DNA from: Cirrosporium novae-zelandiae
Lineage: Eukaryota
DNA: 64,000 bases
Direction of reading: 5' to 3'
NCBI GenBank assembly: GCA_026023565.1
Contig: JAPETS010000018.1
Location: 186,001 to 250,000 of the forward strand
The notes under the pieces are model-generated. The model saw only the letters and a program-made list of their open reading frames with translations, was not told the DNA's origin and ran no database searches. Made by a program: the position numbers and the translations under genes. Shown here one piece after another: positions 1-64,000 of this stretch; positions within the stretch are counted from its first letter, which is position 1; each line of letters opens with the position of its first letter.

Positions 1-776
1 AAGCATCGCGAGACCGTTGTACGCCATTACAATAGCGTCACATGCGTTTTTCCCGTTCCATGGAGCGGCCGCTGCATGCGATGATTCGCCGTGGAATTCC
101 GCTCGGAACTTCAGTGAGGCCCTCAGGATGCATACGGGGGTAGAGAAATCGGGCATCGCGTGTGTCATCATGCACGCGTCACAATCTTTCCATGCACCGT
201 TGTTGGCCATGATGTATTTACCTCCACCGGTCTCCTCTGCAGGCGTACCCATGACGACGAGAGTGCCAGCGATCTGGAACGTGGACATGGCAGCGGAGGC
301 ACCCACGGCGGATGCCAAAGTAGAGGTTGCAATTAGGTTGTGTCCACATGCGTGGCCAACTTCAGGGAGTGCATCTATACCAGAGAAGCCATCGTTAGAG
401 AGCCTTTCTAATCCGAGAATAGCAAGGTAAATACCATATTCAGCATTATAACATATCGTTCGGCCTCCATCCTTTACTGAAAACCTCGCCTCAAATGCCG
501 TGTCGATACCATATACACCTCTTTTGACTTTCCAGCCTCGACTCTCAAACCAATCCGAAAGGAGCTTGCAGGCTCTTAGCTCCTTGAACATAACCTCAGG
601 GTTGTTGTAAATCTCTCCATCCCATCATGTCAATGTCAAGTACCAAGTTCGAAGGATACTGCATTTCTTACCTCATGGTTCATGCGATGCAATTCATCAC
701 TTGCCGAGTCAACTGCAGAAGATACAGCTTTGATGATATCGGGCGACGACATGGTAGGCATGCAGTGATTGGTCAT
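1..776 (-). CDS. Peptidase M20 family amidohydrolase (PM20D2/ACY1L2-like), 3' end runs off the window
   Basis: Manual minus-strand splicing (2 introns) gives ...HE/IYNNPEVMFKE...NAEY/DALPEVGHACGHNLIA...GTPAEETGGGK...HAAAAPWNGKNACDA, the characteristic M20D motifs. The start is ATG 776 or 752. Confidence 0.9.
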
Positions 777-1249
777 CCTGAGATGTGGATGGGGAGTTTA
801 GGAGCTTTTGGGGCTTGTGGGTAGAGTATCATATTTTTGCTGGCCTCGCGGGGTCCGGAGGACTGATATAGGATCTCCAGACATGATCCGATCTAGACGG
901 ATCAAGGAAAGGTCTGGTCTTTAATGGGGGATAAAGTCGGAGACCACCATAAAACTAAACAAATGATATAATCCCGTTGATAGTGGGCGGTTGCAGTCGG
1001 CCGGCCCGACCGACGGTCGGACCGACACCAAAGCCATGATGCCAAGCTTGATAGGGAGTTGAACTGCCTTGAAAAACACCCAATTCTACATGGTATGATT
1101 TGGAGAAGATAACAAACTTGAGCTTGGCCAGATAAACATAATGCATATAAACAGCTATCAAAGGTTCAAAATGAGCCGTGGACAATTGGAGAATCAAGTT
1201 CTCCTGCTACTTCAATCAGCTCTTAGTTAGCAACAACCCCCTTGGAACA
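777..1249. promoter_or_regulatory. Bidirectional promoter with overlapping CGG/CCG inverted repeats and several GATAA motifs
   Basis: Lies between two divergent ATGs. Contains GTCGGCCGGCCCGACCGACGGTCGGACCGAC at 996-1026 and GATAA at ~930, ~1108 and ~1131. Confidence 0.55.
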
Positions 1250-3526
1250 ATGGCCCCAGAAAAGACGGATTCTATGGGCGTGTCCAACATTCGCTCGGTA
1301 GAGGACCTGGGAGTTGGCGATGATGCTGCCTTTGAGACCATCCAAGCTTCTGGGCTGCTTGACATATCAAAGGCCAAGGACCGTCAAGTGTGTCGAAGAA
1401 TCGACTTTTTCTTACTCCCACTGGTGAGATGTCATCCTGAAACACTATGCACAACCTGAATTTAACTGACTCGGAATGCAGATGATGGGAACGTATCTTG
1501 TACAGGTGGGCATTATCCAAGAGTCAACTGTAATTCCTACATCACGCTGATGGCGTTGCAAGTTTCTGGACAAGTCTTGCATTTCTTATGCAGCTCTATG
1601 GGGAATGGAGGAAGATGCTCATCTCGAAGGAAGCCAGTATTCTTGTAGGTTGTGCAGATGCCTACCCTCGGGGTTGTTGGACCAGTCACTGAGTAAGATT
1701 AATCATCTCTATTATAGGGCTGACAACCATCTTTTACCTCGGATATTTGGTTGGTGAATTCCCCATGAATTACCTGTTTCAGAAAATCCATATCACTCGG
1801 GTCTGTGGAGTGCTCATGTAAGTTTACCTCCAAAGAATCTTCATGGCTACATATGAAGGCATTTTATTGATGTAGTGTAATTCCTATAGCTTCTTGTGGG
1901 GTGCTGTTCTTCTTTGTATGACTGCTGCCAATGACTTTCAAGGTCTTATGGCGTCACGCTTCTTTCTAGGATTATTGGAGAGTGGCGTTAGCCCATGCTT
2001 TGTTCTCCTAACTGCAATGTTTTACAAAAGGTACCATTCTGCTACAATCTAATTATTATTGTCAATCCTGAACTCTCCAAAGGTCTGAGCAACCCTTGAG
2101 GACGGGATTCTGGTTTTCTATGAATGGGTTGGCGCAGATTATTGGCGGGCCTGTTGCAGTCAGTAGAGTCTTACAGTTTACTCAATCTCCCCGAGCTGCT
2201 CAACGAGTACCTAACTCCCCAAACAGTATGGCATCGGGCTGATCCATAATGATGTTCCATCGTGGAAGGTAATACTCTTCATGCCATGTTGAGACGTAAA
2301 CAATCATGACTGACCATTTACGCAGTTTCCTTTCATCATCTTCGGCGCCATTACGGTCGTTTGGGCTATTGTATTCTTATTCTTTGCACCCCCTAACCCC
2401 ATGAAAGCAAAATGGCTCTCTCCACAGGAGAAAGTCATTGCAGTCGAACGGGTCGCACAGAATGAGACCGGCGTTGACAACAAGAAGTTCAAATGGTACC
2501 AAGTACGAGAAGCGTTCACAGACATGAAAGTTTGGGTGTTGGTACTCTTTACAATTGCGAGCAATATTCCCAATGTACATTATTATCCTGCATTCAAATA
2601 CCAACGAATCCTCGGGGTTCACTAATTTACTTACAGGGGGGCTTGATTGCCTTTGGGCCGTTGATTATCAATGGGTTTGGCTTCTCAAAATTAGGAACTA
2701 CACTCTTAGGCATGCCTATGGGTGCGGCGCAGGTCATAGCATTATGGATATCTGGGTATGTGACGTTGAGCCTAATCCTCTACATTAAATATCTTCAACA
2801 TTACTAACTTTAAATTATCTCAGATGGCTCGCCGGCTACTTCAAGAACTGCCGTCTGATTGTCATGGCCGGTGGCCTTGGAGTCGCCATTATTAGCGCCG
2901 CCATGATTTATGCAATTCCATCCGAATATAGTGTGGCTAGACTTATGTTAGTCAACTGCAGTCAATTTCTACAAAGCTATTTTTCCTAATCCTTTGCGTA
3001 GGGGTTATTATCTGTTACCCGGGTTTTGTGTAACCTACGTGCTCTCCCTTGGTCTCATCCAAGCCAATATTGCCGGCCGCACGAAGAAGAATATTGTTAC
3101 TGCCACGATGTTCGTCTCATACTGTATTGGCAACCTAATTGGACCTCAACTCTTCTTCGATAGTGAAGCTCCCCGCTATCAATCTGGCTTCATATCTATG
3201 CTCGTGTGCTTCTGCATTGAATTCTTACTCGTCATTCTGATGTACATTCTTTATTCTCGAGAAAACCACAAGGCAAGTACTTTTCGTATTCCAACTTGCT
3301 GCGTTGGTCTTTGTCCTAAAAAGTTGACTAACTGGCGTTGCAATGTATAGAGGGATGCCCTTCAGGAGGGAGAGACACATAGCCAAGAAGCTATCCGTAC
3401 GTTGGGACTATCGGATCTGACGGATGTAAGTGCCCACGCAGTGATAATTTACGGGCCGCTCAAATACTAATGCCATCCGTTGTTATCGTTTAGAAGGAAA
3501 ATCTCCATTTTAGATACGTTCTGTAA
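1250..3526 (+). CDS. MFS transporter, anion:cation symporter family (Dal5 allantoate/dipeptide permease-like), ~12 introns
   Basis: Spliced product contains RRIDFFLLPL, QFLDKSCISYA, WLTTIFYLGYLVGEFP, RFFLGLLESGVSP, SEQPLRTGFWF, FKWYQVREAFTD, NIAGRTKK, GNLIGPQLF and C-terminal DLTDKENLHFRYVL. Confidence 0.93.
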
Positions 3527-3920
3527 ACCTTACTAGTCATGAAATGGTAGCGTTGCCGAATCATCGTGGTTAAATCGGAGATAAATAATTTTAGTTTGCT
3601 TAGATTTAAAGGATTATAAAGATGGATACAATATGGACGATAGATAGGATCATTTTTTTCTGTTGAAACGAAACCAACGAGAGCATGCTTCATTATACCT
3701 CTTAGGATGCAACTTTTGTGTCTATAGATTATCCGACAAGCATTTGAAATCTGTTTTGGAGACTAAATTCAACCCTTCAAGGAAATCGAATTCTGCTAAT
3801 TATATTCCGGAAAGATAAGTTTAGAACAACTGGGACTAAGGCGTTGAATAAACTGACTGATCTCATGTGCTAGACCTGGCCTAATTGTTTTGAACCTTAG
3901 TCGGATTATAGATCGTTACT

Positions 3921-6485
3921 TTAGATGTCCTTCATAAGTAGGTCTCTACTACTGCTACTATTTCTATCATCAGGATTGAGCCGATGGCGTTCGATAGCCG
4001 CGAAATTATTAAGGAACGGGAAGTCCTGATGCCACCGCTTTTTTTGCTTGTCAGTCAACCGAGTCACATCCAGCACGAACGGTAAATGAACGCGAATCCC
4101 AAAAAGAAAACGTACCGGATCCTTCACAAACTCCGTTGCACTCCCCACAATATCGTACAGCACTTCTTCTTCGACTTCTTGCTGGTCTTGACAATCACCT
4201 TCACCTGACGGCGAGATGTGCAGCAGCAGCTCATCATCTAGCTGCACAATCTCGCTAATCTTGGTAAGCATACGTGAGATATCGGCAACGTAGCGGGTAG
4301 CTCCCGCTTCCTGGAACATGTGGCGCACGCGGTCGAGCATACGGACTATACTGGGGACATCGATGTAGCGATGGGCGACGACGATGGCCTTGAAGAGGAA
4401 GTTGGTGGCGAGGCTGAGAGGTGATGAGGAGTAGTCCTGTAATCGCAAGAGGAAACAGGATGTCAGCAGGTCTGTCTTGGGCTAACGGTGAAGGATGGAA
4501 GATACGAGAACAAAAAGAAGAGTTGATGGATATTGAAGAAAGAATCGATATAGTCGATATGGGTTTACAAGGAATAATACGAACTGTACAGACAATTGTA
4601 TATTTAAGGGAACTCTGGTAGCTCGCGGACTGGAGTCCAGAACGCAGAAGCAGTTTCCCAGCTTCCACGGCTCGATGAATGAACTGAAGATGTAGAGGGT
4701 TGTGGACCACTTGTTCCGAGGAGATATTGTGAAGAACAAAGCCGTTGATGTACCTATCGAAGTCAATCTAAATTATTTCGAGACTAGGTTCTATCGGATC
4801 TGCCTACATGCGAACAAAGGAGTATGGAATCAACATGCGATTTCGATCCTGGGGTCGAGAGAAAGTCTGGTATAAAGGATTGATGTTATTATTGATATTG
4901 TAGAACCACTCATCAGTTTTCTCGTTGAAAGAGCTAAGAAGGGGACCGAGGTTCTCGGGGAGGTGTCTAGAATCATCATTTCCCAAATTGAGAAAAGACT
5001 CTGTTGCGTTGGCTGGGAAGTTGATTTGCTAGTTAGAACTTGGTTTGCTTGCCAGGAAAGAGAAAAATCACAAACAGGCAATGTTAAAAAGTTTGAGGTA
5101 TGCAGCGATTCTGTAGTCTACGGTGTGGTAATATGGCGAGGATAACAAAAAGGGTCCGAGGTCGCCGTACTGCTCTCCTTTGTTGATTAGGCATGTTCGG
5201 TTCATGTTATATCTATGCCATGGTGAGCTCATCTCCCAGCAGGTCAGTTGGGCTATAAGCATACATTAGATCGAAACAGCAGAAAGTTAACCATGTTCTG
5301 GCCATGTCAATTTCAACTGGAGTCTGATTGCTTTTGTGTTTTAATCCCAAAGCCGCCGTGTGCAGTCCTAGCTCGTACGAGATAGACATTATGTAGCCCC
5401 ATAAGCGATCATACCGATGCCAGGCTACTATGAGCATGATACCTTTGAGGGCAGCGAGGCTAGGCGGTGGACCAGCTATTGTGTCATTGAGGAGGGATGT
5501 CGCTTCGGCCATACATGGTTGGTAGAGGACTGATCTTGCAGCACGAGCCCCAATAGTGCACATGGCAGCAAGAAGGAGAGGTGTTCCACGGACAACATGG
5601 AATGGGGGGACATTGTTATCAAAGAACGCAATGGTGTCGCTGCAGTGAATGCGAAAGCTTTACTAGGGTGAGACTAAGGATCTTTATCTTGAGTTGTGGT
5701 AGAAGGAGCAATAAGAGACATACTAATTGAACATCTCGGAACATTGTGCTTCTGTAATAATTCCTTTTGCCACGAGGTCTTGTTGCTTTGTATTTGGTTG
5801 TGGAATTGCGCTTGGAACTGAAAATGACGCCAAACTCCTTAACGACTGGGCCGCCTCAAAGGAGGCATAGGCACCATCATCCAGTATTAAATTATTTTGT
5901 CTTGAAAATGCCATATTATTTGACAACCTTCTGATCGAGACGTCCACTCCTTGTGGGCTTTGGATCCGATTTAGTACATCTTGCACATTTTGCAATGATT
6001 CCTGCAAGGTCTTTGATAGCTCTTCGACGCGTTCTTCAAGTATTGCTACTCTATCTACTCTTGAGATACACAAGGTAAAGTTAGATATGATCCTGAATGA
6101 TGCATCTGGAAGATTATCACTGAACTGGTCGACTTTGCTCTCGTTACTTGTATTCATGTTAATATCGGTTTTTCCTCTGCCTCGGGGTGGCACAAAGATG
6201 CATTCTACTCCGCTGGACTTGCATCTTTCCTTCAATTTAGCTGCAGTTTGGTTGAATTATTAAGAAATCTTACCGCTGACAGGGAATGCTATCTGGTCCA
6301 GCACATTTTACCCTTGGCTCCGTTAAGATTATATACCATACAACTTTGGTTTGGGTAACAATATTCACTTGAACTTGCGGCATCTAACACAGGCCAGCAG
6401 CGATCTATGGGTATCATATCAACGTCAGCCAGTAATTAACTTGACGTATATATATATACACTACATACCGGGTTGACTCAGCCAT
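3921..6485 (-). CDS. Zn(II)2Cys6 transcription factor with fungal-specific middle region, multi-intron
   Basis: The Zn cluster is assembled across small exons (ACVRCRKFKVKCAGPDSIPCQRCKSSGVECIF). It is followed by a coiled coil (RVAILEERVEEL), DLVAKGII, ELGLH and RTWLTFCCFD. The ORF-track pieces from 6235 down to 3921 join via GT-AG introns. Confidence 0.85.
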
Positions 6486-6819
6486 ATTTGCACCGACTCA
6501 TTGAGTGAAGGCGAGATGAAATGAATATTGAATTACAATGCCGATATAAGGAGGATTTTCAGCAGTAAGCTCTCCGGATCTTAGTTAATCCTAGATTGTG
6601 GCTAAGGCTAAAAATTTGTGATTAGAATACTTTTGAAAGTACAACGAGAATTCTTCCTCTAATCACTACAGTCTGTAGATACCTAGGTATCTAGTCAATT
6701 GATAAATATCTGGAATACCCTGGCCCTGCTTCTAAAACGTTCATCTAAGCTTCCATACAGCCTTCAAATATTCAAGGCAGAACACAGAAAGTTAACTACT
6801 AATGAATACACCTCGTATG

Positions 6820-7450
6820 CTACGAAGGAAGGTTCAAAGGGAATAACCAAAGGCGACAACTACGAGGGTGTAAAATAGCATAAACAGGCCCTAGAGGGCG
6901 AACAGTAATAGAGCAATCAAGTTTTGACCCAGAAAATTGTACCAATGGTAGCATGATCAACGAAGTTACCAAGGGTACTGAGGAGAGCAGATGATAGATA
7001 ACTACGATGCAGACGATCAGAACATAAATGATGGATACCAAGAGACAACGCATCCGCAAGAAACGATGGGACCGGAGGCGGACGCATTGTTTGTAAAGAC
7101 AGATATGGAAACATATTTTGGAACCACCACGAGCTTCGCAGACAATTGCTGGATATGCAATCAGAGATCCCCATCAAAGAGTAAACTATACACCCACCTC
7201 AGAGAAACAGGAGGGCGCCGCCAACCAGCAAAAGGAACAATGGTAAGTATAAAAACGACCCCGAGCATCCCAATAACGGAAACACCAGAAGTATATGCCG
7301 CAGAGAGTCAGAACCAGAATCATCGAATCCAAAGCGAACGCAAAAGGAATGTTGTACCATCGTATAAGCCATCCCGCGGACTTTTGTCCCAAGTATGATG
7401 GAGACTAAAGTTACATAAAATCTGCAAGGGAAGCTAACAACAATAATGGG
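6820..7450 (+). mobile_element. Possible degenerate retrotransposon gag-region relic
   Basis: A-rich broken ORF with CWICNQRSPSKSKLYTHLRE, a C2H2-like motif resembling that upstream of the protease in fungal LTR-element polyproteins. No RT or integrase is visible. Confidence 0.3.
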
Positions 7451-9190
7451 TTCATTTTTCCTAGACAGTTATATCAATGATGGATACGGTAGAGCCTTCA
7501 GCTAACAGGATTACGACCAGCCTCCTGGATTTTTGGAGCTCCTCCTGGTAGGATAGGGATATAATGCAAGGACAACTTTAATCCCAATAGAACAAGGCTA
7601 CCATCTGCATTAAATTCCGAGAGACTGGTATCTCTAGGATCGAATATCTTAGGTTAACCGGTAGTCCATTCGATAACATGGCAAACATCTCCCAAGCTAT
7701 AGGGAAAGAGCTTTCTGGTCCTTTGCCTCTCCTGTCAATTGACAATCACAGGACTTGGCCCTTCTGACATGTCGTTGGATGTCTGGCTGGCTGATGAGTC
7801 TGAAGAGTGCAGCAGGAACTTCCCGTCGTACGTATGTGAAATAACTAGTCATCCCCTTTTAATGAGATGGTGCATAAGATTGCATGCGATGGCAATGAGG
7901 AGAGAGGTTGTAAGCTGGGATCAAGAACTATTTTCTGACATCTTAGAGGTTTTACGGTTCCCTGAAGAGAGGAGCCATCTGGGTGGTTACCCCGAATCTC
8001 TCTACCCCATGGAAACCAGACACACGCTCCCAATTTTAAATCTTTTTGACTCCTAGGAAAACGCGGCCAAACTATAGCCTTATGCGGCAGCATCTTGATC
8101 CAAGATACTCTTAGACTATTTGTATTTATCTTTTGAATTTGGGGCCTATGAAAATTCAAACAATGCCGTCCACTTCGAATAGACTGCTATGGAATACCTA
8201 GTCGAGGTAAAATATTGTAAGAGCTTGATATGTTGTTCTATTATTCTAAAACCGTTTCGATGTCAGTCTCCCCACTTCACTTCACTATATCTTATAAGTC
8301 TTTCAACACATTATGATAATGACTACAAAATACGTTGCGACTCACGTCTCTCCAATGGTCTTGATGATGCTCATCCCACTTCACTGTAAATTGTCTCATC
8401 TATCTCCTGGAGTTTCCACGTTCCGCATTATCATTGCTTGCAGTTATTAAATATCAGAATGCTGCATAGGTACTTAGCTAAAGTGAAAAATTTAATAGGT
8501 GCTATGTTATACACTTGCGTACAAAAAGGCAATTTCCATAATTGCCAAGACTTACTAGATTTGCACCGTTTGGTTGTATGAACATCCGGTTACTTCAAGT
8601 ATCTCTCACTCTCCGCGTCTCTTTGTCTCTTCTACATGTTAACCGCCTAACCAAAGAACGAAAACCACATTTATTGCATATTAGGTTACTAATGATTGGA
8701 ATATCGGTCTTGACTGTATGATTTTATTCAAATTGAAATCTATTGCTCTTCAGAAACCCCTGTTTAAATAGTTGTTTCCATACGTGGTTCAAATAGAGTA
8801 CGGTCGGCTATGGCGCAAATTCTCAATAGCCAGACTCAAGACAAGGATGATCAAGAGGAAAAGAACTATTGGCCTGGAAATAAAACCACCATATTTAATA
8901 CGCGTTTCGCTCGTAGTTTTTTCACTGCCTGTGGACGCGATGGGATGATGCTTAAATGAAATGAAAGTGAGTAGCCTTAGGGCCCCCCAAACACCAACAA
9001 ACGCACATACGAACAACACAGCTTCCTATGCAAATGTCCCCAATAACAATCCTGGCACATTTTTCATCGAGATGATGCTAAATACAACTTGTCTTACTTC
9101 TGACCCTCCAAAATCCTCCATCTTTACTGACTCTTTGTTTCCCTCTCTAAAACCATTGTATAACTTTCTTCACCTTCTTTCCTTGATACA

Positions 9191-12100
9191 ATGGACACTT
9201 CTTCTACTTCTTCACCTACCTTATTAGAGTCACTTTTTAATCATATTGCACTACCTCCTCGGCTTCCTGGTAAACACGAACGTTCGATTGAACAGATTGG
9301 GCACGCGTTGATAGTTCGTTTGCTGAATGCTAGCCGCTTCTTACGAGACCTTACAAACAATGAGTTCCGTGATCAATGGGACTGTATTCGTCGCATACTC
9401 CAGACCTGCAAGACTGTTCACAGTGGAGGTAGAGTCAATAAATCTTCTCTGTTGACTGAATTTCGAACACTTGAACACAAAGATCTTCTCATTCTGCATA
9501 TCACGGAGCAGAATGCGGGCCTTCTCATCAGGCGGCACCACGAGTGAGTAACTCAAAACCAGCTTGCTTTACGCATAATCCATATGACTAACGTCTTGCC
9601 TTTGTCTTAGTGCACAAGGCCAAAGCGTTATATTTGAGGCGTTCGAAGTGTCTCCTCTTTCGGAGAGCGTTATTGCCTCAGAGAATGCTCTACAATGGGA
9701 TTTTCCGGGCTGTGCAATTGCAATTCCATTTTCGGAGTTCAATAATGCTTCCTTTCAAGATAACCTTGCTACCTTCCTTGAGCAAGCCAGTACAGAGCCA
9801 ATCAAGCGTTTCGCAGCACACACTAATAAGGCCGGATCATTTGCATTTGAAAGCCGTGACACTGTTGACCCCTCTTTAATTACACAGATGCTGATGACCT
9901 TCCTCGAAGTTAATGGCCACCGTATCTTCCCTCCGCTTCTCCGTAAACGTGTTCGAGATGACGTTTGCTGGACCAATGGAGCCCAGAATCCTTGGCGAAG
10001 ATGTTCATTTTGGCTACTGTTACGCGTGGGAATCCAGAGGCATCTTTGTACACTACTTGGTAGTGAAGTGGGACGGGTACACTATAAGTTCCTTATTTGT
10101 CTTGTACTTGCACGTCTACTGGAGGAGACCTTGACCCATCTCAATCCGGAATTGTTGGCTTTCCTCAAGGCGAAGTTATGTCGCCGTCTTGTCAAACTGG
10201 AGGTCGACAAAGATAGAGCTTCGCAATCTACCCGTACTGCCTATGAATACTTGTTTGCGGCACTTGGACCACTCCTTTATAAGACAACACAAAACGCGAC
10301 CGAACACATTAACACAGCCTGGATTAGTCTTAAGAAGACCATGCGAAGGCCCATTTTACCTTTGCCATGCCGTGCAGATCCACGGGACCTCTATTTAACA
10401 CTTCCTAACAGTGGGCTCTACCTTCAAAAAGTTCTTGACGAATACTTGTATGAATCTAGGGGACCTCGGTCTTCTGTACCTTACCAGCTACCAGTGGATT
10501 ATGACATCTCAGCCCCGATCACATCCCATCAGAGGGCTTTTGCCCAACTCTATTTCTCACTTTCGGAAACCGAAACAGATATGGCAAAAAATCACCTAGC
10601 TGAACTAGACGCGAAGGTTAATAGTGAGATTCGCTGCATAAAGCTTGTAAAGAAGCTTGAAACTTATCTCGATTCTGTAGCTGGTGTTTATGATTCTAAC
10701 CCGGAGCAGAAGAGTATCATGCTTCTGACGGTCATGGAAATTTGGATGTCCATAGATGAGTGTGCTATCAATCTTTTCAGGTTAATTAGGGACTACAATC
10801 CAGGCTTTGTACCTGAGATCTTGGATGTTCTGCAATTACCTCATTTTGAGGATATGTTGCGTTTGCAGAAAATCCAGAATTATCTCAAAGACCGCAATAC
10901 AAGTTGCAAATACTCTCGGATGACTATATTCAGCGACCCAACTAAAGGATGCTTCGCAGAACAGTTTTTCAACGAATCGGATAGGCTACAAGAACTTTAC
11001 CAAGACATCAAAGATGTGGCTGAACTGGCGTATACGAGGAAAGAACAGGAATGGCAGCGATTGAGCACAGAGTACGAGAATTTAATCAAAGCGATTGCTG
11101 AAAGCTCCTGCGTATTTACAACAGATGAGATGCCTCCTTTCCTTAGGATTCATGATGATCGCCACTGTACAAAGTGTTTCCTTCAGCGTAAGGCAAGGCG
11201 AGTCAAGATCCAGGTCCATGAGCATCCGCTCCCATCTAATCCTATCCAAGCAAAAGCAGTGGTATTTGAACTTGGATGTCCCAAAGCTTTTACAAGATAT
11301 CGAGATGTAACCTGGAGGATACTGAGAACCTTGGCGTGCCCCAAAAAGACCAACGGTGTCGAGCCACGAGTTCTACTTCGCGATTACTCTGAGCTCAAAT
11401 CGTTCAACAACTCAACGACATGTAGCCTTTCTCTAGCATCGGAATCGAAATCTTTTCTCGCGTCGCATTATTCACAGGTTCGTTTTCCAATGGGCTTAGA
11501 AGCTGTCTGTCTTCCAAATGGATTGAAATATGGCTATTTTGATATCTTGACCAAAGTGTGGTCTGGAGAACAGGCACAAAAGCCAACTTTTGCGCATCAT
11601 TGTCGGATGACAATACCCACAAACTCGCCGTTTTCGTCCTACCAGTCTTCACTTGACATTACCGTAGACAGGCCGTCTTCCTATGAAGTTGTCGCAAGCC
11701 AAACCAGATGCCCTCCTGGACTAAATGTCCATGAATTCATGGCCTACCAAGCTCTTTTTTCTGGCAAGAATCGTCGGTGGCCTGCAATACTAATTGAACT
11801 TGGTTCCTCAAATCTGAACTTTAGTACTGAAGCAACAACCTTGCTTATATCCCAACTAGCATTGCAAGTTGGCCCAACATACGAAAATGACACTCTCCGC
11901 ACTATACATAGAGTCTTTCGGGATGAATCCTTTTGTAGGAGATTGATAGACCAACTTAGTCAGCGTCTAAATGGCATATCATCTAATTGGCGTGAGACAC
12001 ATTGTATGGAGATGTTGATTGTTTTGATTCTCAGGTTGTGCTCTCTCGCATCTGAGCCTTCTGTCATTAGTGCAGCTGTTAAACTGGTCGAAATGGCTCG

Positions 12101-15100
12101 CGCGTTTACGTTTCAATGGATCAACCTGTTGCGAGCAGAGGTTCAAAAAGCCACAGATGCTGATACCTCTCAAAGATGCTCTAGGTATGCATTATGGGCT
12201 GCTTTGCTCTGCAGGAGAACGTTTGACCTTGATGCTAAAGATGGGGAGAACCTACAACCCACAGCCCTTCGTTGCTTTGTAGAATGCTCGATTACCTTGC
12301 AGGACAACTTGGTCGGGGACCCCGGCTCATTGCCAGCTCTTTTACGAAATGCGCTTATTCGTGACTTAAAAATGGTCTATCGAATGCGCTTTATTCTTCG
12401 CCGATCTATTGAGGCCAGCCCGGGAAGCATGGTAACCGCAATTAACACTATGTGGCCGGAGGCTGAAGGAAGTCCAGCAAGATCTTCCTCCGGTCTAGAA
12501 TTCCTTCCGCATCCATATGAAGAGTGGATTCAGTTGATTTTCGATGCCACAGAGCATACAATGCAGCAGACTATACATTACCATTTACTCGAAGGGTATT
12601 TGTTTGTAGATGGGAAACCTTTAGGCAAGTTGCCAGCAGAATACAGAAAATCAATGACCTTACGTCAGCTCTTTGATAACCAGAGTCTATTAACATATCC
12701 TTCGGGACTTTATGGTATGACTTACATGTTAGCCATTCGCATGTACGGGCATCAGATCCATCTTGGTTTCCACAAAGGGAAACTTATTATTAGGGCACGC
12801 GTGCGTGGTACTATCTTGGAGTTCGTCCCACAAGAGGTGTTTTCGGGCTCATCTACTTTTGACCTACCAGCATGGCTCGTCCATGATTGTGTCCATTGGC
12901 TCGACCTTAGGACCGGAATTATGGAGATTAGGAAGAGGCCAGATATATGGAAATCTAAGACCAGCAACTGGGCTGTCGATCTTCATACTCGCCAGGCAAA
13001 ACGTCGTAGGGTCTCTTTGGTGGATCCACAGAGCGTACTATTTCAACAGATTGCAACTATTTTCGATCTATTTGAGTATCGCCATCATTTGACTGTGTTC
13101 CAGCCAACACGCGGGAATTTATCAGTTGAAATGCGCCGTTTAGAGCTTACTTTCGTCGTAAATAACAAAAGCCTCCTCGAATCGTCGCAATTACGATCAG
13201 AAATTGATCCTGACCAAGATGCTGGAACCTGGTATGGTCTAAATAGTAAACTCGTTCTTCGAGATGCAATTAACCCACATCAGCGCAGCATTATAGTCCC
13301 TACGGGGCGACTTCTACACAAACGAAAGGGGTTCCATGTTACCGTCACCGTTGAAAACAATGGCAAGTATGGTAGATTCATAATCAATAATATCATTGGG
13401 CGTATAGACTGTCCTGCCGAGCCACTCCTTCTGTACTTGAAAGCTCAGTTTCATGCTTATACGTCCTTTGTTATACCGGATACTTTGACGGGTCGAACAG
13501 GAGCTGAAGAGAGTTTACACTGCTTGAAGTCAGGCTATTGTCAGCCATGGACATCTCTTAGACCTGGCCCGTATCAAATCCTAAAATCAATCTCCGAACT
13601 CACTCCGAAAAGATGCTACTACCCAAAAGATATGAAGGTCATGCAGGAAGTAGCTTGGAATGAAGATTTGACTACCTCTATCCAACATGACGCATTCAGG
13701 CCGATTATCGAAGAAATTTGCAAAAAATCTGAGCAACTATCAATATTCGCTTCTCAGAAGACTGAACTTCCATCGCTTGAGTTTGCAGGTGATCCTCACC
13801 TGTTGCACCGGGGCTATTCGCGGCGTCATCTCTATTCGCGATCAAATATAGATTCTGATGAACAGGAAGCAGTTCCTGATTTGCCTTATGACGCTCGGGA
13901 TCGTTACCAAATTAGTCAAGGAAGTGTCAAGGTGTTTGAGACCGTCAGTCTCATTCGCAAGTGGGCATCTAAAATGCCTACCACTTCAGATTTGGCTGGA
14001 ATTTTCCAGAATTGGCCAACGGTCGGAGGATATGATCGATCTTTTGACAAAATGCTTCTTAGCGATCGCCTTGCTGTTCAATTTGATCTCGAGTGGGGAT
14101 CCTTGGTTAACTTTTGCCGTATCTCTGAACCCAAGGATAAGTTTCGACTCATGTTCTTGTTGGCTGTGGTATCATTTTGCAACGATGTTGATATGGACAT
14201 TGTACGGACATTGATTGCTTTTGCGGTATTGGAGGACCTTAAAGCGCTTAGTCCTCCAAAGTGGCCGTCCTATACCCAATTCCGGCAGAACCAAATTCCA
14301 TCGATCGACCATCTTTTTCCATTAATGAAGGATTGCTGTTTCCCTTATCCTGACGATGATAGGGATACCCTTCAAGATTTAAAGCTAAGCTTCAAGCAAC
14401 GCAAAAAATTTGAAGCGGCTGAATTAGCCCATGAACGCCAAACTGAGAGCGACTGTAAAGCCCTTGCACAATTTCTCTTAGAGCAGTGGCCCTGCCTAGA
14501 ACCAACAATTGAGGGGTTTTCTAGACCAGTGCTGGTTAATGTGGCCCAAGCTATGGAAATGATTCGTCCGGAGTGGAAGCGTTTGTTCCAGAATATGGAA
14601 CTTTCATACCATATTCAACAAGTGCAGCTTATTTTAGATCGACACCGTACTGAGAAAAATATTGAGGCCCCCAGCAACATTATCAAAACTCAGGAGGTGC
14701 TTCCTACAAGATACCGTGGTGGCGAATTTCCATCTCTCTCTCGGAACCTCTTACGCAAGGCTGGCCCAGCCCTATCTAAGGAACTTTCAATTATATCCAA
14801 CAGAGATAGTAGCCTCATCGCTGGTAAGTGTTTTGATCGTGACATCGGTACCGTTCCAGGTAGCCATTTTCTAGCTAGGGACACAGTGACAACTACCTCT
14901 TATGAGATCCGGGAGCTTAATGATATTATCAATGGCCTTACGGGGTGCCAGTCTGCTGTACGACAACAGTATGGCCGAGACTTAATGCAAAGTTTGAATG
15001 CGCTAAGGGTACAGAAAAGCATTCCAGAGCAAAGCGACGAATCAATTAATTTCGCCATGCTATCCGTAGAGATCACAAAGTCCCAACAAGCACTCAATGA

Positions 15101-18100
15101 CCAGTTCAATAAGATTTGCAGGGCATTCGAACAAAGCGACTCCCGTGTCCAGTGGCTCCAAGAAGGTGGCTTATGGCCATGTATAACGCCAGTCACGCTT
15201 CTTGAGCAATTGCGATCTACATCATCCTCTATATTTGGAGACCGCATGAAGGAAAACCTTGTCATATACGCGTTGTCAATTACAGCTTTGCAACGTCTTA
15301 CGAGAATGAAGGACGCTCATCGGAAGAATGATACTCAAAAATTGGCGGAGGAACAAAAGAATGCAGGCCATAGAAATTGGAATCCGCTGAAATATCCGGA
15401 CTGGCTTCTCTTGGAGATTGATGCAAATATCTTGATTCGACCCGAGCAAGTCGATGTCGCACTCACAACTATTTCCCCAGCTTCTAGGTTAAATTCAGTC
15501 TTACAGATGAATATGGGACAAGGTAGGGATACAATGTTCCCTGTTATTCCTGAAATTCCCTTGAGACTTTGGTAGGTGTAGCTAACTCGAATCTCTGAAG
15601 GTAAAACATCTTGCATTATGCCAATGGCTGCTGCAGTCCTAGCAGACTCAAGTAAACTTCTCAGAGTCGTCATCCCTAAACCTTTACTATTACAGACGGC
15701 TCAATTGCTTCAGACTAGGCTTGGAGGTCTGCTCGGTCGTGAAGTGAGGCATATTCCGTTCTCGCGCAAGACTTCGACTAAGTCAGACATCATTAATGAG
15801 TTATACAATATTCATAGAACTGTTCTCGAATCTTCAGGGGTTATGCTGGCCCTTCCAGAACATATTCTGTCCTTCATGTTAAGTGGACTGCAAAGATTGT
15901 CAGATGCTCGAATCCCAGAGGCGAGCCAGATGGTTAAAGTCCAGTCCTGGATGAAAAGGGTATGTCGAGATATACTCGACGAGTGCGACATCACACTTGC
16001 TGTTCGAACACAACTGATATACCCATCTGGTTCGCAACAGACTGTGGACGGCCATCCTCATCGTTGGGAGATGGCTCAGGCTTTGCTATGGTTAGTAGAG
16101 GGTCATTTGTGGAATCTACAGCAAAAATTTCCTCAAAGTCTCGAGGTAGTCTCAAGGCCTGGTGGCGGGTTTCCAGTTGTTTTTTTTCTCCGCCAAGATG
16201 TTGAGGATGATTTAATCGCGCGACTAGTTAATGATGTTTGCAGTGGCCGGATATCAATCGTTCCGACAAGAGACTGCACGAAATCCGATCGCCTTGCTAT
16301 TGAACAATTTATTTCAGGAGCCAAGGTTCGACGAGGCATCATACAACGGATTGATAAGATGTTTCCTGACAAGCCTGCTGCAAGAAATTGCCTTTATTTA
16401 CTCCGAGGTTTATTAGTGCACCGCATACTACTTCTAGCTCTCAAAAAGCGTTGGAACGTGCAGTATGGACTAAACCCGGATCGCGACCCTATTGCTGTTC
16501 CATTTCATGCTAAAGGTGTCCCATCGGAGCAAGCGGAATGGGGCCATCCAGATGTAGCCATCCTCTTCACATGTCTTGCTTTCTACTATGGTGGTCTCAC
16601 TATTACTCAGATTCGTCAGAGTCTCGAGCATCTCTTAAAATCTGATGACCCATCAAGTGAGTACGATCGGTGGATACACAGCTCAGGGAGTCTTCCCGAC
16701 TCGTTGCGGGAATGGAACGCAATTAACGTTGATGATGGAACCCAGCTCATGGAAATTTGGAAACATGTTCGTTACAATGTGGTGGTGGTTGACTACTTCT
16801 TGAATAACTTTGTTTTCCCCAAGCACGCCAAACAGTTTCAAATAAAGTTGCAAGCATCTGGATGGGATATCCCACTCCTTCCACCTAGAAATCTATCTTT
16901 GGCGACGCCGGAGCATCCAAAGAGCATTGGTGGATACTCACAGGCACTGACTACAGGCTTTAGTGGAACCAACGACAACAAAACAATGCTACCACTGACT
17001 ATTAAGCAGGAAGATCTCTCTGGTCTTTCACATACGAATGCTGAAGTGTTGACTTACTTGCTACAGCACCGAAGTCGACAATATGTGCTAGCTGCGGACG
17101 AAGGTGGGAGGCGCCTATCTGAACTAGACTTACTTAAAAAGTTTAGCGAAATGAAAATCCGAATATTAATCGATGCTGGCGCCCAAATATTGGAGATGGA
17201 CAACTTAAGTCTTGTGAAAGCATGGCTTAGCGTGGACTATGAAGCTCCGGCTGCTGTTTTTTTTGACCCTGACAACAGGCCTTTTGTGCTTTATCGGCAT
17301 GGTCTTCAAATTCCGCTCGTAGCATCTCCCTTCGCTGAAAATTTGGCTGATTGTCTTGTATATCTCGACGAGGCCCACACTCGAGGCACGGATTTGAAAA
17401 TACCAATGAATGCCCGTGGAGCATTGACGTTAGGTCTGGGCCAGACCAAAGATCACACAGTTCAGGGTTCGTAGAAACATCGAGGTCCTTTTTGACTGAA
17501 TAGTAAACTGACATATGAACAGCCGCAATGAGAATGCGTCAACTAGCCACTTCGCAGTCTATTTCGTTCTTCGCCCCCCCAGAAGTTCATCAGAGCATTC
17601 TTGATCTTCGCAAGAAGAAGTCTGGTGATCTTATCAACTCGTATGATGTTATATGTTGGCTTCTAGAGCAGACGTGTAGCGGCATCGAACAGCTCCAGCC
17701 TTTGTACTATTCCCAAGGCGTAGACTTTTGCCGGCGCACGCAAGCTGCTTTAAGCAATCGCGATTTCCTTGTCGATAAAGATCAACGTAGTGTATACCTT
17801 GAGGATTTGCGACAAGCCGAACAGCAGACCCTAGAGCAGCTGTACAGGCCCAAGACAAAGGTGAAGCCGGCTAAAAGTATGGGGTCCCTGTCCCCAGAGC
17901 TAGCAACATATATGAAGGAACTCAACGTTCGGAGACAAGAGTTCCAAGATACTGGCAATGCGGTTCATGGCTCCGCACTACAAGAAGTGGAACAAGAAAG
18001 GGAGGTCGCGTATGAAGTTGAGGCTGTTCGTGAGGTGCAAAAACCAGTTCATTATCCACCCTTATCATTCCCGGGACTTCATAGGGACATTATCAGCTTT

Positions 18101-19189
18101 ATTATGACTGGCAGGCTTGCCGCAGGTTCTGCAGGATACGAGCAAGCATTTGAGACTTTACAACGCACTGCTCTAGGAAAGAAACATGGGATTAGTAGCG
18201 AGGCTACCGCTTCTAAGTTGTATGTATCGTCAGAGTTTACGAAGACGATTAGCTTGACCCGGAACCGTCCAAATGACAATTTCCAAGTGAGTCATGGCCT
18301 TTTGCCCCTGTTTAATTCTTAAGCCCTCGCTATCTCGGCGTCTTTGTGGGACATATTCTAGAAGTATAAGCTAATAATTTTGCTCTAGCGCCACATCAAC
18401 TGGATTCTATGGAGTACGATGACTGAAACAGCCATCGTTGTAATTCCAGAAGAAGCTGAACTTATAATTCCTCTTGTCTACGAGAACAAAGCACCTCTTA
18501 CACATTTACTTACATACTCGGCTCCGGTGACTCGGAAAATGCTTCATTTCAACAACCTTGACTTTTATGCAATTCCGGGCATGTCAAGAGGATGGAAGGC
18601 TCCAATGTGGCTTATTATCGAGCTCGGGATCTTTGCTGGACGCCTGTACTTCGAGTATGAGGAGTACAAAGATCTGCAGAAATATCTTGGCTTTCAAGAA
18701 GCTGTCACAATTTCCACGGAGGCGACAGATAATAGAGCGACACTATCTGAACTAAATGGGATAGATAAGTTAGTTGACGGTTCAGTCGATGGATTAAATA
18801 TAAGTACGAGAGCTGGGGAAGTTCAGAGTTTCACAACGAAGCCTTTGACATTTCTCCAAGAATGGCTAGCTCTAAGACGGAAAGGGCAAGACTTTACACA
18901 CACCCCAATGGGGTACGTATGCCAGGGGAAGCCGTTATCACAGAATCATCCGTTTTTCAGGAGAGTTGAGGACGATGGTGTTACGAGAATAGAGGCTGTT
19001 GATATGAGAACCGGTCACAGCGAAGAAAGTAGTGCAGGAACACATAGCACTGATAGCTTTTCCTCTAGCGAGACGTTCGATGATGATGATGACGGCGACT
19101 ATTCTGACGATAGAGAGAACAAAGATGGGATATTGGATGAAAGCGACCCGGACAAGGAAGCGGGAATTATGGATGATAAAATGTTTTGA
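9191..19189 (+). CDS. Giant (~3,231 aa) DUF6606-DUF3638-DUF3645 P-loop/SF2-helicase-like protein
   Basis: Exons 9191-9543, 9611-15522, 15601-17466, 17523-18286 and 18389-19189 total 9,696 nt in frame. Motifs: LFNHIALPPRLPG, RKRVRDDVCW, QMNMGQG/KTS (Walker A), DILDECD (Walker B), AVPFHAKGVPSEQAEWGHPDV, GFSGTND, LIDAGAQ, YLDEAHTRGTDLK, QAAMRMRQL, ALQEVEQEREV, RRKGQDFTHTPMG, plus an acidic tail. Confidence 0.9.
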
Positions 19190-20083
19190 GAAAGGGGTAT
19201 TGGATTATGACAGATAAGTCAATGTTTCTAAATAGACTCGGAGAGTTTTAATGATGATAATGAGTTGTGGGTTAGTAATACATAATTAGCAATAAAACTT
19301 AATGGTTTCCCCTAACTTTGATAATGAATGGACTCTAATAGTAGGGGACAGATATAATCTGTGCATAATTTCTAGGTTGAGGGTCTAGAATTCGAAGGGG
19401 GGGCTTGTAATAATGTGTAGAATACCTAGCTGGGACTAATTCATTTTTTTTGATGACAAGCGCAACTTTGATATGACTAGTACCTACGACCTGGTGTACT
19501 CAATCAACAATCCCAACCAACCAACAACTTCACCTTCACCTTCATACACAGTACAGTGCAGGGATATCCAAGCTACATATATCAACCCTATATAGAAACA
19601 GAGCACGTCTTACGGAGTAATAATAGGCTAGCTTTCTAACCTCTCTCTAGTTCAAACACCAGACGGTAGGTACTCCAGCCCTCCTCCTCTTAGGTACATG
19701 TACAGTATCTATGAAATTCTCGAATGCTTTCGAAAGGGCCTAACACGCACTAAAAGACGAACTGCATGGTAGATGACGCCTCGAAGAGAGTGTCGAAGGG
19801 GGTTTTGACCATAGACGTTGGAAGAAATCGTAAGGTCGAATATGATTAGTTTCTGTTAGAATAAGTAAAAGAGCGGACTAGGGGTGGTTTTTAATGGGCT
19901 TGGAGTTTGTGGAAAGATTATTGAGGATAATATTTTGTGCGAACCTGATATCCCCGATCTAATGTCTAGTAGGGGATGCGATCGATCACATGGACTGACT
20001 ATTCACGCTACATGAGAGTATTTGGTACCTGCCACGGCTACATAGGCTTCGCTATTTACCCAAGAAATACCAATATCCCTCAA

Positions 20084-21088
20084 CTATTCCATCATTGATA
20101 TTTCATCATCCGAATCCGAGAAATCATAACCAGCGACCCTTTTGACCTCGGCCCACGGCATGTCCCCCGCCCATTCGCGAATATCATAAACATCATACTC
20201 GCGCGTACTATCTCCGATGGTTTCCACAATGTTGGCCTTTTTACCCCTTCTTGCTACTATTAACATGTTCTTCCCTCTCTCCTTGCTGCTCATGAGAAAT
20301 GGATCCTCCTTGGCCGCATACTCAAAACCGCACCCCTTGGACTCTTCCTGCTTGAAGCTCTCGAACGTCAGGCCTTCAAAATAATCTGCAGGATTGTCGA
20401 CGGTTTTAGCTCGATAGATTTTAACAGAGGCGACAGAATCCTTGCCATCGCGCTCCTCGAGAATTCGGTTCCATGAAGCTGGTTGAGGTGCCCGTTTATA
20501 ATATGGCTCGCCTATAAGCGCCTGTTCGCATTTCCAGCCCAAAGTTGTCGAGCGAGGAATAAAAACCCGCAGCGTGTTCCACCCATTGCTTCTCCCAATC
20601 AAGCTTGTGATGGTCGAGTAGAGCACCTGATCACGCGCAAGATTGTCTCCTCCCTCACTCTCAAAGCTGGGGCTGCCGTCAACCTCAAGGGTATCTAATT
20701 GCATGCCCGGGACCATGGTGAGTACATTTCCTAAGCGATAAAAGACATCGTCATCGTAGTCCGGTGGCAAAAGCATCAACGGTGCCGAGCCCACCCTAGC
20801 CCGACGGATGCGACTCAAAACCGATAACGGCAACGGCGCGAACTTGTCCAGAAGAAATACAACATGCGTAAACTCAAACAACACCAGCTTCAACCATAGA
20901 TCCCTGGTTTCATTGTGAATCTGACGACAGGTCTGGAGAACTGCAAGGCTGTTAGGGGCCGGCTGCACATGAACCGAGGTGATTCGATCTGAGAAGATTT
21001 CGCCCCACTTGAGGGTTGTGGAACTGAATAGGAAATCCCAGATGAGATCTCTTAGCTCATAAGGCAGGTGCAAAAGTTTGCTGTTCAT
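20084..21088 (-). CDS. Hypothetical protein with N-terminal F-box-like motif, intronless
   Basis: 334-aa ORF beginning LLHLPYELRDLIWDFLF...LAVLQTCRQIHNET, typical of fungal F-box-like hypotheticals. Confidence 0.75.
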   Translation of the reverse strand: MNSKLLHLPYELRDLIWDFLFSSTTLKWGEIFSDRITSVHVQPAPNSLAVLQTCRQIHNETRDLWLKLVLFEFTHVVFLLDKFAPLPLSVLSRIRRARVGSAPLMLLPPDYDDDVFYRLGNVLTMVPGMQLDTLEVDGSPSFESEGGDNLARDQVLYSTITSLIGRSNGWNTLRVFIPRSTTLGWKCEQALIGEPYYKRAPQPASWNRILEERDGKDSVASVKIYRAKTVDNPADYFEGLTFESFKQEESKGCGFEYAAKEDPFLMSSKERGKNMLIVARRGKKANIVETIGDSTREYDVYDIREWAGDMPWAEVKRVAGYDFSDSDDEISMME

Positions 21089-21720
21089 CGTAAAAAAAAA
21101 TTTGTTTGTATCTTGAATGAGAAAGGCGGCAGGTCGGGCGGGGGGCTTTTATGGCTTATGGCCTGCCCGCTCAAAGTCTGGATTGGTTAGTTGTTTGGTT
21201 TGTTCAATTGGATGTTGTGGGCGGTGAATATAAGGGGGCGGGAGCACGGGCCAGCTGCGCAATCACATGACACGTCTGCGGCACGGCACGCACTGTGTTT
21301 CCTTAGACCTGTGTATCTAAAAGTTTATTCAAACGACGATAATCATCCTAAATGTGGATGTTTTCAAGCTGACACATGATATATATATCAATCAAGCAAC
21401 TAACATGTTTTTTCATCTAGACAGAATCCAAGCGTGAAGTTTTCCAACATGTACACAACTCAAACTAATCTAGCATCATGCCGACATCCCCACTTTGTTT
21501 ACCCCGGAATTATCTTAAAGCCTTCGGGATGATACCTGACATCCCCGCGAAACCCATTTCGAATTCCCCGAACTATGGCCTATCTGGCTTTACTATAAAA
21601 TAAATCAAAACACTGACCAACTTCATACCAACACTCAATCTTTGCTCCTTTAAATTTATTTGAATATCAAGTATTTTTTTAAGCAGTCTTTATTTTCGAG
21701 CCACCACAAATACTCTTATA

Positions 21721-22548
21721 ATGCCTGCTCTAAAAGTTCCCGGTGCTACACTTCACTACGAGACTTTCGGCACCGGTCCCATTCTCCTCCTTGTCCCAGG
21801 GGCAGACGGCCGCGGAAGTGTCTTCCACAATACTGCCAAATACCTCGCATCGCACTTTACAGTTATCTGTTGGGATCGCCGCGGCTTCTCCAAAAGCTTT
21901 CTTGTCGGCCCCCAGGATTTCTCCAACCGCCTGTCTACTGATGCTGATGATGCAGAGCTCCTGATCAGACACCTTTCTCGGGAGCCTGCAGCTGTCTTTG
22001 GCAATTCCTCTGGTGCTATTGTAGCTCAAAGCCTGCTGGCACGGCACCCAGATTGCGTCAAGGCTGTCGTGGTTCATGAGCCGCCTTGTCTTTCTGTGCT
22101 GCTGGAGCAACCTCGCACTCAGGGAACTGAGCTCATGCAACATATCTACGACACGTATCGGGCTCGTGGCCCAGAAGCCGCCATGGAGGTATTCACGTCT
22201 AGGCTATCAGAAGGTGACGACGACGGGGCAATGATGCGCCACTGCATGGATGCCACGCGGGGTGACGAAATCCGGGCTAATATGCTATTCTGGTTCGAAT
22301 TCGAACTAAGGCAGTATACAGGGGCAGCGGTGGACATGGCTGGAATTGAGATGGAAAAAGAAAAATATATTCCTGCAGCAGGAATTGATTCGGGGGAAGG
22401 AGGACCCGTCGTGAGCCCGATCGCAACCATTGCCGGAAGGCTGGGGAAGAAAGTGGTAAGGATTCCTGGCGGACATGTGGGATTTATGACACAGCCCGAG
22501 GAGTTTGCCCATGGTTTGTGGGAGATGCTGAAGGGGAGATTTGAGTAG
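21721..22548 (+). CDS. Alpha/beta-fold hydrolase (YraK-like esterase), intronless
   Basis: Motifs VPGATLHYETFGTGP, WDRRGFSKS, nucleophile elbow GNSSGA, HEPP and catalytic-His motif PGGHVGF. Confidence 0.9.
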   Translation: MPALKVPGATLHYETFGTGPILLLVPGADGRGSVFHNTAKYLASHFTVICWDRRGFSKSFLVGPQDFSNRLSTDADDAELLIRHLSREPAAVFGNSSGAIVAQSLLARHPDCVKAVVVHEPPCLSVLLEQPRTQGTELMQHIYDTYRARGPEAAMEVFTSRLSEGDDDGAMMRHCMDATRGDEIRANMLFWFEFELRQYTGAAVDMAGIEMEKEKYIPAAGIDSGEGGPVVSPIATIAGRLGKKVVRIPGGHVGFMTQPEEFAHGLWEMLKGRFE

Positions 22549-22613
22549 TCACTTTTTACGAGGCCTAAGGATAGGGTGTAACTGGTGTGATATTTATGAC
22601 TGATAGTCTAAAG

Positions 22614-23020
22614 TGTAAGGTGGAGAGCTTACTCTATAAGGTGGCCTTAGGGCATGTGCCCTAGCAGTCTAACCTAATAGGGAACCGTAACACCACTGCT
22701 GCTTCTTCGTGAAAGAATCTTATAATATGACCCTCTTGCGTATAGTTCGCCTTTACCAGTAGCGAGTTATGCTATATTTCCCTAAAAGTCATATCTCTCA
22801 AAAGGACCAACAATCAATTAGTTCAGCTTCGCCCCTCCCTCGAATCCACTCCTTCAGTTATAAGAGGCAACAGTCTCACATCTAGTAAAGATACACACCC
22901 AATAAAGGTGGGGGGTCAAATTGTGTATGTGATAGGAAGTGAAGTTCTATTTTCTATACTAAGGGCTATTTATACTCTGTATCGGGTTTCTTGTAATTAC
23001 CCGCTTACCGTACCCTTACA
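22614..23020. mobile_element. Candidate degenerate solo LTR (~407 bp)
   Basis: Termini TGTAAGG...CCTTACA form a 7-bp inverted repeat with TG...CA ends. Internal TATAAG and AATAAA. GTCTA lies right after the 3' end and 3 bp before the 5' end (imperfect TSD). TpA-rich. Confidence 0.35.
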
Positions 23021-23426
23021 GTCTATTCGTAACAAGTAACCTAGTTAAACCCCCACGTACTTTTCCATCCGACTTTAACTTTTCACGCGTGGCATGCTCA
23101 TTGGGGAGATGTAAGATGATTCATTAAGCCTAGCTAGTTATTTCTATATAACCAAGTTCGGTTATTAAACCCTAACCGTTTTGGATTAGATGGCGTAAGC
23201 GATAATTACAGTAACCCTTTCCCAAAGCCTTTACTTGCGATAGACTCCATAACAACGTAGGCTCAACTTAGGTCATTCAAGTTGATTTCTTGAGTAGAAG
23301 GGTCTCGAGGAATTCCTGTCTCTGCAAGCATTCGCTGAGTGACACTAAAGATTCGTTTGCGATGATGGTCGCTAATTGGTCTTTTCTCTCAGGCAGTATC
23401 TATTTGGGATTAGCATAATCGTAAAA

Positions 23427-24940
23427 CTAAAGATAAACGTAACTTACATTGTGACTTAAATATCAGGACTCGGTAAGGGACTTAGAATTTGTAAAGTCGC
23501 TATAATTCTGGTCCATTGATAGCATCAATCCGATTAAAAATTCGGAGCTGGCTCAAAGTCTGAGGCATGGCTTTCGTTAGTTGTCTCAGTATTCAATTGT
23601 GGATCTATATTTGAAACTGCTAAGCCCAGCATGTCTAGAATTAGCATCAGATCAAAAAAAAAAAACTCTTTAAAAACAGTATTTATCCTCGACTTCTAGC
23701 TACTGATATGTAACATCGAAAAGCTTTTAGGGCCCTGATACCCTCAGATGCAGACTAAACCTACGTTTTGCGATATTCGAATATCTGTATAGCTCTCTCC
23801 CAGGAGATTTTTGCAGGATCCACATCCAAATCGACTTCCAGTTGCGGACACAGTGTGGCTACCACAAAAACAGTAGCAGCCGCGAATGCAACTATTCAAT
23901 ACAGTTAGCTTCAAGAGACCTACAAGGCCCATATGAAGATGAGATAGTGATCTGGGTATGCTACAATATACGGAATGCCAGCTCGAGCTTCCATCTAGGG
24001 ATTGAAGGTCTTCACAGAGCTTCTCAAGGATCGTATGAGTTGCAGATACACAGAGGCGGCTAGTCTCATTTACGATGCTTTGCTCTAGCTTTGAAGTATT
24101 GGGTCTTTCTGCATATTGGGGATACTTAACACCTGTCCGGGCTTCAGCTCGGAGCGACGGCCTAAGCAAGAGAAGATGTATATATAGGGACCTGAAAGAT
24201 ACTAGCAGAGTGTCAAAGCATGTAGCGATGCACACCTGTAGTGTAATGTCTTTGCTTGCAACTGGAAACACTTTCCACGAGAGTCCTCGGGGGTGGCAGA
24301 TTTATAGTTTAGTTTGAGGTGACTCGGAAGATTGTCAAGAAAATCGTCAAGTCTTGAATTGAGAACAATTGCATCAATAGTTAGCTGGTGGGATATCCTA
24401 TGACTGTGGCTATGTGTAGACTGCCCGTCATGGAAGTAAAGCGTAGACAAAATATCACCTAGAATGTTGAAAGCCTAATAGAATGTATGAAGAATGCCAT
24501 TCGCGATGGATCATTTGATGGTTGACGTCCCTCATGAGTCTCCAACAGATACTCATCATCAATTGGCTCAGGTAGCTTAACGGTCCAGGACTTAGAAAGT
24601 AAGGAAGGCTGGCCACAGGTTGTCACTGTGAGCCTAAATGTAGAGTGCACCAACAGTCGTTAGAGAAACCATTTAGTGTTCTAGGAAAACTGGAAGAACC
24701 TACCGATCCAATATAGCACAAGCATGCCAAACCCTACGTTGCATCTCACAACTCACATGATTCTTAGTGGAGGCATCACCTCTATTTATGTGTAGACTAA
24801 GTCCTTGTACAACCCTCAGCGCCACATCGATTATGTTCCAGCAACGATTCGCATGTTTTGTAGAATGAAGATAGATACCTGTTAAAAGAAGTAACTGCAC
24901 CGTCGGTAACGAAGAGGTATCCAGGCATGCTGGTCCCAAA
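23427..24940 (-). pseudogene. Decayed, 5'-truncated fungal-specific transcription factor (Fungal_trans domain)
   Basis: Recognisable segments: SSLPTVQLLLLTGIYL...QGLSLH...EMQRRVWHACAILDR, LPEPIDDEYL, HLLLLRP. Lesions: frameshift at ~24470, in-frame TAG at 23761-63 and 23755-57 (KT*V*SA), TGA at 23463-65. No Zn cluster upstream. Confidence 0.85.
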
Positions 24941-26119
24941 ATAATCAGGACTCACGAATTCGGATCTTCACGTGTTGGGGATTAAAAATGTGATGTAAAA
25001 AATATATAGATTTGTAGCAAAAGAAGTTATAGATTTATAAAGGAAGAAGTACTAGTTATATATTCTGCAAAAACGTTCTGGGCTCAAAATTGGTTCTAAC
25101 ATGGCAACTACAATTAACAGGAAAGGCAACAACATAGCAGTTCTATAATAATTTTGTTTGTAGGCCTCCCCAAGGCCACTTTGCTAAATTTAGTCGCTTT
25201 CATTTTTAAGCGACTGTACCATTAAACATGCGAACCACCCTCGGGCTATAATAAAATAGGGACCATCTACAAAAAGCTAAGATAAATATCTGATTCTCGG
25301 ACATTATCTCTACCAAGACATGGAACGAAATATCTAAGTATTTTATTTTTTAATGCCATAGAGATTAATTCCCAATCACTAGATTCTAATCCCCCCCCCG
25401 GCAGCTAATGCGATCGAGTATATTTAAGCAGAGTTTGAGCATTTGGGTAAAATGGGAGCGAAGGTCAACTTTTCTAGCTCTCATATTATCGTTAACGAGC
25501 AAGGTTGCTTTTCCCCTTATCGGCAAACATCCCTCGACAGCATATATCAACCCAGACACCTATGCCTACCATTCGTTTAAGAGCCAAAAACATCTCCTCC
25601 AACCATCTTTTTTTAGCAGAGTTTGTTGCTATCTGGTCAAGTGCCCGCTATGCAAAGCGCATGGAAAGTAGCACATGGAAACTGGTAAATTTCTTGTAGA
25701 TATCCCTTTTTTTTATAAACCCAAGTGAGTGGCAACTGACTGAAATATTGTGTGAGATAAAGTCCATAAACGAGGTCCCCGCTGAAATGGAGGCCGGGGG
25801 GAGGATAAGAGCCTGAAGTTGTATTCTATCCCTGATGCCACGAGGGGATTTCTTAAATTCTCTTTCTCCTGCGTAACAATTTGAGGTGAAAGAAAATACC
25901 TAGATAGTTATATTTGAGATGTCGGATATAACGGGGAAACATAGCAGAAGAATAAGTAGAAGACTTATCTCGATCTCCCCCACGTCTGCTTTAATCCCTG
26001 CTTAGTTGCTTCACATGGACTTACCCAACAAAGCTTCCAGCAGTTAATTATAGCCGTTCATATTATTGCCCATTACTCCCTTAATTCGATATTTTGGAAA
26101 TTCATCAGGCTAATCAAAC

Positions 26120-27584
26120 ATGACGGTCAAACCCTTCCCCAAAACCATCATCATCGTCGGGGCAGGTGTGTTCGGGCTCTCCACCGCCCTCGCCATCACC
26201 CGCCGCCATCCATTTACAAAAGTCACGATTATCGATCGTCTAACTCCTCCCGTTGAAGACGGAACCAGCGTCGATACTACCCGATGTATTCGAACAGGTA
26301 AGAGCTTCAATTAAAAGCTTTTTGAATTGAGAGTTTTTTGAAATTTAGAGCACACGTCATCATTGTCATGTCGCTTCAGATTATGTAGATCCCATCTATA
26401 ATCGCCTCTCAGCCACGGCACAGGAATTGATCAAGGCGGATAAGGATCTCAGCCAGTTCTACCATGAGCAGGGTATGTCTTTTATCTGCGACGGCAAGCT
26501 AGGACGCTTTTACGATATCTGGCGGAGGGGGTTGGAGAATGTCGCAGCTCGTCAGGAAGCCCGGAGCTTATTTCGGATGGGGAATCGTGAGGAGGTTTAT
26601 AGGAATATCCATGGTGCCTTTGGCCGTCCTCCAACTGAGGAAGAGCTTGGCCGGGAGAGCAATTGGAATTCTGGATACTGTAACCTCAAAGCCGGGTTTA
26701 TCGAGGCAAGAGAATGCATCCGTGTTTACTATGAGCGATGTCTAGCTAGCCCAACAATATCCTTTGAATGCGGCACACCCGTCCAACGCCTCCTCTACGG
26801 ACCATCAGGAGCCGCTCAAGGAGTTATATTAGAAGATGGTCGAGTCTTGCACGCAGACACAACCCTCATCGCCGCTGGCGCCTGGTCAAACAAGCTTGTC
26901 TATCTGGAAGGCCTCACCTACTCCACCGCCATCGAAGTTGCCTGGATCAAGCTCACCAGCCCCGAAGCAGCCAGGTGGAGAAACATGCCCATTACCACGA
27001 ACCTCAGCACCGGATTCAATTTATTCCCCCCTTTAAACGGGGAGATCAAATGTCTCCGAAGATCAGCCGGCTATTGCAACACGGTCGCGATTCCTCACCC
27101 AGAAAATAATGATGATGATAAAAACAAAACAATCCACACCTCCTTGCCCAGAACAACCGTAGACTACCCCACGGATATCATCCCCGCAGACGCCTCAGTC
27201 AAACTCCGCGACGACCTGCGCGAAATCATACCAACCCTCGCAGATCGAAAATTCCACCGTACAAAACTCTGCTGGCTGTCCCAAACTCCCGATGCCGATT
27301 TCCTCATCGCTCCCCACCCCCGCATTGCTAATCTTCATCTGGCAACGGGCGGGTCCGCACACGCTTGGAAATTCCTCACTACCATTGGGGACTTTGTTGT
27401 TGACTCGATGTGTGGGACCCTGGATCCGGTTCTCGCGGGGAAATGGGCTTGGAAGGAAGGCGGGGAGCGTGAGGGGGATGGTGGAAATGCGCCTCGGATG
27501 GGTGGGAGGGCTCAGGAACTTGGTTGTGTGGTAAGGACTGAAACTGGAACTGGAATCGGGACCGGAACCCGAGGTCGGCTTTAG
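26120..27584 (+). CDS. FAD-dependent oxidase, sarcosine oxidase / fructosyl-amine oxidase / pipecolate oxidase family
   Basis: Rossmann motif [27 protein letters not shown] (intron ~26298-26379), AAGAWS, KLCW (family flavinylation Cys position), [21 protein letters not shown]. Confidence 0.9.
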
Positions 27585-27976
27585 AATAAGGGGGCTATGG
27601 CTTATCATTTAGGGGTATAAATTTATTTTGTAATTAGCCGAAAGGTACGCTTGGCAAATAAATCATAGCTCGATGATCTAACCATGTCTTTTTATCAAGT
27701 CCTAGAATGAACCCACCTTACTAGCTGCAGCAGTCCGTCCAACAGTATTCTGAACTCTGTGACTTCACGCCGGAAGATGCAGGGAATATCGAACTGGTAC
27801 AAGTGTAATGTGAATGCTATTCAAAAGGCTGGTTGTAGCCCAACGATCGAGAGACTAGCGTCCAGACCCCACTTTATCATATTTCAAATCTACTTATTTA
27901 TAATCATAAACCTCAGCTCATATGCCATAGAAAACAAGACCTTCAGGGGGGGCAAGTCTTTATTTTGTACAATACA

Positions 27977-29761
27977 TCAAAAGTAATGCATTTCCACATC
28001 ATCCCGATCTTTCACATGGGCAACCGGCCCCGTAAATACTTTCCTCGCCCTTAGGTAATAATCAGCGGTGCTGAAGATGGCTACGGCCACAAACATGACC
28101 ACGCTCCAGTTGAACGACTCCGCATCCACGGGAGTACTTTCGGGCCAGAAACACCAGAAAAATGCATACAACGAGTAAGCCAGCGCCGAAGCATTGACGG
28201 GGACGCCCCAGCTGCCCAGGCTCCAGCGCGCTTTGGGTAAGGTCTCGGGATGGTTTATTCTACGGTAGAGGACGCAGCCGATGGATACACAGTAGGTAAT
28301 CATGAGGGACACTGTGTTGAGAGAGACGATGGCATTGAACGCGACGTCAGAGCCGATGTTGATGAGGGAGAGGAGGATGGTGATGGAGCAGGTAACCTTG
28401 ACCGCATTGACAGGAATCTCAAGCTTCGGGTCCACACTACCCATCCATTCATAAAAGGGGAGGCCCTTATCGCGAGCGAAGGCCCAGGTTTCGCGGGAGG
28501 TCGATAGATTGAAAGAGACAGTTCCAGCAAAGGTCAAGAGGATCAGAATAAATGTGAGCCCGTTTACGCCACCTGTTGAGACGAAGTTTTTGAACGTCCA
28601 GATGAATGGGTAGCCGGTAGAGTCGTTGAGGGCCGCCTCGAGATCTGTAATGGCGAATAAATACGAAATTAGGATTACCAGGCCTAGGATACTGTTAAGG
28701 ATGTAGCTTCCGACCATGGCGCGAGGTACAGCTACCCCAGCATCCCTGATCTCTTCGGACATATGTGCCGCCGCGTCAGAGCCTAGACTTGCGGTCAGTA
28801 TGGAAATTCAAATGACTTTGTTCGTGTGTAGACGTACAGATGAGACCGTAGATGGCAGAAATCTGCCCAACCATAAGACTCAAGCCCATGGAGTTCCAAC
28901 CACCAAAATTTGTAAATTTCAAAAACACGGCTGAGGGATCGTTATGTGGTGAGAGGGTCCAAAATACTATGATGATGGTAAGAAAGCCCGCCACGTGAAC
29001 AATAAGCATCAAGTTCTGAGCTAGAGGCATTCCCTTCGATCCCCAAACATTGGAGATGTACACGATCGCGGTAACCGCAAAAACCAGCAGTGTGCCTTGC
29101 CAATTCGTTGGGCTGTAATCGGGGTTGTTGATTATGATTAAGCTCTGAATGATCGTTCCCACGAGAAATGGGCCGGATGCTGTGCCAGCTTGCCAAGAGA
29201 GTGTAGACATCCATCCTGTGAAATGACTCAAATATCGTTGATACTGAGTTGGAGCAAACTCGGATACCCAGTGATATTGCCCGCCTGAGGTGGGTGCCAT
29301 TGATGCCATCTCGGCTAGAGATATGTTGACTAGAGCCATTCCAAAGAAAGTCCAGATATAAGACCAGAACAGACCAGGCAATCCTCCATCAAAAAGACCC
29401 TGCTCGGTGGCACTATAAAATTAACCTCAGGTACAGCAATCCATTATTAGGACTGGATAGCTTACGTTAGGAGAACTTCCCACGTACCCTGCAATATGAC
29501 CGTAAAACTCATTGCAGAAAAGTAACGGAAATTCCTCTAATATGTTTTTCAGCCAAAGGTGGTTAGCAACAAAGGAATTGATTTACACACCCTGAGCAAT
29601 TGGGCTTTGCCCATCCGGTCCATCTCCTTTTTATCATTCTTGGTTGATGAGTAGAGGTAGTCATGATAATTTTCCGGGTCCTCCTCCTTGTGAATTTCAT
29701 CTGATGGATTTTTTGGGGTGTCAAGAGCCGACACAGTGGCCTCAAGGTCCGATGGGGCCAT
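27977..29761 (-). CDS. APC-superfamily amino-acid permease (choline/GABA, Hnm1/Uga4-like), 3 introns
   Basis: Motifs SLAEMASMAPTSGGQYHWVSEFAP, WQGTLL, SDAAAHMSEEIRDA, SRETWAFARDKGLPF, LINIGSDVAFNAI. Confidence 0.92.
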
Positions 29762-31008
29762 GATTGCTTGTAGTGCCAGGAGAAACCAAGACGAAGTCAG
29801 TCCAGCAAAAACATGAATGAAGAAGAAATTGAAAAGAAAATAACAAGTGAAGAAAGTTATAGCAAGGGCCCCCTTGAGAGATGGACTTAGCTAGATGAAG
29901 AGAGCTCTCAAGGGCTAGAGGGATATCAACCGCGTGAGACAGAATTAATCACCCCATGATTGTATGTACTGTATGAATGAAATGTGCACGGTATACTCTC
30001 CGTTTCCAGTGTATGGTAGTGCGTGCATTGTCCATATGTTCATTGGCTAACTACATGGATGCTGGGAAGTAAAGCTGCAGAGGAGGGTTTTACTGTGTAC
30101 CTAGGTGGTTAGCCAGGCATGGTCCTGTTGTACGACGGAGAAACTTAATCTCCCCAGAAGGGACGGCCCGACATTTATTGTGGAAGCCGATTGGTGAAAG
30201 CCGATAACAACCCTTGTTCGGCTTCCCCGTTTATCATCGGGGAAGCTCAGGCCCTTTCTTACCGGAGCTAGAGCCGAGGGTTAGCCCCAATTGTGGGCCC
30301 CCATAAAAAGCACCAGCTACAATAGCTACAATAGTGTGTACCTTAGGTATACATCTTTGACCAACAAGAATGATATTTCATTGCTGTGCCGCATCTACGC
30401 CGCATCTGTGCCGCAACCGACGCGTATTTTTTCTCTTAATTTGATACTTGAGACCGTTAATAATTAGTTACTCATCTCTTCTTCTTCTACTTCTTCCTCG
30501 GAAACAAGGGACAGCTTGCAATCTGAACAAGGCCAATTTGCTATCCTTGCCATCACCTTGATAGTGTTATTGTTAACAGACTGAGATAGGAACTAAATAT
30601 TGAAATACAGTTAGGCAAATTCCAAAGTCCATTAGGAATATACAGTACAGCAATTCTAATTGTACTGCCACTGCTTATTGCCAAGGAAAGAGAAGGGTTG
30701 GGTTCATACGGCATGTGGTATCTTAGATCATGATGTTGAATGGCAGGCCTCAGAAACAAATGGCTTTGTCCTATGCATAACCCTATGTTCCTCCCTACTA
30801 CAAGCCTTGTGGTTGGATTGTCCAGGGCTCCTAAATTCCAACCTTATAACTATGACTGGCCTACGCACACTGTAACGGTTCTCTTACTGCTTGTCTTTTT
30901 CAACCTCGTTTCTCTATTTGGAATTCATCTTTGAAAATTTTCGACTCATCTCTGGGGTTCCCAGAACCATCATCCTGTCAACCTTTCACTGGATCCTGAC
31001 AATTTCCT

Positions 31009-32433
31009 ATGATGGTTCAAACCCCTGCTATATCGCGAGAAATATCGGCACCCCTCGAAGTAATTACAAAAGCTGACAAAGGTGGCTTGATTATAATAAT
31101 TACATGTCTATCGCTGTCTTTTGCTATACTCGCTTTTATGGTTAGGGTTTATATTCGATATACCAAACCTCCATGGGGAAAGGATGATAGTGTTCTTACG
31201 GCTGGCATGGTACCACATAGCATGTTGCTGATAAATATTCTAAACTAACACCTACTACAAGATCTTGTTCACAGCTCAATGTGCCAATGTCGTCGTCAGT
31301 GTCAGCAATGGTTTTGGCACGTCCCAGGAGCTCGTGAGTTCTCATGAGCTTTTAAAAATTCAAAAGGTAAGGAGTTTGATACCCTATTCCTCGAAGCTAC
31401 GGTTCACCTATTATTCACCTTCCTTTGAAGCTCGAGTCTAATGTGGGAGTTGGGTAGGCCAGCTATGCAAATGAAATATCCTACATAATCATTCTGTTCC
31501 TCTCAAAGTTGTCGTTTGGCTTATTATATAACCGACTGACGTCCACTCCTGGACATATCACCATCACTCGAATCCTGATTGTTGCCTTGGTAATATGGGT
31601 CGTCCTATCCACTCTGCTAATTGGCCTGCGGTGTGATATTTACCGACCCTGGACAGACTGGAGCTGCGAAAAATGCGAACGCCTCGTGAGTTTTCAATCT
31701 TCAAAATCCAAGAACATAGAAAACAGGAGCTCATAAATCTGTAGTGGGCGTACTGGGAAGTTGTCAGTGTACTTGATATAGTTACAGAAGTACCTCTCTG
31801 CTTCATGCCAATTTACCTTACAGAAGGACTTCAAATGCGCTCCAAATTAAAAGCCATTTTCATAATCGCCTTTGGCCAACGTTTTTTGTAATTTCGCTTC
31901 CCCAAGTCCTCCTTGCGTTCTTAATACAAATACCATTATCGCTAACCATTCCTCGGGCTTTCGTATCATTCAGAGTCGTCATCATAATCGCCTTCCGGCT
32001 ATACTATCTTCACCGTGCCATCCTCTCCTCAAACACGAACCTCGTATTAGCCAGTCCCCTCATATGCGCCGAGGTTCAATTAGGCTACACTCTCATCAGC
32101 AATGCGATTCCCTGTCTACCACACTTTGTAGCCGTCTACGAGGCTCCCGGCCACGAGGAACTCACTCATACCGGGTATCCCCTCAGATCATTCAGGTCCA
32201 CGAAAACTCAGTCCATCAAATCCCCTGAAGACATCATCGCTGCGAGAGGCGAGATAGGGCAAGATTCTAGACCAGTAGTCGATCCTCGGGTTCGAAGGAG
32301 TAAGGGTATTGGTAACTGTAGTAATGGTAGCCAGGAAAGGATAATCCAGGACAAGGGTAGCTGGTCGATTAATAATGAGGCAGTAGTGAACGGTTCGATG
32401 CGATCCGGGCATGAAATAGATAGTGAATATTAA
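31009..32433 (+). CDS. PTH11-like (rhodopsin-domain) integral membrane protein, 4 introns
   Basis: Spliced product contains RVYIR...WGKDD, SNGFG, LSKLS, RCDIYRPW, LDIVTE, LQMRSKLKAIFIIAFGQR and CAEVQLGYTLISNAIPCL, with multiple hydrophobic segments. Confidence 0.8.
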
Positions 32434-32907
32434 GTTCTTAGGGATGGGAACTAAAGATTGCTGGATTTGAATATAAGCAAGGGTTAATAATGAAAGGTGT
32501 GCTATAAATATAAAAATGCACTATAGCTGATGATGGGAGAAAGATTAGAACAGATAGATCCTTTGGCTAAAAATCCGGTCTTGCAATAGAAATTAGATAG
32601 CTACAGTATGTTATCGGGAGTACTTGTAGACGCGTGTATGCGTTTCGGGACCAGGTCATGGGGTTGGCTGATTGATTGGTTGATTGGTTGATATCCTTAC
32701 CAGCGTGGTTATACAGGGATTTGTTGCAACGACGTTATAAGCTGGTCAAGGTTAAATTCATAGATATTACTTCTACTAATAAAACCTAAAACATAAACCT
32801 AGTCACAATTTACTTGTGTCGTAAATTTTTAGCATAGCATCATCATCATCAACTTCACGGCACATATGTGTAATGTGAAGAACCACCTGACGAGTAGACT
32901 CTTTGAC

Positions 32908-33672
32908 TCAACCTAGATACAGCCCACCACCTGCAACGAGAGATACTCCATTAGCCCAATTCGCTTTTTCTTCACACAATGTCGCTATCAACCAAGCGAT
33001 TTCACTTGGTTCTCCCAAGCGAGGTGCAACCGGGGTGGTCTTGACAAGGGATTGCACAAACTGCTTGAACTCGGGCTCCGCATTCGCCATGGCCTCTGTA
33101 TTGACCGGACCTGGTGCAACCGAGTTCACCGTACACCCATACTTGGGCGGCAGCTCTCTTGCCCAGCAACGCGTGAAGCTATCCACCATCCCCTTGGTTC
33201 CAGCATATATCGTCAGTCCCGGATGGGGATCCCGCGCATTGGAACTGGTCACATTAACGATGCGAGAGCTGCCATGCGTGAGATGTTTCAGAACTGCTTG
33301 AGTGAGCAGGAGAGTTCCTCTTCCGTTCAAATTTACTAGCTGCTCCCAGATTTCTGGACCTTGTTCTTCCATGGGGAGATTCATAGCCCGCCCAGCGTTA
33401 TTCACGAGGATGTCGATTTTTCCGAATTTAGCAACGGCCGCTTCTGCGAGTGTGGCAGGACCAGTGAGCGTTGACAAATCGGCTTCGACGCAAATCGATT
33501 CAATGTCTGGCTGAAGAGTTGCGAGAACTCGATCGGCCTGTTCTTTATCCTTTACAAAAGGATAATTTACGACGACATTGGCTCCGCGCAGAGATAGTTC
33601 CCTTGCAACTGCAGCTCCGATGCCTGAAGAGGAACCGCTGACAATGGCAACTTTTCCTCGTAAAGACTGCAT
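32908..33672 (-). CDS. Classical short-chain dehydrogenase/reductase (FabG-like), intronless
   Basis: Motifs SGSSSGIG, NNAG, YAGTK (YxxxK) and VNSVAPGP. First ATG is at 33672. Confidence 0.92.
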   Translation of the reverse strand: MQSLRGKVAIVSGSSSGIGAAVARELSLRGANVVVNYPFVKDKEQADRVLATLQPDIESICVEADLSTLTGPATLAEAAVAKFGKIDILVNNAGRAMNLPMEEQGPEIWEQLVNLNGRGTLLLTQAVLKHLTHGSSRIVNVTSSNARDPHPGLTIYAGTKGMVDSFTRCWARELPPKYGCTVNSVAPGPVNTEAMANAEPEFKQFVQSLVKTTPVAPRLGEPSEIAWLIATLCEEKANWANGVSLVAGGGLYLG

Positions 33673-34344
33673 AACTTGATATCGAGATAGGGGGATGGTG
33701 AATGACACAGCAGAATCTTGATTAATTTGAGTCCATTATCAATAGTTCAAGGCCATGACGGAATCAGGTCTCTCAATTATACAATAAAATCTCCCTTGCT
33801 TTTATCTCAACGTCATGCTTATATAGCCGGTAGTTGAGGGGTTGATTGATTGCAATTCGGAATGTGGAGAGCATAACAACAACCGAAATCGATCCATGGG
33901 ATAATCAATATAATTGCGCATTTAGTAAATAAGTTGATATATATATGAATTTTTTTAGCCCAATTTCTCTTAGTTTTTCTGAGCAAGAAAAGTGAGAAGG
34001 TTATAACTCGATCATCTGCAGTTTGGTCCAATAAGGGTTTAACTCCGTCGGACTTAAGTTCAATACCCCGGGACTTGCAGCATCGAAGGTAACCGGACGA
34101 GTAGAATTGCAATCGCATCCATATCCGACATTGGTCTCGCAACCTCTTCTTAAAAGACGCCTGAGGACACCCTTCGTATGAGATGGCTCTTTCAAGCTCC
34201 TCCCTCCCCCGTCGGAAAATTCCATTGTTCGACCAGGTCGATAACATTTTATCACTCTGTTTTATTCCCACGAGATAACACAAAAACTATCTAATATATC
34301 AACGTGAAACTCCAACGATTCAAGTCTCCCCCACCTATTTAAAT

Positions 34345-35001
34345 ATGGGCATCTTAGATTATATCGAGTCTAGCGCGGGCTGGCTATTCCTCAACTACAA
34401 GCACCGGGACTCCAAACTTTTCTTCAAGGGTCCCGCCTTTACTGATTTTCCCGAGCCTACATTCGAATTGATAGCTCCGGATTGTGGCCCTTCGAATTCG
34501 TTCATGAAAGATAAATACACCCAGGTCGGCCCTTCACTCTTTCCTGAACTCAAATGGTCTATCCCATCCGACTCGCCAGAAGTTAAAGAGTACATCATCA
34601 TTATCGAGGACCCCGACGTCCCGCTTCCTTGGCCGGTGTACCATGGCCTATTTTACTCTGTCCCAGCGGAGAGAAGAGGTGTTACCAATGAAGACTTTGA
34701 ACTGGTTGAAGATGATACGAATGCAGAGAAGCCTTTGAAAAGTGGATTCAAGTTCATCAAGAATATAAGAGGGTCTCATTATATTGGCCCCAGGCCATTA
34801 CTTGATCATGGGCCGCATAGATACATTTATGAGGTGATAGCTTTGAAGGAGCCGCTGGATATTAAGCCATCGGATGCCAAAAGTATGACCAGAGAGCAGG
34901 TGGCTGACGCTATCGTGGGCAAAGTTGCTGGCTGGGGAATGTGGGTTGGGGTTTTCGAAAGGAAATGGCAAAACCGAGTTTTGCAGTCTGGGGGGGAATA
35001 G
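34345..35001 (+). CDS. PEBP / YbhB-YbcL-like protein
   Basis: PEBP-family motifs EDPDVP...HGLFY and YIGPRPLLDHGPHRYIYEVIAL. Confidence 0.88.
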   Translation: MGILDYIESSAGWLFLNYKHRDSKLFFKGPAFTDFPEPTFELIAPDCGPSNSFMKDKYTQVGPSLFPELKWSIPSDSPEVKEYIIIIEDPDVPLPWPVYHGLFYSVPAERRGVTNEDFELVEDDTNAEKPLKSGFKFIKNIRGSHYIGPRPLLDHGPHRYIYEVIALKEPLDIKPSDAKSMTREQVADAIVGKVAGWGMWVGVFERKWQNRVLQSGGE

Positions 35002-35480
35002 GCGAGAGGTTGTGGCATAGATATTTTGCTCAGATCGATTGGCGCAGGGATTCACTGCTTATTTAGGCACGTTAGGTTAGCGTTTTCACCTATTCAATCC
35101 CTACTTACTAAGACGGCTTCATATCTAATATCTGCTTGAGGAAAGTAGTGTAACGAATATATTATCTAGTTATGCTTGATTATTTCCGAGATACCTAGGA
35201 GTCTAGTCGGCTCCAGGTATCCTTCATGCCAACTATCTCGGTTTTCAATTATTCCAACACGTCTAAATATTCTATCTATCACTCACGATTTTTTATTTCT
35301 CCTGGAAGTTCTCTACTCTACTAAGTACTACTGTCGTCCTTTGACGTTTTTGCTAACATAGAAAGTAGAAAAGGAATATGAAAGAACTAAGACACGATTG
35401 GCATTTCATAGACAAATTCAATTGAGATTATTCGTGCACCTGCAAAATTGAGTGACGACAATGACTTTTAATATAGTACA

Positions 35481-36500
35481 TCAGGGAGACCTCTCAGCAA
35501 AATCAGATTTACGGATTCCATCCATTAACCAACTGGAAAGACTCACCTCGATTCCTTTCCTCACAAAGGTAGAACGGGGACCGAAGGAAAGACTGGAACT
35601 GGGCGTCATCGACTGCGGCCGACTGGTTACAGAAATGGTGCTGGCATCGGTAGTCTCGACATCATTCGTCTATGAAAGGGTCAACCACCCCTCCAGCGCC
35701 ATATATGTTCATTTGATATAAGAGTTACCGTGATGGCCATATCCCCAACAGTCCCGCAATTCCGATAAGCCCACAAATTCGATGCCTCACCCCCCGCCTG
35801 GAGGCAAGACTACATTACCATCGGAACTCGCAAACCGACGCCAAAAACGAAATCAAACTAGGTCTGCACACTCACAGCTGCGGACATCGGAAGCGGCAGT
35901 AGTATACTCGCTCTGGCAGGCCGATATCTCCTGGTCTCCACACCGTTACAGCATTGGCAAATCGATGACGGACACAACATCCTGGTCCAACCATACAGAC
36001 AGCTCTGGGACCATCGGCGTGGTCACCGGCGTCGCGATTATAGAATCACAAGCCCCGTGCCATTCGTTTATGATCTCATCGAAATCGCTATCGTATGTGT
36101 TCGAGAGAGTACATAACCTCCACTCGCCTTTACACCTGTTTTACCGAGTTAAGTAAGGACGAGATCAAACCCGCATTAACAAATAAATAAATAAATATTC
36201 AAATTAAGAACGATATAGAAATAAAAAAGTTCTTGCTAACCCTTCCCACGCCTCGAAAAGCTCCTGGGTGCAATAACATTTCTCCATCTCCTCCATCTCC
36301 TCTTTATCAATCAACAACTCGTTACATCTCGCAATGATACTATTCGTATCATCGCAATTTGGGAAACTAGTAATTTTTTCCCCCATGCAATTTGAAGGGG
36401 CGAGAGAGGAGGGGGAGGAGGAAGAGGTCTGAGCAGCTCCACTAAGAAGATTATTATAGCTTGAGAGGAGGAGGTCAACGATTAGAAGAAGAAATCTCAT
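35481..36500 (-). pseudogene. Disrupted secreted Cys-rich, Ser/Thr-tailed protein gene
   Basis: Signal-like N-terminus, then CMGE..FPNCD..IARC..CYCTQELF/GCKGEWRLC..EWHGACD. Several small indels follow at ~35790-35990 and a TAG at 35670-72. Confidence 0.7.
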
Positions 36501-37319
36501 TTTTCAAGAACCTGATACCGTTGTATTTAACTAGGACCTGAGATTCTAGGGTTGCGATCAACCTCGATGTAAGTTGCTTGTGATTTTAAAAGGACTCTAT
36601 ACCTCTCCCCTTCTCCCCACCTATGCTTTCCTTCAAACTTTCACCCCCTTACTGTAAACCTACAAACATTCATGCAATGCTTGTATTCTAATCTACAAAA
36701 AAAAGTATCGACAGATCTTTCTTTGACACTGACTCGCTCTCTTCAGCCGCAGCAGCGGCGGGGAAGATATTCTGGACACCATTACCACTCGCCAGTATTT
36801 CCCTCCCTCCCTCCCCTCGGCTTGGCTTGCTGCTGCTTGATTTTTTATGTTATGTATGACGTTCTATCTAGAAAGCTGTGCGTATTTTGTATTTTGCGTG
36901 ATAGATATAACATACCATACTCAATAACGCCTTTGTTCATGCAATGCAATATTTTCGTTAAGATATTTTTATAAGCTTACACTCTCCCCCACCCCGCCTC
37001 CGCCCCGGTTTGTGTATAAAGAGAAGAGCTAATGATGGGGGAGGGCTATCTATGCTATTTGTACATGTACGTGTACATATACCAAATATAAATAAATAAT
37101 AACTCAAATTTCTTCTTTGTTTAAAAAATAGAAATGAAATGAGCTTCCTAAAAGTCTCCTCCTCCTCCTCCTCCTCTCCATACCAAGATAAATATTGGAC
37201 ATGGTAAAACCAAACCTCCTTCCAACAAACAAACACAAGCCCTCCCGTCTGTAAAAAAAAATGGGCTCCCGCTAGAGTGTGTACATGTACATGTACGTTG
37301 CACCATTTCTAATTATCTG

Positions 37320-39128
37320 GGCTTCTTGCTTTTTGGAATCTCCTCTTTTCTCATCGATTGCCACGATTTATCGCCCTTGGCGGCTTCGTTTTTGCATTCT
37401 ATTCCATTTCTGGTTTCACTAACATTGATGGAACGATCCATTCACCTCATTCGGCGTAATTACCTTGGAACCTAAGGTCTTCTTTGGACGATTACTCCCC
37501 CCCCCCCTCCCACACCTTAGGTGTTTCGAACTCCTCGAAATGTATTTGGGATTTGATTGCTATGCTAGTTCTATCGCGGATAGACAACCGTTTTGTGGAG
37601 TTGTGCAGAGTCGGTGGGTGATGCTAAAGCCAAGCTATCGATTCTCTCTCGACTATCGTACGTCCCAATGCTTTGGTGATGGGCGCGTGTGCCTTTGGAA
37701 ATGCCCATGCTTCTTGTCGGCGTTGTCGTTGTTGTTGTTATTACTTTTCTTATCACTTAGTGGTTGGTTCCGTTATCCGCTCCGGCTGTTTGCAACGCGC
37801 GAGCCGCAGTTACTATTCAAGATGGCCTCGATGCTTGCTCAATACGGTATATACAATGAACTCAAGGATCAACACTCCACAACAGATTTTAAGCTAGTTT
37901 TCGATGCTGTGGCTGCGACGAGATTATATTATACCATGGGAATCGGATTGCATGAACGAATGACGAATACGCATTTCGAGGTTTCTCCTTTAGATCATTC
38001 AGTAAACATGTGCCTCCGCTTCCATGAATTTGACTGAACATGACAGCATATTCAGCATATGTTTCTTGTATCAGCCTATCCAACTACCAAATTGATTTGG
38101 ATGCTTTGGACCCGGCTACGGGAAGAGTCTCAATTACTGCAAACGACCGAGGATGCGACATCGCGCAAGACTTTGAGGTCGCTGACGAGCAAGCCGTGTA
38201 TTTCAAGACCACATCGGAAATCGGATGCTCCTCAGCCGCCTACTATAGTCGTCTTGTCTTCACTGCTGGAACTTATTCCCCCAAATCGTCACCCTTGCCG
38301 TCAAACCTGAGCCTGATCTCCTGTGTCCCGGGCTTACCGCATCACCCTGGGTTTCCTAACCATCAGAGTCGGCTTGACCTCGACTCCAGTCATCCTATCG
38401 TTCGATCCAAATGGAAAGCCCGATACCACTCGCCCAGGGCTGTGGCGGGTCTTCGAACAAGACATCTTCGGATCTGTTACTTTGAACTTCTAAACAAAAT
38501 GGTCGACGACTGATTTCGGAAGTCTGATTCTCTATTATGCCTCGCAGCTGGACCCGAGATCATAGCTGTCGGTGGAAACGCTCATCGCCTCAATATCTGA
38601 CTTGTTCACGGCTGTGTACCTGACGGCCGTCGCCACCTAAGCCCTTGAAGAAATACACCCACCCGAGTCAACGATAGGAACACTATCTGCTACAACAATT
38701 CGTCTGTATGTCATACCATGGGTAGCTTACATGATCATCTCGATCCCCTTGGTCGGAATAATCTGTACCATCCAGAGCATGATATATGTCCACCAACACC
38801 CATCTATCTTCTTCGAAGAGCCATCAGGAATTTTCTCCTATGCTAGCATCCTCCACGGAAGTCGTCTCAGTGACATGGCGCATGAGGTTTGCACTTCAGA
38901 GGAGTACGATGGACAATTCCTAAAACTAGCGAAAAACTGTCAGGAGGAGAAGGGTTATCCTTAGGTGACATGATATACAAGGTTGATGGAGATGATTATG
39001 CTCGAGCAGAGATTCAAGTCTTGCCAGCAGTGGCAATTGAACAAAAGGCAGAACGAGGCGATGCCCAATCCACCACCCAGCAGAATGACGCAATAACACT
39101 GCCTAATGAAATGTCTAAACGCGTGTGA
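37320..39128 (+). pseudogene. Fragmentary membrane-protein pseudogene (DUF3433-like)
   Basis: Protein-like segments (SLDYRTS, TAYSAYVSC, SLISCVP, TIGTLSATTIRLYVIPWVAY, EEPSGIFSYASILHGS) are spread over different frames. In-frame TAG at 38563 and TAA at 38638; no intact 5' end. Confidence 0.65.
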
Positions 39129-39703
39129 TAGGGGCTTGAAAAAAAAGTTGTAGAAAGTTGTAAACTTCCGGTATTTAACTACTGCTTGCAAGTTGTTTGC
39201 CGGTTCAGTTTGCAGTCCGCAGTAGTATATAATAGCTTCTCACTAATAATGATCGCTGCAGTCTAATAAACTGCACCCCGAATCTGTGCGGTCTTGAGAG
39301 GTAAGATGTGCGTGATGTGGTAAGACTAAAAGATAATAATGAGGAATGAAGTTGAACGAGGTGCTAATTTCTGGGTAGCGGGGGGTCTCCCCTTGAGCTT
39401 TGTTGGCTGAAGATCTTCTGCAGGAAAAAGAATCAACAACAATAGCCGAAAGCCAAGATTGCTAACCTAACTTAAAGAATCTTTTATCATTAAGTGGATC
39501 TAAGTGGTCAGTCGCTAATAAGGTAGAATTAGAACAGCAAGTTTACTGAGATCTACTAACGCTAAGTATTAAGTAACTACCTTGGCCTGTTGTACATCCA
39601 AGAAAGGTTAAAGCACAGGAAAGCCCTGATAAAAGATTAATGAGACGAACAAAGGGGGTATAATTCGCTAGGAAGGATCAGTAGCCAAGCACATCTTAAT
39701 CTT

Positions 39704-41212
39704 CTATGCCGCCACATTGGCAACTTCAGAAGGCTTTGCTTCTTCAGCAGGAGCCACTTTCTTTTCTTCTGTCACTTCTGGTTCAGGCTCTTTCTTGGCG
39801 GCCTCAACGGCATCCCCTGCTGGCGTAGGTTCAGGCTCAGACTCTTTCTTGTCTTCCTTTGGTTCCTCCTTCGGCTCCGCTGGAGCGATATCTACCAATA
39901 TCACCTCCTTACCAGTTTTATCCAAACCTTCACCTTTACCACCATACAAAGATGGGAGCTCCGCACTGTATCCAAACTCTTTTGCAAGATTGGTTCCATT
40001 TGAGATTGGATGGAACTTGCGAATTGTCTCCTTGCTTACAAAAAGCTTCATCGCCGCGAACATCCAACCCATGATTGCGGGAACGTTGACAAAGTACTTC
40101 TCTCGGAGTAGCTCTGGATAAGCCATGGAGAACACCTCGATGGTCTTCTTGCTGGATGCGCGAATGGCTGAACTGGGACGAAGGAAGCTGATATTCTTGT
40201 AGTCGTGCACTTGAATCATCTGGTAGTTATCACGCTTGTCGCCAGTGAGCGTAAGCGGAACCTTTTCTGTCGCTGCGGATAGATTGAGGGTTTGGATGGC
40301 CAATTCCATCAAGGCAACACGCCATTTGATAAATCTGATACACAAGTGGTTAGCCTTAGCGGGTGGTCCAATTGAATATTCGTCGAAAACAGTGAAATTC
40401 ACAAGGTGATAATGCACTTACTCATCCACATTACCAAAGGTCTCATTGATGTTCTTGCAAGCACCATATATATTCCATGTGAAAACAGTTTCCCCATAGA
40501 TAGTGATATATCCGAGGCCAGCAAATTTCCTCTGATTGAACTCTCCCTTGAGCAGTTCAAGAGGCTGAAGCTCCTTGCGAAACTTCAAGGCCTTGAGTAG
40601 CTGTGATGCGGCCCCATCGACATTCAGATTGTTGGCTCGAAGGAATTTGGTCAAAACATTGACAGTAGGAACATCATCGGCGTCTTTGAGCTCAACACCC
40701 CACATTTCATGATGAGAGGCTTCCTCAAGAATGGAGGGAAGCTTGGAGAAGAGCTGGTCAAGAGGACCTTTGGATTCGGCCTTGGGCTCCACCTTTTCCT
40801 TTTCTTCCTTTGGTGTTTCATCAGGCTTAGAGCCGTCTGGTTGAGCAACTACATCCTCTAATGCAACAGGCTTTGGCTCGGTAGTCTTTTCGTCAGTGGT
40901 GGCAGGCTCTGTTGTAGCTATTCGATTAGTTAGCTCTACGTCACCTCGATAAAAATTGAACAATACAATTGCATCTTTCGTGGTGATGGACGATTGCTTT
41001 ATGCGTACCTGGAGCTGGCGTGACCTTATCAGCTTCCTCCGAAGATTCGTTGCTAACATTCTCGCTTGGATTCTCAGTCGTCACAACTTAACAAGTCAGT
41101 CCACTCCAAAGAAAATTCCAGACGAAAAGCAAGTACCTGGATCTGATGTCTTCTCCTTCTCTGGAGTAGTCGTAGAAGCTTCAGCCGGGGAGGTTACACG
41201 GGCTTCAGCCAT
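39704..41212 (-). CDS. SFH5: Sec14/CRAL-TRIO phosphatidylinositol transfer protein Sfh5
   Basis: Motifs HHEMWGVEL, LTKFLRAN, FTWNIYG, FIKWRVALME, QVHDYKNISFLR, YPELLREKYFVNVP. ATG 41212 with small 5' exons. Confidence 0.92.
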
Positions 41213-43501
41213 TTTGTCGGTGGTATTTAATGTGTGGTATTCTATTGCAGAGCTCGGACCTTAGATGTGCAGAGAAGCGGATAAGAACAAGGAGCAAGAT
41301 CCGGAACGCGGAAATCGGGAAATTTTAAGTCTGACGCTTTGGAGCCTGAGGCATCGAGAAATTCAATTTACGGAGATTCGATTCATTTCGCCGAAACGTT
41401 GTTCTCATTGTTCTCAGGGGAGCACAAGAGATAACAAGAAAAGCCCTTTGTTCCAGCTGCCAATCTCCTCTGCTTTCCCCTCCTTATTGCTTCATCACGC
41501 TACTAAGTATATGCATATTCCTTGTTCTGCTGATCAAAGGTATTCTTTGACTGTTGGGGAGATTCGAACGCCCAATTTGACAATTCCGTACAACAATCGG
41601 AGCTTCATGGTTTGAAACAGCAGTGGTAAGAAACAAGGTATCCAATTACGCCCTGCCGAAACATAGACAAGTCAATCTCCTACACCATTTTTCTTGTCCT
41701 ACCAATTTTCACATCCACCATTCCCATCAGTAATTGGACCATCCAGATGGGTTCTCTTTCTTAGATATATAGGAAGCTCAATCATTCGATGAATGGAGAT
41801 TAGAGTCAAATCTCCCAAGTCATGCAACAGACATCACTGCAGCTTCGAATGTCCCTGTGGTGTTTCTTACAATTTCATGGATCATCATGATCCCATCAGA
41901 CTGGAACTATCAGCTCTGTACTGGTCTTATGACGCAGAAGCAGTGTCATTATACTCACCTCTGGTATTCTTTTCGCCCTGAAGAGCCCTTATCAACGGAC
42001 CGCTGCTAGAACCATTGTTAATATTATCCACAAACACCTCTGCTATTCAGGCCTATGGCTACTACCTCTACAATTTACGCTATTACGCTATATAGATGAA
42101 CAAGAAATGTTTTCATCAGACGCTCTTAGAACTCTCTACCAGTACATTGCGCCTCTTATAACCGACCGCTAGACTACCAGACCCTTCCAGATCACATTCT
42201 TTCACCATTTAACTCGCTCGCCTTGGCACAATATATATTCAGCTTAGGCAACTCATACTACCTATGTTCTTATTCAGAGTTCGGTATCCCCTTTACCCCA
42301 CCAAATATCAACCAGATATAGGCTCCTAAAGATGAGGGAGATAGTATGGATCTTCATTCAAAGAAGACAAATCCGGAAATTTCGGGTGTATTTGCTTTCA
42401 CTTAGCAAAAAACATTAATGTTGCAAAACCACAAGCCCAACTCCATAGCTACGAGATAACTAACTTATCTCCATCATCGCCCATATTCTATTAAGCGCGT
42501 ATCTATATATCTATAGAGTGCTGTTAATAATCCCTAAGCTGATTTCGCAACACTGCACACTGTTTCTCAGTCAGCAAGCAAGCCCAAAGTTACATCCTTT
42601 AATGGCAGCCCTGCATGGGATAACCTAAAACCAATCATCAACCCTTTTTCATCATTCGCTCTCGCCATCCGCTTATTTATTTACTCGAACACAAAGTCCA
42701 TACCAAAACTCCCTTTTACCCTAGCAATAATATTCCGACATCGGTGTACACAATGGAAGTCCGGCTACCACAAGAATCCCATCGCAGGATCGTAACTAAC
42801 CAGAACGGCGTTAATTAATTGACTCTCCTGGGCTCAAATATTTTGGAGTATAGAGAGTACCAAAAAAGTGCTACGCTACAAAGTACTGTACAGTACACCC
42901 AAAGTCAATATTGACAAGAAAAGCATATCAAATGACTGCATCACCACTTCCTGGTACTGCAGCATCGCGGGAGCTTAAACAATCCATGGAAGGAAAAAAA
43001 CTCAACACCCCACGTCTAGAATTCCATCCGAACCGTCTAGAAGAACCTTTTATTGCTCAAGCCTCCAGTAGAAGAAACAGGCCGCAGATGCAGCCAATCA
43101 TGAATGGAGAACTTAATCTTAGCTTTATCTATTTATCGATTTATTTACTTGTGCGTTGAATTTACTTGAAGTTTGGGTTGTGTAATAAACTAATCAATTA
43201 CTCTATAGGGTGTTCTTCGGATTGTTTTGGGGCTATCCGGCGTGGGGATTGCCAGTTTTGAATCGCTAAGAGAGTTGTTGTGTGGAATGAAAACGGATGA
43301 AAGTTCCGATGAGGTAGATCTGATTAGGTCTAGTGATTTAGACCTCCTACCTTGCCTCTATAAGTAAGGTAGTTTGCTATGTACATAGGAAACATAGTAC
43401 ATATTATCTGATCAGGGCTTTTTTGGTTCGATGCCTTCATTCCAGGAATCCCTTTTTGCCTCTCAAAGGCTCATCCATTGTACTTATACAAAGCCAAAAC
43501 A

Positions 43502-44467
43502 TTATAACTCGTTCTCTAGTTCCACTAGCTCGGCAAACTCCGCCTTCGTTGTCTCCATCCCTAGCTTCGAGGGGAACACGCAAGGTTTCCTTGGGGGCCC
43601 ACCATATCCATAGAACATCGCCAATGCGCATTTCACAGCCACAAAACCCCCTTTGATAGCAACCCAGTCACCTCTTGCAACGATGGCTTGTAGTTTCTGC
43701 GCCTCGGGAAGTTGGCCCTTGTTGTAGAGGTCCATAACCTGGATACATGCTTTTGGAGCCACATTTCCAATACCACCTATGATCCCATGGCCGCCAGCTA
43801 TCAACGTCGGGAGTGTGAAGTCTGCGGAGCCACCGAATGTTAAGAATCCCTGTGGGGCTCCAGCAGCGATGCGTGCAAGTTTTCCGGTATTACCGCATGT
43901 GAGCTTCACACCAACGATGTTAGGGTGTTCCGAGAGAGCTAGAATCTGATCGGAGTTGAGGTCTAGACCACCTGATGCACTAGGGAAGTTATAGATCAGA
44001 ATGGGAATAGGTGAGGTATCGGCGACGGTGCGGAAGTGGTCAAGGACCAAGTGAGATGTGAGGAGAGATCCATAATAGCTTGCTGGAAGGACAAGTGCAT
44101 ATGAGCCGCCAGATTGGTATGCCTCTTTGCACAGCTGGATTGTTTCTCTCGTGGACTGTGCACCACAACCAACAATCACGGGCATAGAGAAGTGATTTAC
44201 AGAGTCAAGGGCTTCTCGGGTAACTCTAGTGATGGTCATTCGTTCGTCATGGGAGAGATGTGCGGCTTCGCCGTTACTACCGTGGGTCACGATTCCGGAT
44301 ATGCCTGTCTGTGCAAGCCTTATAACATGTTCTTCGGTGGTGGACACATCCAGATCTTCGGATCCTGCTTCGAAAAAAGCAACAGTGGGGACGTAAAAAC
44401 CGGGCACTAGAGGTCTTGATGGGTAGTCACCATTAACAGTATCTGTGTATCCGTCTAAGCTAGCCAT
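43502..44467 (-). CDS. DHDPS-family 2-keto-3-deoxy sugar-acid aldolase (GaaC/Lga1-like)
   Basis: Motifs PGFYVPTVAFF, GSNGEAAHL, GCGAQSTRETI, IYNFP, GVKLTCGNTGKLARI (Schiff-base Lys) and GGSADF. Intronless, 321 aa. Confidence 0.92.
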   Translation of the reverse strand: MASLDGYTDTVNGDYPSRPLVPGFYVPTVAFFEAGSEDLDVSTTEEHVIRLAQTGISGIVTHGSNGEAAHLSHDERMTITRVTREALDSVNHFSMPVIVGCGAQSTRETIQLCKEAYQSGGSYALVLPASYYGSLLTSHLVLDHFRTVADTSPIPILIYNFPSASGGLDLNSDQILALSEHPNIVGVKLTCGNTGKLARIAAGAPQGFLTFGGSADFTLPTLIAGGHGIIGGIGNVAPKACIQVMDLYNKGQLPEAQKLQAIVARGDWVAIKGGFVAVKCALAMFYGYGGPPRKPCVFPSKLGMETTKAEFAELVELENEL

Positions 44468-45626
44468 TGCCAGAGACGATGAGCTTAACGATAAGGAGAA
44501 GTAAACAAGAGAAGAGAGTAAGCAATAGGGGACTTAAGTAGGGTGATTCAGGTGAGAGGTCGTATAGGCAGAAATTAAGTAATAGTAATGTTGTTATGGA
44601 TGAAAAAGAGTGACGAAGAGGAGGCGAGGGCTAAAACTATATAAATACCCGTAACAAATGACAGACTCATTGTCTTAGATACACTAGATATCTTCAAGAT
44701 ATTGATGGTAGATAGAGTATAATGATTATTCATTTTATTGTGCGCATGTCGCCTTCAGTAGTAAATAGAGTATAAACTATAGTCTTATTGCGCAATCCAA
44801 CTCCGTAAGTATAGGGTTTCATAGGGGACCAACGTTAGATCAATCTTGGTTTCTTAGTGAACTTCAAGAAACAATATTTCAATGCCAAATAGGGTGGAGT
44901 ATAAATGAAGGAGCAGGGCAATGAATCGTAGTCTGTTTAGGCTTCACCAAGTGTGGGGGTGGAGAAGATCGATTGACAGCGGGGGGTGTCGGAGTGTCGG
45001 AGTGTCGGCTTAAGGTTATTACCTTCTTCGGCCTCTATTAACGACTCCATCGATTACCTATTACAAGTACAAGGCAAAGTAATTGTGAAAGTACCACTAT
45101 TGTCACTCAAAGAGCCCCCCACGCTACCATCCCTAATAACCCCGCAATAATCCCCCCACGGCTTCAATGCAACTATATAATTACTACTTTTATCCTAAAT
45201 ACGTGACCGTGGGGGTTCCGATTTCCTTACTACAAGCTATAGCAAGCGGGGAAAGCATGGAGAACCGCGATGGGGTCGATATATTTGTATTAAATCGGAA
45301 TTCATGCAAAGAGCATCTCGGGACAGCTCCTTGAACTAAACCCATACTAGACAGAGCACCACCGACTTCGAAGGTGGGATGTGTGGGCGAAAAAGGAAGA
45401 CACTTGTCTCACCTATCCATGGCAGGAGACACTTGAGATTCTGAGATCTATTAAATAAGTTGTCTAATGGCCCCGCAGAATCGAAGGTGTGATCCAGTAT
45501 TCATCCACCAAGATTGATTCAAGTTCGATTCTTAATATCCGTTTCATTATTCCAGGCTATCTATTCTGCCAAACTAAAATCAATCTGATTTTCTTTTCCG
45601 TCTTTTTTAACTGAAAGGTCTACAAA
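44468..45626. promoter_or_regulatory. Bidirectional promoter of aldolase and dehydratase with a (GTGTCGGA)-type triple repeat and CreA-like SYGGRG sites
   Basis: GTGTCGGA-GTGTCGGA-GTGTCGGC at 44986-45009; several GTGGGG/GCGGGG/CCCCAC hexamers. Confidence 0.5.
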
Positions 45627-46879
45627 ATGACTAAGATCAAATCAATTGAATACTTTCGCGTCCGTCCACGGTGGCTGATGGTGAAAATCACCGATGAGGA
45701 TGGAGAGTACGGATGGGGAGAAGGAACCCTAGAAGGCCACACCCTAGCCGTTGAAGGGACGTTGGAGGAAATGACTACAAGGTTAATAGGCTACGAGGCA
45801 GAGTATACTTTCTCCCTTCTTCTTTCCATCCTAGGTCTTACTAATCTCTCCAAAGTAACATTGAACACATCTGGCAAACATTCTGGAGACAGGGATTCTA
45901 CCGAGGCGGTCCGGTTTTCATGTCTGCTCTATCCGGTATAGATATTGCTCTGTGGGACCTGAAGGGTCGAAAGCTTGGTGTTCCAATCCATCAACTTCTT
46001 GGAGGGAAGGTTCGGAATAAAGTTCAAGTCTACGGTTGGATTGGTGGAGATCGACCCAAGGATATCGAGGTGGAAGCGAAATCCCGTAAGGCCCAAGGGT
46101 TTACCACGATAAAAATGAATGCCACTGAAGATGTAAACTGGCTCGACTCACCTTCAATTCTCGATTCAACAGTCGAACGTCTCAAGGTGGTCAAGTCACT
46201 AGGCCTTGATGCTGGACTGGATTTCCATGGCCGCTTACACAAGCCTATGGCCAAACAGCTGGCGAAGGCGCTTGAACCCTATAGGCCCCTCTTCATCGAG
46301 GAGCCGATTCTGGTGGAACACCCTGCAGCACTGAAACAGCTGAGCGGGCTGACAAGCATTCCGATTGCACTGGGTGAGAGATTATATACAAGATGGGATG
46401 TCAAGCCGTTCCTGGAGCAAGGCTTGATAGACGTGCTGCAACCAGATATTGCGCACGCCGGTGGGATATCGGAGACCAAACGAATCGCTGCCATGGCAGA
46501 AGCATATGATATCGCCATTGCCCCTCACTGTCCTCTTGGCCCAGTCGCCCTTGCTGCAAGCATCCAAGTCGCAATGTCAATACCCAATTTCGTGATCCAG
46601 GAGATGAGCCTAGGTATGCACTATAATGTAGAAAAGACTCGTAGCGATTTGATCCTGGAGATGGGAGAAGGTATGCACTATGATGTAGAAGCGGCTGACC
46701 TGAATACTTATATTAAGGATCAGAGCGTGTTTGAGGTCAAGGATGGATACGTGGCTGGCCTGATGAAACCAGGCTTGGGAATTGATGTTGATGAGAAGAT
46801 GGTTAGGAGGAATGGGATGAAGGATCCGTGGCAGTGTAAGGAGTTTTTTGGGGCGGATGGCAGTATCAGGGAGTGGTAA
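45627..46879 (+). CDS. dgoD: D-galactonate dehydratase-like enzyme (DgoD, enolase superfamily, mandelate racemase subgroup)
   Basis: PRWLMVKI..GWGEGTLEG, intron 45803-45855, FYRGGPVFMSALSGIDIALWD, IKMNA, LDFHGR, FIEEP, GERL, QPDIAHAGGI, APHCPLGP, and terminal DGSIREW. Confidence 0.92.
46593..46690 (+). repeat. 57-bp-period tandem duplication inside the dehydratase CDS
   Basis: tgatccaggagatgagcctaggtatgcactataatgtagaa (46593) versus tgatcctggagatgggagaaggtatgcactatgatgtagaa (46650). Confidence 0.9.
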
Positions 46880-47256
46880 TATCTGTGCGATGGCGATTCG
46901 AATATGCACTATTATTATATACGGTAGAAAACAAACTTGAGGTAATTATTCATTCTCAAATGATCAATGAAAGAAAGAAATAAGAAAATGAATGCAATCG
47001 AACATTTGACAAATTCTAAATTGTTACAAAGCGCCATGATCAGATTAATTACTATGAATAAGGTGGATGAGGAGGAGGTAGAGATCCCATATTCTTTGCC
47101 CGGCGCTACACTATCTACTGCTTTTATATTTTGCAGCGCTTTATAACAGTTTTGGGGAGAATATATAGCCTCCCTAAGCCCCAAATAAGTCTCCTCGCAG
47201 CATCGACAAATCCATAACACACAGAAAGAAAATTAAATTAAGTCATAAATTATCCA

Positions 47257-48642
47257 TCATAGCTTAGATGAAGCGACACATGAAGAATCCTCCTCCCCGC
47301 CCAAGAGAACAAGACATTTCAACACCAGATTCCCATTCTCATCTTTCCCCTTCCCTGCTATATGAAACGCATCATTGACATTCTGCATCCCCCTAAATCG
47401 ATGCGTAATCATGGTTTTCAAATCCGGTAGCGGCCTTCCCTTATTTCCCTTTAACCCTTTATTACTCACGATCTCGATCGCAAGCGGATATGTATTGGCG
47501 TAGCGAAACACCCCTATAAGATCAACTTCTCGAAATGCGGCGGCGGAAACGGGGAGGATTTGAACTGGTGTTCCAGTTCCGATTATGAGAACGCGACCGC
47601 CGGGGCGAGTGGCCTATGTGTGTGTGGGTTGGAATCAACAAAGGACTAATTGAGCAAAGCAATTTCGTTCGAGAATACGAATTGGAATGTTTAATTTTTA
47701 TAGGGGAAAGGGGAATGGAATGGATGGATCTATCTTACATAAATAGCGGCTTGGAGGCATGCCTCGACACCGGTACACTCGAAGACGGCATCGAATTCGC
47801 CAATTTGTTTATCACCTCCCGCAATTGGGATGTTTCCGGCTAATGTGGCGGTTTCCTTTGCAATATTGAGGTTTTCTATTGTTGTGCTGCCGCGTTTTCG
47901 GGGTACGACGAACCCACGATCTGCGAAGCCATTCTTGACTGCAAAGTCTACACGACCTTCTTCGATGTCCGCGATTACGATTGTACTCGACCCGGTAACT
48001 TTCAATATTGCTGCGCAGAGGAGACCTACTGCCCCTGCGCCAAATATGAGGGTAATTGACTGAGGGTGCAGCTGTGCTCGCCTCATTGCTTGAATGGCTA
48101 CACCCATTGGCTCTAGCAACGCTCCTTCATCCAGCGAGACATTATCCGGGAGCTTGTAGCTCCATTTTGCAGGATGTATGATTCTTTCCTGCAGCGTGCC
48201 CTGAGCATGTGGAAACAACTTTGCAGCACTCCTAAATTGCATATCTTTACAGATATTATATCGGCCTTCCTCACAGCGTGCACAGGAACCGCATGGTTGT
48301 CCAACCTCTAGTGCAACCTTGTCGCCAATTTTAAAGTCATCCACAGAAGATCCAACGGCAGTAACGATGCCAGCAGATTCATGGCCGAGGACAAGCGGCT
48401 CGCGGACAAGGACGTCGCCGTTGGCATAGTGGCGATAGAAATGAAGGTCGGAGCCACAGATGCCTGTTGAGCGAATGGCTATTTCAAGATCATCGGGGCC
48501 AACAGCGCTGATCAGTCGAGACTCCTGTTTGGCTCAAATAATTTAGTTATTGTGGGATCAAAAAAGTCCTCTCGAAGCTCACGATTCTAAGATTCTCGGG
48601 CCCGTGAAGGACAGCTGCTTGAACACTACTACCAGTAGGCAT
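47257..48642 (-). CDS. Zn-dependent medium-chain polyol/sugar-acid dehydrogenase (sorbitol/xylitol/L-idonate 5-dehydrogenase family), 2 introns
   Basis: Motifs TGICGSDLHFY, LGHESAG, CGSCARCEEGRYNIC, GALLEP, FGAGAVGL, VFECTGVEAC and FRYANTYP. Confidence 0.92.
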
Positions 48643-49025
48643 TTTCAGACTAGAAAATTGAAATAGCAAGGATGTGAGGGTGTAGAAAACTGACCTAGTT
48701 TACTCCTAACAAAATTGTTAATTAATTAGTTATCTAGGTAGATAATTGAGGGTCTTCAAAGTGGGATGACAGGTTGAAAGCATTACAGGGAAGTGTGATG
48801 TGGAACGTGGGGGTTGGCTCGACACAATAAATTGCCGATTGCGAACAACACTCGGGACTTGGGCTGATATTGAGCGAGAAGCTCCACAGGGAAAAAGATA
48901 TCGGCAATGTATAAGAGAAGCCGACAGGATGATTAAACTACCAGCAGTAGATACACTGAGCTACTGTACCAATTCTAATTTTCATCTCTTTCTACTATCT
49001 GTGTTCCTTACCTTGATAGTGATCA

Positions 49026-49914
49026 ATGGCTTCTCTTCCAGAGCTATTCTCCCTTAAAGGGAAGAATGCTCTTGTTACTGGCGCAACTCGAGGCATTGGA
49101 GCTGAGATGGCAATAGCATTGGCGGAAGCTGGTGCTGATATCATGCTGGTTCAGGTATGAGAGCTCACAATAGCAAGAAGTCAAGCCTGATCTATGACAC
49201 TTGACAGAGGGATGAGAACAATACTTCAACAAAATCCAAAATAGAGGCGTTGGGGAGGAAGTCAGTCATCTACACATGTGATTTATGCTCAGCGGAGTCT
49301 GTCAAAGCCTTGACACCAAAAATCCTCAAGGATGGAAAGCAGATTGATATATTGCTAAATTGTGCTGGGATCCAGAGGCGACATCCCAGCCGTGTTTTCC
49401 CTGATGAAGATTGGAACGAGGTTCGCAATATCCCAGCATCATTGTCCAACATTTCTGATATCAGATGTAGGTTCTCCAAGTCAACCTCACAGCGGTATTT
49501 ACACTATGTCGTGACGTTGGAGCTTCAATGCTAGCGAGGGAACCAGATGGGTATGGGAGAAGAGGCAGTATCATTAACATAGCATCTCTGGCATCATTCC
49601 AAGGTTGTCTAACAGTTCCAGCATATGCAGCGGCAAAAGGGGGAGTTGCTCAACTGACTAAAGCGCTTTCCAATGAATGGGCATCCCAGGGGATATGCGT
49701 CAATGCAATTGCACCAGGGTATATAGCAACAGACATGAACGAAGCATTGATTGCGGATAAGGAACGAGCGGCTAGCATCCTAGCAAGAATACCAGCAGGA
49801 AGATGGGGCACACCAATGGATTTTAAAGGGCCGGCAGTATATCTAGCAAGTCGAGCAAGCAGTTATGTTTCTGGGGAGATTTTAACTGTCGATGGAGGAT
49901 GGATGGGTCGGTAG
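49026..49914 (+). CDS. KduD/IdnO-like SDR (2-deoxy-D-gluconate 3-dehydrogenase / gluconate 5-dehydrogenase family), 2 introns
   Basis: Motifs [56 protein letters not shown] and VDGGWMGR. Confidence 0.92.
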
Positions 49915-51592
49915 ATGGCCAATTGAGCTTTCATAGTTAATCATCTTGTGTGAACATCCATACACCGGCGCCCAGACCGGGGACTCCAAATCTCCACTTT
50001 AGTCTCATCCCCACCTATTCTTGAACTAACATTGAACCCTTCAAAATACGCACTCGCATCAACAAAGCATATCCTCATATCACTTCTAAATTTTCTTAAT
50101 ATGAGCATTATTAACCTAATCCAGCTTTAGCATTAATATCCAAAATACATCAGTTACCAAATACTCTATATTCCACTTAACTCTCCCCACTGCGGGTCGA
50201 GACGGGAGCCATACTCTATCTTTACAATAATCTCAACGTTCTTTGTCATTACCAGTTGCGAATTGTACTTTTCATAAACAGAAATTCGAACTTAGGTAGT
50301 GTGTGGATACTTTCACCTTCTGAGGTTCTTACATCAAAGGTATTGATTTCATTTCAGGTTGTTGCATTGATTCTGTTCAGGTTAGCTAGCCTAATCTAAC
50401 TAACCTTGGGCTCATAGGGTCTCATGTCTTTAGGCCGAGATAGCGGAATGGAAACATGAAATACCAGAAAAGTACTCCCAGATTTCATTCTTGAGGTGGA
50501 TGATGCGGAGGTGGGTTGAATATACCGCCATATATTTGATTTCCTCCATAATGAAAAGACGTTAAGATAATTTATGCTGACCGGCATTCCAGTACGAGCA
50601 TTAGCTCATTATTCAATATGAAACCCCAAATTGTTATAACCAACTTGAATATCCCCATTCTGGATGCTTAAAATCTAGCGGCAAGACCAAATTAAGGGAA
50701 CATGTCTATTTTTCCCTCTATGTGCCACTTCCCAAAAGGAGCTGGCTAAACGCATAACTAAACCTGCGTTTAGTAGATGCTTCAAACTCGTCAATAAGAT
50801 AGCCGAGACAAAAGGTATCAATATTCAAACACCAGACCATACTGCGCAGCGTCTGGGAGACTCCGGGCTCATCAATATTCAGCGGGGCGATCTGAAGTAG
50901 TATCTAGGCAGCCCTTGGGCTAAATGAAAGATGCTGCAGCATTCAGAAAGCGTTAGGTTATTCTATCATCAACGGCTTGATACAAAACTGGGGAAGATAT
51001 GGTCAAGTTTAGAAATGGTTGCATTCTAGATTAACAGATGAACTTCATAATTTTGAGACACCGGGTTTTGAAGAAATTGAAGCTAGGTTGGCATTTACCT
51101 CCAACTAATAGTTGTGCTTATGCGGAAGCTTCTTACGTTATCGAAGGGCAGCAACCAGGTTGTTGCGAGGGGCCAACCAGGTGTGATCTACGTCAGGGAT
51201 AAATTGCACTTGGCGATTTTAGCACATATACCCTAACAAGCATAAAACTCGAAAAGCTTCGTCCCTGGACACAATTACTGCTAACGTCAATCCTGTGAGC
51301 ATAGCATTGACAATTGAAGCTTACCTATGATCTAAAGCCAGAGCCTCCTAGTGCTATTTCATGCTGTCTGGAACCAGGATCTTTGACCATTCTTGTACTG
51401 TACTATATAATCTTTCGATTCAGAAATGTGCCATTTTCCTTTCCCAATAAACTCCTATCATTCCCTTTTCAATTTGTGTCCGAATTCGTTTTTGATTCAT
51501 TCGTACTAGATCTGGTATCTTGACGTTCTTTACGATTAATTTAATTCTTGTTACCCCTAATTTTATTCGTGCTTTGATAGCCCATATTCAAA

Positions 51593-52145
51593 ATGCAGTG
51601 GAAATACGTTACTTTTCTTACCTGCCTGTTCACTACCTTGGCAATCGCTGCCCCTCTAAACAAACGTGCCTTGACTCTTCAATCCTTCAACGAGTTGTCC
51701 ATCAGGTAAATATGAATATATCTATTAATAGGAACCTAGCTTGTCTAATATTCCCTCACCCTCTAGTAATGGTACCGCTGGTAATGCTGAGGCTGAAGCA
51801 AAAGCCAAATTTCCTGTAGGCAGCGATCTCGCCGCCGTCTCCGCAGATGACTTGGACACGCTTCAGACGGAGCGCGAAAGCGCTGAAGCAGCCGAAACCG
51901 AAGCCTTTAATCCGGCTATCGATGATGCAACGGATGATGACGAGGAAACGGCACTGGAGAACGGAAAAATTAAGAATAAAGTCTTGAAGTTGACTGCAGA
52001 GGTGTTGGCATTGCAGATCCAGCAGGCACAGGGAGAGGATACGTCGGACAAGATTGAGGAGGAGCAGGGAAAGTTGGATACTAATATTGCATTAGATAAG
52101 GCAGCAGCAGGTCAGGAGAGCCAGTCTGTGGATTTTGATGGGTAG
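51593..52145 (+). CDS. Small secreted acidic protein of a conserved fungal family, 1 intron
   Basis: Signal peptide MQWKYVTFLTCLFTTLAIA, Kex2-like KR, then ISNGTAGNA, AETEAFNPAI and LENGKIKNKVLKL. Confidence 0.82.
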
Positions 52146-53028
52146 GCGTGTTGTGAGATGAAAGGAATAAATTAGGAAGGGAAGTTGAATGGATGTATAT
52201 GAGGAGATGATGAGTGTGAAGACCTGGCGATAGGTCTGTACTGGTTTAGGCTTAAAAGAATCAATTAATACACAATATCTTGATATCTAGGATATACTGT
52301 GTGTGAACCCCGTGATAGAATCATCTTTACTTCTCCAGGATATATGTTAGTTAAATGTTATTTGGAAGAGAGGTGGTCTGACATCTAGACTGAGGTAAAT
52401 GATAAAATAATATCTTTATGTCAATGCCTCAGGCCTCCTCGGCCTCGCCCCAAGCGGATAGTCGGCAACAGGGTTAAGCAACAATAGCAACTTCGGCCTT
52501 AGTCAACAACCGAATCTAAACCCCATTAATACAACTGGATATCAATATTCAGCTTTCATCACTCCATCCACTCCTCATACCAATCTTCAGTCCTCGTTTA
52601 GATGCCCTTAGCTGGGAGACATGTAGCGTTAGTTATTCCAGAAATGGCATCTTGTGCAACTATCAAATCATGTTTGAACTAAAAACATTGCCGTCTAGGT
52701 CCTCTCTCAATTCCTATGGTTTCACCTTTCCAAATCCTATCCGCATGGGTGACGCTACCTTTGGTGATCAATTCAAGGTAATCCTACAATAGTATGGCAT
52801 CATGATTCAACAGTACCAATACCACTTGTTTTTAGTGATTCTGCTCTCTTTGAATGTTATTGGTAGCTGCATTTCTCTCCACAGCTCCAAGCTCCATAGA
52901 CCACCATGAATAATTTTTATACAAAAAGCCCCATTCCCTTCCTTTTCCTCTTATTTCCTTCTTCTCAGTCACTCCTTTGCATAATACTTTATTTTTTTCC
53001 ATTACTATATAACCTCTAGCTTTTCTCA

Positions 53029-54791
53029 ATGGCCGCACAAGCCCAGGGGAGCACCATCTCAGATTCTGAACTTGGTTCAACGAATCAAGATCAAAACGGT
53101 TCGAATTCAGACCTTGAGATGGCAGAGAAAATAGTTTCTCAGCTAGATATCATACCATCCCCACCTAAAGAAATCGATGCCGACCACCAACTAACCGAAT
53201 GGAGTGGTCCCGATGACCCAGACCATCCATACAATTGGTCTTTCAAACTGAAAATATGGATTAGCATCCTTCTAGCCATTATAACAATCTCAATCGGACT
53301 TTCAAGCAGCATACTCAGTAGTGGCACTGCACAAATCGCCAGCGAGTTCAACATCAGTACCGAGATTACTATTCTAGGAACGAGTCTCTTCTTGCTTGTA
53401 CGTGCGGGCATCCGTATCCTTCTCCCAGCGTGTACTATATACCAGTTACTAACAGACTAAATCAGGGGTTTGTGATTGGTAACTTCCCCCTAACTGCATG
53501 CATATCAGATTCCTCCCCCAATCAACTCACATAAAAAAAATAGGACCTGCGTTTTGGGGTCCCATGAGCGAAAAGATTGGACGCCGATACCCCATTATTG
53601 GTGGCCAAATGGTAGCCTCTATTTTCTGCATCATGGTGGCAGAAGCCAAGAACCCCGCAACTCTCATCGTCGGCCGATTCCTCAGTGGCGTCTTTGGAGC
53701 AGCACCAATAACCATCGTTGGAGGTGCAGTAGCAGATATTTGGAATGCGCTCGATCGTGGAATCGCTCTAGGCGGTGTGGTGGGGATGATTTGGGGTGGG
53801 CCTATTCTCGGTCCCATCATAGGAAACTTTGTCACAGAGAGCTATCTTGGGTGGAGATGGACGATGTGGTTAATGGCCATTTTTGGTGGATCTGTCTCGA
53901 TTATATCTTTTATGAGACTTCCAGAGACCTATGCTCCAATAGTCCTGTCGAAAAAGGCTAGAAGAATTAGGAAGGAGACTGGGAATCCAAACATCAGAAG
54001 CCTATGGGATGAGGAAGAGACCAATTTAGCCATAATTGTTCAAGTCTACCTTGTCCGCCCTTGGGGTACGTCTAAGCCAACCACACACACACACAAGATA
54101 ACCAAACACTAACCCACCCCACTCCCCATCATCAGTCCTCCTCTTCACAGAACCAATCCTAGTCTTCGTCACCGTATACCAAGCCTTCATCTATGGCACC
54201 TGCTACCTCTTCTTCATCGCCTACCCCATCCAATTCCACCAAAACCTCAACTGGCCCCTCGGCCTCTCCTCCCTCCCCTTCCTCGCCATGCTCCTCGGAG
54301 TCCTCCTCGGCACCACCACAATAATTTTCCACACCAAACTTGTCTTCGTGCCCAAAACAATCCAAAACAACAACGTCGTCATCCCGGAACACCGTCTGCC
54401 CTTAATGATCCTAGGCAGCTTCCTCATCCCCCTAGGCCTCTTCTGGTTTGCCTGGACCTCTAACCCAGGGATCCCCTGGCCCGCCGTCGTATTCGCTGGC
54501 GTCCCCATCGGTGCGGGCATGTACATCGTGTTTATCCAGTGTTTCTCCTACGTCATCGACGTCTACCTGCGCATGGCCAGCAGCTCCCTCGCCGTCATGA
54601 GCATCGTCCGAAGTCTCTTCGGCGTTGCGTTCCCACTGTTTGGAACATATATGTATGAGGCACTCGGTGTGGCCTGGGCTACGAGCCTGTTGGGCTTTCT
54701 TAGTGCCCTTATGGTGCCTGTTCCTATTATCTTCTATTTGTATGGACATACTATTCGTATGTGGTCGAAACGTAACTTGAATACGGTATAG
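53029..54791 (+). CDS. MFS drug:H+ antiporter, DHA1 (Tpo1/Flr1-like)
   Basis: Motifs WSGPDDPDHPYNW, GPMSEKIGRR, GRFLSGVFG, GPILGPIIG, LGWRW, PETYAP, PEHRL and LGVAWATSLLGF. Three introns, with a 13-nt microexon at 53466-53478. Confidence 0.93.
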
Positions 54792-54900
54792 GAGAAAGGA
54801 GGAGGGGGGGGGGGTCACGAAATAGAAAACGGGCGGCGAGGGGCGCCCCCGCGAGAAGTAGAGTGCCAAGATTTATGGGGGGGCCTCATTGATAGCTGAG

Positions 54901-55040
54901 GTTCCTGTTGTGTTTTATTTGTATGGACATGCTATCCGTATGTGGTCGTCGAGGCGGGACTTGAATACGATGTAGAAGAAAGGAAGAGGAGAGAGGAGAG
55001 GGAGAGGTGGGCATGGAATAGCGAATGGATGGTGAGAGGG
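54901..55040 (+). repeat. Diverged tandem copy of the last ~24 codons plus 3' flank of the DHA1 gene
   Basis: 54720-54840 versus 54901-55040 (181-bp offset); the copy translates VPVVFYLYGHAIRMWSSRRDLNTM*. Confidence 0.85.
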
Positions 55041-55289
55041 GTTCTTTGTGAGTAACTAGAGGGGGACCTCATTGGTTGGTAGCCGCTGTGATTGATTCAT
55101 CCATCCATCTAGGGGACTGAACTATATATATCGATTCGATTCTCTTCATATATATACTATTTGATATAGATATATTTATTTTTCTAGAAGAACTTCTATA
55201 AATAACACCAAGACCCCCTCCCCCCTCCCCCATCCAAATGTTTATTCCATTTACCAAAAAAGAAAAGATCGATGTCCATCTTAAATCAT

Positions 55290-55469
55290 AGTTATTACAT
55301 ACATACACATACCTACCACCAAGCCATCCCTTTTCCCCCAGATCCCCTAACCAACCATAAAAAAAAACTAAAAAACTAAATTTTATACTTTCAGATGGAT
55401 GGATGGGAAATAAGTATTTTTGGGGGGGGGGGGGGGTCGTAGCTAGGCTATGTTATATAGATATATCCT

Positions 55470-55500
<31 letters not shown>

Positions 55501-55870
55501 CTAGGTATGTGTCCGCTTGGGTGGTGGCAGATAGGATTGGATAGGATAGGATAGGATATATCCCACGTTTGTTTTTTTTTTGGTTTGGTTTGGTTGGGTA
55601 GGTAAGTAAGTATAAGTGTTTGGCTTGTCTTTTTAATATTGGGTCCTCCTGACCCCGACCCCGACTCCCCTAGTATGTATTGTATATATATGTTTCAAAG
55701 GGAGAGAGAGGGAGGGAGAGAGAAAGCGTAGTAACTAACAACCAACCAAGCAAATAATCGATATTGGAATTATTTATCCCCGAGACCCCGTCTCCCATCC
55801 ATCCATCCGTCCATCACATCAAAATCGATATAATCCCCTTCCCTTCCCTATAGGTATATATATAGATCAC
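55290..55870. repeat. Cluster of simple-sequence repeats
   Basis: G15 at 55422-55436 and (AAC)10 at 55470-55499, plus (GGATA)n, (CATC)n, (TACA)n and (GA)n tracts. Confidence 0.85.
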
Positions 55871-58571
55871 GGATGAGCACCATCCCACGGCTCTAAATCC
55901 TCCAACATAGCATCCCCAAACACGCTATCCCAAACATGTGGTTGAATGAGCGTTCTAGGGTTATAGATATCGTCCAAATGAAGCGCGGGATCAGCGTTTT
56001 CGAATAGGAAGTCTGAGGGGTTGGGAAGGTGGGGTTGTATGGTCGCGGTAGTAGTGGTCGCGGTGCTGGTGATGATGTTCATTTCATCGGAATTGAATTC
56101 CAGTTCTGGGATGGGAGGGGGGGTGGACTGTTTTGTTGCGGGGGGGCTGGCGATTGTGGGGAATAAGGCTGGTGGGGATGGGTTTTGGTGTGGGGGGGAG
56201 GAACCGAGGGGGTTTCCTGGAAGTGGTTGTGGTGGCTGTTGCTGTTGTTGCTGATCTAAGTTTGATAGAGTGTGAGATCCCCCCTCTTCGGCGTTGTGGA
56301 TGATGGAGGCGATGTTTGTGTACCACATCAAGACACGATAGATTCTCGAGCAGTACGAGTCAGGACGCTTTGAGTCTACAACTAGACCAAGCGCATTGGT
56401 GATGGATCTGAGGAGCTCGAGATCCGAGGACCGACTGGGCTCAGAGGAGCTTAGGAAGTCATCGAGTAATTGGTAGAATGCGACGATAGAATAATTGCGG
56501 AAAAGCCTTTGTGAGAGCAGTTAGTGATTTAGCTAATGTGTGAACAATAGGGCTATCATATAATAGTAATAATTAGGTGGTTTGAGAACTGAACTGACCA
56601 TTCGAGTGCCTGGATCCCTCCGGCGTTGAAATAACTCCCACGTAGAAGCTGGATAATTCTTATGGCGGCACGAGCATCAGCCAAGCTTCGCTGGTTGCAA
56701 CTTGAGTAGGCACCGCAGCGATGGACTAAAACATTTACGACGTGGAAAATATATCTAAGCTGAAGGCTCACTATCATGTACGCTCCAGATATTCTAGACC
56801 CTTCCAGGATTGTATGATATGTCGACCACCAAGCGTCCATCTTACCGGAAAGGCGCCTAATATTCTCTTGCTGCTGGGGCCCTGTTTTTTTTATTGCTCT
56901 GGAGGAATATAAATCGTGGTACACCTCCTCCATGACGCACGCCATTGAGACGCTCGCGCGAATGTGTTCTGGATCTTGTGCTGCAACTGAAGGGCAAAGT
57001 CGGATGTCACTCTCGAAAAGATAGAGCTGGCAGGGAATTCCCCCAATCAAGGAACGTTGTTTATCCATAGCAAACAGAGCCCAGAATAGGTTCCTGCGTT
57101 CCGTCTTCTCCTGAGTCGAAGCAGTCGTGGAGATGTAGGCCTCTTGTAATCCCATGGATTTAGCGACCTGGCAAGCCCGACAGAATACTGGCTCGAAAAC
57201 CTTCAGAGGGAAGCAGTCACGCGCAATGAGAGCCTGGCGATTCGTTAGTCGAATCTTTCTTCATTTAAATACCAGAAAATAGTTAAAATATTCTACGGGC
57301 TGGCAGCAAAAATGAAGATAGCTTGACAGATGGGTCTTCACAAAGATGCGGTCTCAATACTTCTACTTTCAACTCTAGAGTTTTAGAGCCTATGGGGAGC
57401 GGACTTACCAATGATGTCAAAGCCTGAACATTAACAAAGCGAGGTCTTGAAATGTCATCCAACTTCTGAAGAGCTCGCTTGCAGTTATCAAAAAGGCTCG
57501 TAAGGGTTTCATAGTCCACACTGGATGGAGAATACGAACAGTCTTGAATCAGCCTTGGTCTGCGAGTCATGGTTAGTAGAATGATATTGTTAAAGCATAA
57601 ACACCATGCCTCATCCCGCTGTACGCCTAACGCGTATTGCTGTTCAATGGCTTTCAAGAAAGTCTCTTTCTGAAAGATAGGAGGCTCCAAAGACACTCCA
57701 TCACAGTAGAGGTCCAATGAAGTATAGAGGAGACTATGAGGAGGTAGAAGTAAGGGCATTCCATCACTAGTCAGATCAATTTCTCGATAAGGTCCAGGAT
57801 ATGGACAATATAGATACCCCCGCTTAACCTCATCCAGGATGGATGGCCTTTTTGCAATTAAAGAAGCCAACCGTAGGGAGCGTGGATGTGGAGGAATTAA
57901 TGGCGATGCCACATTTGGATATTGATAAGAGAGGTCCAAAATAAATCTCTCGACGGTAATCTTGGCGCTGTTGAAAAGAGAAAGTGTTGAACATGCACCA
58001 TAGAATCGTTCATCACCGTTTTCATCCACAACTATATGTGGCGTGCTCTTCAGTAGAGGCTGTTGGGGATCTGAGAATGCATTGGATCTATTCTCAATGC
58101 TATCATTCTGAGACGTTAGGGGTCTAGGTGTTAGTTCCGTCAAAGGTTCTTTGGGAGTGAGATCAGTCCTGATAGATGTCGAAATCATAGCTGTCAACGC
58201 ATCCATCCGCTCTGCCATGCTCAACATGGCATTATCGATATGTCCAAGTCTTGAACTCAGATCCGCAAAGTCATCGACTCTGATCAGGTACAAATTAGTA
58301 TTATGATTAGCTATAGGAACAGGAATATAACCGACAGCTGTTTGGCTACATTTGGCCTCTTTCCTCGATTTGAGAAATCGCAGGCCACATGTGCCTTTTT
58401 GCAATTGGAGCATTCTGGATATTGACGATCGCAACGTACTTTTCTGATACGGCATTGGTCGCATGCCGGCATGTTAGTCGAGCCGGGTGTTGTTGTTACA
58501 GTTGTGGTGTTTGTGGTTGTCGATTGCCGAGTGTCTACAGCGGCGGCATCTTGCCGTGCCAGCTCGTTCAT
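55867..58571 (-). CDS. Zn(II)2Cys6 transcription factor with Fungal_trans domain
   Basis: Motifs ACDQCRIRKVRCDRQYPECSNCKKAHVACDF, ERFYGACS, FVNVQAL, ACQVAKSMGL and ERRNLFWALFAMDK; Pro/Gln-rich acidic C-terminus; several introns. Confidence 0.92.
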
Positions 58572-58916
58572 CTTGCCTTGATATCAAAGAAGGAATCAAA
58601 TCAATTATTTTACTGGAATTATTTTATTAAAATACCAGACTGAGTGATTATAAAGTGCGTTATACCATAATGAATGCAAAGTCCATTGCAAAGTTTGTTT
58701 GCGGACACAGCGGGGCTTACATATTACCTGAATAATTTGAAGCTACCGAGCCCCGACAGGAACCTGACCTAGAATATGAACTATCTTGATAATAAAAAGA
58801 CTTGCAGCGTTCTGTTGGTCTGCTAAAATAATGTGTGGCTAGTATTGGTATCATCATGTCATCTAGTATTAATAAGATAGGCGTCTCTTGCTTTCGAGAG
58901 ATCACTCAAATGCCTA

Positions 58917-61900
58917 TCAACCTTCCGTATCGCCGTGGTCTCGCATATTCGCCACATCAAAGTCTTCGCCACTCCATCCGTGTCTACGCCTGGGCCCTTG
59001 CGCTCTGTCCATTATCAACTCATTACCATTTTCTCCAGTGTATCTGATTCCCACCGTTTTCTCTCGTTTATCCTTCTTTTCCCCAAAGTTGTGCAAGCGC
59101 TCCCCAATTAAATAAACTTCGTCTCTGATCTTGGCTCTCCATTTACCCATTTGGACGCCAACCATGTACACGCTCCAGAATGTACCAGCTAATGCCATCA
59201 CGATAGGATATGCATACCTAAACATCTTCGCCTGATCATCTGTGTCTGCGTTCACACCAGCATAGATATAATTGAGTGCCCAGCCTACAGGTAGCGGTAT
59301 CAGAGTGCCCACCAGAGCTAGGGCCACCGCAGGGAGGAAAAACCCTTTCGTTGCAAGCAATGCATCTGGTTTTAATATTCCGTCTCTGAAGATGGCTCTC
59401 AACGCGGTTGCAGGCCTGGAATTTGTATCCCATAGAATTAATCTGGTGGCTGTTTTCACGTAGAGCACGCCAAGAGTCCAATCCTGAATAAAGTGAACAA
59501 TGTGGCGGTCTGAGCTGCCGGCGAAATATGTGTGTAGGGGAATCACGATGTAGAGTTCCATAAGCAAGGCAAAAAGGGAAGGGAGGAAGAATGCAAAGGC
59601 ACTGTAGGTGTAGATGAAGGTGAGGATAAAGCCAAGAGATTTGCGGATATGGACAAGACTCTGGGTGAGAGAGTGGGATCTTGTGGATAGGTAGCGCTGG
59701 GCAACGCCAAATAACTTGTAGGCGTAGAAGAGGATATAACCAATGGTACCGAGGACAGAGATTCCAGTCGAGAAGGAGTAAATGTCACTAATTTGATAAT
59801 TTGGCAACAGAGTAGTGAAAATCCTACGGCCAAGCATTAGAGGGAAAAGGGTTGCAAAAACACCCGTTGCTGCTGCAAAGAGCCAGATGAACACAGCGAA
59901 AAGGCTAACTCGTAATCGAAAACGAGGCGGAATATAGACTTTAGTAAACTTGTCGGATTTGGAACCATGGAGACCGTCTTCCGAGTCAGGTTGGTCATCG
60001 ATTCTCTTATTATCCTCAGTTACTTCCAGAAATACTCGGTGGCCTTTTGGAATCCGGACTTGATCTGATGCAGGAGCCCGGACAAATACTCCATCTTTGA
60101 TGATGATGTTGTTCATGTTGTTCAAGTCCTCTGAGTTTGAACCTGGTTCGTAGCCAGCCACAACGCGGGTATCATGTTTCCAAAATAATATGTACTTCCA
60201 GGTGCGATTCACAACCCGGCCTTCCTCATCCGTCTTTCGATCCCCGAAAAGAAAATCTGTCAATCGCAACGCCCTCGCCACCTTGTGAAACCACCAATCA
60301 TACATAGACTGAAGCCAAGTCGAGGGCCTGATGAAGCGAACCGCCAAGGGCATAAGGAAATTATAAAAGAGTAAATCTATCGGGAATTCCAGAACAGGTT
60401 CATTTGAGGACCAGTGTATGGGCAAAACACCATCAAATGTACATGATATGCCCCATACCACCCCTCCGAGGCATACAAGTACCAAGGCACCATATACCAA
60501 GGCGCTAAAAGTAATCTTTCGCAACTGGGTTGAGATGCTCCGTTCAAGGACATCTCGAACGGGATGGAAAGTTGGATCATCAGGGTCCCGAATGAAATAT
60601 AAAACTCCGCTTCGAAGGATTTTCCGGCACATCGAAACGAATAATGCAAAATGGAACATATAGCAGGTACCCACGAACCAATGTATAAATAAAGAAGTCA
60701 TGGGGGACTCATAGGTAAACTGTATCCTAGTCCAAAAAGTGGCGTTTGCAAAAAGAGGTAACAAGGCGATATCCAAAAGCACACCACAGTAAAGGGGGAA
60801 TACAATCATCTCAATGCCAATTATCAAGATAACCTTCATAACCCCACCTGCTTGTCGCAAAAGATCGGCAAGTGCCCCTTCTACTCTGCCACCATCACGA
60901 GTAGGTGAGAAAATATTTCCTACTTTTAAGTAAATTGCCCCGAGAAAGGAGAACAAAGCATAACCTAGAAGGACTGCAATTATCCGGTCTTTCGTGTTCC
61001 AGTAAGCAAGGTCTAGGTTGGTCCCTGGGATTTTAGTAGAGTTGCCAATAGAGCCGCTGGAAGATGCTCGTTCAGGAGAAAAGAGATCCAAGAACGAGTT
61101 TAATATCCAAGTTTCGATAAAACGGGCACAATCGCTAATATACTTTGGTGATAGGAAAGTGAGAGTGCTGCCCAAAGAGTTCAACTGGAGCTTTTCCCAG
61201 TGTAGGGCACTGATAACACTCGTAGGCATTGCGAAAATCATCGAAATACTATTCCAAAGCTGTGTTTCAACCCTTAGTAACGATTCATGGGATATTATTG
61301 AAAATGCCCGAAATCCGGATTTAGAAAAATCTCGACCAATTGCGATAGCTGTATCAGTCAATCGGTCTAATCCCCCCGAGGCCACCGTCATTGAAAGATT
61401 GCCCAAGGACTCGTTAAGGGCGTACTTATTCATGATTGGAAACACCATTGCCAGTAGAGTGGCGAGAAGACGGAAACTTCGATCTACCCAATAGATGCAG
61501 GATCCAAAAACAAAAAGGCACCCGTCGACAATTACGTCAGCCATTCCTTGAATGAGGTGGAGTGGGGCCATCACAAGGAGTACAAGGGGATCAGCAAGGA
61601 AAAGTAGGACAATCTTGCCCCATATATACGGTAGCCAGATACCCATTGCAACTGTCATGGAGATGAGCACTACACTGAATATGACATTCTGTAGGAGGCC
61701 AAGTATCGGGCCTTGCAGGCCTATTAATTCCATTATTCCTTCCAGGTCCTCTACGTCTTCCACATCCCCGTCATTCTGATTGGCGTTACCGTCTCCACGA
61801 AGAGCAAGGGCCTCATCTTGGATTGGGGCAGGCTCAACATCGTCCAGGTCAATCGGAAGCTGTTGCGGTCGCATATCACGGACAACAGGTACAAATGGGG

Positions 61901-64000
61901 CCTCGGCTTCGATATTGTGTACAATATGAGCATCATCCCCATCCGGGTCTGCATTTTCGCGGTCTGGGGCATCAAAACCTCCCCAAAGCCAATCCTTTAT
62001 CTTCTCAAGAGATCCACGATCATCACGAGGCGCAATCTCAGCTTGAGGTTCTTCTCGTCGGGTAGGGGAAGCATCTGTATTTGGAGACTGATTTAGAGAG
62101 GCATTAACCACTTCATCCCTCTCTTCTTCGAGCCCGGCGTCGGTCTCCAACTCACTGGGGTTGTCGGTGCGAAAAGAATTTAAGTTAGGGGGGGAGCTAG
62201 GACCGCTGTCAAAATCCATGTCCGTCTGTGCTTGTGCATCACGGGTTCCATAATGCTGAAGAGGGGAGGTTTGAGGTTCACTCAAAGAATCAGATTCTGC
62301 TGGCCAGGAAAAACTTTCGTTTCCGCTGACCCAAGAGGGAGTTTGAGTGTGACCAGCAGTACTCTGAGGGGCTCCAATAAAAGGTGATAGGTTTTCCAGG
62401 GATGGTTGATATTGTTCATAGTTAGAACCCATATCAGGTTCGGATTCTTTGCCCACACGATCATCTCGAGGAATCTCGGTTTGTGGGAAATTTTCCTCCC
62501 AGCTTGTATTACTTCCATCACTCTGAAGTTCAGCCCCGGGTTGGACATTACTAGGAGGTTGCATGAGAATTTTCACTTCTTGGTTCCCAGCAGCTCTTTG
62601 TTCTTCCTCGATCGCCCGGCGAAGAGCATTTACTTCCGCAATAGCATCTCTAGCTGGCATACTAGGTCGGTGTAAAGATGCCTCCTCTCCGCTCGAAGGC
62701 TGTGGGTTGCTTGGTTGGCCTTCTTCAAAGATAGACGCAGGGTGTGCAGATGATGCTGAGTCTGACTCAAGAAATGGTAGTGCAATCTGTTGGTCCTCGT
62801 GCCGACTCTCAGACGAACTGGATTGATCGTCTTCGTATGGCCAGGGATTGAAAGCCGAGTCAGGATTGGGATCGGCGAAAGGGTTACGATTCAATTCATC
62901 CACCGCATTTAATCCCATTTCTTCGGCCTCATTAGCATGTTCTTCATGGCCGTCACGATTCTCAGCAACGTCTGGGACTCTTTCTTCAGGAACCGGTTCA
63001 TTAACATCATCCATCGCAGCACCAGCTCCCACATTCAATGCAGGTTGTTGTTGAACCACCCATTCACGTATTAGAAAAATGATAATGAAAGCAACAACAA
63101 CAGCTAATGTAATCAACTGGCCTTCGAGTGTGTCGATAACAGCTTGATTGAACTTGGAAGAAGGGGTTAACTCCTTCAAAAGTCGAACTTCGGAAAGCCA
63201 GGTTGAGCCCTGTGCCATGGGCGGTTGGCTGGGATCGTTTACATTAAAAGAAAATGATGTCGTCGTCGCTTCTTTCGAATGGGAAACGTTGACTTTGAAA
63301 CCCCTTTCGGCTTTAGATAGAACTGAAGAAATTGCTCTCGAGATGTCTAGTATCCAAGCAGATGCTCCTGGCTCCATGGCGCTGGAGGTCCCGTTCATCC
63401 CAGGTGTAGTTCCATTTACAATGAGATTGGTCATACGCCCTTCTTCTGTTGCATGAGGATCCAACCCTCCATCGGCCATCCAAAATAGGAATTTCCATAT
63501 ATGCCGCATGGAGTATGGGAGGAGGCATAGCCAGACAAAGGCAACAAGAAGATACCGAGACCAAGTAGTAACAGCATGAAATGATTGTATGACGGCTTGC
63601 TTAAGAAATATCGGCATGGGAACGGATTGGGGCATGTCAGGCCGATAAACTAAATCACCAAGTCAGCGCATAGCACTTCAAGTAGAGTCGATATCACGCA
63701 CGCTTGGTAAACCTGAATCTCGTTTTGCACAGCTCGCAATATTTCTTCTGTGAATGTGCAAGCCATTCCATTAAACTAGAGTAATCCACGTCAGTATCCA
63801 GCCAGGGCGATATTCCCAATGGGGTTTAATCATACCAGCTCTGATGAACAAATTTAATGCTCCCACTGCATTTACAGGGGTAAAAGAGAGGCTCTTCCAG
63901 CGAGCCTTCCCCACGACATATACGACATGTATCTGGTTCTTCCATACTCTTTGCCCCTCGTGAACTCAGTGCGTTATCAATTATTCTCCTATCTTCGTCT
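58917..64000 (-). CDS. DOA10: ERAD E3 ubiquitin ligase Doa10/Ssm4/MARCH6; start possibly beyond the window edge
   Basis: [49 protein letters not shown], plus [26 protein letters not shown] and [14 protein letters not shown]; many TM segments. Confidence 0.95.

Follow-up and report, generated by a model that had tools for sequence, protein, structure and literature searches.

Two adjacent head-to-head pairs of putative sugar-acid genes in Cirrosporium novae-zelandiae

Do four neighboring genes for putative sugar-acid enzymes in Cirrosporium novae-zelandiae encode one continuous catabolic route, or do two gene pairs with separate histories merely lie next to each other? The window, by which we mean the whole stretch of 64,000 nucleotides analyzed from contig JAPETS010000018.1, contains two head-to-head pairs side by side: an aldolase and a dehydratase (pair 1), and a zinc-dependent MDR and an SDR (pair 2). 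The ATG-to-ATG gaps are 1159 bp in pair 1 and 383 bp in pair 2, and the dehydratase and MDR genes meet tail to tail with a spacing of 377 bp. In coordinates and orientations this layout is as originally predicted, and the predicted families of all four enzymes are upheld. So is the absence of a kinase from the cluster, with Pfam finding no kinase domain in the 36 long ORFs across the whole window or in 20 extra ORF pieces (41.2-43.7, 46.9-47.2, 49.9-53.5 and 57.3-58.6 kb). The original prediction joined the four genes into a single ATP-free path, in which the dehydratase would convert D-gluconate to KDG and the aldolase would yield pyruvate and D-glyceraldehyde, or into an analogous path ending in D-galactonate. 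One continuous four-step route is possible. We lean instead, by a modest degree, toward two separately evolving divergent pairs that are juxtaposed here, with pair 1 comprising a galactonate-type dehydratase and an aldolase, and pair 2 forming an epimerizing or reducing module.

Table 1. Positions of genes and other features in the window, with exon structure or the basis of each assignment.
Feature	Position	Strand	Exons or basis
DHDPS-family class I (Schiff-base) aldolase, 321 aa (pair 1)	43502..44467	-	one exon; PF00701
Putative bidirectional promoter, aldolase-dehydratase	44468..45626	.	sequence read
DgoD-type (D-)galactonate dehydratase, enolase superfamily, 399 aa (pair 1)	45627..46879	+	45627-45802, 45856-46879
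57-nt in-frame tandem duplication within dehydratase	46600..46713	+	sequence and alignment
Zinc-dependent MDR, polyol-dehydrogenase type, 400 aa (pair 2)	47257..48642	-	48583-48642, 47739-48524, 47257-47613
Putative bidirectional promoter, MDR-SDR, 383 bp	48643..49025	.	sequence read
KduD-like SDR, 261 aa (pair 2)	49026..49914	+	49026-49154, 49208-49420, 49471-49914
MFS_1 transporter gene	53020..54788	+	PF07690 matches on two ORF pieces
Zn2Cys6 / Fungal_trans transcription factor gene	55870..58583	-	PF04082 and PF00172 Zn_clus

The dehydratase contains MR_MLE_N and MR_MLE_C domains, has the same model length as database protein P0121, and matches PDB 3rr1 at 1.8e-99, with acid/base and metal columns that are invariant in a 10-sequence alignment. 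Its second exon alone scores 440.6 bits against the NCBIfam galactonate dehydratase model NF010624 (cut-off 311). D-gluconate and D-galactonate have a common C2/C3 configuration, and the runner-up model is that of the archaeal bifunctional gluconate/galactonate dehydratase, both of which speak for a single route through D-gluconate; however, this second match reaches 218 bits against a cut-off of 750, whereas the galactonate model is passed, so activity on D-gluconate would need showing. Fungal orthologs are 70-77% identical, and the A. niger counterpart is An04g02760 (71% identity over exon 2). In A. niger, dgdA and dgdB are classed as D-galactonate dehydratases, and a study employed one of the two in that capacity. 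The tandem duplication within the gene appears as an insertion of 16-17 residues that is absent from 9/9 aligned orthologs. A recent duplication, an unspliced in-frame GT..AG intron or an assembly artifact could each account for it.

The aldolase scores 141 bits against the DHDPS family (PF00701), and its translation displays the GSNGE, VGVK (lysine) and SYY-tyrosine motifs. Among solved structures, 3qfe from Coccidioides ranks first, followed by human HOGA1, while the 120 best matches listed are 60-70% identical and come mainly from Pezizomycotina. The enzyme had been predicted to be GaaC-type, but its top A. niger match is the uncharacterized An16g07700 (NRRL3_06731), its ortholog, rather than GaaC (An02g07720), of which it is not an ortholog. 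Our literature search found a substrate reported for no member of this orthogroup, and NRRL3_06731-like proteins appear there solely as a homology candidate group. LkaA (An15g04230) was also considered and rejected as an identity for the aldolase: the two are not orthologs, and in the available part of the source, deletion of the A. niger ortholog of our aldolase left growth on L-rhamnose, the only substrate tried, unaffected. The accessible portions of two papers give the fungal KDGal/KDG cleavage step without an assigned aldolase gene, and the aldolase described here is a candidate for this step, which is geneless in published A. niger models. Counting against this reading, the characterized protein nearest to it in sequence is human 4-hydroxy-2-oxoglutarate aldolase.

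Of the four genes, only those for the dehydratase and aldolase form a pair that is conserved in other fungi. Their orthologs are neighbors or one gene apart in 9/15 placeable fungal assemblies from three classes (the window, Oculimacula, Dothideomycetes sp. NU459, Coniosporium apollinis, Aspergillus californicus, Taxawa, and three Pseudogymnoascus). The unlinked cases (6/15) consist of one fragmented Pseudogymnoascus assembly and five black Aspergilli, including A. niger, where the orthologs lie apart (An16g07700 versus An04g02760). Because the adjacency recurs in other fungi, the arrangement is not due to chance, and this synteny backs the predicted succession of dehydration and aldol cleavage. 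Most likely, pair 1 acts on D-galactonate or a close analog: the dehydratase would remove water from D-galactonate, or from an acid that matches its configuration at C2/C3, and an aldolase lysine would form a Schiff base with the resulting 2-keto-3-deoxy acid before pyruvate and D-glyceraldehyde are released. The pair would thereby constitute the kinase-free lower half of a fungal non-phosphorylative De Ley-Doudoroff route. It is improbable, in our estimate, that the substrate is instead another galactonate-like acid, such as L-arabinonate or D-fuconate, in a Dahms-type kinase-free route for pentoses or deoxyhexoses. Although these two acids have the C2-C4 configuration of D-galactonate, sequence does not discriminate among such substrates and the aldolase orthogroup comes without a known one, the equivalog model that is passed is the D-galactonate model, the A. 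niger homologs of the dehydratase are listed under D-galactonate dehydratases, and the Pfam scan of the window places no sugar 1-dehydrogenase or lactonase beside pair 1.

Pair 2 has a different distribution. The MDR (ADH_N and ADH_zinc_N domains, with a GHE and a C-x2-C-x2-C-x7-C zinc motif) has the model length of database protein P0241, and among solved structures it comes closest to xylitol DH 7y9p, ketose reductase 1e3j and L-arabinitol DH 3m6i. An IdnD-like role had been proposed, yet the IdnD structure 6dkh matches at just 2e-26 and the IdnD equivalog model gives exon 2 only 133.6 bits where its cut-off asks for 469, scores that resemble those of polyol dehydrogenases rather than of IdnD. 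The best 120 matches place MDR orthologs mainly in Dothideomycetes and lichen-forming fungi, with no Aspergillus protein among them. In 6/6 other fungi checked, the MDR ortholog and the dehydratase/aldolase genes are on separate contigs, and in this comparison, which was made on MDR orthologs, both pairs are seen together at the present locus alone.

The SDR (adh_short domain, Ser and Y-x3-K motifs; best structures PDB 4hp8 and 4z9y) scores higher with the KduD model TIGR01832 (197.4 bits for exon 3 and 44.6 bits for exon 2) than with gluconate 5-dehydrogenase models. Identity to bacterial relatives is 61-68% for exon 3, whereas full-length comparison gives 58-62.5% to relatives in Bacillota and 66.7% to an Ophidiomyces protein. 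At the loci of its 80 nearest relatives in bacteria, the gene immediately upstream encodes an MDR in 23, a DHDPS-like aldolase is close by in one, and KduI (20) or GH88 (12) adjoins 32, the classical KduD context. Neighbors were scanned at 18 MDR-linked loci, which include an enolase-superfamily dehydratase in 7, a GhrB-like 2-hydroxyacid dehydrogenase in 6, a GntR/FCD regulator in 9 and PfkB-type kinases in 2. Wichelecki et al. 2014 reportedly describe neighborhoods of ManD-subgroup dehydratases with MDR-SDR genes. The bacterial MDRs are analogs rather than orthologs of the fungal MDR because they are just 28-36% identical to it. The proposal of an epimerizing MDR with a KduD/IdnO-like SDR is partly supported by the bacterial parallel of the upstream MDR genes, but its IdnD-like MDR is not borne out. 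By analogy with these operons, the likeliest substrate of pair 2 is a hexonate or 2-keto-3-deoxy-hexonate, one of whose secondary alcohols it would oxidize and then re-reduce as an epimerizing or keto-acid-reducing module.

In the SDR tree, the smallest well-supported set that includes the window SDR has 34 of the 87 rows (SH-aLRT 100), 12 of them MDR-linked and one KduI-linked; the tree is unrooted and from a quick search, and its context labels track bacterial taxonomy. This bears on whether the SDR could be a true KduD, a reductase that makes KDG from the 2,5-diketo-3-deoxygluconate to which lyase-made unsaturated uronates give rise, for unphosphorylated cleavage by the aldolase, with the dehydratase feeding the aldolase from galactonate and the MDR unrelated. 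We give this only a slim chance, as the KduI linkage is rare in the SDR's own clade (1/34 rows), no KduI-like gene is found in the window, and the KduD score of exons 2 and 3 combined (242 bits, with 43 exon 1 residues unscored) is below the cut-off of 338.85. Speaking for it are the KduD models that top the NCBIfam matches of the SDR, the KduI and GH88 neighbors of its bacterial relatives, and ~57% identity of the full-length SDR to KduI-linked proteins, and we know of no description of the fungal fate of unsaturated uronates. A review, in its available part, presents KduI and KduD as bacterial enzymes only.

Returning to the juxtaposition of two pairs, the data establish the gene models, the enzyme families, the pair 1 synteny and the contexts in bacteria, and from these we infer the substrates, the reaction directions and any flow from pair 2 to pair 1. 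That such flow would make the four genes a single path appears unlikely, although the genes are contiguous with no kinase domain nearby, and the bacterial operons unite SDR relatives with MDRs, in part adding the enolase-superfamily dehydratase (7/18) or GhrB-like reductase (6/18), in families that are those of A. niger GluE, GluF and GluC/D. A review, as far as available, also mentions a single report of an alternative A. niger D-gluconate pathway. Weighing against the single path are the separate contigs of the MDR orthologs, the closeness of the MDR to polyol dehydrogenases, the phosphorylation of the GluF product that a partially available source reports in A. niger, and the dehydratases of the bacterial operons, which belong to ManD-like or talarate/galactarate-like subgroups rather than DgoD.

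When compared to known systems, pair 1 has its dehydratase family in common with the Aspergillus non-phosphorylative De Ley-Doudoroff pathway (dgdA/dgdB), and its predicted chemistry is that described in the accessible text: D-galactonate to KDGal to pyruvate and D-glyceraldehyde, with no kinase. The difference is that in A. niger the orthologs are unlinked and, in the sources as available, no aldolase gene is assigned, whereas here and in 8 other assemblies the two genes are a linked pair. The pathway had been put forward as one not known from a described fungal gene cluster. Kinase-free fungal gluconate and galactonate routes already have a biochemical description, and with the type of pathway not being new, the gene assignment alone would be. 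The D-galacturonate pathway (gaaA-gaaC/GaaB), from what is available, also proceeds without a kinase from a dehydratase to a DHDPS-family aldolase, yields pyruvate and glyceraldehyde, and has two genes as a divergent pair; unlike the L-galactonate dehydratase GaaB, the dehydratase here is DgoD-type. The LRA cluster of Scheffersomyces stipitis and Aspergillus niger is described in similar extracts as a kinase-free clustered route with an SDR, an enolase-superfamily dehydratase, a DHDPS-family aldolase and a Zn2Cys6 regulator. Unlike it, this locus is without a lactonase, and its dehydratase matches An04g02760 best among A. niger proteins, while LraC carries another number (NRRL3_01495).

Pair 2 resembles the A. 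niger D-glucuronate genes, in which the MDR GluE oxidizes L-idonate and the SDR GluF reduces 5-keto-D-gluconate. The parallel is incomplete: gluE is clustered with gluD across one bidirectional promoter, and GluD belongs to the 2-hydroxyacid dehydrogenases rather than to the SDRs. In addition, the pathway finishes, according to the available text, in gluconate phosphorylation, unlike this locus. Bacterial acid-sugar operons such as E. coli idnD/idnO, for which the chemistry on L-idonate is described in a partly available source, likewise combine an MDR with a KduD/IdnO-like SDR, often with an enolase-superfamily dehydratase or GhrB-like reductase, and they also hold acid-sugar transporters and GntR regulators; unlike here, their dehydratases are not DgoD-type.

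The two putative promoter regions were compared with each other and have no common motif above chance. In the aldolase-dehydratase region, we observe three tandem GTGTCGG(A/C) units at 44986-45009, which may serve as a binding site. GTGTCGG occurs three times on the plus strand of the whole window, every one at this position, and twice on the minus strand, elsewhere. Beyond the SDR, the MFS_1 transporter gene starts after 3.1 kb and the Zn2Cys6 regulator gene lies at 6 kb, and both are candidate cluster members.

Checking the sequence against open reading frames and Pfam domains confirms the four genes of the original prediction and their arrangement as two head-to-head pairs. Pair 1 consists of a DHDPS-family aldolase and a DgoD-type galactonate dehydratase, and pair 2 of a polyol-dehydrogenase-like MDR and a KduD-like SDR; the pairs meet tail to tail, and the divergent intergenic regions measure 1159 bp (aldolase–dehydratase) and 383 bp (MDR–SDR). 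Short introns mark the window as fungal DNA, its G+C content lies between 41 and 49%, and two of its genes have identical deposited counterparts, M1834_002378 and M1834_002379, from a C. novae-zelandiae metagenome-assembled genome. The four genes had been read as one candidate ATP-free route, for instance from L-idonate through 5-keto-D-gluconate, D-gluconate and 2-keto-3-deoxy-D-gluconate (KDG) to pyruvate and glyceraldehyde. Their contiguity speaks for such a single route, as does the claimed lack of a kinase: a Pfam scan of 36 long window ORFs and of 20 further ORF pieces (41.2–43.7, 46.9–47.2, 49.9–53.5 and 57.3–58.6 kb) detected no such domain. On balance, we nevertheless favor a reading in which two separately evolving divergent pairs lie side by side in this fungus, with pair 1 as a galactonate-type dehydratase–aldolase unit. 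The transporter and transcription factor genes beyond the SDR may serve the cluster for uptake and regulation, or may be unconnected neighbors.

Genes and other features of the window (window coordinates)
Feature	Position	Strand	Description
Long reading frame	9588-17471	+	two pieces, 1995 + 630 codons; DUF6606, DUF3638, DUF3645
Aldolase	43502-44467	-	one exon, 321 aa; Pfam DHDPS; model equals database protein P0001
Tandem repeat	44986-45009		three 8-bp units GTGTCGG(A/C); aldolase–dehydratase bidirectional promoter
Dehydratase	45627-45802 + 45856-46879	+	399 aa; Pfam MR_MLE_N, MR_MLE_C; length as in database protein P0121
In-frame tandem duplication	46600-46713		57 nt; within dehydratase
MDR	48583-48642, 47739-48524, 47257-47613	-	400 aa; Pfam ADH_N, ADH_zinc_N; length as in database protein P0241
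SDR	49026-49154, 49208-49420, 49471-49914	+	261 aa; Pfam adh_short
MFS_1 transporter gene	53020-54788	+	3 kb past SDR
Zn2Cys6/Fungal_trans transcription factor gene	55870-58583	-	6 kb past SDR
Long ORF	58920-63662	-	1581 codons; MARCHF6-like C-terminal domain

Judged from the accession numbers and locus tags of the aldolase and dehydratase hits, pair 1 orthologues are adjacent or one gene apart in 9 of the 15 assemblies, the window included, in which both could be placed. They are adjacent in Oculimacula yallundae (VTL71DRAFT_150/151), Dothideomycetes sp. NU459 (g4209/g4210), Coniosporium apollinis (EON64708/EON64707) and Aspergillus californicus (KAL3471414/KAL3471415), and one gene apart in Taxawa tesnikishii (H2203_001127..001129) and in Pseudogymnoascus sp. 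24MN13, P. verrucosus and Pseudogymnoascus sp. VKM F-103 (tags spanning VE04_04503..04507, V499_01738..01740 and VE01_04406..04410). The remaining six assemblies, in which the two genes are unlinked, are those of A. niger, A. tubingensis, A. brasiliensis, A. neoniger, A. sclerotioniger and one fragmented Pseudogymnoascus assembly. Retention of pair 1 in Leotiomycetes, Dothideomycetes and Eurotiomycetes is no chance neighborhood, and it speaks for an aldolase that takes the product of the dehydratase as its substrate. In the unit we propose, the dehydratase would act on a galactonate-type acid and the aldolase would cleave what the dehydratase forms. The MDR behaves differently: in all six species that its hit list shares with the aldolase or the dehydratase list (Zalaria obscura, Neofusicoccum ribis, N. 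parvum, Diplodia corticola, Lasiodiplodia hormozganensis and Aureobasidium melanogenum), it lies on a different contig from the aldolase or dehydratase, with the caveat that each 90% cluster is represented in the hit tables by its longest contig. Within this sample, only the present fungus thus has the MDR next to pair 1, and the expectation that the four genes cluster in other fungi holds for the aldolase and dehydratase but fails for the MDR in these six species. A single protein-coding gene separates the pair 1 orthologues in Pseudogymnoascus (between OBT55015.1 and OBT55017.1) and Taxawa (H2203_001128); it could be an additional pathway member.

The DgoD-like label of the dehydratase is borne out: exon 2, which encodes 340 of the 399 residues, is enough to score 440.6 bits on the NCBIfam galactonate dehydratase equivalog NF010624 against a cut-off of 311. 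The second-best model, an archaeal bifunctional gluconate/galactonate enzyme, has a cut-off of 750 and gives 218 bits. The closest solved structure is 3rr1, a putative D-galactonate dehydratase (1.8e-99), and orthologues with 70–77% identity occur throughout Pezizomycotina, including An04g02760 of A. niger, for which our literature search found no paper using that name. Seven columns (D181, H183, E207, E208, E233, H283 and E308 in window numbering) are invariant among 10 aligned fungal proteins and represent the metal ligands and acid/base residues of the enolase superfamily; we take them to correspond to residues of E. coli DgoD. From this sequence evidence, activity on D-galactonate is predicted. 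The A. niger homologues are catalogued as D-galactonate dehydratases in the literature. A smaller alternative, to be set beside the equivalog score, is that the substrate of pair 1 is L-arabinonate or D-fuconate. The sugar acid dehydratases of A. niger were reportedly treated by Motter et al. in 2014. Within the window dehydratase, the 57-nt duplication adds 16–17 residues (KTRSDLILEMGEGMHYD) and is missing from all nine aligned orthologues. Its first copy opens with GT and the repeat unit closes with AG, and an unspliced in-frame intron is therefore among the possible readings; others are that the sequence duplicated recently or that the assembly is at fault here.

The aldolase scores 141.3 bits on PF00701 (gathering cut-off 22.1), and its translation contains VGVK, SYY and GSNGE, of which the VGVK lysine presumably forms the Schiff base and SYY provides the catalytic tyrosine. 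Its best 120 homologues are 60–70% identical, and the named ones all come from Pezizomycotina and are annotated as dihydrodipicolinate synthase family proteins or 4-hydroxy-2-oxoglutarate aldolases; the nearest solved structures are 3qfe, an uncharacterized Coccidioides protein, and then human HOGA1. A hydroxyproline/4-hydroxy-2-oxoglutarate reading taken from these database names was dropped because the conserved partner scores 440 bits as a galactonate dehydratase versus 46 bits as a hydroxyproline dehydratase. Among the best 120 hits, the A. niger orthologue is An16g07700 (NRRL3_06731, 66% identity) and GaaC (An02g07720/NRRL3_05649) is absent; the description "GaaC-like" is therefore true of the family and untrue of orthology. 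Nor is An16g07700 the aldolase gene of the L-rhamnose pathway, which is NRRL3_03899 (An15g04230). According to the supplement of PMC5674754, An16g07700/NRRL3_06731 is a candidate "lraD3", expressed on glucose and 3.9-fold up on rhamnose, and a figure legend of PMC6231085 includes "NRRL3_06731_like" as one homology group drawn for D-gluconate catabolism. Earlier papers thus already mention this gene family, though not in connection with the dehydratase. Our literature search returned NRRL3_06731 in these two papers only, and no paper naming An16g07700. We observe that A. niger identifiers conflict between sources: the text of PMC5674754 gives the deleted lraC as NRRL3_10522 and lraA as NRRL3_08837, PMC6231085 has LraC as NRRL3_01495 and LraA as NRRL3_01494, and NRRL3_10522 is entered as dgdA in the PMC9781776 supplement.

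A metagenome scan with the aldolase gave 80 loci, the best six of which are 54–56% identical. Beside these six, tblastn of the window proteins found no dehydratase, MDR or SDR, and Pfam on 25 ORFs from L001, L002, L004 and L005 gave the aldolase alone. The sole locus of the 80 with a second cluster member is a 3.7-kb contig (L020), on which an aldolase relative (37% identical) lies ~2.2 kb from a KduD-like SDR on the opposite strand that is 59.6% identical over 94 residues and cut by the contig end.

For the MDR, the proposed role as an IdnD-type L-idonate dehydrogenase is not supported by the scores. Its best solved structures are xylitol, ketose, L-arabinitol and sorbitol dehydrogenases (161–142 bits), and the E. 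coli-type L-idonate 5-dehydrogenase structure 6dkh follows at 96 bits (2e-26, versus 3e-46 for xylitol dehydrogenase). On the IdnD equivalog NF007375, MDR exon 2 (258 of 400 residues) scores 133.6 bits against a cut-off of 469, which is no better than the 139 bits of a threonine dehydrogenase model. The best 120 MDR homologues are 62–70% identical and come mainly from Dothideomycetes and lichen-forming fungi, with no Aspergillus protein among them. Neither GluE (JGI 1099233) nor GluF (EHA27001.1) is among the sequences returned by the homologue searches. An MDR that is unlinked elsewhere and not IdnD-like counts against a single route, as does the setting of A. niger GluE, whose clustered partner is a 2-hydroxyacid dehydrogenase, whereas that of the window MDR is an SDR.

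Of the KduD/IdnO-like label given to the SDR, the KduD-like part is the better supported. KduD models rank first among NCBIfam models, with 197.4 bits for exon 3 and 44.6 bits for exon 2; the exons were scored apart against the TIGR01832 KduD cut-off of 338.85 bits, and exon 1 (43 aa) had no hit within the E-value limit used. The gluconate 5-dehydrogenase (IdnO) equivalog NF005983 gives 123.8 bits for exon 3 and 38.5 for exon 2, short of its cut-off of 408 and, on both exons, lower than the KduD models. An exhaustive search of representatives produced 272 relatives at E up to 1e-30. Among ten looked up by cluster, fungal proteins from Ophidiomyces, Blastomyces, Mycena and Melampsora are annotated "2-deoxy-D-gluconate 3-dehydrogenase", and a second look-up added Loxospora and Rhizina proteins; GluF appeared in neither. 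A smaller alternative that agrees with the ranking of the KduD models is that the SDR is a genuine KduD supplying KDG to the pair 1 aldolase.

The bacterial relatives of the SDR bear on this alternative and on the function of pair 2. Scanning bacterial genomes with SDR exon 3 gave 80 loci with products 61–68% identical. An MDR gene lies directly upstream on the same strand in 23 of them, often with overlapping stop and start codons, and these MDRs are 28–36% identical to that of the window. The 18 MDR-linked loci scanned for flanking genes include seven with an enolase-superfamily dehydratase, six with a D-2-hydroxyacid dehydrogenase, nine with a GntR/FCD regulator, two with a PfkB kinase and several with TRAP, MFS or GntP transporters. 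Two of the D-2-hydroxyacid dehydrogenases were scored (loci L093 and L112) and resemble GhrB or glyoxylate reductase. An operon of 2-hydroxyacid dehydrogenase, MDR and KduD-like SDR is seen at L093, L112, L114, L146 and L159, and also at L091, in hosts from Bacillota and an Arthrobacter. These operons contain the same enzyme families as A. niger GluC/GluD, GluE and GluF, which carry out the steps from 2-keto-L-gulonate to L-idonate, 5-keto-D-gluconate and D-gluconate. L-gulonate and L-idonate routes are also said to be the subject of Wichelecki et al. (2014). Among the other 57 loci, 55 were scanned (L099 and L160, in which no gene model was found, were left out), and KduI lies beside the SDR in 20 and GH88 in 12, which is the classical KduD setting.

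Six MDR-linked bacterial SDRs were scored on the KduD equivalog, five reaching 303–332 bits and one 345 against the cut-off of 338.85; some may therefore bear the KduD name even though their context suggests keto-aldonate reduction. For the SDRs in the operons with a GhrB-like reductase, keto-aldonate reduction is more likely than formation of pectin-derived KDG, which matters for annotation, as many proteins with KduD-like scores sit in such operons. A maximum-likelihood tree of 87 proteins places the window SDR in a set of 34, the smallest with good support (SH-aLRT 100): 12 MDR-linked, one KduI-linked, five fungal, four unlabelled metagenome sequences and 12 without a label. Almost all KduI- and GH88-linked sequences fall on the opposite side. 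This grouping is suggestive and not decisive because the tree is unrooted and stems from a quick search, and the context labels track bacterial phyla. By analogy with the bacterial MDR–SDR operons, the proposal that pair 2 would oxidize and then re-reduce a hexonate has real if indirect support.

The same bacterial operons are analogous to the single kinase-free route, although their dehydratases fall in other subgroups than that of the window. D-gluconate and D-galactonate have their C2 and C3 configuration in common, which favors a single route, but the dehydratase passes the galactonate model, and gluconate activity would be an added assumption. An alternative gluconate pathway of A. niger is the subject of one old report, which also favors the single route; against it, the product of A. 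niger GluF is reported to be phosphorylated. Taken together, we consider it unlikely that the four genes form one route. Quite improbable, in our estimate, is the more specific version in which they would carry the end of the fungal D-glucuronate pathway, from L-idonate by way of 5-keto-D-gluconate to D-gluconate, by a gluconate-active dehydratase and a new aldolase for KDG or 2-keto-3-deoxy-D-galactonate (KDGal), to pyruvate and glyceraldehyde. If true, it would provide the genetic basis of non-phosphorylative gluconate degradation, for which the Aspergillus biochemistry is decades old and lacks assigned genes.

Enzyme studies revealed the chemistry of the galactonate-type unit that we favor decades ago. 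A kinase-free route by which fungi convert D-galactonate via KDGal to pyruvate and D-glyceraldehyde, demonstrated biochemically in Aspergillus, is described in PMC11219438, PMC6231085 and PMC9781776. According to these papers, no aldolase gene is associated with this route and the KDG-cleaving gene is likewise unassigned; for genome-scale sugar models of Aspergillus and other fungi, the gene of the KDGal/KDG-cleaving aldolase is stated to be unknown. What is new here is a conserved dehydratase–aldolase gene pair that names a candidate for the unassigned step, and the position of this pair beside an MDR–SDR pair in one lineage. Small clusters are known for other fungal kinase-free sugar-acid routes (the L-rhamnose LRA cluster, gaaA–gaaC and gluD–gluE), and our literature search found no description of a fungal D-galactonate aldolase–dehydratase pair or cluster. 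A DHDPS-family gene head to head with a galactonate dehydratase in several classes is a direct and cheap candidate, represented in A. niger by An16g07700/NRRL3_06731. Its confirmation would supply a missing gene for the fungal breakdown of D-galactose, D-galactonate and possibly also D-gluconate and would establish a kinase-free two-enzyme module converting sugar acids to pyruvate and glyceraldehyde.

Comparison of the two bidirectional promoters and the region upstream of the MFS gene yielded two 10-mers common to both promoters, with about one expected by chance, and no Gal4-like CGG-N11-CCG site occurs at 43–59 kb; there is therefore no sign of a common regulatory motif. The aldolase–dehydratase promoter holds three tandem 8-bp units, and these account for all three copies of GTGTCGG on the + strand of the 64-kb window. 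Direct repeats containing CGG are typical Zn2Cys6 binding sites. Elsewhere in the window, we observe a very long reading frame in two pieces with three DUF domains and, on the far side of the cluster, a long ORF whose C-terminal domain is of the Doa10-type E3 ubiquitin ligase kind.
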